Shown here: one piece after another, positions 1 to 64,000 of the stretch
Position numbering within the stretch: the first letter of the stretch is position 1
Layout of the letters: each line of letters starts with the position of its first letter
Notes under the pieces: generated by a model
Database searches by the model: none
Seen by the model: the letters and a program-made list of their open reading frames with translations, nothing else
What the model was told of the DNA's origin: nothing
Program-made: the position numbers and the translations under genes
NCBI GenBank assembly: GCA_023269615.1
Contig: JAHFSY010000003.1
Span: 87,665-151,664, forward strand
Length of the DNA: 64,000 bases
DNA from: Verrucomicrobiota bacterium
Lineage (GTDB): Bacteria; Verrucomicrobiota; Verrucomicrobiia; JABWAM01
Direction of reading: 5' to 3'

Positions 1-1
1 G

Positions 2-310
2 ATGGCCGAGAGCGGGATCTTTCCTCATTTGAAAGGCATGTCGCACGGCGACGAGATGGAGACATCGAGCCTGTTGCATCTGCGCCCCGAAACCGTCCGC
101 CTGAAACTCGCGGTGGACCCGAAGGTGGAGCCTGACCGCGAGATGCTGAGATATCTGCCATTCAAGGAGTTCAGCAAATGGACGCATTCCGGAGTGCCGA
201 CGAAATCGTCTGCGGCGCAGGGGCGTCGCGCGATCGAGTTCATGATCTCCCATTGCGTGAAAACCATCCGCAACTCGATTCGCAAAGTCGGATCGCGGCA
301 GAAGAAATAA
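2..310 (+). CDS. Creatininase-family amidohydrolase, C-terminal part (5' end lies outside the window)
   Basis: The motif 'MSHGDEMETSSLLHL' matches the creatininase HGGxxETS block. The ORF is open to the window start. Confidence 0.5.
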   Translation: MAESGIFPHLKGMSHGDEMETSSLLHLRPETVRLKLAVDPKVEPDREMLRYLPFKEFSKWTHSGVPTKSSAAQGRRAIEFMISHCVKTIRNSIRKVGSRQKK

Positions 311-502
311 AACCGGGGCGATCATTCTTGCGCTTCTTGTGCCTCTTCGTGGGCATATTCCGAAGCACCGAACGCAGAGATTGGCCGCGAAGAGGCGCAA
401 AAATCACAAGGCTGCCAACAGCAACTCCATGCCCACTCCAGATGCGTAAGCCCTGCGCTTTGCGGTTGCATGAGGGGCAAAAGCAGATAGATTGATGATT
501 CC

Positions 503-1012
503 ATGACCGCTGCACCCCAGTTGGCTTACGACTCAAAGATCGAGGGCAATGTCGTGGTCACGCGCCTGGATTCGGCGGTCAACTGGGTCCGTAAAAATTC
601 GCTCTGGCCGATGCCCCTGGGGCTGGCCTGTTGCGCGATCGAGTTGATGGCGGCGGGCGCTTCGCGGTTCGACATCGCGCGCTTTGGCGCCGAGGTGATG
701 CGCTTTTCGCCCCGTCAGGCCGACCTTCTCATTGTGGCGGGCACGGTCACCTATAAGATGGCTTCTGCGGCTAAACGGATTTACGACCAGATGCCCTCCC
801 CGAAATGGGTGATTGCGATGGGCGCGTGCGCTTCCACGGGCGGCATGTATCGCAGCTATGCGGTGTTGCAGGGCATTGACCAGCTTCTGCCGGTGGACGT
901 TTACATTTCCGGCTGCCCGCCGCGACCCGAGGCCCTGCTCGAGGGCTTGATGAAGCTTCAGAGAAAGATCGAGATGGAGCCCTCACTGCAGAGGCTCAAA
1001 GTGGCGTCGTAG
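503..1012 (+). CDS. nuoB: NADH-quinone oxidoreductase subunit B (NuoB/Nqo6, 20 kDa Fe-S subunit)
   Basis: Carries the 'GLACCAIE', 'GACASTGG' and 'SGCPP' N2-cluster cysteine motifs. It is 169 aa with full-length similarity to NuoB. No other nuo gene is adjacent. Confidence 0.9.
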
Positions 1013-1063
1013 AAACGCGGAACGGGGAATGCCGGGTTCCGACTTCTGGATTCTGACTCCTGA

Positions 1064-1918
1064 CTACTTTTCTTGTGGCTTCATCTTCACCTCGCTCCAT
1101 TCCTTTTTTGCGTCCGTGAGGTCGGCGAGAAATGCCTTGTTGGACATCAGGATGTCCATGAGCTGATGCGCCAGGAGCTGCCCGGCGGCGGTATCGCTGG
1201 TGAAGTGGAAGCCGGCCATTTCGCGATCCCATGCCACGCGGAAGGCTTCGCGCTCAAAATCCTTCGCACCTTCCGGTTTGAGTTCACGGAAGATGCTGGC
1301 AAGCACGTGCATCTGGGTGGAGTGGCCGCTTGGGTAGGCGGGGTAGGGCGGAATTTCGATGGCGGGTTTGATGCGTGGATCGAGGGCGGACGGGCGCGCC
1401 CGCAGGTATTTTTTCTTGAGGATGAGCTGGATGGCCAGCACGTCCAGCATGGTGTTTTGGAGCAGCCGTTTGGTGGCCGGCATCTTCGACAGCTTGAAAT
1501 GCTCGTCGAGCAGCCAGCCAAACGAATCGATGCCATTGCCCACTTCGCGCTTGATGTCGGTGAGATGCTGGTCGGTGCGCTTTGACTGAAGATCGAGGAT
1601 GTAATCCAGTTCTGCCCGCGTGCGCGCGGAGGTGTTGGCTGGATAATCCGGCAGGACGACATGCTTGTCCCAGTCCCCCAGATAAGCCATCTTGCGCGTG
1701 CCGTATTGCTTGAAGAAGTCCTGCCAGGCCGGATTCGAATCAGGATAGCGCAGAGCTTCCATCTTCTCATCCAGCGGTTTTGTGGGCGCACCCGAAAGCT
1801 TGGAATAGGGATCGCTCTCCGTCCGAAACACGGGGTCCTTGAACAGGGCACGGCTTTGGGCAAGGGAGGCAAGCGGGAGGGCGGCGGAGAGCAGGAGAAT
1901 CATCAAGCAGTGTTTCAT
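1064..1918 (-). CDS. Secreted PAP2-family acid phosphatase/haloperoxidase-like protein
   Basis: PAP2 signature motifs KX6RP ('KKKYLRARP'), 'PSGHS' and SRX5HX3D ('DREMAGFHFTSD'). N-terminal signal peptide 'MKHCLMILLLSAALPLASLA'. Confidence 0.7.
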   Translation of the reverse strand: MKHCLMILLLSAALPLASLAQSRALFKDPVFRTESDPYSKLSGAPTKPLDEKMEALRYPDSNPAWQDFFKQYGTRKMAYLGDWDKHVVLPDYPANTSARTRAELDYILDLQSKRTDQHLTDIKREVGNGIDSFGWLLDEHFKLSKMPATKRLLQNTMLDVLAIQLILKKKYLRARPSALDPRIKPAIEIPPYPAYPSGHSTQMHVLASIFRELKPEGAKDFEREAFRVAWDREMAGFHFTSDTAAGQLLAHQLMDILMSNKAFLADLTDAKKEWSEVKMKPQEK

Positions 1919-1932
1919 GTGCGATGGCCTTG

Positions 1933-3255
1933 TTAAGGGATCTTGTTTGGGCGGGTGTTTCCTGCGGCGGTCGGCTCGGATTGGGACAGGTAACCCAGCA
2001 GCACGAAAATGGGCCACGAATTGCCCGCCATGTAAAGGTCATAGTCCACGAGCGAATGCAACGCGAAGACCGCGCACGCGCACCATATGAGAAGGGGGGA
2101 AATCCGTTCGCGGGAAGGTGCGAGACGCCAGCGGCGCAGCCAGAGCAGGAGGGTGCCCGGCAGCCAGAGCGCAAAAGTCACGAATCCCGGCAGGCCGCTG
2201 TCCGACCACATTTGCAGATAGTTATTGTGAACCAGGCGCGTCTCCTCCGCCTCGGGGGATTTGTAGCGCGGGTACATGGCTTGGAAAGTGCCGGGCCCGG
2301 TTCCGAGCAGGGGGTGCTCGCAGCCGATGTGTGCCGCAGCCTTATAGTATGCCAGGCGCGATGACCCGCTGGTCTCAAACCATTCCACCACGGAGCCGTG
2401 GCCGTGCCACAGATAAAAAATCGTCAACAGCCCGAAACAGATCACCGAGGGAACCAGCAGCGTCAGCAGGCTGCGGCGGGTGCTCCAGATAAAGGCGGCT
2501 GAGGCCAGGATGACGAACACGGCCAGGCTGGCCCTGGACTGGGATTTCCAAAGGCAGAAAAACAGGGCGGCTGACATGGCGGCCCCCACGATGCGGCGCC
2601 CCCTGCGTTCACTGGCACCCTCCGCATTCCAGCACCACCAGCCACCAATAAAGAGTGCTGCTGCCGCCCATGCGCCGAGTGCGTTGGGTGAGGTGAAAGT
2701 GGCAAAAATCCGCTTCATTTCGAGACGATGGAGCAGGTCTGTCTGCTGGGCGGTGGTGGATGGATGCTCCCGCACCATCCGTTCCATGGCTTCAAATCCC
2801 ACTGAAAGCTGAATGAGCCCGCTGGCCGTCACCAAAACGCCCGCAGCCAGCCAGCCGAATGCGAGCCAGTCCAGGTCATTGCGGTCGCGAATCATCCGCG
2901 CGCCCAGCCAGAAGGCGGCGGCGAGGCTGAAGAATAATCCAAGGACGGAACCGCTCGTTGTGGCGTCCACGCTTGCACCAGTGGAGAAGCACTGGGCCAC
3001 CAGAAAACCCAGCGGCATCCATCCCCAGCGGATGCTCCATGATTCCTTTCCCGCAACCATGACTGCAGCTGCAAGGAGCATCACCCACAGGACGTGGAAA
3101 ACGACGATGGGCCACGGCTGGAAAATCCAGTTCGCCAGGCCGGAAGGCCAGGGAGTGAGATGGTGGAGAACGGCGGCCTCGGTGAATTTCAAGGGGGCGA
3201 GAAACGATAGCGCGGCAATGCCGATCACCACTTTGTTCCGATGGGATTTGCTCAT
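1933..3255 (-). CDS. O-antigen ligase (WaaL/Wzy_C) family polytopic membrane protein
   Basis: Has 10 or more predicted TM helices. The periplasmic-loop motif 'HNNYLQMWSDSG' is typical of the O-antigen ligase domain. Start taken at the MSKSHRN codon. Confidence 0.6.
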   Translation of the reverse strand: MSKSHRNKVVIGIAALSFLAPLKFTEAAVLHHLTPWPSGLANWIFQPWPIVVFHVLWVMLLAAAVMVAGKESWSIRWGWMPLGFLVAQCFSTGASVDATTSGSVLGLFFSLAAAFWLGARMIRDRNDLDWLAFGWLAAGVLVTASGLIQLSVGFEAMERMVREHPSTTAQQTDLLHRLEMKRIFATFTSPNALGAWAAAALFIGGWWCWNAEGASERRGRRIVGAAMSAALFFCLWKSQSRASLAVFVILASAAFIWSTRRSLLTLLVPSVICFGLLTIFYLWHGHGSVVEWFETSGSSRLAYYKAAAHIGCEHPLLGTGPGTFQAMYPRYKSPEAEETRLVHNNYLQMWSDSGLPGFVTFALWLPGTLLLWLRRWRLAPSRERISPLLIWCACAVFALHSLVDYDLYMAGNSWPIFVLLGYLSQSEPTAAGNTRPNKIP

Positions 3256-3290
3256 AATTATGACGGAAAACAGTAGGCTCCATAAACGTT

Positions 3291-3310
3291 CAAAAAAAAA
3301 CAAAAAAAAG
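3291..3310. repeat. A9-C-A8 homopolymeric tract in a divergent promoter region
   Basis: 'caaaaaaaaacaaaaaaaag' lies between the O-antigen ligase (minus strand) and an OMP gene (plus strand) in a 60 percent GC background. Confidence 0.4.
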
Positions 3311-3350
3311 TATTGCCAGACTTCACCATATTCATTAATCTTTGCGCCCT

Positions 3351-4325
3351 ATGAAAAAAATCAAAGTTTTTACCCTTTCCGTTCTTTCCATTTCCATGCT
3401 GTTTTGGGCCAACTATCGCTCTGCGATCGTCGGCGTCGGAGCAGCAAACATGCTTTGCCTGATCAGTCAGGCGTCCATGTACAACATCCCTACTGCGGAC
3501 GAGGCGGCAGACCGTGCCACCACCCAGAATAGCAGCCCCAGCATGACGCAGTCCGATGGCACGATCGGTGCCTTGGGCGGCTCGCTTGCCAGTCCTCGCG
3601 GAAACGGCAAGGGCTTCCAGTTCAAGAATCCCGTGGTGACCCCTGGGTTTTCGTATCGCTCGTACGATGACGGTGCGACTGGCGGGTTCGCCGGCAATGA
3701 AATGGGCGGCGACATCAGCATGGACGCTGACATCTACGACGGCCTGATCGCGGGTCTCTTTTACCAGCACCTCTATCGTGGCGGCTCCAACCAGTTCGCC
3801 ACCAGCGAGCGTCTCGAATCAAACGGAATCTCCCTCTATGCGGGCAAGCGTTTCTTCGACCTGATGAACGTCGGCTTGTCCTACAACCACGCCTGGACCG
3901 ATCATCGGCTGACTCGTGGCGTGACCCGCAACCTGGATCGCGATTCCGATGGTTTCACGGTATTGTGGGGTGCCAGCGATCGCATGGGTCACTGGAGCTG
4001 GAATGTGACTCCTTCGCTCACCTACGTGCACGATGCCTATTCCAAGCAGAAGGCCTTGGACACCTCCCGCATGACCGTGGGCATGGGGCTCAACTATGAT
4101 GCCGCGAAGTGGCTCACTGTGGGCGGCGCGCTCAATTACAACGTGTTCCTCCAGCAAGATTCGTTCACGGGTGGGGCTCTCGATAATGACTACATCACCA
4201 TCGGGCCTCGCTTGCGGTTCATCCCCCTGGAGAACTTCGCCATCAACTTGGATTTCGACGACCAGGAAGGCTTCAAGAACTACCGTTCCTACGCAGCTCA
4301 CATCGGATTTGAATACGCATTCTGA
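3351..4325 (+). CDS. Hypothetical outer-membrane beta-barrel protein
   Basis: Signal peptide, alternating amphipathic beta-strand pattern, and C-terminal 'FEYAF' ending in an aromatic residue. Confidence 0.4.
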   Translation: MKKIKVFTLSVLSISMLFWANYRSAIVGVGAANMLCLISQASMYNIPTADEAADRATTQNSSPSMTQSDGTIGALGGSLASPRGNGKGFQFKNPVVTPGFSYRSYDDGATGGFAGNEMGGDISMDADIYDGLIAGLFYQHLYRGGSNQFATSERLESNGISLYAGKRFFDLMNVGLSYNHAWTDHRLTRGVTRNLDRDSDGFTVLWGASDRMGHWSWNVTPSLTYVHDAYSKQKALDTSRMTVGMGLNYDAAKWLTVGGALNYNVFLQQDSFTGGALDNDYITIGPRLRFIPLENFAINLDFDDQEGFKNYRSYAAHIGFEYAF

Positions 4326-4355
4326 TCCTGGGTTTGCTTCTCACCTGGGTTTCCA

Positions 4356-5405
4356 TTGAAAAAACTCCTTCACGCCCTTGCGGGCCTTCTGGCCCTGCAA
4401 GCGGCGTCGGTGTTTGCCGACGATAATAAGTTCGAGTCATTCTCCATTCAGAAGGTGAGTGGGAGTGCCTCGAAGATCAAGGCGGCCGGGGCTTCCGACT
4501 TCAAGGCGGCCCAGCCAAGCGAAACCTACAAGGCTGGATCGGTTGGGAAAACGGGCGACCAGAGTACCATCACGATCGCGTTTGACGCCGAGAACCAATT
4601 CCGTCTCCTGCCCAACACCGAGGTTTCCATTTCCACTTCCACGCGGGATCCCAAGTTCCGTAAAGTCGTGGACCTGACGATGGAAAAAGGAGGGGTCAAG
4701 GTGGACCTCGATAATTTTCCTAAAAATTATCAGCTCAGGGTCCAGACTCCCACAGCCGTATGCGGCGCAGTTGGAACAAGATTTGAGGTGACGAGCAGCA
4801 AGGACGGCACATCAAACAATTTTCAGTGTGACCGCGGCTCGATCTCCGCCAAGTCCATTGATGACAATGGTTTTGATGCGCCCGTGATCAGCAAGGGGCA
4901 GACCCTTCAGGCCAAAGCCGCACCGGGCAAGGACAATTCCTACACGCAGCTCAGCACCCAGGGCGGCGACATGCAGGTTGCGGTGGGATCATCCGAAAAA
5001 GTCAACGTGGCTGAAAACAGTTCGTTTGAGTACGCGAAGGAACGTGGTAACAACCCGGTCGCCCTGCATGTCAAAAAGGGCAGCGTGGGTGGCAATAAGG
5101 AAGGCCACTATCTTGTGGATGGTGACAAAGTTCAGGATTTCGCAAAGAAAGAAAATGGCCCCGCCCTTATGGACGATTATATCGTTGCCGCGCAAAAGGA
5201 AGGCGATACCAAGGCCAAACTGGGCATGGCGAAGGATGACGCAACAAAGGAAAAGTTGGAGGAACAGCTCGACAGGGACGCCAAGGATGCCAATGAAAAA
5301 CGGAAGGCCATGATGGAATTCCGACGGGTTCTTGGTGATACGATTGGCAGCGGATTGCGCCAGACGATGGGTGGGAGTCGTCCTACGTCGTCGATGGGAC
5401 ACTGA
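4356..5405 (+). CDS. Secreted hypothetical protein with a Lys/Glu/Asp-rich C-terminal tail (TTG start)
   Basis: Classic signal peptide 'MKKLLHALAGLLALQAASVFA'. No recognisable catalytic motifs. Charged, repetitive C-terminus. Confidence 0.4.
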   Translation: MKKLLHALAGLLALQAASVFADDNKFESFSIQKVSGSASKIKAAGASDFKAAQPSETYKAGSVGKTGDQSTITIAFDAENQFRLLPNTEVSISTSTRDPKFRKVVDLTMEKGGVKVDLDNFPKNYQLRVQTPTAVCGAVGTRFEVTSSKDGTSNNFQCDRGSISAKSIDDNGFDAPVISKGQTLQAKAAPGKDNSYTQLSTQGGDMQVAVGSSEKVNVAENSSFEYAKERGNNPVALHVKKGSVGGNKEGHYLVDGDKVQDFAKKENGPALMDDYIVAAQKEGDTKAKLGMAKDDATKEKLEEQLDRDAKDANEKRKAMMEFRRVLGDTIGSGLRQTMGGSRPTSSMGH

Positions 5406-5457
5406 GTTGGTGCGGGCGTTCGTTCCCGCTTCTGTATCATTTCATGGTGTCCCTTCC

Positions 5458-6294
5458 ATGTTGCTTCGTAACCTCCTGGCGTGTTGTCTTGGTCCGTTGC
5501 TGGCACCTTTCGTCCTGTCCGCGCCACCCTACGAATGGGCCACACCGGTCCGGCTGACCTCGGCCACCTGCACGGAATTTTCCGGGGTCAGCAGCCTTCC
5601 TCTCACCGCGGAGACGGTTTCTTTGCTGAAATTCTCTGCGGACAACGGTCTCGCCCTGCCCATGCGCGGGAGTGATGTGTGGAGCAATGGCTCGGGCGAC
5701 GAGATGTTGAAATGGCTGGGCTCCCTTGCAGAACAAAACCAGCCCGACACCACGCTGATTCTCTATTTCTCGACGCATCAGCTCAAGGACGGAAACACCC
5801 GCTTTACCGATGGCCCCGACCTGGAGCCGACACGACTGGTGGACGCCATCAACAAGGCTGCTGGACATTACAAGCGGGTTCTCTTCATCAACGACAGTTG
5901 TTACGGCACTGCGCTCGAAAGGGGCGGGAGTTTTGCAGACAATGTCATCCGGCTTTATTCCGCGAGGAGCGACGAGCTTTCCATGGAATTCAAATTCAAC
6001 AAGGGCCCCTACGGGCTGGAGGAATTTGTGGAGAAGGAGAGGGTTTTTCTTCGCGCCAACTGGAATTGGGATCCACCCGGCATGGGCCTCCTCGGAATCA
6101 TGGGACTCAAGGCCGGACTGCATTTCCGCGAGGAATCCCCCGCCACGATTGACCTCCAACATTTTGTAGATGAGTTGAGCCGCTTCCGTGATCTCTATAA
6201 CGAGGAAATCCGGCAGGCACGCGCCCAGCACCTCACGCTGATCCCCGCCAGCGCCAATTTCGACATCCTGAAACGCTCGCATCCCCCGGAGTAG
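5458..6294 (+). CDS. Caspase-like (peptidase C14/CHAT-type His-Cys dyad) domain protein
   Basis: 'LILYFSTHQ' matches the caspase His block and 'FINDSCYG' the catalytic Cys block. Hydrophobic N-terminus. Lies directly upstream of the CHASE2 cyclase. Confidence 0.4.
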   Translation: MLLRNLLACCLGPLLAPFVLSAPPYEWATPVRLTSATCTEFSGVSSLPLTAETVSLLKFSADNGLALPMRGSDVWSNGSGDEMLKWLGSLAEQNQPDTTLILYFSTHQLKDGNTRFTDGPDLEPTRLVDAINKAAGHYKRVLFINDSCYGTALERGGSFADNVIRLYSARSDELSMEFKFNKGPYGLEEFVEKERVFLRANWNWDPPGMGLLGIMGLKAGLHFREESPATIDLQHFVDELSRFRDLYNEEIRQARAQHLTLIPASANFDILKRSHPPE

Positions 6295-6309
6295 GTTTCC
6301 AGGCACACC

Positions 6310-8784
6310 ATGAAGCGATCCCATCGAGCCATCTTTCTCATCTGTGTGATCATCTGGCTCATTGCCGCCGGGGCGATGCAATTCGGATGGGTCGAAAACC
6401 TGGAAATGAAGACCGTGGATGCGAGGTTTCGTCTTCGTCATCTAGTGATGAAATACTTCAAATGCGTCACGGTTTCCGACCAGGTGATTCTCGTGGGGGT
6501 GGACGAAAAATCGGTGGATCCCTTGAACAGCCACGCCGACCGATGGGGCGTCGGGGGCTGGTTGACCCGCGACCACTGGATTGATGCGTTGGGCCCGCTG
6601 GTCAATCATTTCAAGCCCAAGGTGGTGGCTTACGACATCATTTTTTCTCCGTTTCGCACCCCACATCGAGTCCAGGACAAGTCGGGCGGCGATGATACGC
6701 TGGTTGATACCACTCTGCAGAAAAGCAAGGAGACATTTTCAAAGCTGATCAATGATCCGGATTTTCCAAGAATCAAGTTGCTCAACCTGCTGGATGAAGC
6801 CTGCAACACGACCATGGCGTCCAGGTTTTACGACATTGAGGATTCCCGTGCTGCCGGCAAGACGATGCCTCATTTCATCACGGCTTGCTCGTTAACCTAC
6901 ACGAATATTGATCACGCGGTATTGTGGGACCCGTTGAAGGAGTCGGACAAGAAGAAGATTGGGCGGCTGGTGCCACGGCAAATTTCCTCCGAATGTCTCG
7001 GGCCGGTGCCATCGGACTATCTCTATGGACACAACGCGGGACTCCCCTTCGACGATCTGGTGGATTCCCCGATCCGCATGGCCTCCATCAATGTCCCGCG
7101 CGATGAGGACGGCACCTTGCGGCGTGTCCCCCTGGTGATCGGGTTCCGCAATCCGCTTGATGGAGACAAACCTGTATTCATCCCGTCCATGTCGCTCATG
7201 GCGTGCCTGATTTATCTTGGCCTCGACGCCGATCCATCCCAGTGGAAGGGTGATCCCAGGTCTCCCCAGGGCATGCACGTGGACTTTGGCAGGGAGCTTC
7301 ATGTGTGGGCTCCCGGGCGGGACATCCGGATCCCCATTGATTCGCAGGGAAGGATGTTTTTGAATTTTGCCGGCACGATCCCGGATTATTACCAGGTTCC
7401 CTACGTGGCGGTTTCGGATTACGGCGAGGTGCTGGCCGCGGAAAACTCGCTGAGTCCGGAACAGCGAAAGCAGGCGGAGGTGGCGCTGGACACCGCCCAC
7501 CGGATGCAGAAACGGTTGCAGGGCAGGATTGCCCTCATCGGATTGACGTTCACCGGTGGCACCGACGTGGGGCCATGCGCGGTGGATTCCAACACGCCGC
7601 TGGTTTTCATTCACATGACGGCCATTGACAATATTCTGCGGGAGAGTTTTTTGCGTCCGATGAACCATGCCTGGACCGTGGCGCTGCTCACCGTGTTGCT
7701 GGGGTTGATCGGCTGGATCAACACGCATCGCAGCGCAGGGGCGTCGGCGCGCAACACGGTGGCGTTATTGCTGGGCACGGAGCTCATGGCGTTGGTCTTG
7801 TTTTTTGCGAACATCACGATCGTGCCGATGATGGTGACAGGGTTGCCCATGCTGGTCGCCGTTGGGGCCATCTCGCTTTTTCGCTACGGGGTGGAGCAAA
7901 AGGGAAGAATGGAAATCCGGAAAAAATTCTCGGCGATGGTTTCTGGAAAGGTGCTCCAGTACATGGAGGAGCATCCGGAAAAAATTTCCGGCGAACGCCG
8001 CGAAGTCACGATGTTCTTCTCGGACGTGGCGGGTTTCACCAGCATGTCCGAAAAACTTTCGCCGGAAAAACTCGGCAAGATTCTGAACGATTACCTCACG
8101 CCCATGGCTGACCTGATCCTGGCTCATGATGGCTACTTGAATAAATTTGCAGGGGACGGGATCATGGCCGTATGGGGCGTGCCTTACCCGGATCTCAACC
8201 ACGCCTCGCTGGCCTGCATGGCCGCGTTGCAACAACAGGTGAAGATTCAGGAGTTGAAGCCTGTTTTTCGCGAGCAATTCGGTTTGGAGTTGAAGGTCCG
8301 CATGGGATTGAATACGGGTGTGGTTTCGGCGGGAAACATGGGGTCCAAAAACCGCTACGAATACACGGTGATGGGCGACGCCGTGAATTTTGCAGCGCGC
8401 CTCGAGCCTTCCAACAAGGAATACGGCACCTCCATCATGATCGGCGAACAAACGCATCTTGAGGCGAAGGATGTGGTCATCACGCGACGTCTCGACCGCC
8501 TTGTGGTCACGGGCAAGACGGAACCCGTGCAGGTGTATGAGCTGGTGGGTCGCAAAGGGGATGTTTCCGAGGAAAAGATTCGCGGTCTCCGGGTCTTCGA
8601 GGAGGGTTTGGAATTGTATTGGAAGCGCGAATGGGAGAAGGCGCTGGAGGCGTTTCATGAAACACAGCGTCTCATCCCGCACGATCCCCCTGCCCAGGTT
8701 TTCATCCATCGGGCCAAACATTTCCAGTTGCATCCCCCGCCCGAAGGCTGGAAGGGCGAATACAAACGCGCCAGCAAGGATTGA
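6310..8784 (+). CDS. CHASE2 sensor-domain class III adenylate/guanylate cyclase with a C-terminal TPR-like region
   Basis: N-terminal TM plus a large extracytoplasmic CHASE2-like region, then TM helices, then a cyclase domain ('FFSDVAGFTSMSE', 'FAGDGIMAVWG', 'YTVMGDAVNFAARLE'). Confidence 0.8.
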   Translation: MKRSHRAIFLICVIIWLIAAGAMQFGWVENLEMKTVDARFRLRHLVMKYFKCVTVSDQVILVGVDEKSVDPLNSHADRWGVGGWLTRDHWIDALGPLVNHFKPKVVAYDIIFSPFRTPHRVQDKSGGDDTLVDTTLQKSKETFSKLINDPDFPRIKLLNLLDEACNTTMASRFYDIEDSRAAGKTMPHFITACSLTYTNIDHAVLWDPLKESDKKKIGRLVPRQISSECLGPVPSDYLYGHNAGLPFDDLVDSPIRMASINVPRDEDGTLRRVPLVIGFRNPLDGDKPVFIPSMSLMACLIYLGLDADPSQWKGDPRSPQGMHVDFGRELHVWAPGRDIRIPIDSQGRMFLNFAGTIPDYYQVPYVAVSDYGEVLAAENSLSPEQRKQAEVALDTAHRMQKRLQGRIALIGLTFTGGTDVGPCAVDSNTPLVFIHMTAIDNILRESFLRPMNHAWTVALLTVLLGLIGWINTHRSAGASARNTVALLLGTELMALVLFFANITIVPMMVTGLPMLVAVGAISLFRYGVEQKGRMEIRKKFSAMVSGKVLQYMEEHPEKISGERREVTMFFSDVAGFTSMSEKLSPEKLGKILNDYLTPMADLILAHDGYLNKFAGDGIMAVWGVPYPDLNHASLACMAALQQQVKIQELKPVFREQFGLELKVRMGLNTGVVSAGNMGSKNRYEYTVMGDAVNFAARLEPSNKEYGTSIMIGEQTHLEAKDVVITRRLDRLVVTGKTEPVQVYELVGRKGDVSEEKIRGLRVFEEGLELYWKREWEKALEAFHETQRLIPHDPPAQVFIHRAKHFQLHPPPEGWKGEYKRASKD

Positions 8785-8823
8785 TTCTGGCCGATTCCGT
8801 AAAAAGTCCCCTTTAAAGTCGGC

Positions 8824-8852
8824 TTGCCCCAGGACCTTGAATCGGGTATAGT
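8824..8852 (+). promoter_or_regulatory. Sigma-70-like promoter candidate (TTGCCC-N17-TATAGT) upstream of nifS
   Basis: Hexamer spacing read directly from the sequence. Lies 30 nt upstream of the nifS ATG. Confidence 0.25.
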
Positions 8853-8881
8853 GAAAAGTCCCACCCGAAAAGGACCTCCGT

Positions 8882-10144
8882 ATGCCTGTATTGCCCAAAG
8901 ACATCATCTATCTCGACAACAATGCCACCACGCCTGTCGCTCCCGAGGTGGTGGATGTCATGATTCCCTTTCTGCGTGATTTCTGGGGCAACCCGTCAAG
9001 CGCCTACAGTTTCGGAAGCCAGGTCCATGCGTACGTCGAAAAAGCCCGCGACCAGGTCGCCGCCCTCATCGGCGCCGATCCCAAGGAAATCTTTTTCACC
9101 TCCTGCGGCACCGAAAGCGACAATTCGGCGATCAACTCGGCCCTCGAAGTCACGGGCAAAAAGAAGATCGTCACCACCGCCGTCGAGCACTCCGCCCTCA
9201 TCAACCAGTGCGAAAAACTCCAGAAGAAGGGGATCGAGGTGGTCTTCATGCCGGTGCGCCCCGATGGGACACTCGATTTCAAGGAGGTCGAAAAGGCCGT
9301 GGACGAGGACACCGCCATCTGCAGTGTCATGTGGGCCAATAACGAAACGGGCGTGATCTATCCCGTCGAGGAAATCGCCGAGTTCTGCAAGCTCAAGGGC
9401 GTGCTCTTCCACACGGACGCCGTCCAGGCCGTTGGAAAGATCCCGATCAATCTCAAGAAGAACAAGATCGATATGCTCTCCATCGTGGGACACAAGCTCC
9501 ACGCGCCCAAGGGCGTCGGCGCACTCTACATCCGCCGCCGCACGCGCTACTCGCCCACGATCATCGGCGGGCAGCAGGAGCGCGGCAAGCGCGGCGGCAC
9601 TGAAAACGTGGCCTCCATCGTCGGCTTCGGCAAGGCATGCGAACTCGCCGGGCAGCGCATGGACGAGGAAAATACGCGCGTGAAAGCGATGCGCGACCGC
9701 CTCGAAAAAGCCATCCTTGAAAAAATTCCCGACGTGTTCGTCAACGGTGATCGCAAGCACCGTCTGCCCAACACGGTGAACTTTGCATTCGATTTCATCG
9801 AGGCCGAGGCAATCCTGCTCATGCTCGACAAGACCGGCATCTGCGCCTCGTCGGGTTCAGCCTGCACCACGGGTTCGCTCGACCCCTCCCACGTGTTGAA
9901 AGCCATGGGCCTCACGCCTGCGCGCGCCCGCGGCGCCGTTCGCATCAGCCTTTCCACCTACAACACCGACCGCGACATTGACAAATTGATCGAGGCGCTC
10001 CCTCCCATCATCAAGAGACTCCGCGCCATGTCCCCCTTGAGTCGCGAGCATCGTGACAACGACAGCTACGATGTCGCCGCCGCCCGCGCCAAATTCGAGG
10101 AGGAGCAGGTGAAGGAAGCAAAAAAAGAGCTCACTTCAGCCTGA
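8882..10144 (+). CDS. nifS: Cysteine desulfurase (NifS/IscS, class V aminotransferase)
   Basis: 'IIYLDNNATTP', 'SIVGHKLHAPKGVGALYIRR' (PLP-Lys) and 'SSGSACT' (catalytic Cys loop). Has a 30-aa charged C-terminal extension. Confidence 0.9.
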   Translation: MPVLPKDIIYLDNNATTPVAPEVVDVMIPFLRDFWGNPSSAYSFGSQVHAYVEKARDQVAALIGADPKEIFFTSCGTESDNSAINSALEVTGKKKIVTTAVEHSALINQCEKLQKKGIEVVFMPVRPDGTLDFKEVEKAVDEDTAICSVMWANNETGVIYPVEEIAEFCKLKGVLFHTDAVQAVGKIPINLKKNKIDMLSIVGHKLHAPKGVGALYIRRRTRYSPTIIGGQQERGKRGGTENVASIVGFGKACELAGQRMDEENTRVKAMRDRLEKAILEKIPDVFVNGDRKHRLPNTVNFAFDFIEAEAILLMLDKTGICASSGSACTTGSLDPSHVLKAMGLTPARARGAVRISLSTYNTDRDIDKLIEALPPIIKRLRAMSPLSREHRDNDSYDVAAARAKFEEEQVKEAKKELTSA

Positions 10145-10149
10145 CTGAC

Positions 10150-10209
10150 GTAGCCGAACTCGCAAGAGTTTGGCGGCAGGGGATCCGCGTTCTGGCGAAC
10201 GCAGCTACA
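10150..10209. repeat. REP-like palindromic element (TGTAGC...GCGTTCGCCAGAACGCGGATCC family), copy A
   Basis: The arm 'ggatccgcgttctggcgaacgcagctaca' is the reverse complement of the arm seen at 33005 and 34575. Located between the convergent ends of nifS and dxr. Confidence 0.5.
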
Positions 10210-10217
10210 ATCCGTGG

Positions 10218-11357
10218 TTATTTCGCCGCTTCCTCACGCGCCCACTGATCCGCAGCGATGATCGTATCCAGCGGGGCGTGTTCGATGGTTTTATGTGCGG
10301 AAAGAACGCGCCCCACGGTTTCCCAGATCTGCGGAAAACGAATTTCACCTTTCACAAATCGCTCGACGGCGATTTCATTGGCGGCATTAAAGACGGCGGG
10401 CGTGGTGCCTCCCCGCTCACCGGATTCGCGGGCAAGCCGCAACGCGGGAAATCGGTCGTGGTCGGGCATTTCAAATTGTAATGAGGCCATGCGGTTGAAA
10501 TCTGCCTCGGGAAGGGTGTTGGCGACGCGGTCGGGATAGGTGAGCGCAAACTGGATCGGCAGCCGCATGTTGGGTTCGCAAAGCTGGGCAAGAAGCGAGC
10601 CATCCACAAATTCCACCAGCGAATGAATGATGCTCTGGGGATGGATCACCACCTGCACCCGGTTCATCTCGATGTCGAAAAGCCAGCGCGCCTCGATCAT
10701 CTCGAGCCCCTTGTTCATCATCGTGGCCGAATCAATCGTGATCTTCCCCCCCATGTTCCAAGTGGGATGTTTGAGTGCGTCAGCGAGCGTGATCTTGTCA
10801 AAGTCGGCCTTGGGCGTTTTGCGAAAGGGGCCGCCGGACGCGGTGAGCCAGAGGTTGCGCACTTCGTGGTTGGGTTTGCCGTCGAGGCATTGCCAGATCG
10901 CGTTGTGCTCGCTGTCCACGGGCAGGATGCGCACGCCCTTGCGTTTTGCGGCGGTGGTGACGGCCTCCCCGGCCATCACGAGAATTTCCTTGGAGGCGAC
11001 CGCGATGTCCTTGCCCGCCTCGATGGCTGCGAGCGCGGGCCGGAGTCCGGCCGTTCCCACGATCGCGATGAGGACGACATCAGCCTCGGGCATCGTGGCA
11101 AGTTCGATCAACCCCTCGGGACCAGAGGAAAGGCGGGTTGCGCCATTCACCTTGGAGCGGAGTTCCGAGAGCTTGTCGGATTTGAAGACGCATGCGGCGG
11201 AAGGTTTGCAGGTGTTGATCTGCCTCGCAAATTCATCCACGTTGCCGCCGCCCGCGGCGAGCCCGACGAGCCGAAGCCGGTCCGGCAGGTCTTCAACAAC
11301 CTTGAGCGTGCTCTGACCGATCGAGCCCGTGGAGCCAAGAAGAACAACGCGTTTCAT
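10218..11357 (-). CDS. dxr: 1-deoxy-D-xylulose 5-phosphate reductoisomerase
   Basis: 'VVLLGSTGSIGQSTL' NADPH-binding N-terminus and full-length Dxr similarity (379 aa). Confidence 0.9.
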   Translation of the reverse strand: MKRVVLLGSTGSIGQSTLKVVEDLPDRLRLVGLAAGGGNVDEFARQINTCKPSAACVFKSDKLSELRSKVNGATRLSSGPEGLIELATMPEADVVLIAIVGTAGLRPALAAIEAGKDIAVASKEILVMAGEAVTTAAKRKGVRILPVDSEHNAIWQCLDGKPNHEVRNLWLTASGGPFRKTPKADFDKITLADALKHPTWNMGGKITIDSATMMNKGLEMIEARWLFDIEMNRVQVVIHPQSIIHSLVEFVDGSLLAQLCEPNMRLPIQFALTYPDRVANTLPEADFNRMASLQFEMPDHDRFPALRLARESGERGGTTPAVFNAANEIAVERFVKGEIRFPQIWETVGRVLSAHKTIEHAPLDTIIAADQWAREEAAK

Positions 11358-11498
11358 GAGATTTCATCGTAACGGATGCGAGAGGCAGTTCAAGAACGGA
11401 AGGTCTCGCGCAACCCGCGCTACGCCGTAGGCCTGGCGAGGCGAGAGGCGCAAAGGAAGAAGAGAGTTTTCACGCAGCGGTCGCTGCGTGAAAATTGC

Positions 11499-11545
11499 TG
11501 TCCTGTTAATCTTGGAAATCCAGTCAATCCTGTCAAAAAATCCGA
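11499..11545. repeat. Solo copy of the CCTGTCA/AATCCTGTCAAAAA repeat family
   Basis: 'gtcctgttaatcttggaaatccagtcaatcctgtcaaaaaatcc' shares the AATCCTGTCAAAAA(T)TCC core with the right IR of the GxxExxY cassette at 59075..59089. Confidence 0.35.
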
Positions 11546-11556
11546 TGGGATCGAAA

Positions 11557-12951
11557 TCAACTTGCGCGGAAAAAAAGCCACCACACGGCGACCAGCATGG
11601 GCAGCAGGATGGGCAGGGTGAATTTGAAGATGAAGCCGAAAAAGGAAGGAACCTTCACGCCGGCATGCTCGGCGATGCTCTTCACCATGAAATTCGGGCC
11701 GTTGCCGATGTAGGTGCAGGCGCCAAAGAAAACCGCGCCGATGCTGATCGCGGCGATGTACTTCGCGTAATTCACCAGGAGCCATGCGATTTGGATGTCG
11801 GAGTCTGTCGGGCTCGAAACATTGTGATGAGTGATGAAATCCGCAGTGCTGCTTTCCGGAGTTGGTACAAATGCGGACACGACGATGCTGGGTTCGCTCA
11901 CGATGTGACGGATGTTTTCAATCGTTTGAGGAGAAGGGCCGTAAATGCCTCCCGCCGCGCTCAGGAAATTCAGGTACGTTGGCGCGTTGTCGAGCACCGA
12001 GGAGAGAGAGCCGCTTCCCCAGTAGAAACTTGATACAGAATGGATGCCGAGGCCCCGGGCATTTGCTTCCAGCCAATCGAGCGCGGGCATCATGGTCATG
12101 AAGATTCCCGCGAACAGGATCGCCACTTCGCGCACGGGCTTCCATGAGAAATCATTTCTCTCGTAAATCTCCGGGTCGGTGAAGAATCGCGAGGCGATCA
12201 TCGCAATGATCATCATGATCTCGCGCAGAAACATGGGTGACTGGATGAAAAGCGACCACAGGATCAGCCCGATCATCGCAATGTTGGGAAGCCCCTCGAT
12301 CTTCCATGTTTTGTTTTCGGTTTCCTTTTCGCGGACGGACTCGGGCGCACGACGGAAATTCAAGGTGTCCACGATGAAAAACACGACGAGCAGCCAGGCG
12401 ACACCCACGCTCCACATGGGAAGGAGTTCGTACAATGTCCACATGAACGGGATGCCCTTGAGAAATCCGAGGTAAAGCGGCGGATCACCAATGGGCGTGA
12501 GCGCGCCGCCGACATTGCTCACGATGAAGATGAAGAAGACAACGTGGTACGAGGTGATCCGGTATTTGTTGGCCCGCAGGTAGGGGCGGATCAGCACCAT
12601 CGAGGCGCCCGTCGTGCCGATCAGGTTGGCGAGGACGGCGCCGAATCCGAGAAGCAATGTATTGAGAAGCGGCGTGGATTCACCCTTTACGCGGATGAGA
12701 ATGCCGCCCGAGACGACGAACAGGGCACCCGTGAGGCAGATGAAGCTGAAATAATCATGGGCGCTTTCCAGTGGCCGCCCCGTCTGTTTGAGAACGACAA
12801 GATAATACCCCAGCGTCAGGAGCGAGAGGACGAGTACGACCTTGGGATAATGACGTTCCCACCATTCGTGGGCGAGCAGGGGCATGATCGCGATGCAGCC
12901 GAGCAGGACCGCGAAGGGCAGGATCATCCACGGATTGACGGAGGGATGCAT
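11557..12951 (-). CDS. Ion-transporter superfamily permease (ArsB/NhaD/CitMHS-like)
   Basis: 464 aa, about 12 TM helices, with the internal duplication typical of ArsB/NhaD-fold anion/cation permeases. Confidence 0.55.
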   Translation of the reverse strand: MHPSVNPWMILPFAVLLGCIAIMPLLAHEWWERHYPKVVLVLSLLTLGYYLVVLKQTGRPLESAHDYFSFICLTGALFVVSGGILIRVKGESTPLLNTLLLGFGAVLANLIGTTGASMVLIRPYLRANKYRITSYHVVFFIFIVSNVGGALTPIGDPPLYLGFLKGIPFMWTLYELLPMWSVGVAWLLVVFFIVDTLNFRRAPESVREKETENKTWKIEGLPNIAMIGLILWSLFIQSPMFLREIMMIIAMIASRFFTDPEIYERNDFSWKPVREVAILFAGIFMTMMPALDWLEANARGLGIHSVSSFYWGSGSLSSVLDNAPTYLNFLSAAGGIYGPSPQTIENIRHIVSEPSIVVSAFVPTPESSTADFITHHNVSSPTDSDIQIAWLLVNYAKYIAAISIGAVFFGACTYIGNGPNFMVKSIAEHAGVKVPSFFGFIFKFTLPILLPMLVAVWWLFFRAS

Positions 12952-12952
12952 G

Positions 12953-12990
12953 AGGAGAATGAAGAATGAAAAATGAAGAATGAAAAATTA
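12953..12990. repeat. GAATGAA octamer-repeat element (AATGAAGA/AATGAAAA tandem), copy R1
   Basis: 'gagaatgaagaatgaaaaatgaagaatgaaaaatta' lies immediately 5' of the transporter start codon. Confidence 0.6.
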
Positions 12991-13080
12991 GAAATTATCC
13001 TGAAACAAACAGGGGTCGCGGACGGCCACGTGAAACGTGGTGAACATCGCCTCTCACATTTGGATTCCACGCTCTGCGTT

Positions 13081-14274
13081 TTAAAACTGCTTCGACATCT
13101 GGGCGAAAAACTCCTGGCCGCCATTGCCGTTGCCGCGCTGGGCGTTGATGCCGTAGCCGTAGCCGAAGAGCCACTGGGTTTCCCACCATCCGTTGAAACT
13201 TACGCCGGTGCCCACGCCCGACCAGAGATGGACTGCGCGGTCGGGGATGTCGCTGCGTTTGGTCATCGCGCCATCGCCGTAGAAGTGCAGGGCGAGCTCC
13301 TGCTCGTTGTGAAGGGGGACCACGTAATCGAGATTCAAAAGGGCGTAGTCCTCGGCGAAAATTTCACGCGTGTAATACCCGTGCATCACGAGCGCGTTGG
13401 GCCAGCCCGTGAGGGCGCCGCCGAGCTTGAACGCGGCAAGGCGGTCCACGCCATTGCCCACGCCGCCGCCGAATTTTGTGACGAGCTTCTGGTCGTCGAA
13501 GGACCCGGCCACATACGTGCCATCCATCGAAAACTTCTGGAACTGCGAAGGCGAATCCCAGCGGTTGGGCGGCCCCCAGGCGCGCCAGTGGTCGCGGAAG
13601 GTGGCCTCGAACCCGAAATTGAAGTCCCATCCCGTCGGTGAAAAATTGGAACGCTTGAGGGTGCCCGTGCCACCGCCAAATTTAGCCGATTGGAACATGC
13701 CGCTCGTCGCGATCTGGAACGTGGGCGCGGTGTCGTCATCGTGATAATATTCCTCGTAACCGTTTTCGTAGGTGGCGCGCAATTTGGCAATCTCCGTGAA
13801 GTTGGCCACGATGTGTTGCTGCACAAACACGCGTCCGCCGTAACGTTCGACGCCCATGCGGTTGCCGAGCCGAAGCTGTCCGCGGTTGTACTCCTCGAAG
13901 CGCCCCATGGTCTGCCACGACCCGCCAAAGCCCAGGTCGGTGTTGTCGGCGATCAGGCCGCGCATCGTGAGCTCGACGTCACCGACCACGCCCGCAAAGA
14001 CGAGCTTGAAATCGGTTGAGGGACAGGGCCACGAGGTGCGTTTCCAGAGAAAATATCCGTAGCCCAGGGGATAACCCCTTCCATCATCCACGGGCCAGGA
14101 AACGCCGGCGTGGAGGGATTTGCGGTCATTGGCAGCTTCGGATGCCTCCGCCCCGGTCTCCTTGAGCGATGGCTGCGCGCGAAGACGCGCCTTTTCCGCG
14201 GGCTGATCCGCAATGGCAGCGCCGGCGAAGGCAAGTGCCGCGAGAAAGAGGGGAAATCTGAGCCTGTGAAACAT
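13081..14274 (-). CDS. Hypothetical outer-membrane beta-barrel/porin-like protein
   Basis: Signal peptide 'MFHRLRFPLFLAALAFAGAAIA', Gly/aromatic-rich alternating strands, C-terminal '...MSKQF'. Confidence 0.45.
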   Translation of the reverse strand: MFHRLRFPLFLAALAFAGAAIADQPAEKARLRAQPSLKETGAEASEAANDRKSLHAGVSWPVDDGRGYPLGYGYFLWKRTSWPCPSTDFKLVFAGVVGDVELTMRGLIADNTDLGFGGSWQTMGRFEEYNRGQLRLGNRMGVERYGGRVFVQQHIVANFTEIAKLRATYENGYEEYYHDDDTAPTFQIATSGMFQSAKFGGGTGTLKRSNFSPTGWDFNFGFEATFRDHWRAWGPPNRWDSPSQFQKFSMDGTYVAGSFDDQKLVTKFGGGVGNGVDRLAAFKLGGALTGWPNALVMHGYYTREIFAEDYALLNLDYVVPLHNEQELALHFYGDGAMTKRSDIPDRAVHLWSGVGTGVSFNGWWETQWLFGYGYGINAQRGNGNGGQEFFAQMSKQF

Positions 14275-14386
14275 AAAGGGGCGTTAACCCTACGCGAACC
14301 CGGTGGCGGAAGCAATCCTTACGAGGAAATATACGCTGGTCGCAATCATTTGAAAATTTGATGTTGTCTGGTAACGATCATGTTGT

Positions 14387-15031
14387 ATGCTATGCAACTC
14401 GATGAAAACGCAGCTTCCCCCCCATAAACGATGGGACATCATTGAAATCCAGGTGGCGGACCGCATGAGGCGGTTGCGGCATGACAAGGGTTTGACGCTG
14501 CGGGGGCTGGCCCGGGCATCGGGGATTTCCGAGGCTTATCTGTCGCGCGTGGAGAATCACAAGGCATCGGTCACCATTGCGGGGTTGCAACGGCTGGCGC
14601 GGGCGCTGGGGGTGGCCATCTCGGTGTTTTTCGAGGGAACGGGCACCAACCCGACCATCAATGTCTGCCGCGCCGGGCACGGCCACAAGGGGCAGCTCCG
14701 TGGCCCAAGGGGATTTCCGTACGAGCTCATGGCGGCTGAAAAGAAGGGGAAGCTGATGGAACCCCTGCTCCTGGATGTCACCTCCGGTTCGCGGCAAATG
14801 CCGTTGAAAGCCCACTCAGGGGAGGAGATGGACTTTGTTCTTGAGGGAGAATTCGAACTGCTTTACGGCAAGGAGAAGATCCGTTTGAAGCAGGGGGACG
14901 CGGTTTATTATGACGCCACGATTCCGCACGCGGCGAGACCAGTGAAGGGAAGCTCCTGCCGCCTTCTGGTCGTGGTCGCGTCGCGCGAATATCTTTTTCA
15001 CGGGGACCTCACACGCCTGCTCAAGGGGTGA
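14387..15031 (+). CDS. XRE-family HTH transcriptional regulator with C-terminal cupin sensor domain
   Basis: HTH_3 motif 'LTLRGLARASGISEAYLSRVENHK'. The C-terminal cupin region includes 'GDAVYYDATIPHA'. First gene of the plus-strand catabolic supercluster. Confidence 0.75.
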   Translation: MLCNSMKTQLPPHKRWDIIEIQVADRMRRLRHDKGLTLRGLARASGISEAYLSRVENHKASVTIAGLQRLARALGVAISVFFEGTGTNPTINVCRAGHGHKGQLRGPRGFPYELMAAEKKGKLMEPLLLDVTSGSRQMPLKAHSGEEMDFVLEGEFELLYGKEKIRLKQGDAVYYDATIPHAARPVKGSSCRLLVVVASREYLFHGDLTRLLKG

Positions 15032-15053
15032 CCCGTCTCACATCAACCCATCA

Positions 15054-15905
15054 TTGAAAGGAAAAACCATGAAACTTAAATTCGCCGGCGCCGATTTCAC
15101 CTTCCCGCTTCTGCCCCATGACAGCGCGCTCGACATTGTCGCCCTCCTCGGTGTGCAGGGCGTGGACATTGGTGTATTTGGCGGACGCTCGCATATCCGT
15201 CCAGAAAACATTGTCAAGGACCTCGCCGGCTCGGCTCGGGAGCTTTCCGCGAAGGTGCGTGACCGCGGACTTGAGTTTGCGGACATTTTTTTGATTCCCG
15301 GCGCGTTTGAGGTTCTCGCGCCAAACCACATAGACCCGAAGGAACGCCGCAAATCGCGGGACCTTTTCCTGCGCATACTTGAGTTCACCGCGCGGCTGAA
15401 TGCCCGCCACATGGGCGGCCTGCCGGGCACTCCCTGGAAGGGGGAGTCGGGCGCAACCTCCTTGAAGCGCAGTTCCGAGGAGCTGGCGTGGCGGGTGACG
15501 CGCGCGCAGGAAATGGGCATCACCTTCTCAGTGGAAGCGCACATCGGCTCGATCGTGCCGTCGCCCGAGGAGGCGCTGCGTCTCGTGAAGATGACGCCCG
15601 GGCTTACGCTGACGCTGGACTACACGCACTTCACGCGGGTGGGGATCCCCGATTCGAGAATCGAGCCGCTGGTTGCGCACGCCACGCATTTCCACGTGCG
15701 TGGCGGATGCAAGGGGCGGCTTCAGGCACCATTCAAAACCAACACGATTGATTACGCGCGGGTCCTCAAGGCGATGAAGAAATCAAATTATCCCGGCTAT
15801 CTTGGGCTCGAATATGTCTGGATTGACTGGGAACATTGCAATGAGACGGACAATCTCTGCGAGACGATCCTGTTCCGTGACTTCTTGAAATCCGTAAAAC
15901 TGTGA
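15054..15905 (+). CDS. Sugar phosphate isomerase/epimerase (xylose-isomerase-like TIM barrel)
   Basis: AP-endonuclease-2/xylose-isomerase-like TIM-barrel pattern, about 283 aa, with conserved E/H metal ligands ('SVEAHIG', 'LGLEY'). Confidence 0.65.
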   Translation: MKGKTMKLKFAGADFTFPLLPHDSALDIVALLGVQGVDIGVFGGRSHIRPENIVKDLAGSARELSAKVRDRGLEFADIFLIPGAFEVLAPNHIDPKERRKSRDLFLRILEFTARLNARHMGGLPGTPWKGESGATSLKRSSEELAWRVTRAQEMGITFSVEAHIGSIVPSPEEALRLVKMTPGLTLTLDYTHFTRVGIPDSRIEPLVAHATHFHVRGGCKGRLQAPFKTNTIDYARVLKAMKKSNYPGYLGLEYVWIDWEHCNETDNLCETILFRDFLKSVKL

Positions 15906-17032
15906 AGATCCGCTCCATCACGGCGCATCCGCTGCGCTATCCCGAGCCGCATGACCATGGGGTGATCCGGTACGTGACCCTCGCGCGCGTGGAGGCCGAG
16001 GATGGAACGGTGGGTTGGGGTGAGTGCATTTCGCAGTTTCCTGAATCGTGCCTCGCCACGAAGATCATCATCGAGCAGGGCTATGCCCCGTTGCTCATCG
16101 GACAGGAGGCGCTGGATGTGGAGGCGCGCTGGGAGCAGATGAACAACCGCATCTGGTGGTATGGGCCGCAGGGCATCGCGGCTTTTGCGGTCAGTGCCGT
16201 GGACATGGCTCTTTGGGATTTGAAGGGCGGGCTGCTCAAGTTGCCGGTTTGCAATCTCATCGGCGGAAGGCTCTGCAACCGCGTCTCGGCGATGGCTTCC
16301 ATTCATCTCGACATGGACAATCTTGATTGGACGGTCAACGAGTTCCGCTGGTTCCGGGAGCAGGGTTACAAGATTGTGAAGGGCGGGTGGGGAACGCGTC
16401 CCGAGTCGGTGTTTGGAACGAATCGCAAACGTGATCTCGAGCTTGTCCGACGAATCCGCGGGGTGATTGGTGAGGATCTCGACCTGGTGCTGGACGTGCT
16501 TGGCGGGCGTGTGCGTTGGGACGTCAAGGAGGCCGAAGATCGCCTTCACGAGCTGGAACCGTATCGCCTGCTCTGGATCGAGGAACCATTGCCGCCGCAG
16601 GATTACAAGGCGCATGCATTGCTGCGGAGCCGCACTCGCACGCGGATCGGGACAGGTGAACAGGAATGGAATCTGGATGGATACCGCCGCATGATGGAGG
16701 CGGGCGGCGTGGATGTCGTGCAGATGGATCCGGGCCGTTGCCATGGCATTACGGGTTGCATCAAGGTGATCAAGCTTGTCGAGGCGGCAAACCTCCGGTG
16801 GACCGCGCACACGTGGAGCAGCGCGCTCAACACTGCCGCAAGCGTTCACCTGCTGGCCACCTCGCCCAAACATGGGTGGACGATGGACTTCAAGCCGCAC
16901 GAATCGCCGATGCAGCACGAGCTCGTGAGCGATCCGTGGATTCAGAAGGATGGCTTTATTGAAGTCCGCAACAATCCCGGCCTTGGTGTCACGGTGCGGG
17001 AGGACATTGTGAAGAAATACGAATTTTCCTGA
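15902..17032 (+). CDS. Enolase-superfamily sugar-acid dehydratase (mandelate racemase/muconate lactonizing enzyme family), GTG start
   Basis: MR/MLE N-terminal capping domain plus a barrel with 'KGGWG', 'WIEEP' and 'DVVQMD' metal-ligand blocks. Confidence 0.8.
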   Translation: MKIRSITAHPLRYPEPHDHGVIRYVTLARVEAEDGTVGWGECISQFPESCLATKIIIEQGYAPLLIGQEALDVEARWEQMNNRIWWYGPQGIAAFAVSAVDMALWDLKGGLLKLPVCNLIGGRLCNRVSAMASIHLDMDNLDWTVNEFRWFREQGYKIVKGGWGTRPESVFGTNRKRDLELVRRIRGVIGEDLDLVLDVLGGRVRWDVKEAEDRLHELEPYRLLWIEEPLPPQDYKAHALLRSRTRTRIGTGEQEWNLDGYRRMMEAGGVDVVQMDPGRCHGITGCIKVIKLVEAANLRWTAHTWSSALNTAASVHLLATSPKHGWTMDFKPHESPMQHELVSDPWIQKDGFIEVRNNPGLGVTVREDIVKKYEFS

Positions 17033-17034
17033 AC

Positions 17035-17823
17035 ATGAAACGCTTTCAAGACAAGGTGGTGATCGTAACCGGGGCTGCGAGTGGAATGGGTCGCGCGCTT
17101 GCACTTCTCGTCGTGCGCGAGGGCGGATCGGTCGTGGCCGCGGATCTCAACGCGGACGCCTTGGACAAAATCCCGGCTGAGGCTATGGAAGCCTCGGCAC
17201 GCATACGAACAATCTCCTGCGACTCCAGCGATGCCACCACCGGCAAACTCCTCGCCGACGCCGCGATCTCGAGCTTCGGACGGATTGACGGCTTCGTGCC
17301 GTGCGCGGGCATCATTCGTTTTGTCTCCGTCCGCGAACTGCCACCCAGGCAGTGGGATACGGTGCTCAACCTCAATCTGCGCGGCGTTTTTTTCCAGATC
17401 CAGGCCATCGGTGCGGCGATGATCGCGGGCGGCCACAAGGGTTCGATCGTCGCCATCTCCTCCACCTCGTGCGACGGAGCACGTCCCAACAACGCCGACT
17501 ACGGAGTGAGCAAGGCCGGGATCAATCACATCACGAAAACCTTTGCTTTGGAGTTTGCACCGGCAGGCATCCGTGTCAACGCCGTGAGCCCGGGCGTGAC
17601 CGAAACGGCAATGTGGTCTCAGGTTGATCGTGAGCGCGGTGCATTTCTTGGACTGCCGCCGGGCCAGCTCACGGAAAAGATGGTCTCAGAAATCCCGATG
17701 GGCCGGAGTTGCAAGCCCGAGGAGATCGCCTCGGTCATTGCGTTTCTGCTCACAGAGGAGGCATCCTACGTTACAGGCCAGATCATCACCGTGGATGGTG
17801 GCTTCAAATTGAATCACCCTTGA
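17035..17823 (+). CDS. SDR-family NAD(P)-dependent oxidoreductase (paralog 1)
   Basis: 'VVIVTGAASGMGRA' Rossmann motif, catalytic 'YGVSKAG', and 'PGVTETAM'. Confidence 0.85.
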   Translation: MKRFQDKVVIVTGAASGMGRALALLVVREGGSVVAADLNADALDKIPAEAMEASARIRTISCDSSDATTGKLLADAAISSFGRIDGFVPCAGIIRFVSVRELPPRQWDTVLNLNLRGVFFQIQAIGAAMIAGGHKGSIVAISSTSCDGARPNNADYGVSKAGINHITKTFALEFAPAGIRVNAVSPGVTETAMWSQVDRERGAFLGLPPGQLTEKMVSEIPMGRSCKPEEIASVIAFLLTEEASYVTGQIITVDGGFKLNHP

Positions 17824-17834
17824 AATTCTCAAGC

Positions 17835-19067
17835 ATGAAAACATCCCTTCCGCACATTGAGGAATTGGTTGGAACGCCGGAATTTTTCAAAAATCCATAT
17901 CCTGTTTATGCCCGTCTCCGGACGGAGGCGCCGGTTTACTGGTGCGCAAAGTGGAAGAGCTGGCTTATAACGCGCAACGACGACGTGATGAACATCATGC
18001 GCGATCCGCAGACATTTTCCAACGTGGGGCGTCATACCCTGCTCATCGACCAGTTGGAGGACTCATCGCGCTCGCGGCTGGAGGCGCTTCGGAAGCATTT
18101 TCAGGGGCGGGGAATCGTCAATTGCGATCCACCAGACCACACGCATTTGCGCAAGCTGGCGAACAAGGCATTCACACCGGGAATGATCGAGGCCTTGCGC
18201 CCCCGCGTGGAGCGCATCATGCAGATGCTCATCGACCGCATCGAGTCCGGGAAACCGTTCGACATCATCAGCTCCATCTCCTTCCCGCTGCCCGCCATCG
18301 TGATCTCGGAAATGCTCGGCGCGCCACGCGATGATTGGGAGCGCCTCAAGAACTGGTCGGAAGGCATCACCTCCTTCTCCCAGTCGGGAAAGGTGATGAT
18401 GGATCGTGCCGTTCACGCGGACCAGTGCATCCGCGAACTCACCGCGTACTTCAGCGATCTCATCCAGCAGCGGCGGAAAGAGCCAAGGGACGACCTGATC
18501 AGCACGCTCGCGGCGGTGAGCGAGGATGGTGAGACGCTGAACGACGGGGAGCTCTTTGACACGTGCGTGACACTGCTCATCGCGGGGCATGAGACGACAA
18601 CGAGCCTGGTCGGGAACGGGATGCTGGAATTGCTGCGCGACCCGGTCCAGTTGAACATGTTGCGCGAGGAGCCTGGGCTGATGAAATCAGCCGTCGAGGA
18701 GATGTTGAGGTTTCATTCACCGGTCCTCCTCATGCATCGACGCGTGGCGAAGGACACCACTCTTCGGGGACACGAAATTGCGAAGGGCGATCTGATTTAC
18801 ATGGTTCTCGCCTCGGCGAACCGCGATCCCGAGGTGTTCACCGAGCCCGACCGGTTCAACATCCGCCGTCCCACGTCGGAGAACAAGCATGTGGCGTTTG
18901 GATACGGCATCCATTTTTGCCTCGGCGCGCCGCTCTCACGGATGGAGGCACCCGTCGCCATTCGCGCCTTGTTGACACGTTTTCCCAACCTGCGACTGGA
19001 CGGTGAGCCGCATTGGAAAGCCAACGCCATGGTGCGCTTTCTCGAACACCTGCCGGTCCGCAACTAA
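17835..19067 (+). CDS. Cytochrome P450 monooxygenase
   Basis: Heme-binding loop 'FGYGIHFCLGAPL', 'AGHETT' I-helix and 'EEMLRF' ExxR motif. Confidence 0.85.
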   Translation: MKTSLPHIEELVGTPEFFKNPYPVYARLRTEAPVYWCAKWKSWLITRNDDVMNIMRDPQTFSNVGRHTLLIDQLEDSSRSRLEALRKHFQGRGIVNCDPPDHTHLRKLANKAFTPGMIEALRPRVERIMQMLIDRIESGKPFDIISSISFPLPAIVISEMLGAPRDDWERLKNWSEGITSFSQSGKVMMDRAVHADQCIRELTAYFSDLIQQRRKEPRDDLISTLAAVSEDGETLNDGELFDTCVTLLIAGHETTTSLVGNGMLELLRDPVQLNMLREEPGLMKSAVEEMLRFHSPVLLMHRRVAKDTTLRGHEIAKGDLIYMVLASANRDPEVFTEPDRFNIRRPTSENKHVAFGYGIHFCLGAPLSRMEAPVAIRALLTRFPNLRLDGEPHWKANAMVRFLEHLPVRN

Positions 19068-19077
19068 CCCCCCCATC

Positions 19078-19560
19078 ATGATACGACGATTTCACCACGC
19101 GGGCTTTACGGTTTCCAATGTGGATGCCGCCGAGCGATTTTTCACAAAAAACTTCGGCATGCGCCGCATCGGCGGTGGCGTGTACGATCTCCCCTACATG
19201 CGGCGGCAGGTGGGTTTCCCGAATGCCATCCTGAAAGTGGCCGTGATGGCGTTTCCCGAGGGAAAATCCTGGTCGCAGGTGGACCGCGTCGAGCTCATCG
19301 AGTACCTGCGCCCGAAGGGGAGGCCTGTCGGCACGGACACCAACCGGCCTGGTGGCGCGCACCTCTGCTTCCTCGTGGACGACCTTCACTCGATATACAA
19401 AAAGCTTCGCAGGCGCGGCGTGCGCTTCAAGTCGTCGCCCAATCACGTGACTTTCGGAATCAACAAGGGAGCGTGGGCTGTCTATTTCAACGGGCCTGGC
19501 GGGATCGCCCTTGAGCTGTTTCAACCACCGCCCAAAACCAAACAAAGGAAAAAATCATGA
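19078..19560 (+). CDS. VOC/glyoxalase-family protein
   Basis: 'MIRRFHHAGFTVSNVDAAERFFTKNFG' is a typical VOC beta-alpha-beta-beta-beta N-terminal module. 160 aa. Confidence 0.55.
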   Translation: MIRRFHHAGFTVSNVDAAERFFTKNFGMRRIGGGVYDLPYMRRQVGFPNAILKVAVMAFPEGKSWSQVDRVELIEYLRPKGRPVGTDTNRPGGAHLCFLVDDLHSIYKKLRRRGVRFKSSPNHVTFGINKGAWAVYFNGPGGIALELFQPPPKTKQRKKS

Positions 19561-20687
19561 GTGCCAAGGTATCCAAAGTCGGAATTCTCAGCCAGGACCA
19601 GATCAACGTTGCAGCCCGGCGTCCGCAATCGCGCAAACGCAAGGCGCGCATCGGGTTCATTGGCGTTGGCTGGTGGGCCACCACCAACCACATGCCGGTG
19701 CTGCTTGCGCGAAAGGACGTGGAACTTGTCAGCGCCTGCGGGCTCGACCCCGCGCTCAACAGGAAGCTCCAGCGCGACTTTGGTTTCCAGCACACGACGG
19801 CCAATTACCATGAGCTGTTGAAGCAGGACCTCGACGGCGTGATTGTCGCGTCGCCACATCGTTTCCATGGGGAACACACGCTCGCCGCGTTGAAGGCCGG
19901 CTGTCACGTGATGGTGGAGAAGCCGATGGCGACCAGCGCGACCGAGGCCCGCGCCATGGTGGCGCTGGCGAAGAAAAAACGCCTGCATCTCATGGTTCCG
20001 TACGGCTGGCATTACCGCCCCATTGGGATCAAGGCCCACGAACTCATGATGAAAAATCCCGTGGGCGAGATCGAGTATGTCCTTTGCCACATGGCGTCCC
20101 CTGTCAAAAATCTGATGTCAGGCAAGTCGTTTGATTTCATGGCGGGCTCCTACGTCGGCGCGAAACTCTCCACGTGGTCTGATCCCCGGGTTTCACACGG
20201 CGGCTATGGGCAGGGTCAGCTCTCGCACGCGCTCGGCCTGATGCTCTGGCTCACGGGTCTTCGCGCAAAGACCGTTTATGCGAACATGAACAACACGAAG
20301 TACTCGAAGGTGGACATGTATGATGCCCTCAGCGTTCGTTTTGACAATGGGGTCGTCGGATCAATCTCGGGCGCAGCGACGCTCCCGATGGGCACGCCGG
20401 GCGTGTTCCAGCTCGACGTCCGCATCTTCGGCAGCAAAGGGGTCCTCATCGTGGACATCGCCCGCGACCACGTCTCGCTGCACACGCACAAGGGACGTCA
20501 CGAGACGGTTCCTCTCAAGCCCGGCGACGGCGCATATCAGTGCGACACTCCGCCGCATCAATTCGTGGAGCTGATCCTCGGCCTGACGAAGGTGAATCCC
20601 TCTCCTGGAGAAGTCGGGATGCGTGCCACGGAAATTTTACACACCGCTTATCGGTCCGTGAAGAGTGGTCGGGTGGAAAAGGTATAA
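19557..20687 (+). CDS. Gfo/Idh/MocA-family NAD(P)-dependent oxidoreductase (sugar dehydrogenase-like)
   Basis: 'IGFIGVGWWA' Rossmann block, 'EKPMATS' catalytic block and a C-terminal alpha/beta domain. Confidence 0.85.
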   Translation: MSAKVSKVGILSQDQINVAARRPQSRKRKARIGFIGVGWWATTNHMPVLLARKDVELVSACGLDPALNRKLQRDFGFQHTTANYHELLKQDLDGVIVASPHRFHGEHTLAALKAGCHVMVEKPMATSATEARAMVALAKKKRLHLMVPYGWHYRPIGIKAHELMMKNPVGEIEYVLCHMASPVKNLMSGKSFDFMAGSYVGAKLSTWSDPRVSHGGYGQGQLSHALGLMLWLTGLRAKTVYANMNNTKYSKVDMYDALSVRFDNGVVGSISGAATLPMGTPGVFQLDVRIFGSKGVLIVDIARDHVSLHTHKGRHETVPLKPGDGAYQCDTPPHQFVELILGLTKVNPSPGEVGMRATEILHTAYRSVKSGRVEKV

Positions 20688-20696
20688 CGGGCAGTC

Positions 20697-21485
20697 ATGA
20701 AACGTTTCGCGAGCAAGGCGGTGATCGTGACCGGGGCCGGAAGCGGCCTCGGTCGCGCCGTCGCGCTTCGCGTGGCCAAGGAAGGAGGCTCCGTCGTGGC
20801 CGCGGACTTGAACGCCGACGCACTGGGAAAACTCGCGGCCGGGGTTTCGGAACCTGGCGTGCGCATTCACACGGTTGCGTGTGATGCCGGTGAGCCCACG
20901 ACGGGACAACGCCTGGCCGATGCTGCAATCAAGGAGTTTGGGAGGATCGATGGCTTCGTTCCGTGCGCGGGCATCATCCGCTTCAAGCCCGTCACAGAAC
21001 TTGATCTTGCCCAATGGGACTCAGTGATGAACCTCAATCTGCGTGGCGCATTTTTTGCCGTGCAGGCAGTTGCCAACACCATGATCGCGCGGGGATGCGT
21101 CGGGTCCATCATCAACATTTCATCGACATCGGGCGACGGACCGCGTCCCGACTGTGCGGATTACGGAATCAGCCGCGCGGGGATCAACCACATGACGCGC
21201 ACCTATGCGTTGAAGCTGGCGCCGAAGGGAATCCGCGTCAATGCGGTGAGTCCCGGCGTGATCGAAACGGCGATGTGGACGCAGGTGGATCGCGAGCGCG
21301 GGGCGATGCTTGGATTGAAGCCCGGGGAATTGATCCGGAAAATGGAGCAGGAAATTCCGATGGGACGCGTGGGAACGGCGGACGAAGTCGCCTCGCTCAT
21401 CGCATTCCTGCTCTCGGAGGAATCATCCTACGTGACGGGCCAGATCATCACGATTGATGGCGGCTACAAACTGAACCATGCGTGA
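20697..21485 (+). CDS. SDR-family NAD(P)-dependent oxidoreductase (paralog 2, collinear with the SDR at 17035)
   Basis: Nearly collinear with the other SDR ('VVAADLNADAL', 'IDGFVPCAGIIRF', 'YGISRAG'). Confidence 0.85.
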   Translation: MKRFASKAVIVTGAGSGLGRAVALRVAKEGGSVVAADLNADALGKLAAGVSEPGVRIHTVACDAGEPTTGQRLADAAIKEFGRIDGFVPCAGIIRFKPVTELDLAQWDSVMNLNLRGAFFAVQAVANTMIARGCVGSIINISSTSGDGPRPDCADYGISRAGINHMTRTYALKLAPKGIRVNAVSPGVIETAMWTQVDRERGAMLGLKPGELIRKMEQEIPMGRVGTADEVASLIAFLLSEESSYVTGQIITIDGGYKLNHA

Positions 21486-21487
21486 GC

Positions 21488-21538
21488 AAATGAAGGCAAA
21501 TGAAGAATGAAAAATGAAGAATGAAAAAATAGAACTGA
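21488..21538. repeat. GAATGAA octamer-repeat element, copy R2
   Basis: 'aaatgaaggcaaatgaagaatgaaaaatgaagaatgaaaaaatag' lies immediately after the SDR stop. Confidence 0.6.
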
Positions 21539-21625
21539 AAGACTCGGCGGAATATTTTTCGTGCTGGATCATCCGTTAGGCGAATGGGATAGCAGAATAA
21601 GCTGGGACATTTTTCATTTATTTTT

Positions 21626-23020
21626 ATGCGCATCGCATACCTGCCATTTTACGTGAATTACTACGAGGGCATCTGCCCGGATTTTCCGCGCGAGAAGACG
21701 GAAGCGGCCCGGCGTTGTGCCGGCGTGCTGGCGAAGCATGGCGAGCTGGTCTGGGATGGAAAGTTGATTTGCGACGTCGCGCAGGCGGAGGCCGCGGGAA
21801 AAGCGCTGGCCGGCCAGCAGCTCGATTGCGTGGTGGTTTTCACGAGCATCGCGGTATTTGGCGGAATTCCGTGGGCTGCGTTGAAGCACATTCAAGCGCC
21901 CATCCTCATCTGGAACGCGCAGGCGATCCCGAGTGTGGGGAAGGGCTACACGATGGTGGAGATCGTGCGCAACACGGGGCAGATCGGGACGCAGGCCCTC
22001 GCCAATACGCTTCTGCGCGAGGGGAGATGGTTCCGCGTGGTGACGGCGTATGAGAAAAGCCCGCGGACCGCGGCGGAACTCAAAAAGTTTTTCGGAGTCA
22101 TCCACGCCGTCTCTGCCGTGAAACGGGCCCGCCTACTCGCCGTGGGCGAATCGTTTCCGATGATGACGGATATTCTCATGGACGAGGCCGACCTTGCGAA
22201 ACACATCGGGGCAAGTGTCACGCATGTTTCAAACGCGGAACTCACCAGCCGTTACGAGTCGGTGCCCGATGGAGCCGTGAAAAAGACCATGCTTGAGATG
22301 AGGAATTCAAACCAGGTGAAGGAGTTGACGGAGGACGAGATTGTGCGCTCGTCGCGCCTTTGCGCGAGCCTCGACTCGCTGGTCGGGGAACATCGTGCCG
22401 ATGCGGGCACGCTCAATTGTCATGTGGGGGTTTGTTTGAGAAATCCAAAAATCGGCGTCACCGCGTGCTACAGCCTGGGTGTACAGAACAGCCAGGGACG
22501 TCCGTTCACCTGCACCGGGGACCTGCCGACGGCGGTGGCGATGCTGTTGCTCAAAAAAATGACGGGCATTGCGATGTACACCGAGGTGCAGGTGATGGAT
22601 GAGAAGCGGCGTGCGATCGTGATTGCGAATTCCGGCGAAGGCGAGGAAGGCATCCGCCGTCCCGGCTCCAAATCGCAGGTGCGCGGCAACACGAATTTCA
22701 AGGGGGTTCATGGGCGCGGCGCTTCGTTCGCGTATGCGTTGAAACCCGGTCCCGCCACGGTCATCAGCTTCACGCCTTCGCCGAAGAGCGCGAAGCCGTT
22801 CCGGCTCATCGTTGCCGAGGGGGAGATCTTGAAGGAGACATTGCCCGATGCCGGCGCGCTGGCCGGATTTTTTCGCTTTGCCCATGCCGACCTTCACACG
22901 GGTTACACGCGCTGGCTCGAGGCGGGTGCCGTGCACCACGCGGGAACCACCACGGGCCACTGGGCGCGTGAGCTTGCCGCGGCTGCGGAATTGCTGAACA
23001 TCGAATGCGTCCAAATCTGA
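21626..23020 (+). CDS. L-arabinose/L-fucose isomerase-family protein
   Basis: 464 aa. The N-terminal domain is arabinose-isomerase-like ('GESFPMM') and the C-terminus resembles the FucI/AraA C-terminal domain. Confidence 0.55.
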   Translation: MRIAYLPFYVNYYEGICPDFPREKTEAARRCAGVLAKHGELVWDGKLICDVAQAEAAGKALAGQQLDCVVVFTSIAVFGGIPWAALKHIQAPILIWNAQAIPSVGKGYTMVEIVRNTGQIGTQALANTLLREGRWFRVVTAYEKSPRTAAELKKFFGVIHAVSAVKRARLLAVGESFPMMTDILMDEADLAKHIGASVTHVSNAELTSRYESVPDGAVKKTMLEMRNSNQVKELTEDEIVRSSRLCASLDSLVGEHRADAGTLNCHVGVCLRNPKIGVTACYSLGVQNSQGRPFTCTGDLPTAVAMLLLKKMTGIAMYTEVQVMDEKRRAIVIANSGEGEEGIRRPGSKSQVRGNTNFKGVHGRGASFAYALKPGPATVISFTPSPKSAKPFRLIVAEGEILKETLPDAGALAGFFRFAHADLHTGYTRWLEAGAVHHAGTTTGHWARELAAAAELLNIECVQI

Positions 23021-23025
23021 TCATG

Positions 23026-24141
23026 AAAAAACAAATCATTCTTCCGCAGGTCGAGTTGAACATGGAAAGCTGCACGGTCGTGCGCTGGCTGGTGAAGGCC
23101 GGCGACGCCGTGAGGGCCGAGCAGCCGATCATGGAAGTTGAAACGCAAAAAGCCGTGGTGGAGGTTCCGTCCTCCGACGCCGGTTTCATCCGCAAACTCT
23201 GCGTGAAGGAAGGAGACTCGATTGGTGAGAAAGCGTTGCTCTGCATCGTCACCGACGCGGCCGACGAGCCGTTTGATTCTGAAGCTCCGCAGGCTGTAGC
23301 CGCGGTCGTTGACCGCGGTGGATCGGAAAGACCGCGGTCAACGACCGCGGCTACAGAGGAAGGCGGCGGAATCAAGGCCGCGCCCGCTGCGCGCAAGCTT
23401 GCAAAAGATCTCGGCGTTGATCTGGGAAGCGTGAAGGGCACCGGCCCGGGCGGAAGAATCACCGTCGAGGATGTGCAGGCATTTGATCCGAAGCTCCGTG
23501 CTTCCGTGTCCTCCGTCGTTGATTTCGTATCCCGGGTTGCAGGGGATTGGAATCCGCTTCCTGCTTCCCGCATCGCCCTCAACGCCCAGATGACAAAATC
23601 GCTTGCGGAGATTCCGCAGATCCACATCGTGCGACAACTGGATGTTGCGGCGATTTCAGTCAAGGCCGAGGGCGTCACCTTCACGCACCGGCTCGTTTGT
23701 GCCGTTGCCGCGGCGCTGGTGCGTCATCCTGCGCTTCGCATGGTCCTTGATCGCGATCGCGTGAAGACGGAACCCGTGAGCGTGGCGGTGGCGATGGACA
23801 CGCCGCGCGGACTGGTGGCGCCCGCGTTGCGGAATGCTGACAAACTTTCCCTGCAGCAGGTTGCCGCGGCGACCAAGGATTTTCGTGCGCGCGCCGAGGC
23901 GGGGACGCTGAAGCGCGACGAACTGGTGAACGCGCCTTTTGCGATCACCAACCTCGGAATGCTGGGGGTGGATTTCTTCAGCGCGTTTGTGTTTCACGGG
24001 CAGACCGCGGTCCTTGCCGTGGGGCGTTCGGTCGGGGGCAAGGCATGGTTCAGCCTTGCCGTGGACCATCGCATTGTGGATGGCGCGGAGGGGGCGAGAT
24101 TCCTGGAGACGCTGCAGCAGCAAATGCAAAATGCAGAATGA
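23026..24141 (+). CDS. 2-oxoacid dehydrogenase E2 (dihydrolipoamide acyltransferase): lipoyl domain, PSBD and catalytic domain
   Basis: Lipoyl domain with lipoyl-Lys in the variant block 'EVETQKAVVEV'. PSBD 'ARKLAKDLGVDLGSVKGTGPGGRIT'. Catalytic 'DHRIVDGAEGARFL'. Confidence 0.8.
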   Translation, partial: KKQIILPQVELNMESCTVVRWLVKAGDAVRAEQPIMEVETQKAVVEVPSSDAGFIRKLCVKEGDSIGEKALLCIVTDAADEPFDSEAPQAVAAVVDRGGSERPRSTTAATEEGGGIKAAPAARKLAKDLGVDLGSVKGTGPGGRITVEDVQAFDPKLRASVSSVVDFVSRVAGDWNPLPASRIALNAQMTKSLAEIPQIHIVRQLDVAAISVKAEGVTFTHRLVCAVAAALVRHPALRMVLDRDRVKTEPVSVAVAMDTPRGLVAPALRNADKLSLQQVAAATKDFRARAEAGTLKRDELVNAPFAITNLGMLGVDFFSAFVFHGQTAVLAVGRSVGGKAWFSLAVDHRIVDGAEGARFLETLQQQMQNAE

Positions 24142-24155
24142 AGAATGCAAAATGA
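24121..24155. repeat. GAATGAA/AATGCAG repeat element, copy R3, at the E2/sucC-like junction
   Basis: 'caaatgcaaaatgcagaatgaagaatgcaaaatgag' encodes the E2 C-terminus 'QMQNAE' and the sucC-like start. Confidence 0.6.
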
Positions 24156-25363
24156 GATTACTTGAACATCAAGCGAAGAAGTTGCTGGCTCAATTTGGCC
24201 TGGCTTTCACGCGGTCGGTGGTCGTGAGCAGTCCCGAAGCCGCTGTTGATGCGGCAAAACAGCTGCAGAATTTTTCATTTTTCACTTTGCATTCTGCATT
24301 TGTTCTCAAGGCGCAGGTGCCTTTTGGTGGCCGGGGGAAGGCGGGTGCGGTTCGTTTTGCTGTGACGCCCGACGATGCGCGACGCGAGGCCGGAGAATTG
24401 CTCGCCATGAATTTGCGCGGGGTCCAGGTCACGAGCGTTTCCGTCGAGGAGAAGCTGGCGTTCACGAGGGAATTTTATGCGGGCGTGGCATGGGACACGC
24501 AGGCGAAACTGCCTGTTGCATTGCTCAGCATCGCCGGTGGTGTGGAGGTTGAGCAATCTTCGCATGAGAACCTGGCGCGACGGGCCTTTGATCCATGGAT
24601 GGGACTTTCCCCTTACATCGGGCGCGAGATGGCGGCGAGTGTCGGGCTGAAGGGAAGGACTCTCTCGGGCATGGGTGCGTTCCTTGAAAAACTCGCGCAG
24701 GCATTTCTTGCCTGTGATGCCGTGACGATGGAAATCAATCCTGTCGTGGAAACGACCGATGGCGTGCTCATCGGGCTCGATGCGCATGTGGAGATCGAGG
24801 ATGACGCCGCGTATCGGCAGAAGGAACGCCTCGCGGCCATTGGTGACATTGCGCCGACGGCGACGGGTCGCGCGCCCACGGCGCTGGAATTGGAATCGCA
24901 GAGGATCGACGCCATGGATCACCGCGGCGTGGCCGGGCGCGTGGTGGAATTTGATGGAGACCTGGCCCTTTTGATCGGCGGAGGTGGCGCGAGCCTGACC
25001 GTGTTCGACGCGGTGAGGCGCCACGGCGGCAAGCCCGCGAATTATTGCGAGGTCGGCGGCAACCCCACGGAAGAAAAGGTGGCGGCGTTGACCGCCCTGC
25101 TGCTTTCAAAAAAGGGCGTCAAAAAAATGGCTGTCATCATGAACGTGGTCAACAACACGCGTGCGGACGTGATGGCCCGGGGGGTTTTGATGGGAATTGA
25201 AAAAGCGGGACGAAAGCCGTCCGAGGCGATTTCCGTGTTTCGCATTCCCGGTTCGTGGGAACAGGAGGCGCGGGATCTCCTGGCCAAGGCGGGTGTCCGG
25301 GCGCTCGGGCGTGAAATCTCACTCGATGAGTCAGCTAGATTGGCGGTGCAACATGTTGCTTGA
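24152..25363 (+). CDS. Succinyl-CoA synthetase beta-subunit-like ATP-grasp ligase (ADP-forming acid-CoA ligase beta)
   Basis: 'MRLLEHQAKKLLAQFGL' N-terminus and 'VLKAQVPFGGRGKAG'. Carries a 12-aa in-frame insertion 'QNFSFFTLHSAF' encoded by an inverted copy of the GAATGAA/AATGCAG repeat. Confidence 0.75.
   Translation: MRLLEHQAKKLLAQFGLAFTRSVVVSSPEAAVDAAKQLQNFSFFTLHSAFVLKAQVPFGGRGKAGAVRFAVTPDDARREAGELLAMNLRGVQVTSVSVEEKLAFTREFYAGVAWDTQAKLPVALLSIAGGVEVEQSSHENLARRAFDPWMGLSPYIGREMAASVGLKGRTLSGMGAFLEKLAQAFLACDAVTMEINPVVETTDGVLIGLDAHVEIEDDAAYRQKERLAAIGDIAPTATGRAPTALELESQRIDAMDHRGVAGRVVEFDGDLALLIGGGGASLTVFDAVRRHGGKPANYCEVGGNPTEEKVAALTALLLSKKGVKKMAVIMNVVNNTRADVMARGVLMGIEKAGRKPSEAISVFRIPGSWEQEARDLLAKAGVRALGREISLDESARLAVQHVA
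24265..24308. repeat. Inverted copy (R3b) of the GAATGAA/AATGCAG repeat lying in-frame inside the sucC-like CDS
   Basis: 'cagaatttttcatttttcactttgcattctgcatttgttctc' is the reverse complement of the R3/R4-type sequence. Confidence 0.55.
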
Positions 25364-26243
25364 TCCAAAAGCGGGAATCCTCGTCCAGGGCATCACGGGC
25401 CGCGAAGCCACCGGAATGGTGGAGGACGCGCTTGCGTACGGAAGCCGGATTGTCGCCGGGGTCACGCCGGGAAAAGGAGGCCAGCAGGTTCACGGTGTGC
25501 CGGTGTTCGACACCGTGGCTGAGGCGGTCGCAAAGCATCAGCCGACGGTGAGCGTGATTTCCGTTCCCGCGCCGGCGGTTCTTGATGCGGCGCTGGAGTC
25601 GTTTGCGCACGGGATCCGGCTGTGCCTCATCATGTCGGAGCGCGTGCCACGACTCGATACGTGCAAGCTGGTGGAGGCCGCGAAACGCGTGGGATGCACG
25701 GTCATCGGGCCCAACACGCTGGGGCTCATCTGTCCGGGCGTTGCGAAGCTGGGCACGATCGGCGGGCGTCTCGACAACGTCAAACAGTCGTTCAAGTCCG
25801 GGAAGGTGGCAGTGCTTTCGCGGAGCGGGGGGATGACGACGGAGATCGCAAGTTTTCTCACAAGCCGCGGCATCGGGCAGAGCATCGCGATTGGCGTGGG
25901 AGGCGACCCGATCATCGGCGCAAATTTCACGGAGCTGATCGAGTTGCTGGAGAATGATTCCTCGACGGACGCCGTGGTGATCTACGGGGAACCGGGCGGG
26001 GCGGCGGAGGAGCAGCTGGCGGAGAGGTTGAAAAAGAAACCGAGTCGCCTGCGCATCAATGCTTTCCTGTCGGGTCGTTTCGTGGATGATCTGGAGGGAG
26101 TGCGCTTCGGCCATGCGGCGGTGATCGTGGAGGGAGGCCGCGGCTCGGTGCGGGGCAAGGCGGCGGCGCTGCGCGAAGCGGGCGTGTTTGTGGCGGATGC
26201 GTTTGATGACATCTTAAAAGGACTGCAGGCAAATGCAGAATGA
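25353..26243 (+). CDS. Succinyl-CoA synthetase alpha-subunit-like (CoA-binding, phospho-His) ligase subunit
   Basis: 'ILVQGITGREA' CoA-binding block, 'CTVIGPNTLGLI' and phospho-His block 'FGHAAVIVEGGRGS'. Confidence 0.75.
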   Translation: MLLDPKAGILVQGITGREATGMVEDALAYGSRIVAGVTPGKGGQQVHGVPVFDTVAEAVAKHQPTVSVISVPAPAVLDAALESFAHGIRLCLIMSERVPRLDTCKLVEAAKRVGCTVIGPNTLGLICPGVAKLGTIGGRLDNVKQSFKSGKVAVLSRSGGMTTEIASFLTSRGIGQSIAIGVGGDPIIGANFTELIELLENDSSTDAVVIYGEPGGAAEEQLAERLKKKPSRLRINAFLSGRFVDDLEGVRFGHAAVIVEGGRGSVRGKAAALREAGVFVADAFDDILKGLQANAE

Positions 26244-26262
26244 AGAATGAAGAATGAAAAAT
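26230..26262. repeat. GAATGAA/AATGCAG repeat, copy R4 (left inverted repeat of the 4HB cassette)
   Basis: 'caaatgcagaatgaagaatgaagaatgaaaaat' encodes the sucD-like C-terminus 'QANAE' and the 4HB start 'MKNEK'. Confidence 0.6.
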
Positions 26263-26612
26263 ATGATCTGGTTCCGAGGACCAAGGCATTCGCATTGCGA
26301 GTGATCAAAATGTATCTGTCTTTGCCAAATACCACGTTGGCCCAGGTTTTGGGAAAACAGGTGTTGCGATCAGGAACATCCGTGGGAGCAAATTATCGGG
26401 AAGCAAACCGTGGCCGATCGAAAGCGGAGTTCATATCCAAGATGGGAGATTGCCTCAAGGAACTCGACGAAACGGATTATTGGCTCGATTTGCTGGTGGA
26501 GTCCGCGCTGGTTTCAAAATCAAAAATGGAGGAATTAATTGACGAAACCCATCAACTTACCGCCATCCTTATCACCATCATCAACAAAGCCAAAAAGAAT
26601 GATGAGCAATAA
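26247..26612 (+). CDS. Four-helix-bundle protein (TIGR02436 / 23S rRNA intervening-sequence protein family)
   Basis: 121 aa. 'VLRSGTSVGANYREANRGRSKAEFISKMGDCLKELDETDYWLDLL' matches the conserved 4HB core. Flanked by inverted GAATGAA repeats. Confidence 0.75.
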   Translation: MKNEKYDLVPRTKAFALRVIKMYLSLPNTTLAQVLGKQVLRSGTSVGANYREANRGRSKAEFISKMGDCLKELDETDYWLDLLVESALVSKSKMEELIDETHQLTAILITIINKAKKNDEQ

Positions 26613-26662
26613 AATGAAGGTCAGCCATTCTTCATTTTTCACTTTTCATTCTTCATTTTCTT
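26612..26662. repeat. GAATGAA repeat, copy R5 (right inverted repeat of the 4HB cassette, opposite orientation)
   Basis: 'ttcttcatttttcacttttcattcttcatttt' is the reverse complement of the forward repeat. Confidence 0.6.
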
Positions 26663-27640
26663 ATGAGCACACGACAACTCAGTATGGCGGAAGCCATCAA
26701 CGAAGCGATCCGTCACGAGATGCGGCGCGATCCCAACATCATCCTGCTCGGGCAGGACATCGGAAACTACGGCGGCACGTTCGGCGTGTACAAGGGGCTG
26801 TTCGATGAGTTCGGCCCCGAGCGCGTGCGCGATGGACCGCTTTGCGAAGCGGCGACGGCCGGATTCGGCGTCGGGCTTGCGATCAGCGGAATGCCGACGA
26901 TCGTGGAGATCGAGTTCATGGATTTCATGACGCTTGCATCCGACGCGATGTGCAACCAGGCGGCGAAGATGCGTTACTTCTTCGGCGGCCAGGTGAAGGT
27001 GCCCATGATCATCCGCACGCCGATCGTGAACCGCCTCGGCCTTGGCGCGCAGCACTCGCAAAGCCTTGAGGCATGGATGATGCACATTCCCGGCTTGCGC
27101 GTCATCATTCCCTCGAACGCAGCTGATGCGAAGGGGCTGTTGCTGACAGCGATCCGCGAAGGAAATCCGACGGTGTTTGTCGAGCATGTACGCTTGTATC
27201 CGTCAAAGTCCCCCGTGGATGATGCCGACACGCCGATTCCGCTCGGCAAGCTGCGCGTTGCGCGCGAGGGAAAGGATGTGACGATTGCGACCTACAGCGG
27301 CATGGTGAAGCCTTCGCTGGATGCGGCGATCAATCTTGCGAACGATGGCATCGAGTGCGAAGTGCTCGACCTGCGCACGCTTGCGCCGCTCGATCGCGAG
27401 GGAATTTGCGCATCCGTGAAAAAAACCGGGCGGCTTGTCGTGGCGCATGAGGCGGTGAAGACCGCGGGGGCGGGGGCGGAGATTGCGCAGACAGCGATGG
27501 AGGGCGCGTTCGATTATCTGCAGGCGCCGATCCTGCGCGTGGCGTCGAAAGACCTGCCGATCCCGACCGGGAAACTGCAGGACCTCGTTTATCCGAACAG
27601 TGCGGATGTGGAGACGGCCGTGAGAAAGGTGATGGAATAA
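26663..27640 (+). CDS. 2-oxoacid (pyruvate/acetoin-type) dehydrogenase E1 component beta subunit
   Basis: Transketolase-like pyrimidine-binding and C-terminal domains ('EIEFMDFM', 'RTPIVNRLGLGAQHSQS'). Confidence 0.85.
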   Translation: MSTRQLSMAEAINEAIRHEMRRDPNIILLGQDIGNYGGTFGVYKGLFDEFGPERVRDGPLCEAATAGFGVGLAISGMPTIVEIEFMDFMTLASDAMCNQAAKMRYFFGGQVKVPMIIRTPIVNRLGLGAQHSQSLEAWMMHIPGLRVIIPSNAADAKGLLLTAIREGNPTVFVEHVRLYPSKSPVDDADTPIPLGKLRVAREGKDVTIATYSGMVKPSLDAAINLANDGIECEVLDLRTLAPLDREGICASVKKTGRLVVAHEAVKTAGAGAEIAQTAMEGAFDYLQAPILRVASKDLPIPTGKLQDLVYPNSADVETAVRKVME

Positions 27641-27658
27641 TTTGTTGAAAGGAAAATC

Positions 27659-28621
27659 ATGAAACACCAACCCGACATGAAAACGCTGCTCCACTGGCAT
27701 GAGCAGATGTGGACCATCCGTTATTTCGAGGACAACGCCATCAGCAGTTTCCGCAAGGGGCACTTCACCGGAAGCACTCATCCGTGCATTGGCCAGGAGG
27801 CGATCGCCGTCGGAGCCGGCGCGGCTTTGAAGCCGACCGACCAGGTGCTTGCAACTTATCGCGGTCATGGTCATGCGCTTGCGCGAGGGCTGGATCCCAA
27901 GCGCCTCATGGCCGAGCTTCTTTGCAAGGAGACCGGTTGCAGCGGGGGGCGTGGAGGATCGATGCACCTGTGTGACGTGAGCAAGGATTTCTGGGGGACG
28001 AATGCCGTGGTGGCCGCGCACATTCCCATCGCGGGCGGCGTGGCGCTTTCCAACAAGCTGAAGAAAAACGGACGCGTGACAGCCGTCTTCTTTGGCGACG
28101 GCGCCACGTGCGAAGGGGCGTTCTTTGAGACGCTGAACATGGCGACGCTCTGGAAGGTGCCGCTGGTGTTTGTATGCGAGAACAACGGGTTTGCGATTTC
28201 CGTGCCGACGCACATGGCGATCCCGATCGAAAACATCGCACAGCGCGCGCAGGGATTTGGCCTGCCCGGGGTGACGGTGGATGGAAATGATCCTCGTCAC
28301 GTTCACGAAGCCGTGAGCGCCGCCGCGGAACATGCGCGTCGAGGCGGTGGGCCGACGCTGGTGGAATGCAAGACCACGCGATGGGAGCGGCACAGCGCGA
28401 TCTCGGCGGGCAAGTACGAAAACGAGGATGAGGCGATGAAGTGGAAGAAGGTGGATCCCATTCCCCGCTTTGAAAAATTCCTGAAGGATCATGGCGTCAA
28501 GGCCGCGAAGCTCGATGAACAGCGCGAGCGCGCAAAAAAGCTGAACGACGAGGCGTTGGAGTTTGCGATGAAGAGCGACCACCCCAAGACGGAAACAGCC
28601 GGCGATTTTGTGTTTGCATGA
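27659..28621 (+). CDS. 2-oxoacid (pyruvate/acetoin-type) dehydrogenase E1 component alpha subunit (TPP-binding)
   Basis: TPP motif 'VFFGDGATCEGAFFETLNMA...VCENNGFA' and 'YRGHGHA'. Confidence 0.85.
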   Translation: MKHQPDMKTLLHWHEQMWTIRYFEDNAISSFRKGHFTGSTHPCIGQEAIAVGAGAALKPTDQVLATYRGHGHALARGLDPKRLMAELLCKETGCSGGRGGSMHLCDVSKDFWGTNAVVAAHIPIAGGVALSNKLKKNGRVTAVFFGDGATCEGAFFETLNMATLWKVPLVFVCENNGFAISVPTHMAIPIENIAQRAQGFGLPGVTVDGNDPRHVHEAVSAAAEHARRGGGPTLVECKTTRWERHSAISAGKYENEDEAMKWKKVDPIPRFEKFLKDHGVKAAKLDEQRERAKKLNDEALEFAMKSDHPKTETAGDFVFA

Positions 28622-29460
28622 AAACCATCCGGTTCGACCAGATTCGCGACGCGATCGCCGGGTTGTGCCAACGGGCCAACTTCGAGCTGACTGCGGACAT
28701 GCGGGCCGCGCTGCAGGCGGGTGTCGAGCGGGAAACAAGCCCGTTGGCGCAAAATACGTTGAAGAGGATCCTGCAGAACGCCGACATCGCGAAGGAGCGT
28801 TCCCTGCCCATGTGCCAGGACACGGGGCTCGTCATCGTGTTTGTCGACGTGGGGCAGGACGTTCATATCGAGGGGGGCACGCTGCGCGACGCGATCAACG
28901 AGGGGGTGCGCCACGGATACAAGGAAGGTTTTCTACGCGCGTCGGTGACGGGCGACCCGATCCAGCGCAAGAACACGGGAGACAACACGCCCGCCGTACT
29001 CCACACGGAAATTGTTCCGGGGGATGCATTGCGTCTCCAACTTCTTGCAAAGGGCGGAGGCTGTGAAAACATGAGCCGCTTCAAGATGCTGACGCCGGCT
29101 GACGGGCGCGATGGAATCGTAAATTTCGTTGTTGAAACCGCAAAGCTTGCCGGCCCGAACGCGTGTCCGCCGATTGTGGTGGGCGTAGGCATCGGTGGAT
29201 CGTTCGAGTATTCCGCTGTGCTGGCGAAGAAATCATTGCTGCGCAAGATCGGCGAACGCAGCGCGCTCCAGCACGTGGCGGAACTGGAGGCGGACATTTT
29301 GAAAAAGGTGAATGAAAGCGGGATTGGGCCGCAGGGTTACGGCGGAAAGACCACCTCATTGGCCGTGCAGATCGAGGTGGCGGCGTGCCACGTGGCGAGC
29401 CTGCCGGTGAGCGTCAACATCGAGTGTCATGCGCATCGTCACCAGGAAGTGACGCTGTAA
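28618..29460 (+). CDS. Fe-S hydro-lyase alpha subunit (class I fumarate hydratase / L(+)-tartrate dehydratase TtdA family)
   Basis: 'MCQDTGLVIVF', 'NACPPIVVGVGIGG' and 'IGPQGYGG' blocks shared with TtdA/FumA N-terminal domains. Confidence 0.85.
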   Translation: MKTIRFDQIRDAIAGLCQRANFELTADMRAALQAGVERETSPLAQNTLKRILQNADIAKERSLPMCQDTGLVIVFVDVGQDVHIEGGTLRDAINEGVRHGYKEGFLRASVTGDPIQRKNTGDNTPAVLHTEIVPGDALRLQLLAKGGGCENMSRFKMLTPADGRDGIVNFVVETAKLAGPNACPPIVVGVGIGGSFEYSAVLAKKSLLRKIGERSALQHVAELEADILKKVNESGIGPQGYGGKTTSLAVQIEVAACHVASLPVSVNIECHAHRHQEVTL

Positions 29461-29495
29461 ATGAAGAATGAAGAATGCAAAATGAAGAAAACGGA
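29461..29495. repeat. GAATGAA/AATGCAG repeat, copy R6, at the hydro-lyase alpha/beta junction
   Basis: 'atgaagaatgaagaatgcaaaatgaagaaaacg'. Confidence 0.55.
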
Positions 29496-30045
29496 AATTA
29501 ATTTGCCGCTGGCGGTTGATGTCGCGAAGGCGTTACGGATAGGCGATGAGGTTGAGTTAAACGGGTATGTTTATACCGGGCGGGACCAGGCTTGCGCGCG
29601 GATGTTTGAAATGCTCCAGGGCGGCGAAAAACTACCGATCGAACTGGAGGGGCAGTTGATTTATTTTGTCGGGCCGTCGCCTGCGAAGCCGGGGGAAGTG
29701 GTTGGATCTGCCGGGCCGACCACGAGCGGGCGCATGAATCCGTTCCTGCCGAAATTTCTGGGCCTCGGGCTGCGCGGATTCATCGGCAAGGGATATCTCT
29801 CGCAGGAGGTGAAGGACGCGCTGGTGAAACATGGCGGCGTTTATTTTGGCGCGATTGGAGGCACGGGCGCGCTGCTGTCTGAATGCATTGAATCGGTCGA
29901 GGTGATCGCATTCCCCGAGCTGCTCAGCGAGGCAATCCATCGGATGAAATTCAAAAGGTTTCCCGCCGTGGTGTTGAATGACGCCAGCGGCGGAGATCTG
30001 TATGCACAGGCGATGAAGTCGGAACAAACAACAGAAAATCCATGA
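29482..30045 (+). CDS. Fe-S hydro-lyase beta subunit (class I fumarate hydratase C-terminal / TtdB family)
   Basis: 'GPTTSGRMNPF' and 'GKGYLSQEV' match TtdB/FumA C-terminal domain blocks. Confidence 0.8.
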   Translation: MKKTEINLPLAVDVAKALRIGDEVELNGYVYTGRDQACARMFEMLQGGEKLPIELEGQLIYFVGPSPAKPGEVVGSAGPTTSGRMNPFLPKFLGLGLRGFIGKGYLSQEVKDALVKHGGVYFGAIGGTGALLSECIESVEVIAFPELLSEAIHRMKFKRFPAVVLNDASGGDLYAQAMKSEQTTENP

Positions 30046-30055
30046 AAGGACCAAA

Positions 30056-30373
30056 ATGAAATCAATCGGACTGGTATTGAAATTGCGGCCGGGTTGTTAT
30101 GACGAGTACAAGAAAAGGCACGACGAACTCTGGCCCGAGATGGACGTGGCGTTGAAGTCGTTTGGCATCAGCATGGTGATCTATCGGCACGAAGACCTTC
30201 TGTTTGTCCACGAGACGGCGCCCTCCGAGGAGTCGTTCAAGAAGATGGGCGCGCACGCCATCACCCCGCGCTGGAACAAGCACATGGCCGAGGTGTTGCA
30301 GACGAACGAGAAGGGCGAGCTCATCTTCATCATCTCGCCGCTGGCGTTTGCGTTCGGGGTGTTCAAGGAATAG
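30056..30373 (+). CDS. rhaM: L-rhamnose mutarotase (RhaM/YiiL family)
   Basis: 105 aa. 'YKKRHDELWPEMDVALKSFG' closely parallels the RhaM block '[20 protein letters not shown]'. Confidence 0.7.
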   Translation: MKSIGLVLKLRPGCYDEYKKRHDELWPEMDVALKSFGISMVIYRHEDLLFVHETAPSEESFKKMGAHAITPRWNKHMAEVLQTNEKGELIFIISPLAFAFGVFKE

Positions 30374-30395
30374 GCGCTTCCGCGAATTCATCCAC

Positions 30396-31544
30396 ATGAA
30401 AATCAAACACATCGAGGCGATTCCACTGGTCCGCAAGCTGGAGAGCATTTTCCAGGGCGGCACCTACAAGATCACGAGCCGCAATACCATCGTCACTCGC
30501 GTGGAGCTTGACAACGGCGTCATCGGCGAAACCTTTGGCGGTGACGAGGACCAGTACCAGTTTGACGTCTGCCGGATCGTGAACGACATCTTCGCTCCCC
30601 AGCTCATTGGCAGCGACGCGCGCGACGTGGAAGCACACTGGGAGCGTATGTGGGCGACGAACATTGACCTGAACAACCGCGGCATTCACTCGCTGGATGT
30701 CGCGAAGCATTGCGTCCACGCCCAGGCGATCGCGGCGGTGGACATCGTGTTGTGGGACGCTCTTGGAAAATCGCTGAAGCAGCCGGTTTACAAATTGCTC
30801 GGTGGTTTCCGTGATCGCGTTCCCGTGATCGCGATCGGCGGCTACGTGATGAAGGGGAAGACGCTGGCCGACCTGGGACCGGAGATCGAGTATTACAAGG
30901 AGCAGCAGATTTTCGGGATGAAATTGAAAGTCGGCAAACTTTCCGTGGAGGAGGACATCGAGCGGACGCGGCTGGCGCGCAAGGTGGGCGGTCCGAAGTT
31001 TCATCTTTGCACTGATTCGAATCAGTCGTGGGTGGTGTCCGACGCGATGAAATTTGCGCGCGGGGTGCAGGATTTGAATCTCGCATGGCTCGAGGAGCCC
31101 GTGCGCTGGCACGACCAGATCGAGGGCAACGCGCGTGTGCGCACGCTGGGCATTCCCGTCAATGCGGGCCAGGGCGAATGTTCGCGACACGGCTGCCGCG
31201 AACTCGTGGTGCGCGGCGCGGTGGACATCCTGAACGTGGACGCGACGATTGCGGCGGGGGTGACGGAGTGGAGGCGCGTCGCCGGGATGGCGCATTGTTT
31301 CGGCGTGGGCATGGCACATCACGAAGAACCGCAAGTCGCATTGCATCTGCTTGCCGGCGTGGCGAATGGATTGTGCGTGGAGATTTTTCCGAACTACCAA
31401 CGAGACCCGATGTGGTTTGATCTCCCAGCGAAACAGCCCACAGTCAAGGATGGCTTCATGCATCTGCCGGACGCCGCTGGTTTCGGCTTTCCGCTCCGCG
31501 CCGACACGATCCAGCAATGGCGCCAGGCGGTTCCAAAAAGCTGA
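30396..31544 (+). CDS. Enolase-superfamily dehydratase/racemase (MR/MLE family), second copy
   Basis: MR/MLE capping domain plus a barrel ('KLKVG', 'WLEEP', 'ILNVD'). Confidence 0.8.
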   Translation: MKIKHIEAIPLVRKLESIFQGGTYKITSRNTIVTRVELDNGVIGETFGGDEDQYQFDVCRIVNDIFAPQLIGSDARDVEAHWERMWATNIDLNNRGIHSLDVAKHCVHAQAIAAVDIVLWDALGKSLKQPVYKLLGGFRDRVPVIAIGGYVMKGKTLADLGPEIEYYKEQQIFGMKLKVGKLSVEEDIERTRLARKVGGPKFHLCTDSNQSWVVSDAMKFARGVQDLNLAWLEEPVRWHDQIEGNARVRTLGIPVNAGQGECSRHGCRELVVRGAVDILNVDATIAAGVTEWRRVAGMAHCFGVGMAHHEEPQVALHLLAGVANGLCVEIFPNYQRDPMWFDLPAKQPTVKDGFMHLPDAAGFGFPLRADTIQQWRQAVPKS

Positions 31545-31559
31545 GCGGCGGCAAACCAG

Positions 31560-32162
31560 ATGAAAACATGCCAGGAAATTATTGTGCCGCCGAGGTCGGG
31601 CAGGGCTTTCACTGTGCGTGCTGGCCAGACTGTGCGGATTGTGGATCTCGAGGGCAGGCAGCCGGGGGACCTTGTTGTCTTCAAGGCTGACGATCTTGCC
31701 GTCAAGATGTCGCAGGCGCGGACGCGGGTGGAGAGCCGCAAGGTTGCCGCGACGCAGGGGGACAGCCTGTGGACGAACACGTTCCCTCCCGAGGTCATGT
31801 TGACGATTGTCGGCGACACGCACGGCTCACACGACCTGCTGTATCCTCCGTGTTGCCGGTATGCATTGGAGAAGAGATTCGGGGTTTCGCGTGACGGATG
31901 CCTTGAGAACCTGGCGAAAGCTCTGGAAGCCTGGGGTGTGAAACCGCACGAAATCCCCGACCCACTGAATCTATTTTTTTCTGTTTCCGTGGACGATGTG
32001 GGTGGCATGAAGGTCTGTGAGCCGATGTCCAAAGCAGGAAGTTCGATTGATTTGCAGGCCAAAATGGATTGCATCGTGGCGGTTGCAACGTGCTCCGTTC
32101 CATTCCCCGCCAAGGAGCACACGGGATATCGCATCACGATTGGCGAGACATCATCGCTGTGA
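31560..32162 (+). CDS. DUF1989 (urea-carboxylase-associated) family protein
   Basis: 200 aa. 'RSGRAFTVRAGQTVRIVDLEGRQPGDLVVF' is the typical DUF1989 N-terminal block. Confidence 0.55.
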   Translation: MKTCQEIIVPPRSGRAFTVRAGQTVRIVDLEGRQPGDLVVFKADDLAVKMSQARTRVESRKVAATQGDSLWTNTFPPEVMLTIVGDTHGSHDLLYPPCCRYALEKRFGVSRDGCLENLAKALEAWGVKPHEIPDPLNLFFSVSVDDVGGMKVCEPMSKAGSSIDLQAKMDCIVAVATCSVPFPAKEHTGYRITIGETSSL

Positions 32163-32173
32163 GTCAGCGTCCG

Positions 32174-32956
32174 TCATCTCTCAATTTTCCGGATCGCGTC
32201 CGCGTCGCCCTTTGCCAGCCTGGCTTTGAGAAAATCGCCTTGTTGTGGCATTTCGAGGTGAAGGTTGGCGGTGTGATCCACCGCGATCTTCACGCCGTGC
32301 ATGCTGAAGGACGTCACGTGCCCGCCCCGGCTCTTGTCCTCGGATAGAAAATGGAGATGGTAACCCGGGACATTGATTCCCTGGGTGTAATCGGGGAACC
32401 GGAATCCGACCATGGTTCCCTTGATGTTTTTGAACTCGAAGAGAGACTGCTCCTCCACGACTTCCAGAAGGGGGCGGTACGGCTTTTTTTGTTTTGGAAC
32501 GCTGCGCGCCTTGATCAGGTCGAAGTGGCCTTCAACCTTCACCGAGTAAAAAAGATTGGTCGAGGGCACGACCTTGTCCAGCTGGCGGCCAAACTCCTCG
32601 TAGCTCATGGGCGTCGCCACGGACAGGTGCGCCTCGGGCTTGAAGAATGTGACGAGCGCGAAGGGTGTCTTTTGTTGTGGCTTCACCGCGTTTGCCTTGC
32701 CGGAGGAAAGGATCTGGTAAAAATTACCGTCGAAGGCGATCATCTCCCCGTCGAGCGCGTTGAACGTGCCGAGGCCGAAATCGCCGTGGGCGGCCAGTTC
32801 GCGATAGGAAAGGTTCCCGTCATAGATTCCTTTCAGCAGGGAGTTCAGGAGCGAGCTCTGGAAGATTTCGTGTCCCTTGTCTGCCTCGGCATGGAGGCGG
32901 GTGTGTTCGTGGCGATGCGAGTGCAGCGCCCGGATGAATTTTGTTTCGACGCTCAT
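32174..32956 (-). CDS. budA: Alpha-acetolactate decarboxylase
   Basis: 'GLGTFNALDGEMIAFDGNFYQ', 'GTMVGFRFPDY' and 'GYHLHFLSEDK' are ALDC conserved blocks. Confidence 0.7.
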   Translation of the reverse strand: MSVETKFIRALHSHRHEHTRLHAEADKGHEIFQSSLLNSLLKGIYDGNLSYRELAAHGDFGLGTFNALDGEMIAFDGNFYQILSSGKANAVKPQQKTPFALVTFFKPEAHLSVATPMSYEEFGRQLDKVVPSTNLFYSVKVEGHFDLIKARSVPKQKKPYRPLLEVVEEQSLFEFKNIKGTMVGFRFPDYTQGINVPGYHLHFLSEDKSRGGHVTSFSMHGVKIAVDHTANLHLEMPQQGDFLKARLAKGDADAIRKIER

Positions 32957-33004
32957 GGAGGGGCAATGATAGGGGGGATTGACCGTGGATTCCACAGATT
33001 TTCA

Positions 33005-33075
33005 TGTAGCCGCGTTCGCCAGAACGCGGATCCCTGGGCAAAAGCAGAAACCACGCTCTGGCGAGCGTGGCTACA
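33005..33075. repeat. REP-like palindromic element (TGTAGCCGCGTTCGCCAGAACGCGGATCC arms), copy B
   Basis: The two arms are reverse complements of each other, separated by a 17-nt spacer. Located upstream of fumC. Confidence 0.55.
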
Positions 33076-33156
33076 GGGCATCTGGCAGCCTGAAAGATTT
33101 CTTGGTGTCGCGGCGTTCTGATGCTTCAATTCTTTCCCGTAAATTCCATTTCAATC

Positions 33157-34569
33157 ATGAAAACGACCCCCACTTCCGCAAAACAAACCACACGAACCGA
33201 GAGCGACAGCATGGGCACGATTGAAGTGTCCACGAGTGTCTACTGGGGCGCGCAGACCGAGCGCTCGCTGCTGCATTTTGACATTGGACGCGACGTGATG
33301 CCGCCGGAGCTGATTCGTGCGCTTGGGATTTTGAAAAAGGCCGCGGCGCTGGTGAACCGCGACCTCGGCAAGTTACCGGAGGACAAGACGCGGCTCATCG
33401 CACAGGCTGCTGATGAAGTCATTGCCGGCAAGCTCGACGACCAGTTTCCGCTGCGCATCTGGCAGACGGGCAGCGGCACGCAGACCAACATGAATGCGAA
33501 CGAGGTGATTTCCAACCGCGCCATCTCGATCGCAGGTGGGGAGATGGGTTCCAAGAAACCCATTCATCCCAATGACCACGTGAACATGTCGCAGTCATCG
33601 AACGACACATTTCCCACGGCGATGCACATTGCGGCGGCCGAGCGCATGCACAACGACCTGATTCCCGCGATCCAGGGTGTCGCGGACGCGATCAATGCCA
33701 AGGCAAAGGAGTTTGCAGACGTGGTGAAGATTGGACGGACCCATCTGCAGGATGCGACACCGGTCACGGTGGGGCAGGAGATGTCCGGCTGGGCAAACAT
33801 GCTGGAGCGGGACATCGTGCGTTTGAAGCTGGGGCTTGACGGCATTTACGACCTGGCGATCGGGGGCACGGCGGTGGGGACCGGCCTGAACGCGCATCCG
33901 GAATTCGCGCAACGCGCGGCCGCGAAGATCGCGGAGTTGACGGGACTGCCGTTCCGGTCACACCCCAACAAATTCACGGCGCTGTCGGCGCACGATGAAC
34001 TGGTGTTTGCGCATGGGGCGATCAACACGCTGGCGGGATCGCTGATGAAGATTGCGAATGACATCCGCTGGCTGGCGTCCGGTCCGCGTTGCGGGCTGGG
34101 AGAGCTGAACATTCCGGAGAACGAACCGGGCTCCTCGATCATGCCGGGCAAGGTGAATCCCACCCAGTGCGAGGCGATGACGATGGTCGCCGTGCAGGTG
34201 CATGGAAACAACGCGGCCATTTCATTTGGCGGGTCGCAGGGGAACTTCGAGTTGAACGTGTACAAGCCGGTGATGATCCACAACTTCCTGCATTCGGTCA
34301 CCCTGATCCACGACGCGTGCCATGGCTTTGTGGATTACATGATCAAGGGCATCACGCTGAACCGCGCCCGCATTGACGCTTCGGTGAAAAACTCGCTGAT
34401 GCTCGTGACGGCGTTGAATCCGCATATTGGGTATGACAAATCCGCCAAGATCGCGCACACCGCTTTTGTGGATGACAGCAGCCTGCGCGAAGCGTGCGTG
34501 AAGCTGGGATTCCTGAGCGGTGAGGATTTCGACAAGTTTGTGAAACCGGAGCAGATGACGCATCCGTGA
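33157..34569 (+). CDS. fumC: Class II fumarate hydratase (aspartase/fumarase superfamily)
   Basis: '[20 protein letters not shown]' signature and N-terminal '[18 protein letters not shown]'. Confidence 0.85.
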
Positions 34570-34574
34570 GTGAT

Positions 34575-34637
34575 TGTAGCCGCGTTCGCAAGAACGCGGA
34601 TCCGGAGGGGAACCACGCTCTGGCGAGCGCGGCTACA
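34575..34637. repeat. REP-like palindromic element, copy C
   Basis: 'tgtagccgcgttcgcaagaacgcggatcc...ccacgctctggcgagcgcggctaca', immediately downstream of the fumC stop. Confidence 0.55.
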
Positions 34638-34701
34638 TGACTGAATGCCGGATTGCGGTTGTTTTTGGCGGCTGATTTGGTTTAGCTAAAATTCTGTTTT
34701 T

Positions 34702-35832
34702 ATGAAATATCGAATCAGCTTTGGTCATATCGAGATCGGCAGGACGGCGCGGAAATACCTGGGCGAGGCGATCCAGCGTCACTGGGTTTCCGAGGGGCGC
34801 AATGTGCGGCGGTTCGAGGCCGGGTTCGCCAGGAAATTTGGCTATAAGCACTGCGAGGCGACCAGTTCGGGGACGGACGCCGGCATCGTTGCCTTTGCGG
34901 CGCTATACGACCGCGGCGCAAAGCGCGGGGATGAGGTTATTACTCCCGCTCTCGCATTTGTCGCCACGGCCAACTGCATCCTCGCAGCCGGGCTCAAGCC
35001 AAGATTTGTGGACGTGGAGCTCGGTACACTCAACATCGATCCCGCGAAAATCGAGGAGGCGATCACGCCGCGCACGCGTGCGATCCAGGTGGTGCACACG
35101 ATGGGGCGTCCATGCAAGATGGGGTCGATCCTCAAGATTGCCCGGAAGCACAAGCTTGCCGTGATCGAGGATTGTTGCGAGGCGCATGGCGCGACGCTCA
35201 ACGGCAAGGTGATCGGCTCGTTTGGACTCGCGGGGCTTTTCAGTTTTTACGCCGCCCACATGATTTGCAGTGGCGAGGGCGGGATGATTTCGACCAGCGA
35301 CGCGGGTTTTGCGGCGCTATGCCGTTCGGTGCGCAGTCACGGCCGACGGGGCGGCCAGCTCTACTTTGCGTTCGACCGCATCGGCTTCAATTCCAAAATG
35401 AACGACCTCGAGGCGGCTGTCGGGCTCGAGGGGCTGTCGATGTTCGACTGGACTTTCAGCACCCGGCGCAAATACCTGGCGCGTCTTCACAAACTGCTCG
35501 CCCCACTCGAGGACCGGCTCATCTTGTATCGTGACGGGCCCGGCGAAGTGATCTGTCCCCACGCGTATCCCATCGTGATGCGCGACCCGAAGAAATCCAT
35601 GGACGAACTTTACCAGCTACTCGAAAGCAAGGGGGTGCAGTGCAAGACGCTTTTCGGAAGCCTTCCCACGCAACACCGGGCGTTTGACTTCATGAAGATC
35701 CGCAAGGGCAGCTTCCCGGTCTCGGAGCGGATCGGCCGCACAGGGCTCCATTTTGGGGTTCACCAATACCTCAAGGAAAAGGATCTCGAGTTCGTGGCCG
35801 GCATCATCAAGTCCTACTTCAGAAGAAAATAG
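34702..35832 (+). CDS. DegT/DnrJ/EryC1/StrS-family PLP-dependent sugar aminotransferase
   Basis: Consistent with the 'DAGIVAF', 'VIEDCCEAHGA' and 'SFYAAHMICSGEGGMI' (PLP-Lys replaced in the dehydratase subfamily) blocks. Confidence 0.8.
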   Translation: MKYRISFGHIEIGRTARKYLGEAIQRHWVSEGRNVRRFEAGFARKFGYKHCEATSSGTDAGIVAFAALYDRGAKRGDEVITPALAFVATANCILAAGLKPRFVDVELGTLNIDPAKIEEAITPRTRAIQVVHTMGRPCKMGSILKIARKHKLAVIEDCCEAHGATLNGKVIGSFGLAGLFSFYAAHMICSGEGGMISTSDAGFAALCRSVRSHGRRGGQLYFAFDRIGFNSKMNDLEAAVGLEGLSMFDWTFSTRRKYLARLHKLLAPLEDRLILYRDGPGEVICPHAYPIVMRDPKKSMDELYQLLESKGVQCKTLFGSLPTQHRAFDFMKIRKGSFPVSERIGRTGLHFGVHQYLKEKDLEFVAGIIKSYFRRK

Positions 35833-35860
35833 CTTTGCTTTTCGTCCAGCCATTGCCGCC

Positions 35861-36661
35861 ATGAAATCCGCCCAGATTCTCAAGCAGAAAATCCAGGGCA
35901 ACACCCTCACGACTGGTCTTCTCGCCACGTTTCATCTCTGGCCCGGGCTCGTCGAGATGGCGATGGATGCCGGCCTCGACTACCTGATCGTGGACCTGGA
36001 GCATGTGACGTTTGGCGATGAGCTTGTGATCCAATGTTGTTCGTTGGGGAGGTTGATGAATTTTCCGGTCCTGATCCGCCCACCCAACACGAACGCGGAC
36101 ACGGTCCGCCTGCTCATGGACAAGGGACCTTGCGGCATGCTGCTTCCCAGCATTCACACGGTGGAGATGCTCAACACGGTCCAGGAGGGCGTGTACATGC
36201 CGCCGCGCGGACGGCGCCGGCCCGGCGGCCACGGCAACAAATGGGTGAAGGATGTGAATTATGCGACGTGGAAGCGCGAGGTGGAGGATGATCTCATCAT
36301 GCTTCCGCAAATCGAGACCCAGCAGGGCGTGAAGAATGCGGAGGCGATCGCGGCGCATCCGTTGACCACGGCCATCGCGATCGGCCCGTACGATTTATCA
36401 GCGGACATCGGTTGCTGCTGGGAACCGCAGAATTCCACGTTGCTGGGCTCCATCGAGAAGATTCGCGAGGCGGGCCGCAAGGCGGGCAAGAACATGTGGA
36501 TGATCGGTGACGGCCCCACGCTCGTGCAGCGAGGTTTCACATTCCTGTGCATCACCGAGGCTGCGATGTTCCTGCAGGCGTCGCTCACCAACCTGGTGAA
36601 GCAGGTCAAAGGCGGCGGAACTGCGACGACAGCCGCAACGCCCGACAAACCGTTGCCTTGA
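35861..36661 (+). CDS. HpcH/HpaI-family aldolase (2-keto-3-deoxy-sugar-acid aldolase-like)
   Basis: 'LDYLIVDLEHV', 'VLIRPP' and 'LPQIETQQGVKNAEAIAA' blocks of the HpcH/HpaI/RhmA fold. Confidence 0.75.
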   Translation: MKSAQILKQKIQGNTLTTGLLATFHLWPGLVEMAMDAGLDYLIVDLEHVTFGDELVIQCCSLGRLMNFPVLIRPPNTNADTVRLLMDKGPCGMLLPSIHTVEMLNTVQEGVYMPPRGRRRPGGHGNKWVKDVNYATWKREVEDDLIMLPQIETQQGVKNAEAIAAHPLTTAIAIGPYDLSADIGCCWEPQNSTLLGSIEKIREAGRKAGKNMWMIGDGPTLVQRGFTFLCITEAAMFLQASLTNLVKQVKGGGTATTAATPDKPLP

Positions 36662-36671
36662 TTTTCAAAAC

Positions 36672-37907
36672 ATGACGACGACCGAACTTGAAATCGCGGA
36701 TGCGGCCTCGCGGGGCGTTCCTTCGGGCGAGGGGGTGGGCGAGCACCTGGTCTTGAACATGGGGCCTTCGCACCCGAGCACGCACGGGGTGCTGCGGATC
36801 ATTCTCGAGCTGGACGGCGAGGTGATCACGAAGGCGACGCCAGACATCGGCTACCTTCATCGCGGGGACGAGAAGATTGCGGAGAACATGACGTACACTC
36901 AGTTCATCCCGTACACGGACCGCCTGGATTATCTTGCCCCGCTGGCCAACAACGTGGCGTACGTGCTTGCGGTGGAAAAACTGCTGGGCGTGCAGGATCG
37001 CTTGACGCCGCGATGCCAGCATATCCGCGTGATGTGCTGCGAGCTGGCGCGCATCTCGGCGCATCTCCTGGGGATTGGCGCGCTGGCGATGGACACGGGA
37101 GCGCTGACCGTTTTTCTTTACACGTTCACGCAGCGCGAGACGATTTACAACCTGATCGAGGCGCTGACGGGCGCGCGCTTCACGACATCGTACACCCGGG
37201 TGGGCGGGTTGAGCCGTGATTTGCCGGAGGGCTGGCTCGACGCCGTCCGCAAATTCATTCCCGAATGTTGGAAGGCGATTGACGAGGTGGACCATCTGCT
37301 CACGCGCAACCGCATCTTTGTGGACCGCACGCGCAACGTGGGCGTGCTGAGCAAGGCGGATGCGATCGAGTACGGCGTCACGGGCCCCAACCTGCGCGGC
37401 TCCGGGGTTGCGTTCGACCTGCGCAAGGATCATCCATACCTGGCGTATCCAGAATATGATTTTGAGATCCCCGTGGGTTCCGTGGGCGATTCGTACGACC
37501 GCTACCTGGTGCGCATCGAGGAGATCCGCCAGAGCCTGCGCATCCTCAAGCAGGGGGCGGCGAACATGCCGGGCGGGCCGATCAACATTTCCGACAGCAA
37601 GACGGTGCTGCCGTCCAAGGAGAAGGTGCTCACGAAGATGGAGGAATTGATCCACCAGTTCATCCTGGTGACGGAGGGATTTGACGCACCACCGGGGGAG
37701 GTTTATTTCGAGGCGGAAAATCCGAAAGGCCAGCTTGGGTTTTACATTCACAGCAAGGGCGGGGGCGTGCCGCACCGGTTGAAAATTCGGGCGCCTTCGT
37801 TTGCCAATCTCAGCGTGCTTCCAAAACTTCTGCCCGGCAACATGCTGAGCGATGCCACCGCCATTTTGGGAAGCATTGATTTTGTGATGGGGGAATGTGA
37901 CCGGTGA
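36672..37907 (+). CDS. nuoD: NADH-quinone oxidoreductase subunit D (NuoD/Nqo4, 49 kDa)
   Basis: 'GPSHPSTHGVLRI' and 'RVGGLSRDLP', with C-terminal 'GSIDFVMGECDR'. It is an isolated gene. Confidence 0.9.
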   Translation: MTTTELEIADAASRGVPSGEGVGEHLVLNMGPSHPSTHGVLRIILELDGEVITKATPDIGYLHRGDEKIAENMTYTQFIPYTDRLDYLAPLANNVAYVLAVEKLLGVQDRLTPRCQHIRVMCCELARISAHLLGIGALAMDTGALTVFLYTFTQRETIYNLIEALTGARFTTSYTRVGGLSRDLPEGWLDAVRKFIPECWKAIDEVDHLLTRNRIFVDRTRNVGVLSKADAIEYGVTGPNLRGSGVAFDLRKDHPYLAYPEYDFEIPVGSVGDSYDRYLVRIEEIRQSLRILKQGAANMPGGPINISDSKTVLPSKEKVLTKMEELIHQFILVTEGFDAPPGEVYFEAENPKGQLGFYIHSKGGGVPHRLKIRAPSFANLSVLPKLLPGNMLSDATAILGSIDFVMGECDR

Positions 37908-37914
37908 GAAAGAG

Positions 37915-38096
37915 GGGACAGGTGACAGGAGACAGGAGACAGGAGTCAGAATTCGGAATCCAGATGCGAGGTGTCATTGAAGTTGGACATGCTTTGATTT
38001 CAGAAGCTGGGTTTCGTAACAGCGCATCTTCATTTGACGGTTCGGAATTCATGCCACGTCACCCTTCTGTCGCCTGTCACCTGTCACCTGTCACCT
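37915..38096. repeat. Inverted-repeat element built from tandem 7-mers (GACAGGN x3.5), CCTGTCA family
   Basis: Left arm 'gacaggtgacaggagacaggagacagg' at 37915..37945. Right arm 'cctgtcacctgtcacctgtcacctgg' at 38065..38096, the reverse complement with 2 mismatches. Confidence 0.55.
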
Positions 38097-38115
38097 GGGC
38101 ACCAGGGTCCGCCCG

Positions 38116-39384
38116 ATGAAATTCCTTCTTGCCACCTGGGGTTCTTCCGGCGATTTGCATCCCTTTCTCTCGCTGGGAGCGGAGCTGGTGCGGCGGGGGC
38201 ATTCGGTGAAACTGGTCGGGCTGGATTCATGGGCGGATCGGGTCCGATCCACGGGGATGGAATTTGTGCCATCGGGCTCGGATGTGCAACTCGAGGAGAT
38301 GAAACGGCATCCCGAGGTTTTTTCGCCGCGAAACCTGGGGCTCACCTCCCTGCGCGCGTTGATGAGGGATTTTGTGGCGCCCTCCTTTGCTCCCATGGCG
38401 GGGGCGATGATCGATGCGGCGAAAGATTGCGATTGCCTGGTGTCACACAGTTTCGTGCTGGTGTCGCCGCTGGTGGCGGAGAAGACAGGGGTCCGCTTCG
38501 CGTCGGTGAGCCTGGCGCCGGGCGTGATCCCGAGCCGTTGTTCGATGCCATCCGGCGCGCTGCTCGATCCGTTTCGTGGCGTCGTGGGAGAATGGATCAA
38601 CCGGGGCATCTGGCAGATTGGAAAGTGGATGAGCCGTCCGAGCGTGGACCCGATGTTGAACGAGTTCCGTGCCTCGCAGGGATTGCCTCCGGTGAAGGAC
38701 GCGATTTTCACGAGCGTGTCGCGCGAACTGCACCTCCAACTCTACAGCAAGAACTTTGCCCCTCCCGAGCCCGACTGGCATCCGTCGCTGAAGCAGGCGG
38801 GTTTTTGTTTCTGGGACGAACCGGAATCATGGACGCCGCCCGGGGAGTTGCTGCGCTTTCTGGAGGCGGGCCCGAAACCCATCCTGTTCACCCTGGGGAC
38901 GAGCGCGATTTTCAGCCCGATGGGATTTTACGAGGCTGCGGCGCAAGCCGTGCGGGGGACGGGCCATCGGGCGATTCTCCTGACGGGACTGGCGGAGAAC
39001 GCGCCCCGCGATCTGCCACCGGAAGTGTTGGCCGTGAATTATGCGCCTTACGGATGGATCATGCCGCGATGCGCGGCGGTGTCACACCAATGCGGGATTG
39101 GCACATCGTCACAGGCGTTGCGTGCGGGGCTGCCTTCCATTTTATGCCCGTATGCCTTTGACCAGCCGAACAACGCAATGCGAATCCAGGGGTTGGGCGC
39201 AGGGGTGGTGCTTCCGAGAAACCGTCGTGGCCCGGAGGATTTGCGCGTGGCGATTGGGCGGATCATGGGAGAGCCGGGTTTTCGTCAGTCGGCCGGCAAA
39301 ATCGCGCGCGGCATCGCGGCAGAGAACGGCCCCTCCGTTGCGGCGGATGAGCTGGAGCGGTTTGTGAAGAAGAAAACCAGCTGA
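38116..39384 (+). CDS. GT1-family UDP-glycosyltransferase (MGT/UGT-like)
   Basis: 'LLATWGSSGDLHPFLSLGAEL' N-terminus and C-terminal 'HQCGIGTSSQAL' donor-binding block. Confidence 0.75.
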   Translation: MKFLLATWGSSGDLHPFLSLGAELVRRGHSVKLVGLDSWADRVRSTGMEFVPSGSDVQLEEMKRHPEVFSPRNLGLTSLRALMRDFVAPSFAPMAGAMIDAAKDCDCLVSHSFVLVSPLVAEKTGVRFASVSLAPGVIPSRCSMPSGALLDPFRGVVGEWINRGIWQIGKWMSRPSVDPMLNEFRASQGLPPVKDAIFTSVSRELHLQLYSKNFAPPEPDWHPSLKQAGFCFWDEPESWTPPGELLRFLEAGPKPILFTLGTSAIFSPMGFYEAAAQAVRGTGHRAILLTGLAENAPRDLPPEVLAVNYAPYGWIMPRCAAVSHQCGIGTSSQALRAGLPSILCPYAFDQPNNAMRIQGLGAGVVLPRNRRGPEDLRVAIGRIMGEPGFRQSAGKIARGIAAENGPSVAADELERFVKKKTS

Positions 39385-39445
39385 TGGATCACATTCCAAT
39401 TTAAAGGGTTGCAATCCAAGGGTTGGAAAATAGAGTCTGGACATC

Positions 39446-40237
39446 ATGGAATGGTATTACGCTGAAGGAGAAAACCGGGTTGGGCCTGTTTCTGATACCG
39501 ATATGAATGCGCTGGCTACGTCGGGAAAAGTCCGCCCGGAAACGCTGGTCTGGCATGACGGCATGGCGGGATGGCAGCCGTACTCGAGTGTTCGCCCGGG
39601 TGGGGCGCCCGCGACGGCGCCGGGACTTCGCCTCAAACCATACGCGGCCCCCGAGGCCACGTTACCGGGTTCCCAGACACCCCACGCTTGTTCGGTGTGC
39701 GGCAAGCCTTTTCCCGCGGACGAGATGATCCAGTATCAAAACTCGTGGGTGTGCGCGGCATGCAAGCCGATTTTTTTTCAGCGGGTGAAAGAGGGGGCCA
39801 GTGTGCCGGGCGTGATGGACTACGCCGGCTTTTGGATTCGCGTGGGGGCGCGTTTTGTGGACGGAATCATTCTGTACGTGGTGAACACGCTGGTGGGCGT
39901 GGTGGCGGGCGCCGGCATCGCGGCCGGTGGCAGTCGGAGCGCGCTCCACGTGGGCCTGCAAATCATTCTCATGTTCATTGGCATCGGCATCGGCGCCGCG
40001 TACACGATCTGGTTTACCGGCAAGTACGGGGCCACCCCCGGCAAGATGGCTTGCAAGATCAAAGTGGTCCGCGCAGACGGCAGCCCGCTGACCTACGGCC
40101 GCGCCTGCGGCCGGTATTTTGCGGACATGGTGAACGGATTAACGCTGGGAATCGGCTACATCATGGTGGCCTTTGACGAGGAGAAGCGCGGCTTGCACGA
40201 CCGCATTTGCGACACCCGAGTGATTCGAATCCCGTGA
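39446..40237 (+). CDS. RDD-family membrane protein with N-terminal DUF4339 (GYF-like) domain
   Basis: 'MEWYYAEGENRVGPVS...LVWHDGMAGWQPY', then a zinc-ribbon, then an RDD domain ('GFWIRVGARFVDGIILY', 'RGLHDRICDTRVIR'). Confidence 0.6.
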   Translation: MEWYYAEGENRVGPVSDTDMNALATSGKVRPETLVWHDGMAGWQPYSSVRPGGAPATAPGLRLKPYAAPEATLPGSQTPHACSVCGKPFPADEMIQYQNSWVCAACKPIFFQRVKEGASVPGVMDYAGFWIRVGARFVDGIILYVVNTLVGVVAGAGIAAGGSRSALHVGLQIILMFIGIGIGAAYTIWFTGKYGATPGKMACKIKVVRADGSPLTYGRACGRYFADMVNGLTLGIGYIMVAFDEEKRGLHDRICDTRVIRIP

Positions 40238-40824
40238 CCGCCACCCTCTTTTCACTCGACTGCCCGAAATGCGGCGACCCGATTTCCCCGACGGCCTGCA
40301 ACACCGGAGAGATGACGCCCTGCGGGCGATGCGGCACGCGCTACCAGGCGCTTGTATTTCCGGCGATCCTCCGGACATTCGAGATGCCCGCCGCAGGCGC
40401 GGGCGTGATTCAGGCGGAAGAGTCGAGCTGCTATTACCATTCCGCAAAAAAAGCGGTGACGGTCTGTGAAAGTTGCGGAGTCTTCCTGTGCGCCCTCTGC
40501 GATGTGTCGCTCAACAACCAGCATCTTTGTCCCAAGTGCATCGAGAAGGGAAAGGCAAAGGGACGGATGAAACACCTGGAGAACCAGAGAATATTGTATG
40601 ACGACATGGCATTGCGGCTCGCGCTCTACCCTGTCCTGCTGGTGATCACCGTGTATTTCACATTCATGACCGCCCCGGCCGCCCTCTTCATCGCCATCCG
40701 TTACTGGAACGCCCCGGGCAGCATCATTGGGCGAAGTAAATTCCGCATGGTCCTTGCCATCCTTTTTGCCACGCTCCAGATCCTTGGCTGGATCATGCTG
40801 TGTGTCTGGTTTGCAACCCATTGA
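40207..40824 (+). CDS. Zinc-ribbon membrane protein (hypothetical); start uncertain
   Basis: Two CxxC pairs ('CPKCGD', 'CGRCG'; 'CESCG', 'CPKC') followed by 2 TM helices. Confidence 0.4.
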   Translation: MRHPSDSNPVTATLFSLDCPKCGDPISPTACNTGEMTPCGRCGTRYQALVFPAILRTFEMPAAGAGVIQAEESSCYYHSAKKAVTVCESCGVFLCALCDVSLNNQHLCPKCIEKGKAKGRMKHLENQRILYDDMALRLALYPVLLVITVYFTFMTAPAALFIAIRYWNAPGSIIGRSKFRMVLAILFATLQILGWIMLCVWFATH

Positions 40825-40833
40825 AATTTCCAC

Positions 40834-41859
40834 ATGGCACGACAACCCAAGGAATATGTTCGCCTGCCTGGCCGTGGCCAGAAAGTGGTCGGTGTCCTGA
40901 GTGCCGGGAGAACCAGCCTGTGGCTTGGGAATGACCACCTGCTGCATGTCTCCGACCAATGGTTCACTGAAACCTACAAGCGGTTTTATTTCCGCGACAT
41001 CCAGGCCATCATGCTCCGCAAAACGCGCGCTGGAAAAATCATCAACCTGGTTTGCGGCCTGGTGGCGCTGCTGGTTTTTCTGTTTCCGCTTGCCGGGAAA
41101 CTGTATTGGGCATGGGATGCGGCCGGCATGATCGTGGGCGGTTGCTTCGGGGGATTTTTTCTTCTCATCGTCGTCGTCAACAGCCTCATGGGCCCCACCA
41201 GCTCGTGCAAACTCAAGACGGCGGTGCAGTCGGAGGAACTCCCCTCGCTGGCCCGCCTGTGGAGGGCGCGCAAGGTGTTGCGCATCCTGAGGGCCAGGAT
41301 CGATGCAGAGCAGGGCGTTCTCAGCCAGGAGGAGATCGCGTCCAATCGTGAAGCCATTCTCGCAGCTGGCGCGCTTGGGGCGGGGAATCCGCTCAAGGCC
41401 GCGGGCCCCCCGGAACTCATGCGGCACTGCGACGACCGTTTTCATGCGGCCATGCTTTACATCCTGTTGTTCGACGGCGTCCTGACCATCATCAATATTT
41501 TCATCCAGAACAAGCTGATCGATGCGATCTCCGCGTGCGTCCTCCTGGGCGGGATCACCTGCATGACGACCGCCCTCTTCAAGCAGCAGCGGAGCGACCT
41601 GCCTTCGGGATTGAAAAATCTGACCTGGGCCACCCTGGCATACACGGTTGCCTTCATGATTGTTGCAATCGGCTATGGGGTGATCCTGGCCCTGGAGAAT
41701 CCCGGGAAAATCGGGACCCAGCTTTCGCCATTCGATCATCCCGTGATCATGGCCATGGACCTGGTCTCGGCCATCTGCGATTTTTCGATTGGCGGATGCG
41801 GCGTGTACCTGCTCCAGAAATTCCGCCGTGAATCAGCGGCGCCCGACGCCCAGCCTTGA
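40834..41859 (+). CDS. Hypothetical polytopic membrane protein
   Basis: At least 6 predicted TM segments and no recognisable motif. Translationally coupled (ATGA overlap) to the next gene. Confidence 0.4.
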   Translation: MARQPKEYVRLPGRGQKVVGVLSAGRTSLWLGNDHLLHVSDQWFTETYKRFYFRDIQAIMLRKTRAGKIINLVCGLVALLVFLFPLAGKLYWAWDAAGMIVGGCFGGFFLLIVVVNSLMGPTSSCKLKTAVQSEELPSLARLWRARKVLRILRARIDAEQGVLSQEEIASNREAILAAGALGAGNPLKAAGPPELMRHCDDRFHAAMLYILLFDGVLTIINIFIQNKLIDAISACVLLGGITCMTTALFKQQRSDLPSGLKNLTWATLAYTVAFMIVAIGYGVILALENPGKIGTQLSPFDHPVIMAMDLVSAICDFSIGGCGVYLLQKFRRESAAPDAQP

Positions 41860-42182
41860 TGCAACATCTCGCACAACAACGCTGCCACCATCACCTCGCC
41901 CGCGAGGCGGTGGCACGCTGTCCCGAGTGCGCGCGGTTTTTCTGCCGCGAGTGCATCACGGAGCATGACGACCGGGTGATCTGCGCCACCTGCCTGAAAA
42001 AAATCACGGGCGCGTCCGGCGGGAGGAAACAGCGCCTGCGTGGCGTGATGACCCTGGCGTACGCGCTCTTCGGGTTCCTGTTCCTGTGGATGTTTTTTTA
42101 TTGCATCGGCCAGGGGCTGCTTTCGATGCCCTCCTCGTTCCATGAGGGAACGCTCTGGAAAAAAATTCAGGACGAGCCCTGA
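41856..42182 (+). CDS. Small zinc-ribbon membrane protein (hypothetical)
   Basis: 'CPECARFFCRECI...CATC' followed by 1 TM helix. Confidence 0.4.
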   Translation: MMQHLAQQRCHHHLAREAVARCPECARFFCRECITEHDDRVICATCLKKITGASGGRKQRLRGVMTLAYALFGFLFLWMFFYCIGQGLLSMPSSFHEGTLWKKIQDEP

Positions 42183-42204
42183 CCTCCCATCTGGAAGGGT
42201 CTTC

Positions 42205-43869
42205 ATGAAACAGGCGAGATCAAAAAACCAGAGGTGGCGCAACAAGGGGGCGCTGGAACTTGTGGAGGAATCAGTCCACCTGCTGCGAATGGCGCCGCTG
42301 GGATTTTTATTCAGCTATTACACGGGCAGCCTGCCCTTCGTGCTGGGGCTTTTGTTTTTCTGGGCGGACATGAGCCGCAGCGCATTCGCGGGGCGGCATT
42401 GCGCACGGGCCGCTTTTTTTCTGGCGCTGCTCTATCTCTGGATGAAGTGCTGGCAGGCGGTGTACGCCGGCCAGCTTCGGGCGCGCGTGGCAGGATCGGA
42501 ACCCGTGCGATGGAGCGTGTCGCGTGTTGCGCGCATGCTCGCGACCCAGTCCATCGTGCAACCCACGTGCATGGTTGTGCTCCCGATCTCCTTCCTGATC
42601 ACCCTGCCCTTTGGATGGGTGTATGCATTTTACCAGAACCTTTCGGTGACGGGCGATGGCGGGGAGGAGAATGTGCGGGAGTCGGTACGGAAGGCGTCGC
42701 GGCAGGCGTCGCTCTTTGCGGGGCAGAACCACCTTCTGATCGTGATCCTGTTCTCGTTCGGCGTGGTGATTTTCATGAACCTGACGCTTGCCTTGTTCAT
42801 GCTGCCGCATTTGCTCAAAATGTTTTCCGGCGTGGAGAATCTTTTCACGCGGAGCGGGATGAACATGCTGAACAGCACCTTCTTTGCGGTGACCGGCGGC
42901 CTGACGTACCTGTGTGTGAACCCGCTCATCAAGGCGGCCTACGTGTTGCGCTGTTTTTACGGCGAGTCGTTGCAGACGGGCGCCGATTTGCGGTCGGATC
43001 TGGGGCGTTTCGCGCGTGCGCCGCGCACCCTGGTGGCGGCGCTGGCGATTTTCGTGATGATGTCCGTGTGTGCAATGGCCGATGACCCGGCGGGCGGGAC
43101 TCCGCCTGCGAATGTGGAGGCCGGCGAACTGGACCGTTCGATCCGCGAGGTGATTGACCGACCCGAATACACGTGGCGTCTGCCGAGGGAAAAGCTGCCG
43201 GAGGATGACGTCGAACGGGGATTCGTCGGAAAATTCATGGATGACGCGCTCAACACCATCAAGGAACTCCTGCGGCCGATCAAGGTCTGGATAAAGGATA
43301 CGTTGGCATGGATCGAGGACTGGATGAAACGGCATTCGCCTGATCCGCAACCGCACGAACGTGGATCGTGGGACTGGCATTTCACGGCCCAGGCCTTGAT
43401 TTTCGCCCTGCTGGCGCTCGTGGCGAGCATCCTGGCCATCCTGCTGTTGAGAATGTGGCGGCGGCGGCGCATGTCGTCGCCCGAGGTGGTTGGACGAGCC
43501 GTGGCGGCAGCACCGGACCTGACGAAGGAGGATGTGCAGGCCGACGAGCTTCCGTCGGACGAATGGCTGGCCCTCGCCCGCGAGTTGCTGGCGAAGGGCG
43601 AGCTGCGCCTTGCGTTGCGCGCATTTTACCTCTCGACGCTTGCCGGGCTCGCGCAGCGGGAGATCATCACGCTCGCCCGGTTCAAGTCCAACCGCGACTA
43701 CGAGGGCGAGGTGAAGAGGCGCGCCCATTCGCAGCCGGAAGTGATCGAGGCCTTCGCGCAGAACATGACCGTCTTCGAAAGCGCATGGTACGGGATGCAT
43801 GAGGTGACCCGCGAGGCGGTCGAACATTTCATCACGAACCATGAAAGGATCCAGACCCATGCGTCGTGA
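42205..43869 (+). CDS. DUF4129-domain membrane protein
   Basis: N-terminal multi-TM region. The C-terminal segment 'LAKGELRLALRAFYLSTLAGLAQREIITLARFKSNRDY' matches the DUF4129 core. Confidence 0.55.
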   Translation: MKQARSKNQRWRNKGALELVEESVHLLRMAPLGFLFSYYTGSLPFVLGLLFFWADMSRSAFAGRHCARAAFFLALLYLWMKCWQAVYAGQLRARVAGSEPVRWSVSRVARMLATQSIVQPTCMVVLPISFLITLPFGWVYAFYQNLSVTGDGGEENVRESVRKASRQASLFAGQNHLLIVILFSFGVVIFMNLTLALFMLPHLLKMFSGVENLFTRSGMNMLNSTFFAVTGGLTYLCVNPLIKAAYVLRCFYGESLQTGADLRSDLGRFARAPRTLVAALAIFVMMSVCAMADDPAGGTPPANVEAGELDRSIREVIDRPEYTWRLPREKLPEDDVERGFVGKFMDDALNTIKELLRPIKVWIKDTLAWIEDWMKRHSPDPQPHERGSWDWHFTAQALIFALLALVASILAILLLRMWRRRRMSSPEVVGRAVAAAPDLTKEDVQADELPSDEWLALARELLAKGELRLALRAFYLSTLAGLAQREIITLARFKSNRDYEGEVKRRAHSQPEVIEAFAQNMTVFESAWYGMHEVTREAVEHFITNHERIQTHAS

Positions 43870-45238
43870 TTCCAGATGGATGTTCGTACTCCTGCCACTC
43901 ATCGTGGCCCTGTTTGCGTTTGGCCTGGCGCAGCTGTTGCGGCTGCGGTTTGAGACGGGCGATGCCTATCCGCCCTACTCCTCGCTGCGTTCCGATCCGC
44001 TCGGGACGCGGGCATTTTACCAGAGCCTTGAGCGCCTCGACCGTGTTGCGGTCGAGCGCAATCACCTGCCGCTCGAAAAACGGCACGACGACGCGCCCAC
44101 CACGCTTTTTCTTTTCGGCTTGGATGTAACCAGCATGAATTACATGATGGAGCAGGAAGTGCTCGATCTGGAGACGCGCGTCCGTGCTGGTGAACGCCTT
44201 GTCCTCACCTTCCTGCCTGTCAGTCAAAAACCAAACCTGATCCGCTGGTTGGACAAACAGGAGAAGGAAGAGTTTGAAAAAAACGAGAAGGAGCGGATGG
44301 AAGGGGAAAAGAATGCGGCTGGAACAAATGAAACTGCAAAAGTGGAATCGCCGGTGAAGGAGGATCCTCTGGCGCAGCAGCCCCCGCCGGCTGGGGAGAA
44401 ATCGGAAGAACCTGCACCGGCGGAACAGAAACGGCCCGCGACGAAACATGCCTCCAAGGACACCCTCGATCCATCGGGTGAATCTCTTTCATTGAAGCAG
44501 CGATGGGGGGTTGGCTTCGATTACTCGGATTTGAAAGCCACTCCTGATGACAAGCCCGTGCCGGAGACTGCATTGAAGAAGGATGCGCCGGATGAATTTG
44601 ACAAGGTGTCCTGGCACTCGGCGCTTTATTTCAAGGACCTCACGTCCGACTGGCGCGTGGTGTACGTTCGCGGAGAGCTTCCGGTCATGATCGAGCGCAA
44701 GCTGGGTGCGGGCACCATGGTGCTGGTTTCCGACTCCTATTTTCTGAGCAACGAGGCGATGCGCAACGAGCGCCACCCCCCGCTGCTGGCCTGGCTGGCC
44801 GGGCCCCATCCAAAAATCATTTTCGACGAGACACATCTTGGCGTGCACGAAGACCAGGGCGTGGCGCTTCTCATGAGGAAGTACCGCCTGCACGGCCTTT
44901 TCGTGGGACTCTTCCTGCTGGCAGGGCTTTTCATCTGGAAGAACTCGTTCAGTTTCGTGCCGCCTCACGAGGACGAGCGCCAGGAGGAGGCGCAGGGTTT
45001 TGCGGCGGGACGCGACGACGAGTCGGGCTTCGTCAATCTCCTGCGCCGCAACATTCCGGCCTCGGCCATTTTGAAAACCTGTTTCGACGAGTGGAACAAG
45101 TCGTTCAGCCACCTTCGCAAACTCCCCGCATCCGACGTGGGGCGCATCCAGTCAGAAATCACCCAGCCTCCCTCGAAGGAGCACAACCCAGCAACCAGCT
45201 ACAACGCCATCACCCAAATCCTGGCGGAAAGGAAATAA
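43859..45238 (+). CDS. DUF4350-like membrane-anchored protein
   Basis: N-terminal TM, a central acidic/Lys-rich insert, the DUF4350-like block 'IIFDETHLGVHEDQG' and a C-terminal TM. Confidence 0.5.
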   Translation: MRRDSRWMFVLLPLIVALFAFGLAQLLRLRFETGDAYPPYSSLRSDPLGTRAFYQSLERLDRVAVERNHLPLEKRHDDAPTTLFLFGLDVTSMNYMMEQEVLDLETRVRAGERLVLTFLPVSQKPNLIRWLDKQEKEEFEKNEKERMEGEKNAAGTNETAKVESPVKEDPLAQQPPPAGEKSEEPAPAEQKRPATKHASKDTLDPSGESLSLKQRWGVGFDYSDLKATPDDKPVPETALKKDAPDEFDKVSWHSALYFKDLTSDWRVVYVRGELPVMIERKLGAGTMVLVSDSYFLSNEAMRNERHPPLLAWLAGPHPKIIFDETHLGVHEDQGVALLMRKYRLHGLFVGLFLLAGLFIWKNSFSFVPPHEDERQEEAQGFAAGRDDESGFVNLLRRNIPASAILKTCFDEWNKSFSHLRKLPASDVGRIQSEITQPPSKEHNPATSYNAITQILAERK

Positions 45239-45239
45239 C

Positions 45240-46208
45240 ATGGAACCCGTGAATACCAATGAATTGAAGGAAGTGCTCGCCAAGGCGCGGCAGGAGGTGG
45301 CCAAGATCATCATCGGCCACCAGGACATCGTGGACAAGGCGCTGATCGTCATCATCACCGGCAGCCACGCGCTCATCGAGGGTGTGCCCGGGGTGGGCAA
45401 GACGCTTCTCGTCCGCACGCTTGGGCATGTGCTGGGTTGTGATACGGGCCGCATCCAGTTCACGCCCGACCTGATGCCCTCGGACATCATCGGCACCAAC
45501 GTCTTCAACCTGCAGAAAAATGAATTCACGCTGGTGAAGGGGCCGGTCTTCACCACGTTCCTGCTGGCGGATGAAATCAACCGCGCGCCTGCGAAGACAC
45601 AGTCGGCCTTGCTGCAGGCGATGCAGGAGAGGCTGGTGAGCATTGACCGCGAGACGCACCGTCTTTCGGAAAACTTCACGGTCTTTGCAACGCAGAACCC
45701 GATCGAGTACGAGGGCACCTATCCGTTGCCCGAGGCGCAAAAGGACCGCTTCATGCTGAAAATCTCGATGGGCTGTCCCGGGCGCGAAGAGGAGCTTACG
45801 CTCGCGCAGCGGATGCTGGGAGGAAAGTCGCCCGAGGCCGCGCTTCGGGACGGACAGGTGCAGACGGTGATTCACAACGATGCGCTCTCACGTCTGCGAA
45901 AATCCCTGGATGGAATTCTGATGAAGGAGGAGCTTGTGGGTTACCTGGTGGACCTGGTGAGGGGGACACGCACGCACACGAGCATCCTCGTGGGCGCGGG
46001 CCCTCGCGCCACGCAATCCCTCCTCCTCGCCAGCCGCGCGTACGCGGCGTTGTCAGGGCGCGATTTTGTGACGCCCGACGACATCAAGGCGATGGTGACC
46101 CCCGTGCTCGAACACCGCGTGATCCTGCGTCCCGAGTTTGAGATCGAGGGCGTGACGGTGGGCGAAGTAATCCAGCAGATCGTGCAGGGAGTGGCGGTGC
46201 CACGCTGA
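45240..46208 (+). CDS. MoxR-family AAA+ ATPase
   Basis: Walker A 'GVPGVGKT', Walker B 'LLADEINRA' and 'TQNPIEYEGTYPLPEAQKDRF'. Confidence 0.9.
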   Translation: MEPVNTNELKEVLAKARQEVAKIIIGHQDIVDKALIVIITGSHALIEGVPGVGKTLLVRTLGHVLGCDTGRIQFTPDLMPSDIIGTNVFNLQKNEFTLVKGPVFTTFLLADEINRAPAKTQSALLQAMQERLVSIDRETHRLSENFTVFATQNPIEYEGTYPLPEAQKDRFMLKISMGCPGREEELTLAQRMLGGKSPEAALRDGQVQTVIHNDALSRLRKSLDGILMKEELVGYLVDLVRGTRTHTSILVGAGPRATQSLLLASRAYAALSGRDFVTPDDIKAMVTPVLEHRVILRPEFEIEGVTVGEVIQQIVQGVAVPR

Positions 46209-46210
46209 AG

Positions 46211-47554
46211 ATGGAATTCAGAAAATCCGCCCCCATGCTCCTTCCCCAAAATCGTCTTCTTCTCTGGGTCGGCTTCGCGTTGCCGTTTGCGGCGATCGGG
46301 ATGATGACGTCGTCAGCCGCGGTGGTTTCGATTTCGGTGATAGCGCTGCTGGTCGTGGTGGCGGGCGTGGACGCGGCGATGGCGCGCGGGCAGCTTCGGG
46401 GGATCCGCGTGGAGCTTCCCGACGTCGTGCGTCTTTCCAGAAACCGCGAAGGGACGATTGCCCTGAGGATCCACAGGGAGGGGACGAACGCCCGCATGGT
46501 GCGGGTGGGGCTGCCATTCCCGAGGGAGATCAGCACGCCGAACGAGGATTTCCGCGTGGCCCTTCCCGAGGGCGCGGCTTGTTCGCAGATCGCGTGGCCC
46601 TGCACTCCCTCGAAGCGCGGCAATTACCGGCTGAGCCGGTGCCAGCTGGAGGTTTCGTCCCCCATGGGATTCTGGAGTGCACGCAGTGCAATGGAAGTGG
46701 CGTCGGAGATCCGGGTTTATCCCAACCTGCTCGACGATCGAAAGCGGCTTGCGGCGATCTTTCTCAACCGCGGAAGCTTCGGCGTTCACGCGCAACGGAT
46801 GATCGGGCAGGGGCGCGATTTTGAAAAGCTGCGCGATTACATTCCCGGCGACAGCTACGACCAGATCCACTGGAAGGCGACTGCGAAGCGCGGCTGCCCG
46901 GTGACGAAAGTCTTCCAGGTTGAGCGGACGCAGGAGGTCTATGTCATTCTCGATTACTCGCGTTTGAGCGGGCGGAAGCTGGACAACGACACCGTGCTTG
47001 AGCGATTCATCACTGCGGCGCTGGTGCTGGGCCTGGTGGCGGAGCAGCAGGGCGATCTCTTCGGCCTGCTGACGTTCAGCGACCGGGTGAGTGGCTTCGT
47101 GCGCGCGCGCAACGGGCGGGCGCATTACGATTCCTGCCGCGACACGCTCTACACGCTTCACCCGAAGCGGGTGACACCGGACTTTGCTGAAGTCTGCGCC
47201 TTCATCCGCCAGCGCCTGCGCCGCCGCGCCCTGCTGGTGTTTCTCACCGACCTCGATGACCCCGTGGTCGCCGAGAGTCTCGTCAAGAATGTGGATCTCA
47301 TCGCGCGCCAGCATCTGATCCTCATCAGCGCCGTGCGTTCGCGCAATGCGGAACCCATTTTCAAATCCGAAAGCGCGGCTTCGCTGGACGACGTATATCG
47401 TCACCTGGGAGGGCATCTGTTGTGGCAGCGCGCCCGCGAGGTGGGGAAAGTGCTGCAGCGCCACGGCGTGCGCATGCTGCACCTGGACGATGAGAAAATG
47501 AGCGCGCAACTCGTGTCGCAATATCTCACCATCAAGCAAAGGCAGTTGCTGTGA
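46211..47554 (+). CDS. DUF58-domain protein (VWA-like partner of MoxR)
   Basis: 'GRDFEKLRDYIPGDSYDQIHWKATAKRG' is the hallmark DUF58 block. Has an N-terminal TM pair. Confidence 0.8.
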   Translation: MEFRKSAPMLLPQNRLLLWVGFALPFAAIGMMTSSAAVVSISVIALLVVVAGVDAAMARGQLRGIRVELPDVVRLSRNREGTIALRIHREGTNARMVRVGLPFPREISTPNEDFRVALPEGAACSQIAWPCTPSKRGNYRLSRCQLEVSSPMGFWSARSAMEVASEIRVYPNLLDDRKRLAAIFLNRGSFGVHAQRMIGQGRDFEKLRDYIPGDSYDQIHWKATAKRGCPVTKVFQVERTQEVYVILDYSRLSGRKLDNDTVLERFITAALVLGLVAEQQGDLFGLLTFSDRVSGFVRARNGRAHYDSCRDTLYTLHPKRVTPDFAEVCAFIRQRLRRRALLVFLTDLDDPVVAESLVKNVDLIARQHLILISAVRSRNAEPIFKSESAASLDDVYRHLGGHLLWQRAREVGKVLQRHGVRMLHLDDEKMSAQLVSQYLTIKQRQLL

Positions 47555-48570
47555 TCATCGATGTGCAAAAATTCGTGGAATCGGAGCGTACCCAGTGGGA
47601 ATCATTGGAGGCATTCCTGAAGCGCCTTGAGGCGGACCCCGATTACCGTATGGATCTCGCGGCGTTGCAGGAATTTCATCATCTCTACCGCAGGGCATCC
47701 GCGGACCTTGCGAAAATCTCGACTTTTGCCTCCGAGCAGGAAATCCGGCGTTACCTGGAGACGCTCGTTGCGCGCGCGTACGGCGAGATCCATGAAACGC
47801 GCGAGAAGCCGCACCGCCTCAAGCCGGTGGACTGGTTTTGCCGGACTTTCCCGCGGACATTCCGTCGTCACGTGCGTGCGTTCTGGCTTTCGCTCGCCAT
47901 CACGCTGGCGGGTGTGGCGTTTGGCGGCCTGGCGCTTGCGCTCGACCCGGAGTCCAAGGGTGTGCTTCTGCCCTTCTCGCATTTGCAGGGTGATCCTGCC
48001 GAGCGTGTGAAGCAGGAGGAGGCGAGCCTTGGTCAACGGCTGGAAGGGGGGAAGACCAACTTTTCATCGTTCCTGATGACCCACAACACGCAGGTTTCGA
48101 TTTTCACGCTCTCGCTTGGCATGACGTGGGGAGTGGGCACGATTGTGATGCTTTTTTATAACGGCGTGATCCTTGGCGCGGTGGGGATGGATTACATCCT
48201 GGCGGGGCAGACGAAATTTCTCCTTGGGTGGCTGATGCCGCATGGCGTGATTGAAATTCCGGCGATCCTGCTGGCGGGACAGGGCGGGCTGCTGCTGGGA
48301 GGCGCGTTGATTGGATGGGGAAGCCGAGCCTCGCTCCGCGCGCGCCTGCGAGCGGTGGGGCCGGACCTCGCCACCCTGATCGGCGGAGTCGCCGTGATGC
48401 TTGTGTGGGCCGGTTTCATCGAGGCGTTTCTCTCGCAGTATCACGAGCCGATCATTCCGTACGCGGCGAAGATCGCCTTTGGGGCGGTTGAACTCGCGCT
48501 CCTGGTCGCGTTTCTCAGCATGGCGGGACGCAAGGCAGGCAAGGACGAAACATTGAATGCGAAACTCTGA
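47551..48570 (+). CDS. Stage II sporulation protein M (SpoIIM/DUF95)-like membrane protein
   Basis: N-terminal soluble helical region followed by 5 or more TM helices ('LMTHNTQVSIFTLSLGMTWGVGTIVMLFYNGVILG'). Confidence 0.65.
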   Translation: MIIDVQKFVESERTQWESLEAFLKRLEADPDYRMDLAALQEFHHLYRRASADLAKISTFASEQEIRRYLETLVARAYGEIHETREKPHRLKPVDWFCRTFPRTFRRHVRAFWLSLAITLAGVAFGGLALALDPESKGVLLPFSHLQGDPAERVKQEEASLGQRLEGGKTNFSSFLMTHNTQVSIFTLSLGMTWGVGTIVMLFYNGVILGAVGMDYILAGQTKFLLGWLMPHGVIEIPAILLAGQGGLLLGGALIGWGSRASLRARLRAVGPDLATLIGGVAVMLVWAGFIEAFLSQYHEPIIPYAAKIAFGAVELALLVAFLSMAGRKAGKDETLNAKL

Positions 48571-49343
48571 TGCCTGGAACAAAAACCAACACGCTGGTCA
48601 TCCAAACCTCGGAGGGAATCGCATTTCCGCTGCTGCTGGCCAGCCCCGTGACACGGTTTCTGGCGTGGGCGATTGACGCCCTGTGCATCCTGGCGTTTTG
48701 CAATATTTGCAGCGCGGCGCTTGGATTTTTGAAATTCATCAGCTGGGACATCGCCTCGGCGGTCACGATCCTGGCGTACTTCGCCATTTCCATCGGTTAC
48801 GCCATGACGCTCGAGTGGTACTGGCGCGGGCAGACGGTTGGGAAGCGGGTGCTCCGCCTGCGCGTGGTGGACGCCCAGGGGTTGCGGCTGCAAATGAGCC
48901 AGGTCATCATCCGCAACCTGCTGCGGTTTGTGGATTGGCTGCCCGCGTTTTACATGGTGGGCGGGCTCGCGTGCCTGGTCAGTCATCGCGCGCAACGCCT
49001 TGGCGATCTCGCGGCCAACACGATTGTGACGCGCCACCCGCGCCTGACGGAGCCCGATCTCGAGCAGATCCTCGCGGGCAAATACAATTCCTTCCGCGAG
49101 CATCCGCATCTCGCCGCGCGGTTGCGCCAGCGAGTGTCGCCCGAGGAGGCGGGCATCGCGTTGCAGGCGTTGATGCGCCGCGACGAACTCGATCCCGTGG
49201 AGCGCGTCACCCTGTTTGAGCAGATCGCAAATCATTTTCGCGAGGTCCTCCGATTTCCCCAGGAAGCCACGGATGGGATCACGGATGAGCAGTATGTGAG
49301 AAACGTGGTGGACGTCCTGTTCCGCACGAAAATGAATCCCTGA
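48570..49343 (+). CDS. RDD-family membrane protein
   Basis: 'RFLAWAIDALCILA', 'YWRGQTVGKRVLRLRVVD' and 'QRLGDLAANTIV' RDD motifs. Confidence 0.7.
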   Translation: MPGTKTNTLVIQTSEGIAFPLLLASPVTRFLAWAIDALCILAFCNICSAALGFLKFISWDIASAVTILAYFAISIGYAMTLEWYWRGQTVGKRVLRLRVVDAQGLRLQMSQVIIRNLLRFVDWLPAFYMVGGLACLVSHRAQRLGDLAANTIVTRHPRLTEPDLEQILAGKYNSFREHPHLAARLRQRVSPEEAGIALQALMRRDELDPVERVTLFEQIANHFREVLRFPQEATDGITDEQYVRNVVDVLFRTKMNP

Positions 49344-49380
49344 TTTCCGTCGGGCAGCGTTTGTGTTACCCTTCCGTCGC

Positions 49381-51843
49381 ATGAAGAGGAAACCTGAATT
49401 GATCGCGCCTGCGGACAACATGGAATGCGCGCGCGCCGCCGTGGCCAACGGCGCGGATGCGGTTTACTTTGGCCTTCCGCGTTTCAACGCGCGCATGCGG
49501 GCGGATAATTTCACGGCGGAGGAATTGCCGGAGCTCGTGCGCTTTCTTCATGCGCACCATGTCCGGGCATTCGTCACCTTCAACACGCTCATTTTCACGG
49601 GGGAACTCGACGACGCGGAAAAGCAGTTGATCCTGCTCGACCGCGCCGGTGTGGACGTCGTCATCGTGCAGGACCTCGGCCTCGCGTGGCTGGCGAAGGA
49701 ACTCGGCGTGCGCATGGCGGTGCATGGTTCCACGCAGATGACCATCACCTCACCCGAGGGCGTCCGCTTCGCGCACAAGCTCGGGCTCCAGCGCGTGGTG
49801 CTCGCGCGGGAAACCTCGCTGCGCGAGCTCGCGAAATTTGAAAACCCGGAAGTTTCGCTTGAAACGTTTGTGCACGGCGCACTTTGCGTTGCGTATTCGG
49901 GTCAGTGCCTGACCAGCGAAGCGCTCGGCCAGCGCAGCGCCAACCGGGGCGAATGCGCGCAGGCGTGCCGTCTTCCATACGGGCTGATCGTGGACGGTGC
50001 GTTGAAGGAACTCGGCGACCGCCGCTATCTGCTTTCACCGCAGGACCTCGCGGCGGTGCATGAAATTCCGGAACTCATCCGTCTCGGCGTCACGGGCTTC
50101 AAGATCGAGGGGCGTCTCAAGACCCCGGAATACGTGGCGGCGACCACGCAGGTTTATCGCAAGGCCATTGACGCGGCGATGAAAGGGGTGGGCGATGTTT
50201 CGAAGGAGGACGAATACCAGCTAGAGATGGCCTTCTCGCGCGGGCTGTTTTCGGGGTGGATGCATGGGGTGAACCACCAGAAACTGGTGCATGCGCGCTT
50301 TGGAAAAAAGCGCGGTCCGTTTGCAGGGCTGATCACGCGCGTCGGAACGGAGAGCGTGGAGGTGAAGCTTGAAACTCCGTTGCGACCCGGCGATGGAATT
50401 GTCTTCGACACGGGCGGCGACACCGACCAGGAGCAGGGCGGGCGCGTGTACGAAATCCGTGGAAGCCATCTGTACTTCAAGCATGGACATCTGGATTTTT
50501 CGAGGATCAAGCCCGGCGACCGCGTGTGGAAGACAAGCGATCCGCAGCTCGAACGCGCGTTGAAAAAAACATTTGAAGGCGACATTCCCGAGCCCCGGGC
50601 GAACGTGGATTTTCAAGTGTCAGGCGCCGCTGGCAAAACGCTCGTGATCGAGGTGGTTGCGGGGGGCGAAACATTTCGGGCTGTTTCCACGATGTTGTTG
50701 CAGGCGGCGCTCAAACGGCCACTGACGCCAGAAATGCTTGGCGAACAATTGGGACGGCTGGGAGAGACACATTTCACACTCGGAAAACTTATCAGCAAAC
50801 TTGAAGGTGAAGTGATCCTGCCCGTGAGCGAGCTCAACCGGATGCGGCGCGAAATCATGACGCAGATGGAAGCGGCGCATGCCGTTTCAATTCAGAAAAA
50901 GACGGACAGTGGTGGTGAGTTGAGGCCGGTTCTGTCCAGCTTGCTGGCCGGGATTTCCCGTCAGCGTGACGTGGCAGATTCAGGCCCCGTGGAGCTGATC
51001 GCACTCTGCCGCAGCATGGAGCAGATCGAGGCGGCGCTTGCGAGCGGGTGTTCGACCATCTATGCCGACTTCGAGGACATCCGCCGCTATCATGAAGCCG
51101 TGGCTAGTGTCCGCAAGAAAGCGGGCGCGGCCATCCTTCTTGCCACGCCGCGCATCCAGAAGGCGGGCGAGCAGGGATTTTTCAAGCTCATCGAGGCCGC
51201 CGGGGCGGACGGCGTCTTGATCCGCAACCTGGGCGCGCTCGATTTTTTCAAGGACAGCGCGCTGCGAAAGATCGGTGACTTTTCGCTCAACGTCGCCAAT
51301 CCACTTTCTGCCGCGCTCCTCATGCGCGAGGGGCTGGAGCGGCTCACGATTTCGTACGACTTGAATGCGGACCAGGTGCTCGACTTGCTGAAGGCGGCTC
51401 CGCCTGCGTGGTTTGAGCTGACGGTGCACCAGCACATGCCGATGTTTCACATGGAGCACTGCGTCTTTGCGGCGTTTCTGTCCAACGGCACCGACCATAC
51501 CAATTGCGGTCGTCCATGCGATACTCACAAGTTGAAGCTGCGCGATCGGGTGGGAGTGGAGCATCCCGTGAAGGCCGACGTGGGCTGCCGCAACACCGTG
51601 TTTCACGCGAGGGCGCAAAGCGGCGCCGATTATCTGCGGACGTTCATGGATGCTGGCGCACACGCATTCCGCGTGGAATTCCTCGAGGAGAATGCAACCC
51701 AGGCGCGTGCCACCCTCCAGGCCTACCGTGAACTTCTCAACGGAACAATGAGCGACACCCTGGAACTGATCCGACAATTGAACGTGGTGAAACAACTCGG
51801 AGTCACGAGCGGCACACTGACGGTGCTCGCACGGGAATCATGA
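49381..51843 (+). CDS. Peptidase U32-family protein (long form with DUF3656 C-terminal region)
   Basis: 'ELIAPADNMECARAAVANGADAVYFG' and 'FVHGALCVAYSGQCLTS' U32 blocks. About 820 aa. Confidence 0.85.
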   Translation: MKRKPELIAPADNMECARAAVANGADAVYFGLPRFNARMRADNFTAEELPELVRFLHAHHVRAFVTFNTLIFTGELDDAEKQLILLDRAGVDVVIVQDLGLAWLAKELGVRMAVHGSTQMTITSPEGVRFAHKLGLQRVVLARETSLRELAKFENPEVSLETFVHGALCVAYSGQCLTSEALGQRSANRGECAQACRLPYGLIVDGALKELGDRRYLLSPQDLAAVHEIPELIRLGVTGFKIEGRLKTPEYVAATTQVYRKAIDAAMKGVGDVSKEDEYQLEMAFSRGLFSGWMHGVNHQKLVHARFGKKRGPFAGLITRVGTESVEVKLETPLRPGDGIVFDTGGDTDQEQGGRVYEIRGSHLYFKHGHLDFSRIKPGDRVWKTSDPQLERALKKTFEGDIPEPRANVDFQVSGAAGKTLVIEVVAGGETFRAVSTMLLQAALKRPLTPEMLGEQLGRLGETHFTLGKLISKLEGEVILPVSELNRMRREIMTQMEAAHAVSIQKKTDSGGELRPVLSSLLAGISRQRDVADSGPVELIALCRSMEQIEAALASGCSTIYADFEDIRRYHEAVASVRKKAGAAILLATPRIQKAGEQGFFKLIEAAGADGVLIRNLGALDFFKDSALRKIGDFSLNVANPLSAALLMREGLERLTISYDLNADQVLDLLKAAPPAWFELTVHQHMPMFHMEHCVFAAFLSNGTDHTNCGRPCDTHKLKLRDRVGVEHPVKADVGCRNTVFHARAQSGADYLRTFMDAGAHAFRVEFLEENATQARATLQAYRELLNGTMSDTLELIRQLNVVKQLGVTSGTLTVLARES

Positions 51844-51879
51844 CGAAACCGGGCATGTAACAGCAATGAAGGGACCTTC

Positions 51880-52407
51880 ATGAATTGCCCACGATGCGGG
51901 TCGGATCAAATGGTTGGGCTGCCAAGTCATCCAAAATACAAAAGATGGATTTTGTGGTGGGAACGAATTTTCTCAACAGGAGCCTGCTTCGCCGGATGCA
52001 AAAACTGTAAAGCTCGATTCCGCGTGGAAGAATCTGTCTGGAGTGGCCTGGAAAAAACCGCCTTCGGAAGCGAACAGGAAACCATGGTGGATCAGTATCG
52101 CCATGTCTTGAACGATGACATGAAGGGTCCACAGGCTTTCATTGTTCTGGGCGGCATAAGCATCGGCATGTATTTGAACCTGGCGATTTTCAAGATACCT
52201 GGAAGTCTTGCTGGAGCATTCGTTGTCTTAATTCCAACATTCCTCTCGTGGATATTTGGATGGTGGCTTTTTCGAAAACGGCAACAAGATGGCAAAAGTC
52301 CACTCAAGGTGGTCGCATGCGTTCTGCTCGCATGGATTTTCTATGTGCTGGTATTTTTTGCAGCATGGTTCATCCACCGCCTTTTGACGGAACCACTCAC
52401 GATTTGA
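51880..52407 (+). CDS. Zinc-ribbon membrane protein (hypothetical)
   Basis: 'MNCPRCGS...CKNCKARF' followed by 3 TM helices. Confidence 0.4.
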   Translation: MNCPRCGSDQMVGLPSHPKYKRWILWWERIFSTGACFAGCKNCKARFRVEESVWSGLEKTAFGSEQETMVDQYRHVLNDDMKGPQAFIVLGGISIGMYLNLAIFKIPGSLAGAFVVLIPTFLSWIFGWWLFRKRQQDGKSPLKVVACVLLAWIFYVLVFFAAWFIHRLLTEPLTI

Positions 52408-52433
52408 AGGCCAAGAGGGTGGGAATTCAGCGC

Positions 52434-52462
52434 TTGACGATATAATATACTGTTGCTATATT
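52434..52462 (+). promoter_or_regulatory. Promoter candidate TTGACG-N17-TATATT with an embedded AATATA...TATATT palindrome (putative HigA operator); implies a near-leaderless higB transcript
   Basis: Hexamers and spacing read directly from the sequence. The -10 element ends 6 nt before the higB ATG. Confidence 0.35.
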
Positions 52463-52468
52463 AGCGCA

Positions 52469-52750
52469 GTGATAAAAAGCTTTGCCTGTCACGAGACGGA
52501 AACGATATTTCAAGGAAAATTCTCGCGACGGCTGGCCCAGGACATGCAAAAGACGGCTTTACGAAAACTTGATCAGCTTCACCAGGCCCACGCTCTGACT
52601 GACCTGGCGGCGTTGCCTGGCAACAGGCTGGAACTGTTGAAAGGTGATCGCAAGGGACAACACAGCATACGCATTAATGGCCAGTGGCGCATTTGCTTTC
52701 GATGGACTGTGGACGGTGCTGAACAAGTTGAGATCGTGGATTATCACTAA
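52469..52750 (+). CDS. higB: HigB toxin (RelE/ParE superfamily, plasmid-maintenance killer protein)
   Basis: 'LRKLDQLHQAHALTDLAALPGNRLELLKGDRKGQHSIRINGQWRICFRW...VEIVDYH' matches the HigB_toxin family end to end. Confidence 0.8.
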   Translation: MIKSFACHETETIFQGKFSRRLAQDMQKTALRKLDQLHQAHALTDLAALPGNRLELLKGDRKGQHSIRINGQWRICFRWTVDGAEQVEIVDYH

Positions 52751-52763
52751 CGAAGAATTCCCC

Positions 52764-53087
52764 ATGAACATTAAAAGCCGATTCATTCCCATTCCCCACC
52801 CCGGTGAAACATTGACTGAAGATTTCATGAAGCCGCTGGGTCTTTCCACTTATCGCGTAGCCAAGGATCTGGGGGTCCAGGCGATCACCATCAGCCTGAT
52901 ATGTCGTGGCAGGCGCGCGATCAGCCCCGAGATGGCATTGCGCCTCTCACGCTATACGGGCACCAGTCCTGATTTCTGGCTCGGACTTCAGGAAAGCCAT
53001 GACCTGCGTCTGGCTGAGCGCAAAATGTCTTCACGCATCCACCGGGAAGTCAAACCCTGCCCGATGTTGCAACATGTCGCTGCCTGA
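52764..53087 (+). CDS. higA: HigA antitoxin (XRE-type HTH addiction-module antidote)
   Basis: 'HPGETLTEDFMKPLGLSTYRVAKDLGVQAITISLICRGRRAISPEMALRLSRYTGTSPDFWLGLQ'. Lies immediately downstream of higB. Confidence 0.8.
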   Translation: MNIKSRFIPIPHPGETLTEDFMKPLGLSTYRVAKDLGVQAITISLICRGRRAISPEMALRLSRYTGTSPDFWLGLQESHDLRLAERKMSSRIHREVKPCPMLQHVAA

Positions 53088-53118
53088 CGGGATGGGGGAT
53101 GATTCCGCAACTTGACTT

Positions 53119-53250
53119 GTCTGAGAGCGTGTCCGAAAATTCAGTATTCGAGGTAGGGACGGACCGCCGGGCCGTCCGCTACGCAGCGGCGCGCCCGGCG
53201 GTCGCGCCCTACCACGAGCAAGCAACTTACTTTCCGGACACGCTCTGAGA
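53119..53250. other. About 132-nt highly structured element with nested stems (candidate small RNA, MITE or REP-like element)
   Basis: Outer 16-bp stem 'gtctgagagcgtgtccg'/'cggacacgctctgaga', middle stem 'ggtaggg'/'ccctacc', inner 11-bp stem 'gaccgccgggc'/'gcccggcggtc'. Lies between higA and a convergent gene. Confidence 0.35.
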
Positions 53251-53293
53251 TAGGCGTCAGGCCAGAATGGCGCTGAAACTGGCAACCCTCCCG

Positions 53294-54367
53294 CTATTTA
53301 TTTTCCCGGGAAGTTTTTTCAGCTTCGTTGCTGACGAGAAGCAACTGGCTCTCAGAGCCTTTGACAAGGTCGAGGATCCACAACTCAGCATTTTCCCGGC
53401 GCATCACAATACGTGATGCATCAATCCATTTGAAATCGGAGAGACTTCCCGTGGCAACCTGTTTTGAAACCTGGGTATTCGGATCGAAAAGCATCAACCG
53501 TCCTTGTGAGCGGCGCTCTCCTTTAATCTGGTCAAGATAGAGGATCCCCGTGTTGTTCCATTGAACTTCGCCGAAGTAATGGTCGAACTCGAAGACTTTC
53601 CGGCTCTGGCGGTCCTTCAGGTTCATCAGGTAATACTGCCGGACAGGTGAGCCGACGGAATAGCCAAGCTGGCTACCATCCGGTGACACGCACAGGTCCG
53701 CGATTCTTTTGTCATCATTCCGGGTTTTATCGGATTCCACGATTACGGCAGGCCCGCCTGCTCCAAGTTGTTGAAACAGGATCCTGCCGTCGCGAACGCA
53801 GAACACGCCCTTTGAGTCCTTGGACCAGCACCAGGACCAATGATCGGCATTTTCGATGACCATTGGCTGGTTGGAATGCAGGTTTAAGATCAAAAGATCG
53901 GACGTCAGATGTCCGGGTGATGTCTTCAACAGCCGCGAAAACCCCAGCCACTTGCCGTCGGGTGAGTATTTCGGACATTTGCACGTCGACGGCGCGATTG
54001 TCCGGATTTTGCCGGTTAAAAGATCCCGCTCATGGAGTTCCCCAAAATGACTTTCTGTCCCGGCAAGAAAAGCGATCTTGGAGCCGTCAGGCGACCAACT
54101 CAGGCTGTTGATGCCAACGGCGACGTCGTCGCGCCATTCGACCGCTCGCATTTCAGGCAATGACAGCATCCAGAGCCGTGCAACAATCTCGTCTTTTCCC
54201 CGTTTGTGAACACCGATGAACGCCACCTGCTTTGCATTGGGAGAAACCTCGGTTTCGCAAACCATTGTGACGGGGTCGTCTCCCCAACTCAGGAGCGGTT
54301 TGCATAAAAAAAGGCCAATGACTGCAATCGCCAGAAACCACCAGCGTTTTTTGAGGGTCCTACCCAT
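53294..54367 (-). CDS. TolB-like periplasmic beta-propeller protein (PD40/WD40-like repeats)
   Basis: Signal peptide plus repeated 'SPDGSK', 'SPDGKW' and 'SPDGSQ' PD40 motifs. Confidence 0.65.
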   Translation of the reverse strand: MGRTLKKRWWFLAIAVIGLFLCKPLLSWGDDPVTMVCETEVSPNAKQVAFIGVHKRGKDEIVARLWMLSLPEMRAVEWRDDVAVGINSLSWSPDGSKIAFLAGTESHFGELHERDLLTGKIRTIAPSTCKCPKYSPDGKWLGFSRLLKTSPGHLTSDLLILNLHSNQPMVIENADHWSWCWSKDSKGVFCVRDGRILFQQLGAGGPAVIVESDKTRNDDKRIADLCVSPDGSQLGYSVGSPVRQYYLMNLKDRQSRKVFEFDHYFGEVQWNNTGILYLDQIKGERRSQGRLMLFDPNTQVSKQVATGSLSDFKWIDASRIVMRRENAELWILDLVKGSESQLLLVSNEAEKTSRENK

Positions 54368-54481
54368 CCATGGAATGTAGAAAAAGCAGTGCTGAGAGGC
54401 AATACCACCTTAAAGGATCAACAAATGCCTTTGGAACATACTTGGCATCCGTGGTTTTTTCATCCAGCCTTAAAAAATCTT

Positions 54482-55747
54482 ATGAGCCGATACGCACTTG
54501 TTCCTGATCGGGTTTGGGATGGGTCGGCTGACCAGCCGCAGGCTGGCGTTGCCGTGGTGGTGAAGGACGGTTTGATCGAGGCGGTGAAGCCGGCGGCTGG
54601 TATTCCCCCGGATGTCGAGCAGCGCGCTTTGCCGGGGTGCACGCTGCTGCCGGGGTTGATGGATGCGCATGTGCATTACAGCTCGATGATGGGGCCGGCT
54701 TTTCTCGCGGCGGGGGTCACCACGATCCGCGACGTGGGGAATGATCTCGATTGGATTCTCGACCAGCGGGCGCGTCATGACGCCGACCCGACGGCCGGGC
54801 CCGGCATTCTTTGCTGCGGGTTTTTGCTCGATGGCACGACGGCCCATTGGAAGATCATGGGGCGGGCCCATGCGGACGGGGAGGCATTGCGAGCGTCGGT
54901 CCGCGAAGAGGTGAAGCGCGGGGTGAACGCGGTGAAATTTTATGCGAACCTGAACCTTGAAATGTTGAGCGCCGGCGTGGACGAGGCGCGCAAGTTGAAG
55001 ACCTTTTGCACGGCGCACCTTGGCGCAATCACGGCGGAGGATGCGGCGCGTGCGGGGCTCAATGAAATCCAGCATCTCACGGGCTGCGGTCCGGCATGGA
55101 AGAAGAGTTCCACCGAGGAGCAGGACATCTTCATTGACCTGATGTTGAAGCACGGGATGATCATGACGCCGACGCTGGTGGTGTGGGACCGGCTTGGGCG
55201 CGTGTCAGACCTCGTGTTTGAATTCGACAGCCGCCGCGAATGGGTGCACCCGTGTCACCTGGGAATCTGGAATGAATACAAGAGCCGCTTCGGTCCTCCC
55301 GAGGGGCGGCTTCCGCTCCAGGAACCCGTGGCTCACATGAAGCGCTGCCTGAAGCGCATGCAGGATCGCGGGCTCACGATCGCGCTGGGGACGGACACAC
55401 CTTTTCCGCATCTGGTCCCGGGTTTTAGCGTGCATGATGAGCTGGCGATGTACGTGGATGCGGGCATGAAGCCCGTCGAGGCGTTGCGTTCCGCGACATC
55501 CGTGTGCGCAAAGATTTTTGGCATCGGGTCGAAGGCGGGGCGCATTGCAGCGGGATTCCAGGCGGACATGGTTGCGGTGAAGGGAAACCCGCTGGAGCGA
55601 ATCAACCAGATTGCGAACGTGGAACTCACGGTTCGGGCCGGGAGGATGTTTCGCTCCGCCGAGTTGCTCGGTCGGATTCGCGGGCAGGCATCGGAGCAGG
55701 CCGATGACCCGATCACACGCGATCTGTTGCGATTTCTTCGGGGTTGA
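54482..55747 (+). CDS. Amidohydrolase-family metal-dependent hydrolase
   Basis: 'PGLMDAHVHY' metal-binding start, then 'HLGA' and 'ALGTDTP' blocks. Confidence 0.75.
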   Translation: MSRYALVPDRVWDGSADQPQAGVAVVVKDGLIEAVKPAAGIPPDVEQRALPGCTLLPGLMDAHVHYSSMMGPAFLAAGVTTIRDVGNDLDWILDQRARHDADPTAGPGILCCGFLLDGTTAHWKIMGRAHADGEALRASVREEVKRGVNAVKFYANLNLEMLSAGVDEARKLKTFCTAHLGAITAEDAARAGLNEIQHLTGCGPAWKKSSTEEQDIFIDLMLKHGMIMTPTLVVWDRLGRVSDLVFEFDSRREWVHPCHLGIWNEYKSRFGPPEGRLPLQEPVAHMKRCLKRMQDRGLTIALGTDTPFPHLVPGFSVHDELAMYVDAGMKPVEALRSATSVCAKIFGIGSKAGRIAAGFQADMVAVKGNPLERINQIANVELTVRAGRMFRSAELLGRIRGQASEQADDPITRDLLRFLRG

Positions 55748-55859
55748 CCTGCTTCCGTAAACATCCGTTGACATCCATGCGGGAGGGATGTACCCAAATG
55801 GGTATGCACCCGCGGAGTCACGTCCGGACGACGCCTCCCGTGCAGAACCAGCCATTCAC

Positions 55860-57410
55860 ATGACAAAAGCCGACACCGGTTCCCAGGGGAAGAGAGCGTT
55901 GCGCAAGACCATGCGCGTCCAGGCCACGAAACCCCCCGAAGGCATGGACGAGAAGATGTTCAAGGCGGCGGCGTTGGGACAGATTGTAACGCTGGAAATG
56001 CTGTTGCCCAAGGCGACGAATGTGGACTGCCGTGACGCCAAGGGGCGGACGGCCTTGATCTGGGCGGCAGCCAACGGCCACCCGTCCGTGGTGAATCTCC
56101 TCCTGGATCGCGGGGCCAACATTGAAGCGAAGGACGAACTTGGGAGAACGCCGCTGATGTGGGCATCCGAGAATGGCCATATTGCCACGGTGCGCGTATT
56201 GCTCCAGCGAGGTGCGAACATTCATTCAAAGGACAAGGAGATGGCCACGGCACTCACTCTTGCCAGTGCCAAAGACCATAAGCAAATTGTGAACCAGCTC
56301 ACGCAGGCTGGCGCGGTGCTCGGAAGCTGGAATAACTGGAACGCCAGCCCGCGAGCGCGTCCTTTACGGCAGATGCCGGGCGGCGTATTCGATTCGGGCG
56401 CGCAGCCGGCCGTGGCTGTGGGTTCCATCAATCCGAAAATCAAGCGCAACGAGCCAGGCCCTGCGCGTCGGGTTGAGGCGGAGAAAGCCGCACCGCCTGC
56501 CAGATCGCTGAAAACGATCCCCGTCAACGTAACCCGCGCCCGCGTGGAACACGGCCAGCTTGCGTCCCTTGGCGACGCGATTTCCATTTCTCTCGAGGAG
56601 AAATTGGATGAGCTGGCGCGAAATTCCGATTACAGCCGGTCCTATATCAGGGCGTTCGCCATCCCGCTGATGACCAAGGGCAAGGTGAGGATCGACAAAG
56701 GCGACCACGTTGAACGCATCGGGATGGATCCAAAAAACCTCCTCGACCACGAAGAAGCAGAGGATCTTCTTGAAAGCTATTTGATCACGTTGCCACAGGA
56801 AGCGAAGGAAGCAGGGGGTGGAGCTCGCGGCGAAGCGCAGGCGTCTTACGCTCCGGGCGCATTGAGCGTCGAGACTTCCGCCGCGGGCGATGAAATGCAG
56901 GGCGGAGCGGCCTCGACCATGCCGCCCGGCAACGCCGCCATGATGCGGGCGGCAATGGAGGGGCGCACGACCACGCTGAAAATTCTCATCGAGGAAGGCG
57001 CCGACATCAACATCCGTCTGCTGGACGGATGGACGCCCCTGATGTGCTCCGTATGGAACGGCCACGGCGAGAGTGTAAAGATCCTCCTTGAACTGGGCGC
57101 TGATCTTGAAGCCCGCGGTGCCAATGGCTGGACGGCCCTCATGATCGCCGCCTGGAATGGCCACCCTGACATCGTCCAGCAGCTCGTGGAGGAAGGTGCC
57201 AACGTGCATGCATGCGACGAAACCGGCAAGACCGTGCTGATGTGGGCTGTGCAAAACGGCAATCCCGCCAGTGTGAAAATTCTTCTCGCGAAAAAGGTGG
57301 ACGTGAATGCCATGAACAACCGCGGCAAGACCGCTCTTTATTACGCTGCGCGCGAGGAACACCCTGCCATTGTCAAGCTGCTCGAAAAAGCCGGCGCAAA
57401 AGAGTCGTAG
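55860..57410 (+). CDS. Ankyrin-repeat protein (N-terminal 3-4 ANK, low-complexity middle, C-terminal 5 ANK)
   Basis: 'GRTALIWAAANGHPSVVNLLLDRGANIEAKD', 'GWTPLMCSVWNGHGESVKILLELGADLEA' and further repeats. Confidence 0.8.
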   Translation: MTKADTGSQGKRALRKTMRVQATKPPEGMDEKMFKAAALGQIVTLEMLLPKATNVDCRDAKGRTALIWAAANGHPSVVNLLLDRGANIEAKDELGRTPLMWASENGHIATVRVLLQRGANIHSKDKEMATALTLASAKDHKQIVNQLTQAGAVLGSWNNWNASPRARPLRQMPGGVFDSGAQPAVAVGSINPKIKRNEPGPARRVEAEKAAPPARSLKTIPVNVTRARVEHGQLASLGDAISISLEEKLDELARNSDYSRSYIRAFAIPLMTKGKVRIDKGDHVERIGMDPKNLLDHEEAEDLLESYLITLPQEAKEAGGGARGEAQASYAPGALSVETSAAGDEMQGGAASTMPPGNAAMMRAAMEGRTTTLKILIEEGADINIRLLDGWTPLMCSVWNGHGESVKILLELGADLEARGANGWTALMIAAWNGHPDIVQQLVEEGANVHACDETGKTVLMWAVQNGNPASVKILLAKKVDVNAMNNRGKTALYYAAREEHPAIVKLLEKAGAKES

Positions 57411-57452
57411 GCGCTGGATTTGGACGGGTGTTTGCGTCGCAGAAATGCCGCC

Positions 57453-58469
57453 ATGAAAACGTTGCGCGAAAAAATTCTTGGGTCGGCGCGCGGCCTGGGG
57501 TTCGATGCGGCAGGCGTTGCCCCGGCGATGGCTTCCGTGCATGGCGACCATCTGGATGAGTGGCTGGCGGATGGAAAGCATGGTGACATGAACTGGCTCG
57601 CCCGCGATCCCGCGAGGAGAAAGGATGCGCGGCAACTTTTGCCCGGGGCGAAGAGCGTGATCGTGGTGGCATTGAACTATTTTGTTCCCACACGGGATGA
57701 CATCAACGACGGAGTGGTGGCGCGTTATGCGCGGGGGAGTGATTATCACAAGGTGATGGAGCGGATGTTGAAACAACTGGCGCGTGCGGTGGAGGAGATG
57801 GGCGGCGGGGGAACTGTCGCGCGGATTGCAGTGGACACATCCGCCATTCTCGAGCGCGACCATGCGCAAAGGGCGGGCATCGCATGGGTGGGCAAAAGCA
57901 CGATGGCCCTGAGCCGTGGGTTGGGACAATGGTTCCTGCTGGGGGAGGTGATCACCACGCTGGAGCTTGAGGGAGATGAGCCCGCTGTGAATCGCTGCGG
58001 CTCATGCGTGCGTTGCATCGATGCATGTCCCACGCAGGCGATCACCGCCCCGTACCAGCTCGATGCGCGAAGGTGCATTTCATATCTCACGATCGAATCG
58101 AAGGACGACATTCCCGAGGAGTTTCGTGTGGCGGTTGGAAACCGTATTTTTGGGTGCGACGATTGCCTGGATGCATGTCCGTGGAATCGTTTTGCGAAGG
58201 AGGCCGGTGTTTTCAAAAAAACGTACCGCGAGGATCTCGCAAACCTGGACCCGCGCAAAATCCTGCGGATGGAAGAGGCGGATTTCAAAATAAAGTTTGG
58301 CGGGACGCCGATCCAGAGGCTCGGCCTTGAGCGATTACAACGGAACGCGTGCGTCGTCTTGGGGAACGTGGGCATAAAGGATGACGGGCCATTGTTGCGA
58401 GAGGTTGCGTCGGAGCATCCGAGTGAGATGGTTCGTCGCCATGCCGAATGGGCGCTGCGGGTAGGATGA
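57453..58469 (+). CDS. queG: Epoxyqueuosine reductase
   Basis: 'CGSCVRCIDACPTQAI' and 'GCDDCLDACPWNRFA' 4Fe-4S motifs plus the cobalamin-domain N-terminus. Confidence 0.85.
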   Translation: MKTLREKILGSARGLGFDAAGVAPAMASVHGDHLDEWLADGKHGDMNWLARDPARRKDARQLLPGAKSVIVVALNYFVPTRDDINDGVVARYARGSDYHKVMERMLKQLARAVEEMGGGGTVARIAVDTSAILERDHAQRAGIAWVGKSTMALSRGLGQWFLLGEVITTLELEGDEPAVNRCGSCVRCIDACPTQAITAPYQLDARRCISYLTIESKDDIPEEFRVAVGNRIFGCDDCLDACPWNRFAKEAGVFKKTYREDLANLDPRKILRMEEADFKIKFGGTPIQRLGLERLQRNACVVLGNVGIKDDGPLLREVASEHPSEMVRRHAEWALRVG

Positions 58470-58482
58470 AAGGGGAGTTTTT

Positions 58483-58568
58483 GACAGGATTTACAGGATG
58501 GACAGGATTTTTCGGAGGATGAAGCCGGATTGAACAGGATTTCAGAAAAGCCCGGGCGGGCTTTTCTG
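58483..58568. repeat. Left 85-bp inverted repeat of the GxxExxY cassette (CCTGTCA-family, ends in a GC hairpin)
   Basis: 'gacaggatttacaggatggacaggatttttcggaggatgaagccggattgaacaggatttcagaaaagcccgggcgggcttttctg'. Confidence 0.7.
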
Positions 58569-58634
58569 GGGTCGTTTTTAAGAAGGCGGAAATGGATTGC
58601 GCCTGACAGGAATCCAATATACATATGTATATGT

Positions 58635-59030
58635 ATGACAAATATGGACGATTTGACTGGAGCGATCATCGGGAGCGCGATGAAGGTGCATCGGGCGCTT
58701 GGACCCGGATTTCTTGAATCAGTTTACCAGCAGGCACTTCATCATGAATTGCGGAAGAACGGGCATCATTCGGAGAAGGAGAAGGCAATGGCAGTCTATT
58801 ACGATGATGCGGTGGTTGGCGATTTTGTAGCTGATCTGATTGTTGACCAACTGATCATTCTGGAGCTGAAGGCCGTTCAGAAACTGGCGGTCAACCATGA
58901 AGTCCAGCTGGTCAACTATTTGAAGGCCACTGGATTGGATATCGGTCTCGTCTTCAATTTCGGAGGCGGCAGTCTTGAGTTTAAAAGGAAATTTCGAACA
59001 CCGCAGAAAAGCCCGTCCGGGCTTTTCTGA
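58635..59030 (+). CDS. GxxExxY protein (TIGR04256; PD-(D/E)XK nuclease-like)
   Basis: 'LTGAIIGSAMKVHRALGPGFLESVYQQAL...VDQLIILELKAV' has the GxxExxY motif and PD-(D/E)XK-like D...E-K blocks. Its C-terminus is encoded by the right IR. Confidence 0.7.
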   Translation: MTNMDDLTGAIIGSAMKVHRALGPGFLESVYQQALHHELRKNGHHSEKEKAMAVYYDDAVVGDFVADLIVDQLIILELKAVQKLAVNHEVQLVNYLKATGLDIGLVFNFGGGSLEFKRKFRTPQKSPSGLF

Positions 59031-59089
59031 AATCCTGTCAATCCGGCTTCATCCTCCGAAAAATCCTGTCCATCCTGTAAATCCTGTCA
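59005..59089. repeat. Right 85-bp inverted repeat of the GxxExxY cassette (about 97 percent identical to the reverse complement of the left repeat)
   Basis: 'cagaaaagcccgtccgggcttttctgaaatcctgtcaatccggcttcatcctccgaaaaatcctgtccatcctgtaaatcctgtc'. Confidence 0.7.
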
Positions 59090-59100
59090 AAAATTCCCCG

Positions 59101-62100
59101 TCACCTCGCCGAACGGACCAGGACCTTCTTCAAAAAGCGCGCGGTGTGGGAGGCTTTGACCCTGGCCACCTCCTCGGGTGTGCCTGCGGCCACGACGCGG
59201 CCTCCGCCTTCTCCGCCTTCGGGGCCAAGGTCCACCACGTAATCGGCTTCGGCGATCAGGTCCATGTTGTGCTCGATCACGATCGCTGTATGCCCTCCAT
59301 CCACCAGCTGGTGCAGCACGCCGATCAATTTCTCGACATCCGCAAAATGCAATCCAATCGTCGGCTCCTCCAGCACGTAAAGATTTCCCTTCGCAGCAGG
59401 CCCGCGTCCACGCATCAGCTCGCTCACCAGTTTCATCCGTTGCGCCTCGCCACCCGAGAGGGTGGGGCTGCTCTGGCCAAGCGCAAGATAGCCGAGCCCG
59501 GTATCCGCGAGAAGCTGGAGCGGTTGCGCGATGCGACGGTCGAACGAGAAAAATTCCACAGCCTCCCCGGCCGACATTTCAAGCACCTGCGCGATATTAC
59601 GGTCACGATACAGAATTTCACGAGTCTCAGTCCCGAAACGCGCCCCGCCGCATGTTTCGCATGGCACATAGGCGTCCGGCATGAAACTCATCGCCAGTTT
59701 CACGCGCCCCTGCCCCTCGCACGTGTCGCAGCGCCCGCCCGGGACGTTGAATGAAAAACGGCTTGCCGTGTAGCCGCGGATCCTGGCGGCGGGCGTGGAG
59801 GCGAAGAGCCTCCGGATTTCATCCCAGATGCCGAGGTAGGTGGCCGGGCAGGAACGGGGCGTCTTGCCAATGGGAGCCTGGTCCACCTCGTAGGCGGAAG
59901 CGATGAGGCTCGAGCCCTTGAGAATTTTCCGCCATGGTGACGATGGATGCCTGAGCCCGTGCAGCAACGTCCCTCGCACCAGTGAGGATTTGCCCGCCCC
60001 GCTTACGCCCGTGACCAGCGTCAACCGTCCCGACGGAAACCGGACACGAACCTTTTTCAAGTTGTGGAGGGTGGCTCCCGCAACTTCGAACCATTCAGCC
60101 GTCTTCAGATCGCGTCGTTTTCCACGCAGGGGATGCCGCATCGGATTGGACAGGAACTCAAGCGTCCTTGAATGTGAAATCTCAAATTTCAAATTTGAAA
60201 TTCTGGGCCTCCCAGCCCAGACGACCTGTCCACCCTGTTTGCCCGCGCCGGGGCCGAGGTCAATGATCCAATCGGCGCGGCGCATCGTTTCTTCATCATG
60301 CTCGACCACGAGAAGGGAATTGCCCCGGGCCTTGAGACGGTCGAGGACGCGGAGCAGCCGTTCGTTGTCCCGGCTGTGCAGGCCGATCGTCGGCTCGTCA
60401 AGCACGTAGAGGACACCACGCAGGTTGGAACCGAGTTGCGAAGCAAGACGGATGCGCTGGGCCTCGCCACCCGAGAGCGTGACGGCGGCGCGGCCGAGGC
60501 CGAGGTAATCGAGGCCGACCTCGCCCATGAAGCGCAGGCGCTCCACGATTTGCGGGACGATGTCACGCGCAAGTTCCCGCTCGCGTCCTGAAAGGCGAAG
60601 CCGTGAAAACCATTCGCATGCGGCGCGTGAGCTCATGGCGTTGAGCTCCGGGGGCGCGAGATCACCGACGCGAACATGGAGCGAGTCGGTTTTCAACCGC
60701 GCCCCGTGACAGCGCTCGCAGGGGTGGGCGTCCTCATCGGATGTCCGCCGCTCGATGCGCAGGTCGCGTTCCGTTTCCTCCTCTCCATCGAGGTCTTCAA
60801 GGGCGTCTTTGCCCCAGGTCACGCCGTAGCCGAAACAATCCGGACACCAGCCGGCTGGGCTGTTGAATGAAAAATCGCGGGGGTCGAGCGGCGAAAACGA
60901 CCGTGCACAGGACGGGCATGTGCGCAAAGTGCTGATGACCCGTTCGCTGTCACCGCGGGAATCGGAAAGGACGATCATGCCACGGCCCGCGCGAAGCGCA
61001 TCGCGGATCCGAGAGGCGTTGCGGGTGTTTTTTTCAAAAAGCCCATAATCGAGCTCAATCGTGTGCTCGACATAGCGCGCCAGTTTTTTTCCTCCGAGCA
61101 GGCGCGGGGTTTCGATGAAGCGACCATCCACGCGCAGGCGACCGATGCCGTGGGCGGAAGCCCATTGAATGACTTCATCGTGAAACCCTTTTCGTCCACG
61201 CACCACCGGGGCGAGGATGTGGAGCGGCTGGCGGCGCAGGGCACTGAGGATCTGGTTCACCGCGGCATCCTCGGTTTGTTCGCGGATGGGCAGCTTGCAG
61301 CGCGGGCAATGTTGAACGCCGACCTTCGCGTAGAGGAGACGGATGAAGTGGTAGGCTTCCGTGATCGTGGCCACCGTGGACTTCCAGCCGCCGCGCGTGA
61401 CGCGCTGCTCGATGGCGACGGTGGGCGGGATGCCCTCGACGCGATCCATGTCGGGGCGCGGCATCTGCTCGACGTACTGGCGCGCGTAGGTGGACATGCA
61501 GTCGAGGAAGCGCCGCTGTCCCTCGGCAAAGACGAGATCGAAGGCAAGCGTGGATTTGCCGCTGCCGCTGAGGCCCGTGATGACGACAAACTGGTCGCGG
61601 GGGATTGAGATCGAGAGATTTTTGAGATTGTGTTCGCGAGCATTTGTAATGCGAATCTCTCCGCTATCCGCAATTGTAGGGCAACGGGCCCCGTTGCCTC
61701 TCCGTCGGACGGCAAGCGGGCCGCTTGCCCTACATAAGAGCGGACGAAGATATTTCCCGGTGTGCGAGGAAGGATGTTCGGCGATGGATTCGGGGGTGCC
61801 GCAGGCGACCACCTCGCCGCCGCGGTCGCCGGCCTCGGGGCCGAGGTCAACCAGCCAGTCGGCGCATTTCACGAGCTCCATGTTGTGCTCGATGACGAGC
61901 GCGGTGTGGCCCTGGTCCACGAGCTGCTGGAGGACATCCACGAGGCGGCGGACGTCATCGAAATGCAGTCCCGTGGTGGGTTCGTCAAAGATGAGAAGCG
62001 CCCGTTGCGGGGTTTTGCGCGTGAGCGATTCGGCGAGAAATCCGCAGAGTTTCAATCGTTGCGCCTCGCCGCCGGAGAGCGTGTTGATGGGCTGCCCCAG

Positions 62101-64000
62101 TCGCAGGTAATCCAATCCCACGCGATCGAGCAGCTGCAAAGTGGCGACCGCCTGCCGTTGCAGGCGGGCCCATGTCTTTCGTTCCGAGTCGTTGTTGCCG
62201 TGGGAGGGGAGCGATTGCAGAAGGCGCGTGGCGTCGGCAATCGTGGAAGCAAGAAGATCGGCCACGTTTTTTCCGCCGAGTCGGACCTTGAGAATTTCGT
62301 CGCGGAAACGCCTCCCGTGACAATCGGGGCATTCGATCTGGACGTCCGGCAAAAATTGCATCTCCACCTTTTCGTATCCAAGCCCGCCGCATCGCGCGCA
62401 ACGGCCTTCGCCTGCATTGAACGAAAAGCTGCCGGCGGTGAAACCGTTCCGGCGGCTCTCATCGAGGGCGGCTAGCAGCTCGCGAATCGAATCCCATGCG
62501 CCGACGTACACGGCGGGATTGGAGCGCGACGTACGCCCGAGCGGGGCTTGGTCCACAAGGATGACTTCGCCCAGCGCTTCGTGGCCTGCAACGCTTTCGC
62601 AACGTCCGGGTTCGGACGAGGATTTGCCGCGCAGCGCCTGCAGTTTTTCGTAAAGGACGCGGTGCACAAGCGTGGACTTGCCGCTGCCGGAGACACCGGT
62701 GACGCAGACGAATCTCCCGAGGGGAATATCCACGGAGACGCGTTTGAGATTGTTTTCCGCAGCTCCCCGGATCGAAAGCCTCGGCGTTGTTGCATTCACC
62801 GGGCGTGTCTTTCCCGGGAGAGGGATTTTCTTATGGCCCGAAAGATAATCGAGCGTCAGGCTTTGAGATTTGAGATGTGAGATCGTCGGCTGGCCCTGCC
62901 AGACGACCCTGCCGCCCAGCTCGCCGGCGCCCGGGCCAAGGTCCACGAGATGGTCGGCGGCCCGGATGACGGAGGGTTCGTGCTCCACGACGACCAGCGT
63001 GTTGCCCCGGTCGCGCAGGGCGTGGAGCACGCGGACGAGGCTGTCCACGTCGCGCGGATGGAGCCCCACGCTGGGCTCGTCGAGGATGAAGAGCGTGTTC
63101 ACCATGGCTGAGCCGAGGCAGGTGGTAAGGTTGACGCGCTGGACTTCACCGCCCGAGAGAGTGCGTGCCGACCGGTCGAGCGTGAGGTAATCGAGCCCGA
63201 CATCGCCGAGCAGCCGAAGGCGTGAAATGATTTCGCGAATGACGAGGGCGCAGGGATCTCCCCGGGGGGTGACAAACGCTTCCACGGTGGAGCGCAAGTC
63301 GCGGATGGACATGCCGTAGAGGGCGCCGATCGTTTTTCCCGCGAGACGGTAGTTGAGGGTTTCGGGCTGGAATCGCGTCCCCCCGCATGTCGCGCAGGTG
63401 CGATAAGTGCGATAACGCGAGAGCAGTACACGCATGTGCATCTTGTAGCTTTTGGATTCGAGCCAGCGAAAATAGCCGCGCACGCCGTACCATGGGCCAT
63501 AGCCGGTGTCACCGGGATCCCCGGGGTCGCCTTCCATCACCCATGTGTGGTGTTGCGCGGGGAGGCGGTTGAAGGGAGTATCCGGATTGACGCGCCGACG
63601 CCTGCACCACTTGAGAAGGTCATCCTGGCATTCCGCCGAGACGCCGCCCTGCCACGGCTTGATCACGCCCCCGCGCAATGAGAGGGAGCGGTTTGGAATC
63701 ACGAGCGCCTCGTCAATGTCGATGGTGCGGCCGAAGCCCCGGCATTTCGGACACGCACCGACGGGGCTGTTGAACGAAAAGAGCGAAGGCGTGGGTTCGG
63801 AAAAAGAACGGTTGCATGATGCGCAATGACGTCCGCGCGAAAACGGATACGACTTGCGGCTGTTGAGCGTGATGACCCAGAGATGTCCTTTGCCTGCACG
63901 AAAGGCGGTTTCGGCGGCCTCGATGAACCGGCCGCGCTGCGACGTGGAAAGCGTGATGCGGTCCTGGATGACGGGCAACAGTGAGGGTGGAGATTTTACC
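59101..64000 (-). CDS. uvrA: Tandem-fused double UvrA (excinuclease ABC subunit A-A): two complete UvrA units in one ORF; the 5' end lies beyond the window
   Basis: Three Walker A sites ('VTGVSGSGKSTLV', 'ITGLSGSGKSTLAFD', 'VTGVSGAGKSSL'), four LSGGE signatures and multiple CxxC zinc modules. Unit 1 ends '...SHTGKYLRPLL' at the canonical UvrA C-terminus. Unit 2 begins 'IRITNAREHNLKN' at the canonical N-terminus. There is no stop codon or start codon between them. Confidence 0.85.
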   Translation of the reverse strand, partial: VKSPPSLLPVIQDRITLSTSQRGRFIEAAETAFRAGKGHLWVITLNSRKSYPFSRGRHCASCNRSFSEPTPSLFSFNSPVGACPKCRGFGRTIDIDEALVIPNRSLSLRGGVIKPWQGGVSAECQDDLLKWCRRRRVNPDTPFNRLPAQHHTWVMEGDPGDPGDTGYGPWYGVRGYFRWLESKSYKMHMRVLLSRYRTYRTCATCGGTRFQPETLNYRLAGKTIGALYGMSIRDLRSTVEAFVTPRGDPCALVIREIISRLRLLGDVGLDYLTLDRSARTLSGGEVQRVNLTTCLGSAMVNTLFILDEPSVGLHPRDVDSLVRVLHALRDRGNTLVVVEHEPSVIRAADHLVDLGPGAGELGGRVVWQGQPTISHLKSQSLTLDYLSGHKKIPLPGKTRPVNATTPRLSIRGAAENNLKRVSVDIPLGRFVCVTGVSGSGKSTLVHRVLYEKLQALRGKSSSEPGRCESVAGHEALGEVILVDQAPLGRTSRSNPAVYVGAWDSIRELLAALDESRRNGFTAGSFSFNAGEGRCARCGGLGYEKVEMQFLPDVQIECPDCHGRRFRDEILKVRLGGKNVADLLASTIADATRLLQSLPSHGNNDSERKTWARLQRQAVATLQLLDRVGLDYLRLGQPINTLSGGEAQRLKLCGFLAESLTRKTPQRALLIFDEPTTGLHFDDVRRLVDVLQQLVDQGHTALVIEHNMELVKCADWLVDLGPEAGDRGGEVVACGTPESIAEHPSSHTGKYLRPLLCRASGPLAVRRRGNGARCPTIADSGEIRITNAREHNLKNLSISIPRDQFVVITGLSGSGKSTLAFDLVFAEGQRRFLDCMSTYARQYVEQMPRPDMDRVEGIPPTVAIEQRVTRGGWKSTVATITEAYHFIRLLYAKVGVQHCPRCKLPIREQTEDAAVNQILSALRRQPLHILAPVVRGRKGFHDEVIQWASAHGIGRLRVDGRFIETPRLLGGKKLARYVEHTIELDYGLFEKNTRNASRIRDALRAGRGMIVLSDSRGDSERVISTLRTCPSCARSFSPLDPRDFSFNSPAGWCPDCFGYGVTWGKDALEDLDGEEETERDLRIERRTSDEDAHPCERCHGARLKTDSLHVRVGDLAPPELNAMSSRAACEWFSRLRLSGRERELARDIVPQIVERLRFMGEVGLDYLGLGRAAVTLSGGEAQRIRLASQLGSNLRGVLYVLDEPTIGLHSRDNERLLRVLDRLKARGNSLLVVEHDEETMRRADWIIDLGPGAGKQGGQVVWAGRPRISNLKFEISHSRTLEFLSNPMRHPLRGKRRDLKTAEWFEVAGATLHNLKKVRVRFPSGRLTLVTGVSGAGKSSLVRGTLLHGLRHPSSPWRKILKGSSLIASAYEVDQAPIGKTPRSCPATYLGIWDEIRRLFASTPAARIRGYTASRFSFNVPGGRCDTCEGQGRVKLAMSFMPDAYVPCETCGGARFGTETREILYRDRNIAQVLEMSAGEAVEFFSFDRRIAQPLQLLADTGLGYLALGQSSPTLSGGEAQRMKLVSELMRGRGPAAKGNLYVLEEPTIGLHFADVEKLIGVLHQLVDGGHTAIVIEHNMDLIAEADYVVDLGPEGGEGGGRVVAAGTPEEVARVKASHTARFLKKVLVRSAR
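61675..61734. repeat. REP-like inverted doublet (two 19-bp palindromes GGCAACGGGCCCCGTTGCC and GGCAAGCGGGCCGCTTGCC inside TGTAGGG...CCCTACA) encoding the UvrA-UvrA linker
   Basis: Verified by hand against the ORF translation: this segment encodes 'CRASGPLAVRRRGNGARCPT' between the two UvrA units. Confidence 0.7.

What the first reader, a model, noticed from the sequence alone, without database searches (positions are those of the whole stretch)
5458..8784. Caspase-like His-Cys dyad protein immediately upstream of a CHASE2 sensor adenylate/guanylate cyclase
The 279-aa ORF carries 'YFSTHQ' and 'NDSCYG' blocks spaced like a caspase, metacaspase or CHAT dyad, plus a hydrophobic N-terminus. It ends 16 nt before the CHASE2 cyclase. 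CHASE2 sensors are frequently fused to or adjacent to CHAT or caspase-like domains in other phyla. A separate secreted or membrane caspase-like partner for a CHASE2 cyclase suggests a proteolysis-linked cAMP/cGMP signalling pair.
Basis: partly seen in the sequence, partly recalled or inferred. Interest (0 to 1): 0.55.

Follow-up and report, generated by a model that had tools for sequence, protein, structure and literature searches.

The report
Secreted caspase-like protease beside CHASE2 cyclase
A small secreted enzyme with the caspase fold, from a rare family with no database model, is encoded in one gene cassette with an outer-membrane barrel protein, a FecR-type periplasmic protein and a membrane sensor that makes cAMP. 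This suggests, but does not show, that protein cutting outside the inner membrane feeds into cAMP signalling in these probably Verrucomicrobiota bacteria.

Summary
Window 5458-6294 (+) encodes a 278-aa protein with a hydrophobic N-terminus and the blocks YFSTHQ and NDSCYG. It ends 15 nt before an 824-aa CHASE2 + class III cyclase gene.

- **Catalytic residues:** His107, Asp146 and Cys148 are invariant in 41 diverse homologues. His and Cys align with the catalytic His164 and Cys206 of the GPI transamidase PIGK.
- **Family:** it reaches no Pfam or NCBIfam threshold. The family is rare: 52 representatives among 1.84 billion.
the gene sits in a four-gene cassette of OM beta-barrel, FecR-domain protein, caspase-like protein and CHASE2 adenylate cyclase.
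- **Partners:** FecR is upstream in 13 of 13 close loci. The cyclase is adjacent in 6 of 11 close loci, and again in a 24%-identical relative with a different gene order.

My best reading is a periplasmic clan-CD cysteine peptidase acting on the input side of a FecR/CHASE2 cAMP pathway. Proteolysis and its substrate are inferred, not shown. It is a new variant of known kinds and moderately interesting.

The parts
3351..4325 (+). Outer-membrane beta-barrel protein, 324 aa (alternative TTG start at 3342 gives 327 aa). Hydrophobic N-terminal leader; ends in ...EYAF.
   Evidence: NCBIfam PopA porin-like subfamily E 1.2e-5, below cut-off. The L001 orthologue hits OMP_b-brl, E 1.9e-4. Homologues lie upstream of FecR in 9/9 loci where that flank is visible, and directly upstream of distant caspase-like genes in L006, L020 and L023.
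4356..5405 (+). Secreted FecR-domain protein, 349 aa. Leader is MKKLLHALAGLLALQAASVFA. FecR domain is aa 65-153 (nt 4548-4814). Charged Lys/Glu/Asp-rich C-terminal tail. No anti-sigma N-domain and no TM anchor.
   Evidence: Pfam FecR E 9.8e-11, 42.4 bits against cut-off 24. Weak LipL45/Lsa hits. No hydrophobic window reaching 1.6 outside the leader. Immediately upstream of the caspase-like gene in 13/13 close loci.
5412..5429 (+). Small G+C hairpin followed by a T-rich run, in the 52-nt FecR/caspase-like spacer. Possible weak attenuator; significance doubtful.
   Evidence: Terminator-like scan. The number of such sites in the region (10) is not above the shuffle expectation (7.1 +/- 2.8).
5458..6294 (+). 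Caspase-fold (clan CD-like) cysteine peptidase candidate, 278 aa. Signal-peptide-like aa 1-23; His107 (5776-5778), Asp146 (5893-5895), Cys148 (5899-5901).
6310..8784 (+). CHASE2 sensor + class III (predicted IIIb) adenylate cyclase, 824 aa. TM1 is aa 7-25. Periplasmic CHASE2 is aa 16-468 (nt 6355-7713). A hydrophobic block spans aa ~454-524. Cyclase domain is aa 564-739 (nt 7999-8526).
   Evidence: Pfam CHASE2 E 7.3e-33 and Guanylate_cyc E 1.3e-23. Hydropathy. Closest solved cyclase domains: P. aeruginosa CyaB 3r5g E 1.4e-34, Spirulina CyaC 1wc1. Residues D572, K612, D616, T686, N693 and R697 are present. Orthologues at 44-52% identity follow the caspase-like gene in L001, L009, L013, L017 and L018.

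Best explanation
Window 3351-8784 is one same-strand cassette with spacers of 30, 52 and 15 nt. It encodes an envelope-to-cytoplasm signalling module with four parts: an outer-membrane beta-barrel, a soluble periplasmic FecR-domain protein, a secreted cysteine peptidase with the caspase/hemoglobinase fold, and an inner-membrane CHASE2 receptor whose cytoplasmic class IIIb cyclase domain makes cAMP.

The caspase-like protein is an active enzyme of a rare clan-CD lineage with no database model. Its catalytic residues are His107 and Cys148. The invariant Asp146 lies two residues before the Cys, the S1-lining position in clan CD, so I expect cleavage after Arg or Lys.

It works in the periplasm, on the same side as the CHASE2 sensor domain. 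Together with FecR and the barrel it cuts a periplasmic protein. The substrate is either a proteinaceous signal admitted or presented by the barrel, or the FecR-domain partner itself. That cut changes what the CHASE2 domain sees and so sets cAMP output.

**Shown:** fold, conserved triad, leader peptide, domain content, gene linkage.
**Inferred:** catalysis, P1 preference, substrate, direction of the effect on the cyclase.
For: **Fold and residues**
- His follows strand 95-105 and Cys follows strand 138-145, as in caspases.
- H107, D146 and C148 are invariant in 41 sequences.
- The family profile aligns them to PIGK GHG(His164) and DTC(Cys206), E 5e-4.
- 12 of 41 members give weak hits only to clan-CD Pfam families: C13 x7, C14 x4, Raptor_N x1.
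- The pseudogenised copy has lost the His.

**Location**
- Hydrophobic leader.
- Many distant members carry lipobox-like ...AGC/...GGC N-termini.

**Linkage**
- FecR upstream in 13/13 loci; barrel upstream in 9/9.
- An orthologous CHASE2 cyclase is downstream in the window, L001, L009, L013, L017 and L018.
- A relative only 24% identical sits in a cyclase-FecR-caspase-like cluster with a different order. There the cyclase is 37% and the FecR protein 30% identical to the window's.

**Precedents**
- FecR-domain proteins are operon partners of CHASE2 kinases (PMC5192318).
- S. meliloti CHASE2 cyclases respond to a protein signal through the OM beta-barrel NsrA (PMC13001267). A FecR-domain protein and a periplasmic protein of unknown function belong to that regulon (PMC5498481).
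- In FecR-type cell-surface signalling, an OM partner protects the FecR-type domain from periplasmic proteolysis (PMC11637429).

**Cyclase**
- It has the metal, Lys/Thr, Asn and Arg residues of class IIIb adenylate cyclases (residue roles from my own knowledge of Linder and Schultz's classification).
- Its closest solved relative is CyaB.
Against: - No biochemical data exist for any member of this family.
- The cyclase is absent next to the gene in 5 of 11 close loci (L002, L004, L005, L010 and the P0003 contig). It is also absent in three distant loci that keep only the barrel (L006, L020, L023). The peptidase's obligatory partners are therefore the barrel and/or FecR, not the cyclase.
- The residue after the catalytic His is Gln or His, not the Gly usual in clan CD.
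- No substrate or cleavage site was identified.
- No protein-protein complex prediction could be run.
- No cAMP receptor gene was seen in the window among the ORFs I scanned.
- All loci come from metagenomes. Only two carry a taxon name, both uncultured Verrucomicrobiota MAGs.
Confidence: 0.5

Rival explanations
1. Envelope-maintenance enzyme. The caspase-like protein works with the OM beta-barrel (and FecR) to process, mature or attach an envelope or surface protein. It might act as a transpeptidase, like GPI8 or the plant asparaginyl ligases. The CHASE2 cyclase is then a facultative neighbour that reports on, or is merely co-transcribed with, this module and is not regulated by proteolysis.
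For: - Barrel plus caspase-like gene occur without FecR or cyclase in L006, L020 and L023.
- The barrel-FecR-caspase-like trio occurs without the cyclase in 5 close loci.
- The best sequence-level relative is a transamidase, PIGK.
- Larger relatives fuse the domain to transglutaminase-like and TPR modules.
Against: - The cyclase-FecR-caspase-like triad recurs at 24% identity in a different gene order and without a clearly recognisable barrel. That is hard to explain without a functional tie to the cyclase.
- Cyclase and peptidase identities fall together across loci.
Confidence: 0.3
2. Non-catalytic caspase-fold scaffold (pseudo-protease), like the Raptor N-terminal domain or c-FLIP, that only bridges FecR, the barrel and CHASE2.
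For: - H-Q/H replaces the canonical H-G.
- One member's best Pfam hit is Raptor_N.
- No family threshold is reached.
Against: - His, Cys and the Asp at position -2 are invariant across 41 sequences at 25% mean identity.
- Loss of the His coincides with pseudogenisation.
Confidence: 0.05
3. Anti-phage defence: a Pycsar-like cyclic-nucleotide system with a caspase-like effector.
For: The cyclase domain hits PADLOC PycC models, best E 1.8e-32.
Against: - PycC and class III cyclases share the same fold, and the closest solved relatives are adenylate cyclases.
- The Lys612/Thr686 pair fits ATP (own knowledge).
- The protein has a CHASE2 sensor and four TM segments.
- No cNMP-binding effector gene is adjacent.
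- The caspase-like protein has a leader peptide and no PADLOC hit.
- The flanks are housekeeping genes. nuoB is supported by the L010 Oxidored_q6 annotation. IscS-like and Dxr-like are named from motif reading only.
Confidence: 0.03
4. No functional link: the caspase-like gene is simply next to the cyclase by genome history.
For: The cyclase is missing from about half of the close loci.
Against: - Same strand, with a 15-nt spacer.
- The linkage is kept across 41-53% identical proteins and re-found at 24% identity in a different order.
- CHASE2 cyclases are few per genome, so repeated adjacency by chance is very unlikely (inference).
Confidence: 0.07

Closest known systems
Metacaspases / orthocaspases (MEROPS C14B; e.g. 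Arabidopsis MC4 6w8r, MC9 8a53)
   Same: - His then Cys, each after a hydrophobic strand.
- A D-x-C motif like the metacaspase DSC. In metacaspases that Asp lines the S1 pocket for Arg/Lys (own knowledge).
   Different: - Peptidase_C14 score is 13.8 bits against a cut-off of 21.4.
- H-Q instead of H-G.
- C[YF]A instead of CHSG.
- Secreted, about 255 aa when mature.
- No recognisable Ca-binding or p10 features were tested.
Legumain / GPI-anchor transamidase PIGK (MEROPS C13)
   Same: - The only significant sequence-level relative among solved structures (7w72_K, E 5e-4), with His164 and Cys206 aligned and a shared D-T/S-C.
- 7 of 41 family members hit Peptidase_C13 weakly.
   Different: - Below the Pfam cut-off (11.9 against 22.8 bits).
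- Bacterial, periplasmic, with no C-terminal prodomain.
- Asn/omega-site specificity is not implied.
Metacaspase-CHASE2 fusion proteins (Trichodesmium erythraeum; EACC2-caspase-CHASE2)
   Same: A caspase-fold domain is genetically tied to a CHASE2 sensor (PMC2853523, PMC3501461, PMC8195603).
   Different: - For the Trichodesmium fusion, the caspase is predicted to be cytoplasmic and acts as the output of the sensor (PMC3501461). The topology of the EACC2 fusions was not checked.
- Here the caspase-like protein is a separate, leader-bearing polypeptide on the sensory side, and the output is a cyclase.
S. meliloti NsrA - CyaD1/CyaD2/CyaK - Clr pathway
   Same: - An OM beta-barrel upstream of CHASE2 adenylate cyclases.
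- The signal is a protein (plant uL2) (PMC13001267).
- A FecR-domain protein (SMc02177) and a periplasmic protein of unknown function (SMc02178) belong to the regulon (PMC5498481).
   Different: - No caspase-like component is described there.
- Different phylum.
FecA-FecR-FecI / FoxA-FoxR cell-surface signalling
   Same: An OM protein, a FecR-type periplasmic domain and regulated periplasmic proteolysis (PMC11637429).
   Different: - The FecR-domain protein here has a cleavable-looking leader, no cytoplasmic anti-sigma domain and no TM anchor.
- I noticed no ECF sigma gene among the neighbouring ORFs, but ran no dedicated search.
- The OM partner is a small barrel, not a TonB-dependent transducer.
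- The known proteases there are Prc and RseP.
- The output here is cAMP.
Burkholderia 'BiofilmReg' operon (RR - LysM/FecR protein - CHASE2 histidine kinase - DUF4136)
   Same: A periplasmic FecR-domain protein encoded next to a CHASE2 receptor. This shows that FecR-CHASE2 is a recurrent pairing (PMC5192318).
   Different: Kinase output, a LysM domain, and no caspase-like gene.

Membership tests
Clan CD (caspase/hemoglobinase fold) cysteine peptidases | alpha/beta caspase-hemoglobinase fold | tested here: met
   [not shown]
Clan CD (caspase/hemoglobinase fold) cysteine peptidases | Catalytic His then Cys, each at the C-terminal end of a hydrophobic beta-strand | tested here: met
   His107 follows strand 95-105 and Cys148 follows strand 138-145. 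Both are invariant and align to PIGK His164/Cys206.
Clan CD (caspase/hemoglobinase fold) cysteine peptidases | His-Gly motif | tested here: not met
   Position 108 is Gln (22), His (14) or other (5) and never Gly. A conserved Gly comes four residues later, G112 in 36/41.
Clan CD (caspase/hemoglobinase fold) cysteine peptidases | Peptide-bond cleavage dependent on the Cys | not testable with these tools
   Needs enzyme assays.
Peptidase_C14 (PF00656; caspase/metacaspase) | Score at or above the Pfam gathering threshold | tested here: not met
   13.8 bits against 21.4, E 0.047. Only 4 of 41 members give even weak hits.
Peptidase_C13 (PF01650; legumain/GPI8) | Score at or above the Pfam gathering threshold | tested here: not met
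   11.9 bits against 22.8. Best family member scores 20 bits. 7 of 41 members give weak hits, best E 8e-5.
CHAT domain (PF12770) | Pfam match | tested here: not met
   [not shown]
CHASE2 receptor class III nucleotide cyclase (downstream gene) | CHASE2 domain flanked by one N-terminal and several C-terminal TM segments, then a Guanylate_cyc domain | tested here: met
   Pfam hits above cut-off. Hydrophobic windows at 7-25, 454-472 and 492-510.
Class IIIb adenylate cyclase | Two metal Asp, substrate Lys plus Thr (in place of Asp), transition-state Asn and Arg | tested here: met
   D572, D616, K612, T686, N693 and R697 are present. Assignment of their roles rests on my knowledge of the class III classification. 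Closest solved relatives are CyaB 3r5g and CyaC 1wc1. Product not tested.
FecR-type anti-sigma factor | FecR periplasmic domain (PF04773) | tested here: met
   42.4 bits against cut-off 24.
FecR-type anti-sigma factor | N-terminal cytoplasmic anti-sigma domain, one TM anchor, and a cognate ECF sigma gene | tested here: not met
   The protein starts with a leader-like peptide and has no other hydrophobic segment. The NCBIfam FecR equivalog scores 13.8 bits against 385. I noticed no ECF sigma gene among the neighbouring ORFs, but that was by eye only.
Pycsar defence system | PycC cyclase plus an adjacent cNMP-binding effector | tested here: not met
   PycC models are hit by the cyclase domain only. 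No adjacent effector. Neighbours are FecR, the barrel and an IscS-like gene named from motif reading only.
NsrA-type OM beta-barrel partner of CHASE2 cyclases | Sequence homology to S. meliloti NsrA | not tested
Only generic barrel evidence exists.

The most novel reading that the evidence does not exclude
The caspase-like enzyme is the missing input device of CHASE2 receptors. A dedicated periplasmic clan-CD protease, docked to a FecR-domain adaptor and an OM barrel, cuts an incoming or resident protein. The resulting fragment, or the loss of the FecR partner, is what the CHASE2 domain reads. That would give the first defined ligand-generating mechanism for a sensor domain whose signals were still listed as unknown in the 2016 description I read (PMC5192318). 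It would also be a bacterial case of extracytoplasmic caspase-fold proteolysis driving second-messenger synthesis.
Probability: 0.17. Interest if true: 0.75.

Novelty: new variant of a known kind. Interest (0 to 1): 0.5.

Why it matters
- **CHASE2 input is poorly understood.** CHASE2 is a widespread bacterial sensor domain, but a 2016 paper still listed the factors it recognises as unknown (PMC5192318). My sequence search found no solved structure matching the CHASE2 part of this protein.
- **The one studied case points the same way.** The best-studied case I found, in S. meliloti, points to protein signals arriving through an OM barrel (PMC13001267).
- **The cassette gives a testable hypothesis.** Barrel, FecR adaptor, a predicted active periplasmic cysteine protease and a CHASE2 adenylate cyclase are wired together. 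Three of the four parts are kept over deep divergence. This makes 'CHASE2 input is generated or gated by proteolysis' directly testable.
- **It adds to clan CD.** The family is an unmodelled, leader-bearing lineage with a distinctive Y-x-x-x-H-[QH] ... D-x-C-[YF]-A signature.
- **Limits.** The family is rare. The only named loci are Verrucomicrobiota MAGs. Nothing has been tested at the bench.

Tried and rejected
1. Direct Pfam and NCBIfam assignment of the 278-aa protein gave only sub-threshold C14/C13 hits and nothing in NCBIfam or PADLOC.
2. A first AF2 model from 4 sequences was mediocre (pLDDT 68.8). I replaced it with a 41-sequence model.
3. The word-indexed homologue search found only 4 proteins, both with the single sequence and with the 41-sequence profile. 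It gave no names or accessions, so the organism of the window is not directly identified.
With the 4-sequence alignment it found only 2 genome loci.
5. The afdb50 fold library was unavailable.
6. I looked for paralogues of the four cassette genes elsewhere in the window and found none. The 826-aa and 349-aa ORFs of similar size are Peptidase_U32 and QueG.
7. I checked whether the Ank protein that replaces the cyclase in L002 is orthologous to the window's Ank protein. There is only repeat-level similarity.
8. The Pycsar reading was rejected (see rivals).
9. The lipoprotein reading of the window protein (LLAC at residues 6-9) was rejected, because the Cys is too close to the N-terminus for a lipobox with a hydrophobic core. 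This is inference; no SignalP was available.
10. A second acidic S1 residue after strand 1 (position 40) is not conserved: D13/R9/E8.
11. The promoter and terminator scans were uninformative, with counts at shuffle level.
12. Garnerone et al. 2018 (the NsrA paper) is not held in the library.
13. The small ORF upstream of the cyclase in L021 gives only a weak OMP_b-brl hit, which is inconclusive.


Full report
**1. The observation**

The + strand ORF at 5458-6294 encodes 278 residues. The same protein is called in public assemblies (P0001).

- YFSTHQ is residues 103-108 and NDSCYG is residues 145-150. His107 and Cys148 are 41 residues apart.
- Residues 2-24 form the only strongly hydrophobic stretch.
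- The stop codon TAG is followed by 15 nt, not 16, and then by the ATG of an 824-aa gene.
- That gene scores well above the Pfam cut-offs for CHASE2 (114.6 bits) and Guanylate_cyc (84 bits).

So the description is right.

**2. What the 278-aa protein is**

HMM libraries do not classify it. Peptidase_C14 (13.8 bits) and Peptidase_C13 (11.9 bits) are both below threshold. Nothing turns up in NCBIfam or PADLOC.

The family is rare.
- A word-indexed search of 5.8 billion clusters gave four proteins.
- An exhaustive profile search of 1.84 billion representatives gave 52 at E <= 1e-3 and 13 at E <= 1e-30.

In a 41-sequence alignment (mean column identity 25%) only Leu47, His107, Asp146 and Cys148 are invariant. 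The family signature is h-h-Y-h-x-x-H-[QH]-x-x-x-G ... h-h-h-x-D-x-C-[YF]-A-x-x-L-E.

A profile of this alignment finds one significant solved relative, the human GPI transamidase PIGK (7w72_K, E 5e-4). Counting from the printed alignment, the family His falls on His164 and the Cys on Cys206. From my own knowledge, these are the catalytic dyad of PIGK. The Asp at position -2 falls on PIGK Asp204.

Scanned one by one, 12 of the 41 members give weak hits to clan-CD families (C13 x7, C14 x4, Raptor_N x1). Three further single weak hits went to unrelated families.

With the 41-sequence alignment, AlphaFold2 gives pLDDT 92.8 and pTM 0.89.
- The Foldseek top 50 agree.
- His107 follows strand 95-105 and Cys148 follows strand 138-145, the canonical positions.

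It differs from canonical clan CD in two ways. The residue after the His is Gln or His, never Gly. The Cys motif is D-x-C-[YF]-A. In clan CD the residue two before the Cys lines the S1 pocket: Gln in caspases, Glu in legumain, Asp in metacaspases (my own knowledge). The invariant Asp146 therefore suggests Arg/Lys specificity. That is inference.

One homologue, in L005, has His replaced by Leu and an in-frame stop five codons later. It is a decaying copy.

**3. Surroundings**

The gene is the third of four same-strand genes with spacers of 30, 52 and 15 nt.

1. **3351-4325:** a 324-aa protein with a leader, a C-terminal ...EYAF and weak porin/OM-barrel hits.
2. **4356-5405:** a 349-aa protein with a leader and a FecR domain (E 1e-10). 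It has no anti-sigma domain or TM anchor.
3. **5458-6294:** the caspase-like protein.
4. **6310-8784:** the CHASE2 cyclase.

The cyclase has hydrophobic segments at 7-25 and within about 454-524. These place the CHASE2 domain (aa 16-468, with about 200 aa of insertions relative to the Pfam model) in the periplasm. Its cyclase domain is closest to P. aeruginosa CyaB and Spirulina CyaC. It carries D572, D616, K612, T686, N693 and R697. From my knowledge of class III cyclases this is the class IIIb adenylate cyclase pattern. Nothing in the PDB matches the CHASE2 part by sequence.

The flanking genes look like housekeeping genes.
- nuoB is supported by the Oxidored_q6 annotation of the syntenic L010 gene.
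- PAP2 and Wzy_C have Pfam hits.
- IscS-like and Dxr-like are named from motif reading only.

**4. Is the adjacency conserved?**

I collected loci through exact-protein look-ups and pattern scans. I then typed them by tblastn with the four window proteins.

*Close clade (35-54% identity)*
- The FecR gene is immediately upstream in all 13 loci where that flank is visible.
- The barrel is upstream of FecR in all 9 where it is visible. L018 has three tandem copies.
- The cyclase follows in the window, L001, L009, L013, L017 and L018.
- It is replaced by unrelated genes in L002, L004, L005, L010 and the P0003 contig.
- The cyclases are orthologous (44-52% identity over the full length). They diverge in step with the peptidase.

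*Distant members*
- P0027 is only 24% identical to the window protein. It lies in a cluster ordered cyclase (37% identical to the window's), FecR (30%), caspase-like.
- Three other distant members (L006, L020, L023) have a homologous barrel directly upstream and neither FecR nor cyclase.
- Other relatives are 620-700-aa lipoprotein-like proteins. In them the domain is fused to transglutaminase-like and TPR modules.

The second refutation condition, no conserved adjacency, is therefore also not met. But the cyclase is a frequent partner, not an obligatory one. Only two loci carry a taxon name, and both are uncultured Verrucomicrobiota MAGs.

**5. How it most likely works**

*Shown*
- A leader-bearing caspase-fold protein with an invariant His/Asp/Cys triad.
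- Co-inheritance with a FecR-domain periplasmic protein, an OM barrel and a CHASE2 adenylate cyclase.

*Established elsewhere*
- FecR-domain proteins are operon partners of CHASE2 receptors in Burkholderiales and P. aeruginosa (PMC5192318).
- S. meliloti CHASE2 cyclases raise cAMP in response to a plant protein, through the OM barrel NsrA (PMC13001267).
- A FecR-domain protein and a periplasmic protein of unknown function belong to that regulon (PMC5498481).
- In FecR-type cell-surface signalling, the OM partner shields the FecR-type domain from periplasmic proteolysis until the signal arrives (PMC11637429).

*Inferred*
- The caspase-like enzyme is the dedicated periplasmic protease of such a relay.
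- It cuts either an incoming protein signal or the FecR-domain adaptor.
- That cut sets the state of the CHASE2 domain and hence cAMP synthesis.

I give this 0.5. The fold, location and linkage parts are much firmer (about 0.8) than the proteolytic-gating step (about 0.4).

**6. Rivals**

- **Envelope-processing enzyme or transpeptidase** tied mainly to the barrel, with the cyclase as an optional neighbour (0.3). This is favoured by the barrel-only and trio-only loci and by the PIGK similarity. It is disfavoured by the rearranged triad in L021.
- **Non-catalytic scaffold** (0.05). The invariant triad argues against it.
- **Pycsar-like defence** (0.03). The PycC hits reflect the shared cyclase fold. 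There is no effector, and the context is that of a sensor.
- **Coincidence** (0.07).

**7. Comparison with what is known**

- **By fold** it belongs with clan CD.
- **By HMM** it fails the thresholds of C14, C13 and CHAT, so I do not file it in any of them. It is best described as a new clan-CD-like family nearest to C13 and C14B.
- **Against the published caspase-CHASE2 fusions** (PMC2853523, PMC3501461, PMC8195603): in the Trichodesmium fusion, whose topology was analysed, the caspase is predicted to be a cytoplasmic output. Here the caspase-like protein is a separate periplasmic protein on the input side, and the output is cAMP.
- **In the literature:** among the papers I could search, none describes a FecR + caspase-like + CHASE2 cyclase module. 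That is absence in a limited library, not proof of novelty.

**8. Verdict**

The fold, the secretion signal and the recurrent link to a CHASE2 cyclase are right. The real unit is a four-gene cassette whose constant partners are FecR and an OM barrel. Catalysis and signalling remain untested.
- Novelty: a new variant of known kinds.
- Interest: 0.5.

Noticed in passing
window 59101-63978 (-): A 1625-aa UvrA-like protein with UvrA DNA-binding and interaction domains and extra ABC ATPase modules. It is about 1.7 times the usual UvrA length.
   Followed up: no
window 49363-51843 (+): An 826-aa Peptidase_U32 + DUF3656 (collagenase-like) protein. I checked it only because its size resembles the cyclase. 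It is unrelated.
   Followed up: partly
window 55788-57410 (+): A 540-aa protein made almost entirely of ankyrin repeats, which is unusual in bacteria. It shares only repeat-level similarity with the Asp_protease+Ank gene that replaces the cyclase in L002.
   Followed up: partly
L005:1328-2173: The caspase-like homologue is a pseudogene. The catalytic His is replaced by Leu (YFSTLQ) and an in-frame stop follows five codons later. This locus has no cyclase.
   Followed up: yes
L018:239-4513: Three tandem paralogues of the OM beta-barrel gene precede the FecR - caspase-like - cyclase genes.
   Followed up: no
window 6355-7713: The CHASE2 domain spans 453 residues against a 257-position Pfam model, so it carries about 200 residues of insertions. 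The 49-52% identical orthologues align over their full length with few gaps, so they share this long form.
   Followed up: no
P0019, P0022, P0023, P0026, P0030, P0048 (distant relatives): In 620-700-aa proteins with leader or lipobox-like N-termini, the same caspase-like domain is fused to Transglut_core2 and TPR repeats.
   Followed up: partly
window 5412-5429 (+): A G+C hairpin followed by a T-rich run sits in the FecR/caspase-like spacer. Such sites are no more frequent here than in shuffled sequence.
   Followed up: partly
window 1-64000: No tRNA gene, and no Rfam family at gathering score, anywhere in the 64 kb.
   Followed up: yes
window 503-1012 and L010:1-31: The cassette lies downstream of nuoB (Oxidored_q6) both in the window and in the 37%-identical L010 locus. 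This suggests a conserved chromosomal position from which the cyclase has been lost in some lineages.
   Followed up: no

Follow-up and report, generated by a model that had tools for sequence, protein, structure and literature searches.

The window analysed here, 64,000 nucleotides of a contig from an uncultured Verrucomicrobiota bacterium, carries genes for predicted acid-sugar dehydratases among genes for a 2-oxoacid dehydrogenase, an ADP-forming CoA ligase and a two-subunit hydro-lyase. The question is whether these genes form one unit, and which catabolic route they might encode.

Gene content and extent of the operon

Pfam and NCBIfam profile searches confirmed the 12 genes that a first-pass annotation had listed between positions 21626 and 32162: all ORFs are present, intact and on the plus strand, and bear the domains assigned to them. 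The genes are co-directional, as claimed, but the true unit starts at position 14387. Altogether, 20 co-directional intact genes form one block on the plus strand (14387–32162; Table 1). The intergenic gaps range from -11 to +50 bp, with a 140-bp gap in front of the isomerase gene as the only exception. The composition given earlier for the upstream part (XRE-cupin, AP_endonuc_2 TIM barrel, MR_MLE, SDR, P450, VOC, Gfo/Idh/MocA, SDR) was likewise recovered with Pfam. A regulated catabolic operon is the best explanation for this block.

Table 1. Genes of the block, with position, strand and supporting domain or profile match.
Gene product	Position	Strand	Domain or match
XRE-HTH + cupin regulator, first gene of the block	14387..15031	+	Pfam HTH_31/HTH_3 + Cupin_2
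Xylose-isomerase-like TIM barrel (AP_endonuc_2)	15054..15905	+	Pfam PF01261, 84.5 bits
MR1, predicted enolase-superfamily acid-sugar dehydratase	15902..17032	+	MR_MLE_N/C
SDR dehydrogenase 1 (SDR1)	17035..17823	+	adh_short_C2
Cytochrome P450, accessory gene varying among relatives	17820..19067	+	PF00067, 152 bits
Small VOC/glyoxalase-fold protein	19078..19560	+	PF00903
Gfo/Idh/MocA oxidoreductase (GFO)	19557..20687	+	PF01408 + C-terminal domains
SDR dehydrogenase 2 (SDR2)	20697..21485	+	adh_short_C2
AraA/FucI-fold sugar isomerase (ISO), distinct unsolved subfamily	21626..23020	+	PF11762 C-terminal domain, E 2.8e-9
E2 dihydrolipoyl acyltransferase: lipoyl, PSBD (E3-binding), catalytic domains	23023..24141	+	PF00364, PF02817, PF00198
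Ligase beta subunit, citryl-CoA-synthetase type, ADP-forming	24152..25363	+	ATP-grasp_2 + Citrate_bind
Ligase alpha subunit, CoA-binding, phosphohistidine GHAAV	25353..26243	+	CoA_binding + Ligase_CoA
23S-rRNA-IVP four-helix-bundle protein, cassette in the CCL slot	26247..26612	+	PF05635, 72 bits
E1-beta, ThDP-dependent dehydrogenase (PDH / acetoin-DH type)	26663..27640	+	Transket_pyr + Transketolase_C
E1-alpha, ThDP-binding	27659..28621	+	E1_dh, 257 bits
Hydro-lyase alpha subunit, two-subunit class I (Fe-S) fumarate hydratase type	28618..29460	+	PF05681, 373 bits
Hydro-lyase beta subunit	29461..30045	+	PF05683
RhaM-family mutarotase	30056..30373	+	PF05336, 66.5 bits
MR2, predicted enolase-superfamily dehydratase, partner of E1ab and RhaM	30396..31544	+	MR_MLE
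DUF1989 protein, last gene of the block	31560..32162	+	PF09347, 157 bits

Predicted sugar-converting enzymes

Beside its weak match to the SftI model (59.7 bits), the isomerase gave an AlphaFold model (pLDDT 95) that matched the full L-arabinose isomerase fold in Foldseek (TM 0.84); in the protein database its subfamily spans about 110 clusters. The TIM-barrel gene, putatively encoding a sugar epimerase, isomerase or dehydratase, had no NCBIfam match and no PDB sequence match, and is kept beside MR1 and ISO in related loci (45–73% identity). MR1 remained under all NCBIfam cut-offs (top model galactonate dehydratase, 162 vs 311), is 68–87% identical in all cluster loci and directly adjoins E2 in L027. 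MR2 gave 302 bits to uncharacterised PDB entries (3msy/3no1/4h83); its family is conserved at 70–89% across phyla, and it adjoins E1ab or FumB in L006, L015, L021, L027 and the P0099 contig. SDR1 and SDR2 are paralogues (69% identical), and SDR1 reached 158 bits with the L-rhamnose 1-dehydrogenase model (cut-off 400).

Dehydrogenase complex, ligase and hydro-lyase

E2 lies below every NCBIfam E2 cut-off, and its lipoyl motif ETQKA and DHR..DG are unchanged across six orthologues. E1-alpha carries the GDG..NN motif and scored 335 against TIGR03182 (cut-off 394). Pyruvate could be the real substrate of E1, since E1-beta clears the PDH E1-beta subfamily model NF006667 (343 vs 321) and the top PDB match of E1-alpha is human PDH E1-alpha (193 bits). 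No E3 signature was found anywhere in the 64-kb window. The earlier view that these are not housekeeping PDH and succinyl-CoA synthetase (SCS) genes held, as the cluster has neither E3 nor TCA genes beside it in any relative, and the ligase scores below the SCS thresholds (beta subunit 241, cut-off 370; alpha subunit 263, cut-off 353) and lacks the SCS substrate-loop motif. An ordinary SCS is thus ruled out.

The ligase beta subunit shows the motifs DHRG.AG and NNTR, as in the citryl-CoA synthetase (CCS) of H. thermophilus (6hxq_B), whereas SCS sequences show gaps or GG(I)xR at these sites; both motifs are unvarying in 38 homologues. Among PDB sequences, the alpha subunit scored higher with SCS-alpha (250 bits) than with the CCS small subunit (199 bits). 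The ACD-like ligase logic suggested previously was rejected, because the beta subunit belongs to the citryl-CoA-synthetase/ACL type. Outside the cluster, homologues of the ligase are nearly always located beside a CitE-type acyl-CoA lyase, which argues that this family handles hydroxy-di/tricarboxylyl-CoA esters.

The hydro-lyase had been taken for TtdAB-like. Its alpha subunit passed the fumarate hydratase model NF004885 (401 vs 276) and failed TtdA (188 vs 365); the beta subunit scored 208 vs 238 with NF005310 and 64 vs 264 with TtdB. The TtdAB identity was therefore discarded. The FumA subunits of the relatives likewise all pass the fumarate hydratase model.

Conservation of the cluster and loss of the citryl-CoA lyase

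More than 15 independent loci, from several phyla, share this gene order, which is therefore not due to chance. The cluster occurs in Verrucomicrobia, Planctomycetes, Lentisphaerae and metagenomes and partially in Acidobacteria, where E1ab is found without adjacent E2 or ligase; the neighbourhood comparison that had been proposed thus established the combination as real. An orthologue of the XRE-cupin regulator heads the cluster in L005, L006, L014, L015, L016 and L023 and adjoins E1ab in the acidobacterial loci. Clustering of all ORFs of 20 related loci yielded no further recurrent family, and none of them carries a kinase, aldolase, FAH hydrolase, DHDPS, ALDH or E3. This leaves E1/E2 as the sole candidate for consuming a 2-keto-3-deoxy acid and the citryl-CoA lyase (CCL) as the sole C-C lyase.

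The first-pass annotation had missed CCL, whose gene lies between SucD and E1-beta in 12 related loci. It is missing in the window, L005 and L017, and L005 retains an N-terminal remnant of 26 codons. CCL thus belongs to the module, and the window has lost it; the IVP cassette now fills its slot. Inverted repeat arms (26230–26262 and 26626–26658) flank the IVP gene, which was found in the source organism only. The ligase is intact in all three loci without CCL, and its dN/dS of about 0.08 (alpha subunit 0.085 vs L005) argues that it is independent of an adjacent lyase, although this value is no strict measure of selection after the loss if the losses are recent, as they may be. A CCL or CitE gene may also be located elsewhere in the source genome, beyond the visible 64 kb. 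Apart from the ligase (and CCL), E2 is the sole CoA enzyme of the module.

Putative substrate and pathway

The link to 6-deoxyhexoses such as L-rhamnose, drawn earlier from gene content, gained independent support. In the acidobacterial loci, two or three GH106 rhamnosidase genes and a rhamnogalacturonan (RG) lyase gene are located between ISO-SDR and XRE-E1ab-MR2, and RhaT and a rhamnosidase-like GH occur beside ISO homologues. These neighbours tie the cluster to plant polysaccharides that contain rhamnose. The adjacency of rhaM and MR2 is found in the window and in L106 (Ca. Moanabacter, Verrucomicrobium), where rhaM lies directly upstream of the MR2 orthologue; rhaM is also present in the cluster of the P0009 contig. 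We infer that the substrate is most likely a sugar from polysaccharide, namely L-rhamnose, a different 6-deoxyhexose or an acid sugar of rhamnogalacturonan. Transporters of the CitMHS_2, KdgT-like and Asp-Al_Ex kinds lie near the PVC loci and point to anionic substrates instead of neutral rhamnose.

The route appears to be non-phosphorylative and oxidative, without kinases or aldolases. The following model, including step order and ligase direction, is tentative, and our confidence in it is less than even. RhaM, the AraA-fold isomerase, the TIM-barrel enzyme and the GFO and SDR dehydrogenases would ready and oxidise the sugar. MR1 and MR2 would yield a 2-keto-3-deoxy sugar acid, and an SDR might then oxidise this product to a 2,4-diketo acid. 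E1ab-E2 (ThDP/lipoyl, with E3 encoded in trans) would replace the aldolase or hydrolase and form a CoA thioester from the keto acid. Two reactions would serve: decarboxylation of the 2-oxoacid, or a cleavage of the acetoin type at the CO-CHOH-CH3 end that yields acetaldehyde and an oxaloacetyl/malyl-type C4-dicarboxylyl-CoA. The ligase, encoded between E2 and E1, would release the hydroxy- or oxo-dicarboxylate and form ATP; in most relatives the CCL homologue, lost in the window, might provide an optional branch with cleavage to acetyl-CoA. The fumarase-type hydro-lyase would finally interconvert the malate-type C4 diacid and fumarate.

Several points speak against this model. A 6-deoxyhexose would reach a dicarboxylyl-CoA only by an acyloin cleavage for which, to our knowledge, there is no precedent. 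If L-KDR were simply decarboxylated, the product would be a monocarboxylic CoA ester, a poor fit to the ligase family. The known physiological direction of CCS/CCL is ATP-consuming citrate cleavage. The resemblance of E1 to PDH, the transporter content and the lack of E2 and ligase genes beside the acidobacterial E1ab count against the model as well. The model is also weakened because the isomerase, the TIM barrel, MR1, GFO and the VOC protein lack a specific step. Nevertheless, oxidation at the CoA level with ATP recovery, as first suggested, is still the best reading; for the Weimberg-type alternative, the defining dehydratase and ALDH are missing. A full-text literature search yielded no published description of this gene cluster or of such a route, in agreement with the initial impression that the combination matched no described pathway. 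The cluster is real and conserved, and it probably represents a new form of non-phosphorylative deoxy-sugar catabolism.

Accessory and flanking genes

Orthologues of the P450 occur in L020 and L023 only; PhyH or URO-D genes stand in for it in other relatives. The VOC gene is also present in L005, L006, L011, L014, L023 and L024, and beside MR2 homologues in L105 and L106, and the GFO gene is kept in most cluster loci. The HpcH-family gene noted earlier exists (35753–36661), but lies outside the operon and is missing in every relative. According to the ORF clustering, neither HpcH nor DUF1989 is a conserved part of the operon, and no DUF1989 orthologue was detected among the fetched related loci. 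The class II FumC reported nearby was located at 33121–34569, and ORF 32351–33121 is probably spurious. A convergent ALDC gene (32174–32995) follows the DUF1989 gene.

Organization of the operon and its conservation

The operon comprises 20 intact genes on the forward strand, extending from 14387 to 32162. According to the ORF listing and the translation, neighbouring genes are separated by -11 to +50 bp, and the single larger gap of 140 bp is located in front of the isomerase gene. All domains which had been named in the first-pass annotation were borne out by the Pfam and NCBIfam profiles. A gene for an alpha-acetolactate decarboxylase converges on the operon end and is overlapped by an ORF of 256 aa without Pfam match, which is probably spurious. 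Immediately upstream of the regulator gene, the genes of a CitMHS_2 transporter (putative citrate/anion) and of a 397-aa protein without Pfam match run divergently. A scan for promoters and terminators gave no enrichment relative to shuffled sequences and was uninformative on co-transcription.

Genes of the operon, neighbouring genes and repeat elements (operon genes assigned with Pfam/NCBIfam)
Feature	Coordinates	Strand	Order in operon
CitMHS_2 transporter and 397-aa protein	11557-14274	-	
XRE-cupin regulator		+	1
AP_endonuc_2 TIM barrel		+	2
Enolase-superfamily dehydratase MR1	15902-17032	+	3
SDR	17035-17823	+	4
P450	17820-19067	+	5
VOC protein		+	6
Gfo/Idh/MocA protein (GFO)		+	7
SDR	20697-21485	+	8
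AraA-like isomerase	21626-23020	+	9
E2	23023-24141	+	10
SucC-like ligase beta	24152-25363	+	11
SucD-like ligase alpha	25353-26243	+	12
23S-rRNA-IVP four-helix protein (IVP gene)	26247-26612	+	13
E1-beta	26663-27640	+	14
E1-alpha	27659-28621	+	15
Fumerase and Fumerase_C (FumA, FumB)	28618-30045	+	16, 17
RhaM		+	18
Enolase-superfamily dehydratase MR2	30396-31544	+	19
DUF1989		+	20
Alpha-acetolactate decarboxylase	32174-32995	-	
ORF overlapping the decarboxylase gene	32351-33121	+	
HpcH gene	35753		
GAATGAA/GAATGCA heptamer-repeat element, at operon gene junctions	12957-12982, 21491-21551, 24115-24161, 26224-26270, 29452-29498	+	
GAATGAA/GAATGCA element, inverted copies	21608-21640, 24270-24302, 26626-26672		
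Perfect 26-nt inverted repeat with 11-nt loop	23294-23356		

The contigs and loci which carry isomerase and ligase homologues were identified, and 106 loci were annotated by tblastn. The gene order recurs in Verrucomicrobia (L005, L006, L010, L017, L023 and the contig P0009), Planctomycetes (L014, L016), Lentisphaerae (L015) and metagenome contigs (L024-L028, L033). In its first half it reads XRE-(GFO)-TIM barrel-MR1-SDR-(VOC)-(GFO)-isomerase, and in its second half E2-SucC-SucD-[CCL]-E1b-E1a-(FumA-FumB)-(RhaM)-(MR2), where CCL is a citryl-CoA lyase gene. Clustering of all ORFs of 20 cluster loci yielded no further recurrent family, and neither a kinase, an aldolase, an FAH hydrolase, a DHDPS-type enzyme, an aldehyde dehydrogenase nor an E3 recurred in these loci. 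DUF1989, HpcH, FumC and the IVP gene do not belong to the conserved set of the cluster loci. The nearest named relatives are MAGs of Verrucomicrobia, and a scan of genome contigs gave 14 loci, all from MAGs and none from a cultured carrier. The large ORFs flanking the PVC loci showed no consistent CAZyme signal. The full-text literature which was searched contains no description of the cluster or of the gene order of its CoA module.

The two SDR genes of the operon are paralogues with 69% identity. Most relatives possess one SDR of this type, and their second SDR is of a distant type (~33% identity) that is apparently missing from the window.

The ligase is of the citryl-CoA synthetase type

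The two ligase subunits had been labelled SucCD- or ACD-like, and this label has to be revised. Both scored below the cut-offs of the succinyl-CoA synthetase (SCS) models (beta 241 vs 370, NF001913; alpha 251 vs 336, NF004230, and 263 vs 353, TIGR01019). The beta subunit has the segment R.PT..E.E...ID..DHRG.AG..VE.DGD and the loop NNTR.DV in common with the large subunit of the citryl-CoA synthetase (CCS) of Hydrogenobacter (6hxq_B); the window reads DHRGVAG and NNTRADV. Neither motif varies among 38 homologues, whereas the SCS of Thermus and E. coli have gaps or GG(I)xR at these positions. In addition, a Citrate_bind domain was detected in the beta subunit (PF16114, 31.4 vs a cut-off of 26.8). 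Because of the sub-threshold scores and the CCS motifs, an identity as ordinary SCS or ACD was rejected, and judged by its motifs the beta subunit is of the CCS type. The alpha subunit carries CoA_binding and Ligase_CoA domains and the phosphohistidine loop GHAAV, and among PDB entries it is nearer to SCS-alpha (2yv2, 250 bits) than to the CCS small subunit (6hxq_A, 199 bits). Since, moreover, the beta subunit as a whole is equally close to CCS (167 bits) and to Thermus SCS (172 bits), the enzyme is named CCS-type here and is not a proven CCS.

Ligase homologues with 42-66% identity to the beta subunit of the window were found in further loci (L008, L009, L031, L036-L103), where a CitE-like acyl-CoA lyase gene adjoins almost always. 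Because of these neighbours, the ligase family most probably handles hydroxy-di- or tricarboxylyl-CoA esters of the malyl, citramalyl or citryl type. Two of these loci (L052 and L062) have a FumAB pair near the ligase gene, and occasional neighbours encode MaoC-like, PrpD/MmgE, acyl-CoA dehydrogenase, Ccr-like and succinate dehydrogenase proteins. Ligases with CCS motifs accompanied by CitE-like lyases form a large and widespread metagenome family (L036-L103).

A citryl-CoA lyase is present in relatives and was lost here

In 12 related loci, a gene of the citrate synthase family (254-261 aa) is located between SucD and E1-beta. Its product passes the NCBIfam model for citryl-CoA lyase (NF004869), aligns over its full length with the authentic CCL of H. 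thermophilus (6hxp, 199 bits) and retains the motifs HGG, GYGHR..DPR and NVDG. Neither tblastn nor a motif search detected a CCL anywhere in the 64-kb window, so that a location elsewhere in the window was dropped. The HpcH gene, which had been counted among the indications of a deoxyhexose pathway, was likewise dropped as a replacement: it lies outside the operon, reaches a score of 54 vs 441, is HpaI/GarL-aldolase-like and not CitE-like, and is not conserved.

The relative L005 (83% identical) has an N-terminal remnant of CCL of 26 codons (MSDFWKTAISQGRPDKILSRGYPTQP*, at 14555-14690 of that locus), and L017 is also devoid of the gene. Since CCL is present in 12 loci, survives as a remnant in L005 and is missing in L017 and the window, it was most probably ancestral to the module and secondarily lost. 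In the window, the place of CCL is taken by the IVP gene. This gene lies between two inverted arms (24-33 nt) of the GAATGAA repeat (26230-26672) and was found in this organism only; for both reasons it was rejected as a member of the pathway. A comparison of the ligase genes of the window and L005 gave a dN/dS of 0.08 at a dS of ~1; the losses may be recent, and selection after the loss is unproven by this value.

The E1/E2 complex and the fumarase-type hydro-lyase

E1-beta passes the PDH E1-beta subfamily model (NF006667, 343 vs 321), E1-alpha stays below the PDH equivalog cut-off (335 vs 394), and the nearest PDB structure of E1-alpha is human PDH E1-alpha. Thus, as far as profiles and structures allow an assignment, the E1 is PDH- or acetoin-DH-like. 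E2 consists of one lipoyl domain, a PSBD and a catalytic domain with DHR..DG, and its lipoyl motif ETQKA is invariant across the E2 subfamily. Its best PDH-type score is 186 vs 722, and the acetoin DH E2 model gave 76.8 vs 307. The heterotetramer-type E1, the ThDP motif and the E2 domain set are shared with the E1ab-E2 of PDH and acetoin DH, the nearest structures being PDH E1. In contrast to these systems, E3, acoX and acoR are missing, and the genes are split by the ligase and lyase genes and embedded in a sugar operon. Neither a sigma-54 regulator nor AcoX was found in the cluster.

The earlier statement that E3 is absent and that the complex does not belong to housekeeping metabolism held: no E3 disulfide motif occurs in the 64-kb window, and sucAB, sdh and mdh are found neither there nor in more than 15 related loci. 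There is also no second gene of the citrate synthase family in the window, and the sole TCA gene besides the operon is a class II FumC.

For the hydro-lyase, the proposed likeness to TtdAB was abandoned. All FumA subunits tested pass the fumarate hydratase equivalog (350-409 vs 276; window 401) and fail TtdA (165-188 vs 365; window 188). FumB of the window falls just short of the fumarate model (208 vs 238), which is passed by FumB of L006 and L017, and reaches 64 vs 264 with TtdB. The enzyme shares the Fumerase and Fumerase_C subunits and the equivalog-passing alpha subunit with two-subunit class I fumarate hydratases. As FumC is also present 1 kb downstream of the operon, FumAB is probably dedicated to the pathway.

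Upstream enzymes and the putative substrate

The isomerase showed a weak C-terminal Pfam match, and its AlphaFold model (pLDDT 95.2) agrees with L-arabinose isomerases along the entire length (TM 0.84, 16% identity). Neither for the isomerase nor for the TIM barrel did a sequence search of the PDB give any match. MR2 belongs to a family which is 70-89% conserved across phyla; its close structures are uncharacterised entries, and its nearest named relatives are talarate/galactarate and arabinonate dehydratases, all far below the cut-offs. MR1 matches a galactarolactone cycloisomerase-type structure, and its dehydratase matches are also far below the cut-offs. E1ab/FumB are neighbours of MR2 in five loci, and in L027 MR1 lies directly beside E2.

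RhaM adjoins MR2 in the window, and the rhaM-MR2 pair was found again in L106 (Ca. Moanabacter), there next to SDRs, a VOC protein and an Amidohydro_2 lactonase-type gene. Three acidobacterial loci (L021, L104 and the contig P0099) contain 2-3 GH106 alpha-L-rhamnosidases and a PL11-type RG lyase, located between isomerase-SDR and XRE-E1a-E1b-MR2. Furthermore, isomerase homologues with 48% identity (L003, L004) are accompanied by the TIM barrel, RhaT and a rhamnosidase-like GH. All three contexts are independent of each other and indicate L-rhamnose or rhamnogalacturonan as substrate; they strengthen the link to rhamnose which the first-pass annotation had drawn. In contrast, the transporters near the PVC loci are of the anion type (CitMHS_2 in the window, KdgT-like in L006, Asp-Al_Ex in L015), which speaks against a neutral sugar.

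Several accessory genes alternate between relatives, namely those of P450 (window), PhyH (L006, L014, L024, L028, L105) and URO-D (L006, L105), and the amidase-type genes of MlrC (L006, L011, L023, L024), Amidohydro_1 (L001, L013, L017) and ceramidase vary as well. The exchange of P450, PhyH and URO-D suggests a possible O-demethylation or hydroxylation, and because accessory genes are swapped the natural substrate may be a methylated or N-acylated sugar derivative.

Comparison with described pathways

The known non-phosphorylative L-rhamnose routes employ either an aldolase (LRA1-4) or a diketo-hydrolase (LRA5-6) (Watanabe et al. 2008/2009, as cited in PMC3870299 and PMC10444878). The cluster resembles these routes in the absence of a kinase, in the presence of a RhaM mutarotase, SDR dehydrogenases and an enolase-superfamily dehydratase, and in the rhamnosidases and the rhamnose transporter associated with related loci. 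It differs in that the operon has neither an LRA4-type aldolase nor an FAH-type hydrolase and the window no recognisable lactonase, and in the additional AraA-fold isomerase, TIM barrel, GFO, VOC protein and E1/E2-ligase-lyase-fumarase module. The scores of the SDRs (158-170 vs 400, Lra1) and of MR1 and MR2 (135 and 95 vs 393, L-rhamnonate dehydratase) indicate members of the same families and not orthologues. A Weimberg-type pentose route, which had been considered as an option, is contradicted by the lack of an FAH/DHDPS-type dehydratase and an aldehyde dehydrogenase in the cluster of the window and its relatives.

The CCS/CCL pair of H. thermophilus (a split ATP-citrate lyase; 6hxq, 6hxp) shares the DHRG.AG insert, the NNTR loop and the gene adjacency. 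There it belongs to the reductive TCA cycle, whereas here the context is heterotrophic sugar catabolism and the pair is nested inside E2/E1; moreover, the alpha subunit of the window is nearer to SCS-alpha and the lyase is missing. In malate thiokinase/malyl-CoA lyase and CitE cassettes a SucCD-family ligase is also paired with an acyl-CoA C-C lyase, but the ligase of the window scores 170 vs 604 with the malate-CoA ligase model and the lyase of the cluster belongs to the citrate synthase family and not to CitE. Among named proteins, the isomerase is best matched by SftI of the sulfo-transketolase pathway, with only 59.7 bits vs 700. Both pathways would combine a ThDP enzyme with an isomerase of the AraA/FucI fold which acts on a 6-deoxy sugar, but the cluster has neither a transketolase nor sulfonate-handling genes, and its ThDP enzyme is an oxidative E1/E2. 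By its gene content, the cluster would thus be of the type of non-phosphorylative deoxy-sugar or sugar-acid catabolism, with a rhamnose-like upper part and without the defining terminal enzymes, and appears to be a member of no described pathway.

Proposed route and alternative explanations

The enolase-family dehydratases would be expected to give 2-keto-3-deoxy acids. Since the cluster contains no classical enzyme consuming such acids, E1-E2 is the sole candidate for this step. The ligase genes lie between E2 and E1 in every cluster-type locus, and because of this position and of their integrity where CCL was lost, the CoA-ester partner of the ligase is most simply the product of E2. The ligase would therefore run in the ATP-forming direction, and CCL would be an optional branch to acetyl-CoA. 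Hence a non-phosphorylative route, inferred in its entirety, is tentatively favoured, in which a sugar-derived acid is converted to a CoA thioester by E1/E2 and the ligase recovers ATP from it. Two features suggest a product of the malyl or oxaloacetyl type, namely the ligase family's preference for dicarboxylyl-CoA esters and the presence of a fumarase-type hydro-lyase. Weaknesses of this route are the PDH-like E1, the fact that CCS/CCL are known as ATP-consuming, the extent of the inspected genome (64 kb) and the isomerase, TIM barrel, MR1, GFO and VOC protein, to which it assigns no role.

For an acid derived from a uronate or aldarate, ordinary oxidative decarboxylation would be sufficient. 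For a 6-deoxyhexose, 2,4-diketo-3-deoxyrhamnonate would have to undergo an acetoin-type cleavage at its CO-CHOH-CH3 end. In this special case, E1ab-E2 would act as an acetoin-DH-like C-C cleaver of L-2,4-diketo-3-deoxyrhamnonate or a related compound and release acetaldehyde and a C4-dicarboxylyl-CoA of the oxaloacetyl or malyl type, from which the CCS-type ligase would then free oxaloacetate or malate with formation of ATP; this specific reaction is distinctly improbable.

The favoured ATP-forming direction is reversed if the module serves for activation and cleavage. A fumarase-type hydratase would then form a hydroxy acid (fumarate to malate, mesaconate to citramalate, or an aconitate-type acid to citrate), which the CCS-type ligase activates with ATP and CoA and CCL, or a CitE encoded elsewhere, cleaves to acetyl-CoA and glyoxylate, pyruvate or oxaloacetate, while E1/E2 oxidises pyruvate and the sugar genes merely feed an organic-acid module. 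This is the established direction for pairs of the CCS/CCL and Mtk/Mcl type, and it agrees with the close match of the relatives' CCL to the H. thermophilus enzyme and to the NCBIfam model, with the pairing of non-cluster ligase homologues with CitE-type lyases in most of ~70 loci (FumAB being near in L052 and L062), with the PDH-like E1 and with the fact that class I fumarases also act as mesaconases. However, without CCL the product of the ligase would be a dead-end CoA ester, and yet in the window, L005 and L017, where CCL is missing, the ligase is intact and constrained. Furthermore, no step leads from a sugar to fumarate, mesaconate or aconitate in the cluster, and the 2-keto-3-deoxy products of MR1 and MR2 would be left without a consumer. 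This explanation is unlikely, but it retains some appreciable plausibility.

It is also conceivable that the CoA logic of the favoured route applies to another class of substrates, such as a uronate or aldarate (e.g. galacturonate from rhamnogalacturonan), a cyclitol or a quinate-type acid. Here, 4-hydroxy-2-oxoglutarate, 5-keto-4-deoxyglucarate or 4-hydroxy-2-oxoadipate would be oxidatively decarboxylated to malyl-, dihydroxyglutaryl- or 3-hydroxyglutaryl-CoA, which would yield the free acid and ATP or be cleaved by CCL. The anion-type transporters, the kinship of MR2 to talarate/galactarate and arabinonate dehydratases and of MR1 to the galactarolactone cycloisomerase-type structure, and the GFO and TIM-barrel pair, which is typical of inositol-type routes, are in accordance with such substrates, and the products would be dicarboxylyl-CoA esters typical of the ligase family. 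Nevertheless, the dehydratase matches all lie far below the cut-offs, RhaM, GH106 and RhaT indicate rhamnose, and a signature of uronate dehydrogenase or lactone isomerase is found in none of the clusters, so that this possibility is regarded as unlikely.

A quite unlikely explanation is a funnel into the central metabolism, with E1/E2 as a dedicated PDH, CCL and the ligase acting, in the opposite direction, as an ATP-yielding citrate synthase (acetyl-CoA + oxaloacetate to citryl-CoA to citrate + ATP) and the fumarase in a reductive branch to succinate, the genes having been recruited into the sugar operon for flux. The parts fit PDH, a split ATP-citrate lyase and fumarase, the tight order E2-ligase-CCL-E1 is conserved, and the ATP-citrate lyase reaction is reversible and run oxidatively by some anaerobes. 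On the other hand, this funnel depends on CCL, which was lost in three lineages, it needs a pyruvate-forming aldolase or hydrolase, of which the cluster has none, and E1-alpha and E2 miss the PDH equivalog cut-offs. A citryl-CoA source of the protocatechuate/gallate type (4-carboxy-4-hydroxy-2-oxoadipate) is only remotely possible, as ring-cleavage genes are lacking.

That housekeeping PDH, SCS and fumarase genes lie beside sugar genes by chance, as the top NCBIfam names (PDH E1/E2, succinate-CoA ligase, fumarate hydratase) and the similarity of the ligase alpha subunit to SCS-alpha might suggest, is largely refuted and highly improbable, since both ligase subunits, E1-alpha and E2 remain under the equivalog cut-offs, the beta motifs are those of CCS and not of SCS, E3, sucAB, sdh and mdh occur neither in the window nor in any relative, the same sugar cluster embeds the genes in at least four phyla, and a separate FumC is located nearby.

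Implications

Rhamnose and rhamnogalacturonan are major carbon sources of plant and algal origin, and the abundant but poorly cultured degraders of soil, groundwater and freshwater include Verrucomicrobia, Planctomycetes and Acidobacteria. If the favoured route is true, the step which an aldolase or hydrolase carries out in all known non-phosphorylative deoxy-sugar routes would be taken over by a lipoyl complex and a thiokinase, with a gain of extra NADH and one ATP per sugar, and CCS/CCL-type enzymes would acquire a heterotrophic function. If E1/E2 is indeed the C-C cleaver, this would be the first sugar pathway in which a dicarboxylyl-CoA derived from a sugar acid serves substrate-level phosphorylation and the first physiological role of a CCS/CCL-type system outside autotrophic citrate cleavage, and the route would be widespread in uncultured pectin-degrading PVC bacteria. 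As metagenome annotation takes CCS/CCL as indicators of the reductive TCA cycle, calls of carbon fixation in PVC MAGs may be wrong, and these genes should not be taken as evidence for this cycle there. The isomerase, the TIM barrel, MR1, MR2 and the VOC protein are good targets for the discovery of enzyme functions.

Repeat elements and a decayed copy of the cluster

The heptamer repeat at the gene junctions gives rise to N-terminal peptides of the 'MKNEECKM' type. Inside the SucC-like gene, an in-frame inverted copy of the repeat encodes NFSFFTLHSAF and thereby lengthens the protein by 4 aa relative to the family consensus. The perfect inverted repeat in the E2 gene lies in the linker and encodes the peptide AVAAVVDRGGSERPRSTTAAT, and a similar peptide is present in the E2 linker of L005. 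A decayed copy of the cluster was detected in a Ca. Moanabacter MAG (L012, 3700-9400); it lacks E1-alpha and E2, has truncated SucC and E1-beta genes and is adjoined by an ISL3 transposase gene.

Follow-up and report, generated by a model that had tools for sequence, protein, structure and literature searches.

How an inverted repeat came to bracket the first 38 codons of a SucC-like gene, with one of its arms read through as protein, and whether the two arms serve each other, are the questions raised by this locus, which lies in the 64,000-nucleotide stretch of DNA analyzed here (the window). A repeat search of positions 24050-24380 recovered the inverted repeat that the original prediction had placed at the start of this gene, as two arms of 33 nt with 85% complementarity and 116 nt between them (Table 1). 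Each arm is resolved by TRF as a period-7 array of 4.6-4.7 copies of the heptamer RAATGMA. The sense arm contains the stop codon of the upstream E2 gene (TGA, 24139-24141) and its end meets the SucC-like ATG at 24152; a further ATG at 24131, within the arm and in the same frame, could extend the protein by seven residues (MQNEECK). The fold and domains of the SucC-like protein are those of an SCS beta subunit. Because it scores below the cut-offs of both NCBIfam SucC models (240.9 bits against 370 for NF001913 and 225.2 against 375.6 for TIGR01016), it is, judged from its sequence, a paralogous acyl-CoA-synthetase beta subunit, for which “SucC-like” is the right label. The model proposed here is that the arms are probably independent of each other, each a copy of a lineage-specific repeat family, and that their pairing is a by-product, unselected.

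Table 1. Repeat copies, genes and the repeat-encoded loop, in window coordinates.
Feature	Position	Strand	Remarks
Family copy	12956..12988	+	Immediately upstream of the start of minus-strand gene 11557-12951
Family copy	21498..21528	+	Just past the SDR gene stop; weak inverted partner at 21609-21640
E2 gene	23023..24141	+	Lipoyl, E3-binding and 2-oxoacid dehydrogenase acyltransferase domains; last residues QMQNAE and stop array-encoded
5' arm, sense heptamer array	24121..24153	+	Units CAAATGC AAAATGC AGAATGA AGAATGC AAAAT
SucC-like ATP-grasp subunit gene	24152..25363	+	403 aa; assigned as paralogous acyl-CoA-synthetase beta subunit
Repeat-encoded loop, codons 39-50	24266..24301	+	QNFSFFTLHSAF; 12 residues replacing the ancestral 4 (GGPC/GGPV type)
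3' arm, antisense heptamer array in SucC-like CDS	24270..24302	-	85% complementary to the 5' arm
SucD-like alpha subunit gene	25353..26243	+	C-terminal LQANAE and stop array-encoded
Family copy, sense	26232..26262	+	Gives SucD-like stop and IVP start codon; left boundary of IVP cassette
Four-helix-bundle/23S rRNA-IVS protein (IVP) gene	26247..26612	+	PF05635, TIGR02436
Family copy, antisense	26626..26659	-	Right boundary of IVP cassette; immediately 5' of the E1-beta ATG (26663); 91% identity with the SucC-internal arm
Family copy	29460..29489	+	Between fumarate-hydratase-like alpha and beta subunit genes

The family to which both arms belong has seven copies in the window, between 12.9 and 29.5 kb, each an array of RAATGMA of about 28-50 nt. 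Its core motif, AATGCAGAATG, occurs 18 times in the window with at most one mismatch, compared with 1.7 +/- 1.3 times in shuffled sequence, and none of 100 shuffles reached 18. Both arms align with the five other copies of the window and with copies in two relatives, L002 and L027, and each is a tandem array of 4-7 units spanning 28-50 nt, which is how the family is defined. The repeat was also found in more than 120 metagenome contigs. Among contigs with a GC fraction above 0.53, 28 of the 37 adjacent pairs are hairpins in which the purine arm comes first (sense before antisense), many of them adjoining gene 3' ends, and the same order holds for the two arms at the SucC-like gene. As to gene boundaries, the 5' arm lies at the E2/SucC-like junction, and the 3' arm, 38 codons inside a coding sequence, occupies a position that is rare for the family. 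Overall, GC-rich contigs of Verrucomicrobiota type often carry the family, which lies normally at gene boundaries, usually as a compact, purine-arm-first hairpin at a gene end or as a pair flanking a small IVP gene. The predicted reuse of the repeat at gene junctions is confirmed by the arrays that encode the ends of both the E2 and the SucD-like gene. The string said to be common to these two ends held in a shortened form: a 19-mer, AAATGCAGAATGAAGAATG, is present at 24129 and 26231, and the 20-mer originally quoted occurs only at 26230. A scan of viral contigs found the heptamer pattern to be common in AT-rich giant-virus contigs as well, probably as microsatellite of the usual kind, so that the raw pattern by itself is not specific to the lineage. 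A separate REP-like family (TGTAGCCGCG...) is also present in the window. A proposed match of an IVP pentamer to about five heptamers was dropped, as arm length varies from 4 to 9 units across loci. The literature searched held nothing relevant on heptanucleotide repeats in Verrucomicrobia, on the heptamers of cyanobacterial short tandemly repeated repetitive (STRR) sequences, or on repeats flanking IVP or GxxExxY genes.

Translation of the antisense arm was likewise verified, as it encodes residues 39-50 of the SucC-like protein. Derivation of this loop from the repeat is supported by the orthologs, 116 of 120 of which carry four residues at the site (e.g., GGPC), and not the approximately five that had been given as canonical; the net gain here is eight residues. 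Among the orthologs with the short loop are that of the closest relative, L027, and those of all relatives in other phyla; the heptamer family is absent from this locus in each of them. Where relatives carry a 12-residue insert at the same site, they have there either a heptamer array (CTTCATC x4.6 in L002) or a decayed one (L028), and among the 120 orthologs the 12-residue segment was not found in any genome without the repeat. Structural modeling, which the original prediction had put forward as a check, was carried out on the insert-containing protein. The AlphaFold2 model (mean pLDDT 88.3) keeps the SCS-beta fold, its best PDB matches, at TM 0.72, being SCS beta subunits that match along the entire chain, and shows the insert as a lower-confidence coil (helix 28-41, coil 42-49, strand 50-54; mean pLDDT 67 for residues 41-50). 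The fold is thus predicted to be preserved despite the insert. Read in the sense direction, (AATGAAG)n has a TGA in every frame, whereas in antisense it has no stop in any frame; correspondingly, 66 of 87 arrays are stop-free in all three frames in antisense, compared with 21 of 87 in sense. Sense arrays do occur in the E2 linkers of relatives, where the TGA phase is mutated: L002 has TCA instead, and in L027 one unit is broken. The antisense copy can survive in the SucC-like coding sequence because it has no stop in any frame, a length that is a multiple of three and a site in tolerant coil, which gives a simple rule for when in-frame fixation is possible: stop-free antisense orientation, a length of whole codons, and a position in a loop or linker. 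The loop array clearly exemplifies repetitive DNA that persists within the gene of a conserved enzyme, and there is no sign yet that either the loop or the arm pairing has been selected for a function.

The route by which the two copies arrived may be sketched from the relatives, of which the nearest named are Verrucomicrobia MAGs. L027 is the closest of them when isomerase, E2, and SucD identities are compared; its junctions are ATGA overlaps that lack arrays, and its loop is of the ancestral type. The ancestral E2/SucC-like junction would likewise have been an overlapping ATGA stop/start. A sense copy probably took over this junction, where it gives the E2 stop and abuts the SucC-like start. 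An antisense copy lies, in frame, in the loop that joins helix 1 of the ATP-grasp domain to the ATP-binding strand (VLK), and lengthens this loop from 4 to 12 residues. Counting against the proposed model, the sequences with the loop insert do not form one clade in a neighbor-joining tree without bootstrap, yet they share the same insert boundaries and length, which is not easily explained by two simple independent insertions. A single origin of the insert was set aside, as the carriers do not group in that tree, in which repeated gain and allele exchange are not separable. Nucleotide identity to the closest relative is 0.58-0.67 in the bracketed segment, compared with approximately 0.75-0.88 around it, and this drop, which also speaks against the model, suggests that the segment has a history of its own.

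Several other accounts of the locus can be weighed against these observations. That an assembly artefact, a chimeric join or a collapsed repeat, produced the inverted repeat or the insert is hardly conceivable. The source is a metagenome assembly, and mis-joins could arise at short repeats that are AT-rich when the genome has 59% GC. However, a contig assembled independently (ENA contig L029, 4711 nt) has both arms identical to those of the window; of its 15 differences, 14 fall within its first 200 nt, where the contig ends, and the other is a synonymous site. Moreover, the reading frame is intact, the residues flanking the insert align to orthologs free of gaps, and L002 has an array at the same SucC-like codons. 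It is also very doubtful that the arrays are recombination sites through which an L002-like lineage contributed the SucC-like 5' end together with its loop insert. Such an import would explain an insert with identical boundaries in the window and in L002 that is absent from the closer L027, and it is consistent with the identity of residues 1-38 (74% to L002 and 58% to L027, compared with 84% and 85% for the remainder), with the nearness of all other operon genes to L027, and with a dip in nucleotide identity that is restricted to 24139-24307. In addition, direct copies of an array, 35 nt long, lie on both sides of the IVP gene at another locus, L160, as would be expected had a circle integrated by recombination at an array. 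However, the counts are small, quartet support of 6 vs 2 at the N-terminus being similar to the 8 vs 3 in the rest; the SucC-like family varies most toward the N-terminus anyway; and the arrays of the window and of L002 differ in heptamer phase by 3 nt, so that they are not simply orthologous. The signal for recombination of the bracketed segment was judged no more than suggestive, and the candidate was not retained. Further, the arrays could be boundary or recombination sites of undescribed mini-cassettes, in Verrucomicrobiota and relatives, that move IVP and GxxExxY genes between operons; the SucC-internal array would then be the 3' edge of an exchanged segment, and the stems over the starts of the SucC-like gene and of a PglX-like gene at L160 a recurrent selected coupling. 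This account is unlikely. Since 7, the period, is not divisible by 3, a sense array would give ATGA stop/start overlaps in all three frames, and insertion would in that case not be polar. IVP genes were bounded by arrays in every homology-selected locus examined, the IVP gene of the window being an insertion between the SucD-like and E1-beta genes when L027 is taken as reference, and no report of array-bounded IVP genes was found in the searched literature. IVP genes are very abundant and scattered through operons, including CRISPR-cas and BREX loci. With a defined flanking signature, their mobility and their effect on operon expression would become testable, and the IVP-array context may outweigh the single SucC-like locus in importance.

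The remaining account concerns the RNA. On a polycistronic mRNA the two copies would pair over approximately 34 bp and bury the SucC-like AUG, such that SucC-like initiation would need ribosomes terminating on E2 within the 5' arm to melt the stem, in effect an enforced translational coupling; the long AU-rich duplex could also be an RNase III substrate. That this pair is a selected device is unlikely. Under such a scenario the stem would hide the start so that SucC-like and SucD-like proteins are made only upon E2 translation, or RNase III cleavage would set the stoichiometry or stability of the operon halves, and the in-frame arm would be kept for pairing. A stem of ~34 bp that encloses the AUG is indeed present in the MFE as well as the centroid structure, and the position of the E2 stop within the 5' arm is the geometry required for coupling. 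At L160, an array of a different unit (GGCTGAA) precedes the PglX-like ATG and an inverted copy follows in frame within the first ~30 codons, which hints, by analogy, that the arrangement may be favored and not accidental; long array stems, given the IVP and GxxExxY cassettes and a pair at 37913-38097, would be regular in transcripts here. However, the arrangement is not conserved, as L027 has neither junction nor loop arrays and L002, which has the internal array with no junction partner, folds a local junction hairpin. Nor is complementarity specific to the pair: the duplex energy of the neighboring arms is -35.8 kcal/mol, other sense/antisense combinations range from -23 to -39, and the internal arm forms duplexes of equal or greater stability with non-neighboring copies (-38.9 kcal/mol), on which ground pair-specific co-evolution was rejected; that the two arms form a dedicated pair is not supported. 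The mismatches between the arms, by inspection of both sequences, show no G.U bias (2 G.U, 2 A.C, and 1 C.U); those of the family hairpins number 41 G.U, 26 A.C, and 64 other in an ungapped arm alignment that is too crude to test RNA selection. The fold z-score of the stem, -2.06, is modest, and no Rfam 15 covariance model reached its gathering score in the window, with chance-level matches only in 21400-29600. An intrinsic terminator was rejected, as the arms are AU-rich and ~33 nt long and do not form a short GC-rich stem followed by a U tract. A terminator scan left the pair unflagged and showed no enrichment (15 sites compared with 10.2 +/- 3.6 in shuffled sequence), and no signal was seen for a terminator or promoter role of the pair. 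The pairing is regarded as incidental to the presence of two family members at a distance of 116 nt, and not as selected.

Two independent copies of a dispersed family can then be set beside known repeat systems. A MITE, as a non-coding element with terminal inverted repeats, was rejected since what separates the arms, 116 nt, is native SucC-like coding sequence (codons 1-38) with orthologs in array-free relatives; no flanking direct repeat indicative of target-site duplication was evident at the compact hairpins displayed, and no transposase was seen among the ORFs around the arrays in the annotated part of the window. The Correia/NEMIS elements of Neisseria, which are cut by RNase III, and the enterobacterial REP/BIME and ERIC elements are transcribed inverted repeats in operon mRNAs. 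Like them, the present arms are small co-transcribed inverted repeats, of the sort whose long stems can alter mRNA processing, stability, and downstream translation; however, each of those elements is a single unit whose two arms insert jointly into intergenic DNA, whereas the arms here lie 116 nt apart around native coding sequence. REP/BIME in particular was discarded, as a single arm is a direct tandem array and not a palindrome, and one arm is intragenic. PF05635 is the IVP ORF family of 23S rRNA intervening sequences, according to the family description quoted in PMC3936711. The cassette at 26224-26660 resembles such an intervening sequence in having an IVP gene inside inverted repeats able to form a long stem, but it lies in a catabolic operon and not in 23S rRNA, and its arms are heptamer arrays; the SucC-like arm pair encloses no IVP gene.

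By analogy, the SucC-like locus is overall an in-frame repeat insertion of the kind known from the Rickettsia palindromic elements (RPEs) or the cyanobacterial STRRs. The STRR heptamers, reportedly described by Mazel et al. in 1990 and Vioque in 1997, are likewise dispersed, short heptanucleotide tandem arrays, mostly intergenic and occasionally inside a functional gene (RNase P RNA); they differ in phylum and in unit (CCCCAGT and others, compared with RAATGMA here). The locus thus shares dispersed tandem heptanucleotide arrays with the STRRs and not the units of heterocystous cyanobacteria. To our knowledge, STRRs show neither a habit of forming inverted pairs nor any association with IVP genes, and no STRR copy encodes protein in frame. 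The RPEs, said to have been described by Ogata et al. in 2000, likewise form a genome-dispersed family with some copies in frame in conserved genes, where a surface peptide is added and the fold kept. RPEs are, however, non-tandem palindromes of ~100-150 bp in AT-rich, obligate intracellular alphaproteobacteria, whereas the copies here are ~33-nt tandem heptamers in a 59% GC verrucomicrobial genome, with one arm only in the coding sequence. RPEs are treated in PMC1779305 and in a MITE review (PMC10969869). As with RPEs, the SucC-like array is a dispersed repeat lying in frame in a conserved ORF whose homologs are without it. The SucC-like locus shows that a microsatellite-like repeat, and not only a classical palindrome, can be fixed in frame beside the nucleotide-binding strand of a conserved ATP-grasp enzyme.

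A repeat search of 24050-24380 recovered an inverted repeat whose 33-nt arms, 24121-24153 (+) and 24270-24302 (-), are 85% complementary and lie 116 nt apart, both being resolved by TRF as period-7 arrays of 4.6-4.7 copies. Five further RAATGMA arrays occur in the window (table), and the core motif is found 18 times where 1.7 occurrences would be expected. The TGA stop of E2, the acyltransferase gene directly upstream (24139-24141), lies within the + arm and the SucC-like ATG (24152) at its 3' end, while residues 39-50 of the SucC-like protein, QNFSFFTLHSAF, are the in-frame translation of the - arm, confirming the original prediction of an inverted pair across 24121-24308 with one copy in frame. 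The string proposed to be shared by the ends of the E2 and SucD-like genes is likewise present, although the exact match is a 19-mer rather than a 20-mer. An extra ATG at 24131 within the 5' arm is in the SucC-like frame and, if used, would add MQNEECK to the N-terminus. A second ENA contig, L029, assembled separately, encodes an identical SucC-like protein and matches window 21639-26349 at 99.68% with no difference across either arm; of the 15 differences, one is a synonymous site in the SucD-like gene and the other 14 sit at the contig end, in its first 200 nt, so that L029 represents an independent assembly of the same population. Pfam and NCBIfam annotation, with gene calls on L029, places a catabolic cluster of co-directional genes in the window, whose GC content is 59%. 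An apparent tandem duplication involves a pair of GFO/IDH/MocA-type and SDR genes (15902-17823 and 19557-21485, about 3.66 kb apart; 75-80% nucleotide identity over aligned stretches by repeat finder), Pfam annotation having covered the downstream pair only.

Genes of the catabolic cluster and further heptamer arrays, in window positions
Feature	Start	End
Cytochrome P450	17709	19067
GFO/IDH/MocA oxidoreductase	19557	20687
SDR	20697	21485
Sugar-isomerase-like gene	21626	23020
E2 acyltransferase	23023	24141
SucC-like ATP-grasp subunit	24152	25363
SucD-like subunit	25353	26243
Four-helix-bundle IVP gene	26247	26612
E1 beta	26663	27640
E1 alpha	27659	28621
Fumarate-hydratase-like enzyme, one subunit	28618	29460
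Fumarate-hydratase-like enzyme, other subunit	29461	30045
RAATGMA array	12956	
RAATGMA array	21498	
RAATGMA array	26232	
RAATGMA array	26626	
RAATGMA array	29460	

Comparison with the 120 best homologs (64-100% identity) argues for a repeat-derived loop. In 116 of them a loop of four residues (e.g. G-GPV), and not the roughly five originally supposed, joins the helix ending in KL to the strand VLKAQVPFGGRGKAG. A 12-residue insert occupies the same loop codons in two other homologs among the 120: P0003, encoded on L002, a Verrucomicrobia MAG contig, in which it is encoded by a clean heptamer array (CTTCATC x4.6), and P0017, from L028, in which a decayed, GC-enriched version still contains TCTTCATCC. 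A Lentisphaerae MAG protein, P0023, has a shorter, intermediate loop, PSSAW. The closest relative, L027 (isomerase 83%, E2 74% and SucD-like 88% identity, against 72, 65 and 84% for L002), has the ancestral loop LGGPCVLK, lacks the junction arrays, and has overlapping ATGA at both its E2/SucC-like and SucC-like/SucD-like junctions. In the 13-kb loci searched, the insert and the heptamer family were both absent from the other-phyla relatives L001 and L003-L026. The 12-residue segment was thus not found in orthologs from genomes without the repeat family, since L027 and the other-phyla relatives that lack the repeat there also lack the insert.

The SucC-like protein is, by sequence, a paralog of SucC rather than SucC itself, as it scores 241 bits, far below the curated SucC cut-off of 370. 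Its AlphaFold2 model, built from 46 aligned sequences, has a mean pLDDT of 88.3, with residues 41-50 averaging 67, and runs from helix (28-41) through coil (42-49) to strand (50-54). Succinyl-CoA synthetase (SCS) beta subunits superpose on it full-length (top match 3UFX_B, TM 0.72), and sequence searches concur. The site may tolerate the insert, the SCS-beta fold being preserved in prediction. The strand directly after the insert carries, by homology with ATP-grasp and SCS-beta structures, the conserved ATP-binding lysine, and because of this proximity the insert may alter activity.

An exact-pattern scan (3.5 units) located the heptamer family in at least 120 metagenome contigs. In contigs with GC > 0.53, 28 of 37 adjacent array pairs are ordered + then -, and such pairs fold as compact hairpins (arms 28-50 nt, loops 0-45 nt, -30 to -83 kcal/mol); many of these hairpins lie against gene 3' ends, in tandem as well as convergent arrangements. 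Viral-labelled IMG/VR contigs (L217, L190/L197, L214 and L195; GC about 0.6) hold 6-14 arrays each, mostly sense and sited where co-directional genes have their 3' ends. Within these, L217 has two or three recurring 40-nt modules after arrays, L195 has four - then + pairs, and one 1019-codon open frame in L190 contains five sense arrays. AT-rich giant-virus contigs carry the bare pattern too, probably as an ordinary microsatellite. No Rfam family matches the arrays, and a terminator scan gave no signal.

Because seven is not a multiple of three, pure (AATGAAG)n places TGA in every frame, whereas its complement (CTTCATT)n is stop-free in all; 66 of 87 arrays are stop-free in all three frames when read antisense and 21 of 87 when read sense. 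Genes entering a sense array end inside it, E2 and the L154 IVP gene with QMQNAE and the SucD-like gene with QANAE, and in the SucC-like loops of the window and L002 the copies run antisense. In the scan of arrays, copies in real coding sequence were rare, being confined to SucC-like loops and E2 linkers. Sense arrays are translated at one site in the second E2 linker of L002 (3639-3677, RMQNAESRMKDEE) and L027 (7374-7405, ARMKDEGGGMKGEG), where the TGA phase has been lost through TGA>TCA and a broken unit, respectively; the window has unrelated sequence there. These gene endings, antisense loop copies and mutated linker arrays are consistent with a rule by which survival depends on orientation and stop codons. 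The first E2 linker of the window (23294-23356) holds a perfect palindrome with 26-bp arms, of a REP-like family (TGTAGCCGCG...CGCGGCTACA), translated in frame as AVAAVVDRGGSERPRSTTAAT; it is kept at the same codons in L027, and in L002 with a different inner stem. Intergenic copies of this family lie at 10180-10212, 33002-33075 and 34572-34640, and the L002 SucC-like gene has a C-terminal extension that consists of one.

Similar arrays bracket genes for small four-helix-bundle (23S rRNA-IVS) proteins, here IVP. The window IVP gene, which matches PF05635/TIGR02436, stands with two inverted arrays (26224-26660) where L027 has a 128-nt SucD-like/E1-beta spacer, and by this comparison the cassette is an insertion relative to L027; the SucD-like gene stops and the IVP gene starts inside its left array. 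At five IVP loci chosen by protein homology alone (window, L150, L154, L158 for the L155 locus, and L160), strong period-7 structure, defined as at least 21/28 matches at lag 7, marks 9 of 10 flanks versus 1.85% of random 120-nt windows, with units varying by locus (AATGMAG, AAGGCAG, GGCTGAA, GGTTCAC, CTAATGW) and flanks usually inverted. Heptamer arrays almost always flank IVP homologs in other contigs (L150, L154, L155/L158, L160, L037, L061, L078); in L160 (1960-2480) the gene lies between direct 35-nt GGCTGAA-type arrays. Two other window segments share the cassette plan. At 58472-59099, a GxxExxY (TIGR04256) gene is enclosed by inverted arms of about 100 nt (62 nt at 98% plus 39 nt at 95% complementary), composed of 9-mer arrays (ACAGGATTT) and a terminator-like hairpin and filling the entire space between two genes. 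An empty pair of another heptamer (AGGAGAC/GGTGACA; 37913-37949 and 38067-38097) fills the intergenic space 37907-38116 completely, reaching from where gene 36672-37907 ends to where gene 38116-39384 starts, with a 118-nt interior devoid of ORFs and a predicted fold of -93 kcal/mol. One paper places IVP genes interspersed in cas operons, and the searched literature yielded no description of the array-IVP association, a link that is worth following.

The two arms could alternatively constitute a hairpin selected for function over the SucC-like start codon. RNAfold pairs 24116-24153 with 24270-24311, in MFE and centroid alike, in a predicted stem of about 34 bp, interrupted by four single mismatches, that encloses the SucC-like AUG. 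From what is generally known of translational coupling and RNase III, SucC-like initiation would need ribosomes that end E2 translation inside the 5' arm, and the long duplex would be open to RNase III. The layout is mirrored in L160, where a PglX-like (BREX) gene has a GGCTGAA array ahead of its ATG and an inverted copy of that array in frame in its first ~30 codons, and the predicted stem encloses the start codon. However, the fold z-score is only -2.06, and at -35.8 kcal/mol the two neighbours pair no more stably than non-neighbour combinations do (26232+ with 24270-: -38.9). At 91% identity, the internal arm closely resembles the array that bounds the IVP cassette on the right, and the arm mismatches, by inspection 2 G.U, 2 A.C and 1 C.U, show no bias towards RNA pairing. 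Further, the internal array of L002 has no counterpart at the junction to pair with, and in L027 arrays are absent from junction and loop alike. Selection for such a hairpin thus seems unlikely; most probably the arms pair over the start codon as an incidental effect, albeit one of physical relevance. As to the insert's history, the window, L002 and L028 share the same insert boundaries and length, and the carriers are scattered rather than grouped in a neighbour-joining tree, L027 being without the insert. The heptamer phases of the window and L002 arrays are 3 nt apart. Nucleotide identity to L027 falls to 0.58-0.67 solely in 24139-24307, and residues 1-38 match L002 at 28/38 positions and L027 at 22/38, which would fit recombinational exchange of the 5' segment of the gene or homogenisation among arrays; however, these counts are small, and quartet support is not clearly different between the two regions.

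Taken as a whole, 24121-24153 and 24270-24302 are best explained as two copies of a lineage-wide heptamer-array repeat, in keeping with the repeat-derived, in-frame loop first proposed. The + copy would have remodelled the E2/SucC-like junction, and the - copy would have become fixed in frame in a tolerant SucC-like loop, since no stop codon arises in its orientation. The phenomenon is of a known kind, as Rickettsia RPEs are likewise in-frame repeat insertions, as is the SucC-like loop copy, and cyanobacterial STRRs are, like the RAATGMA family, heptamer arrays; the present variant appears to be undescribed.
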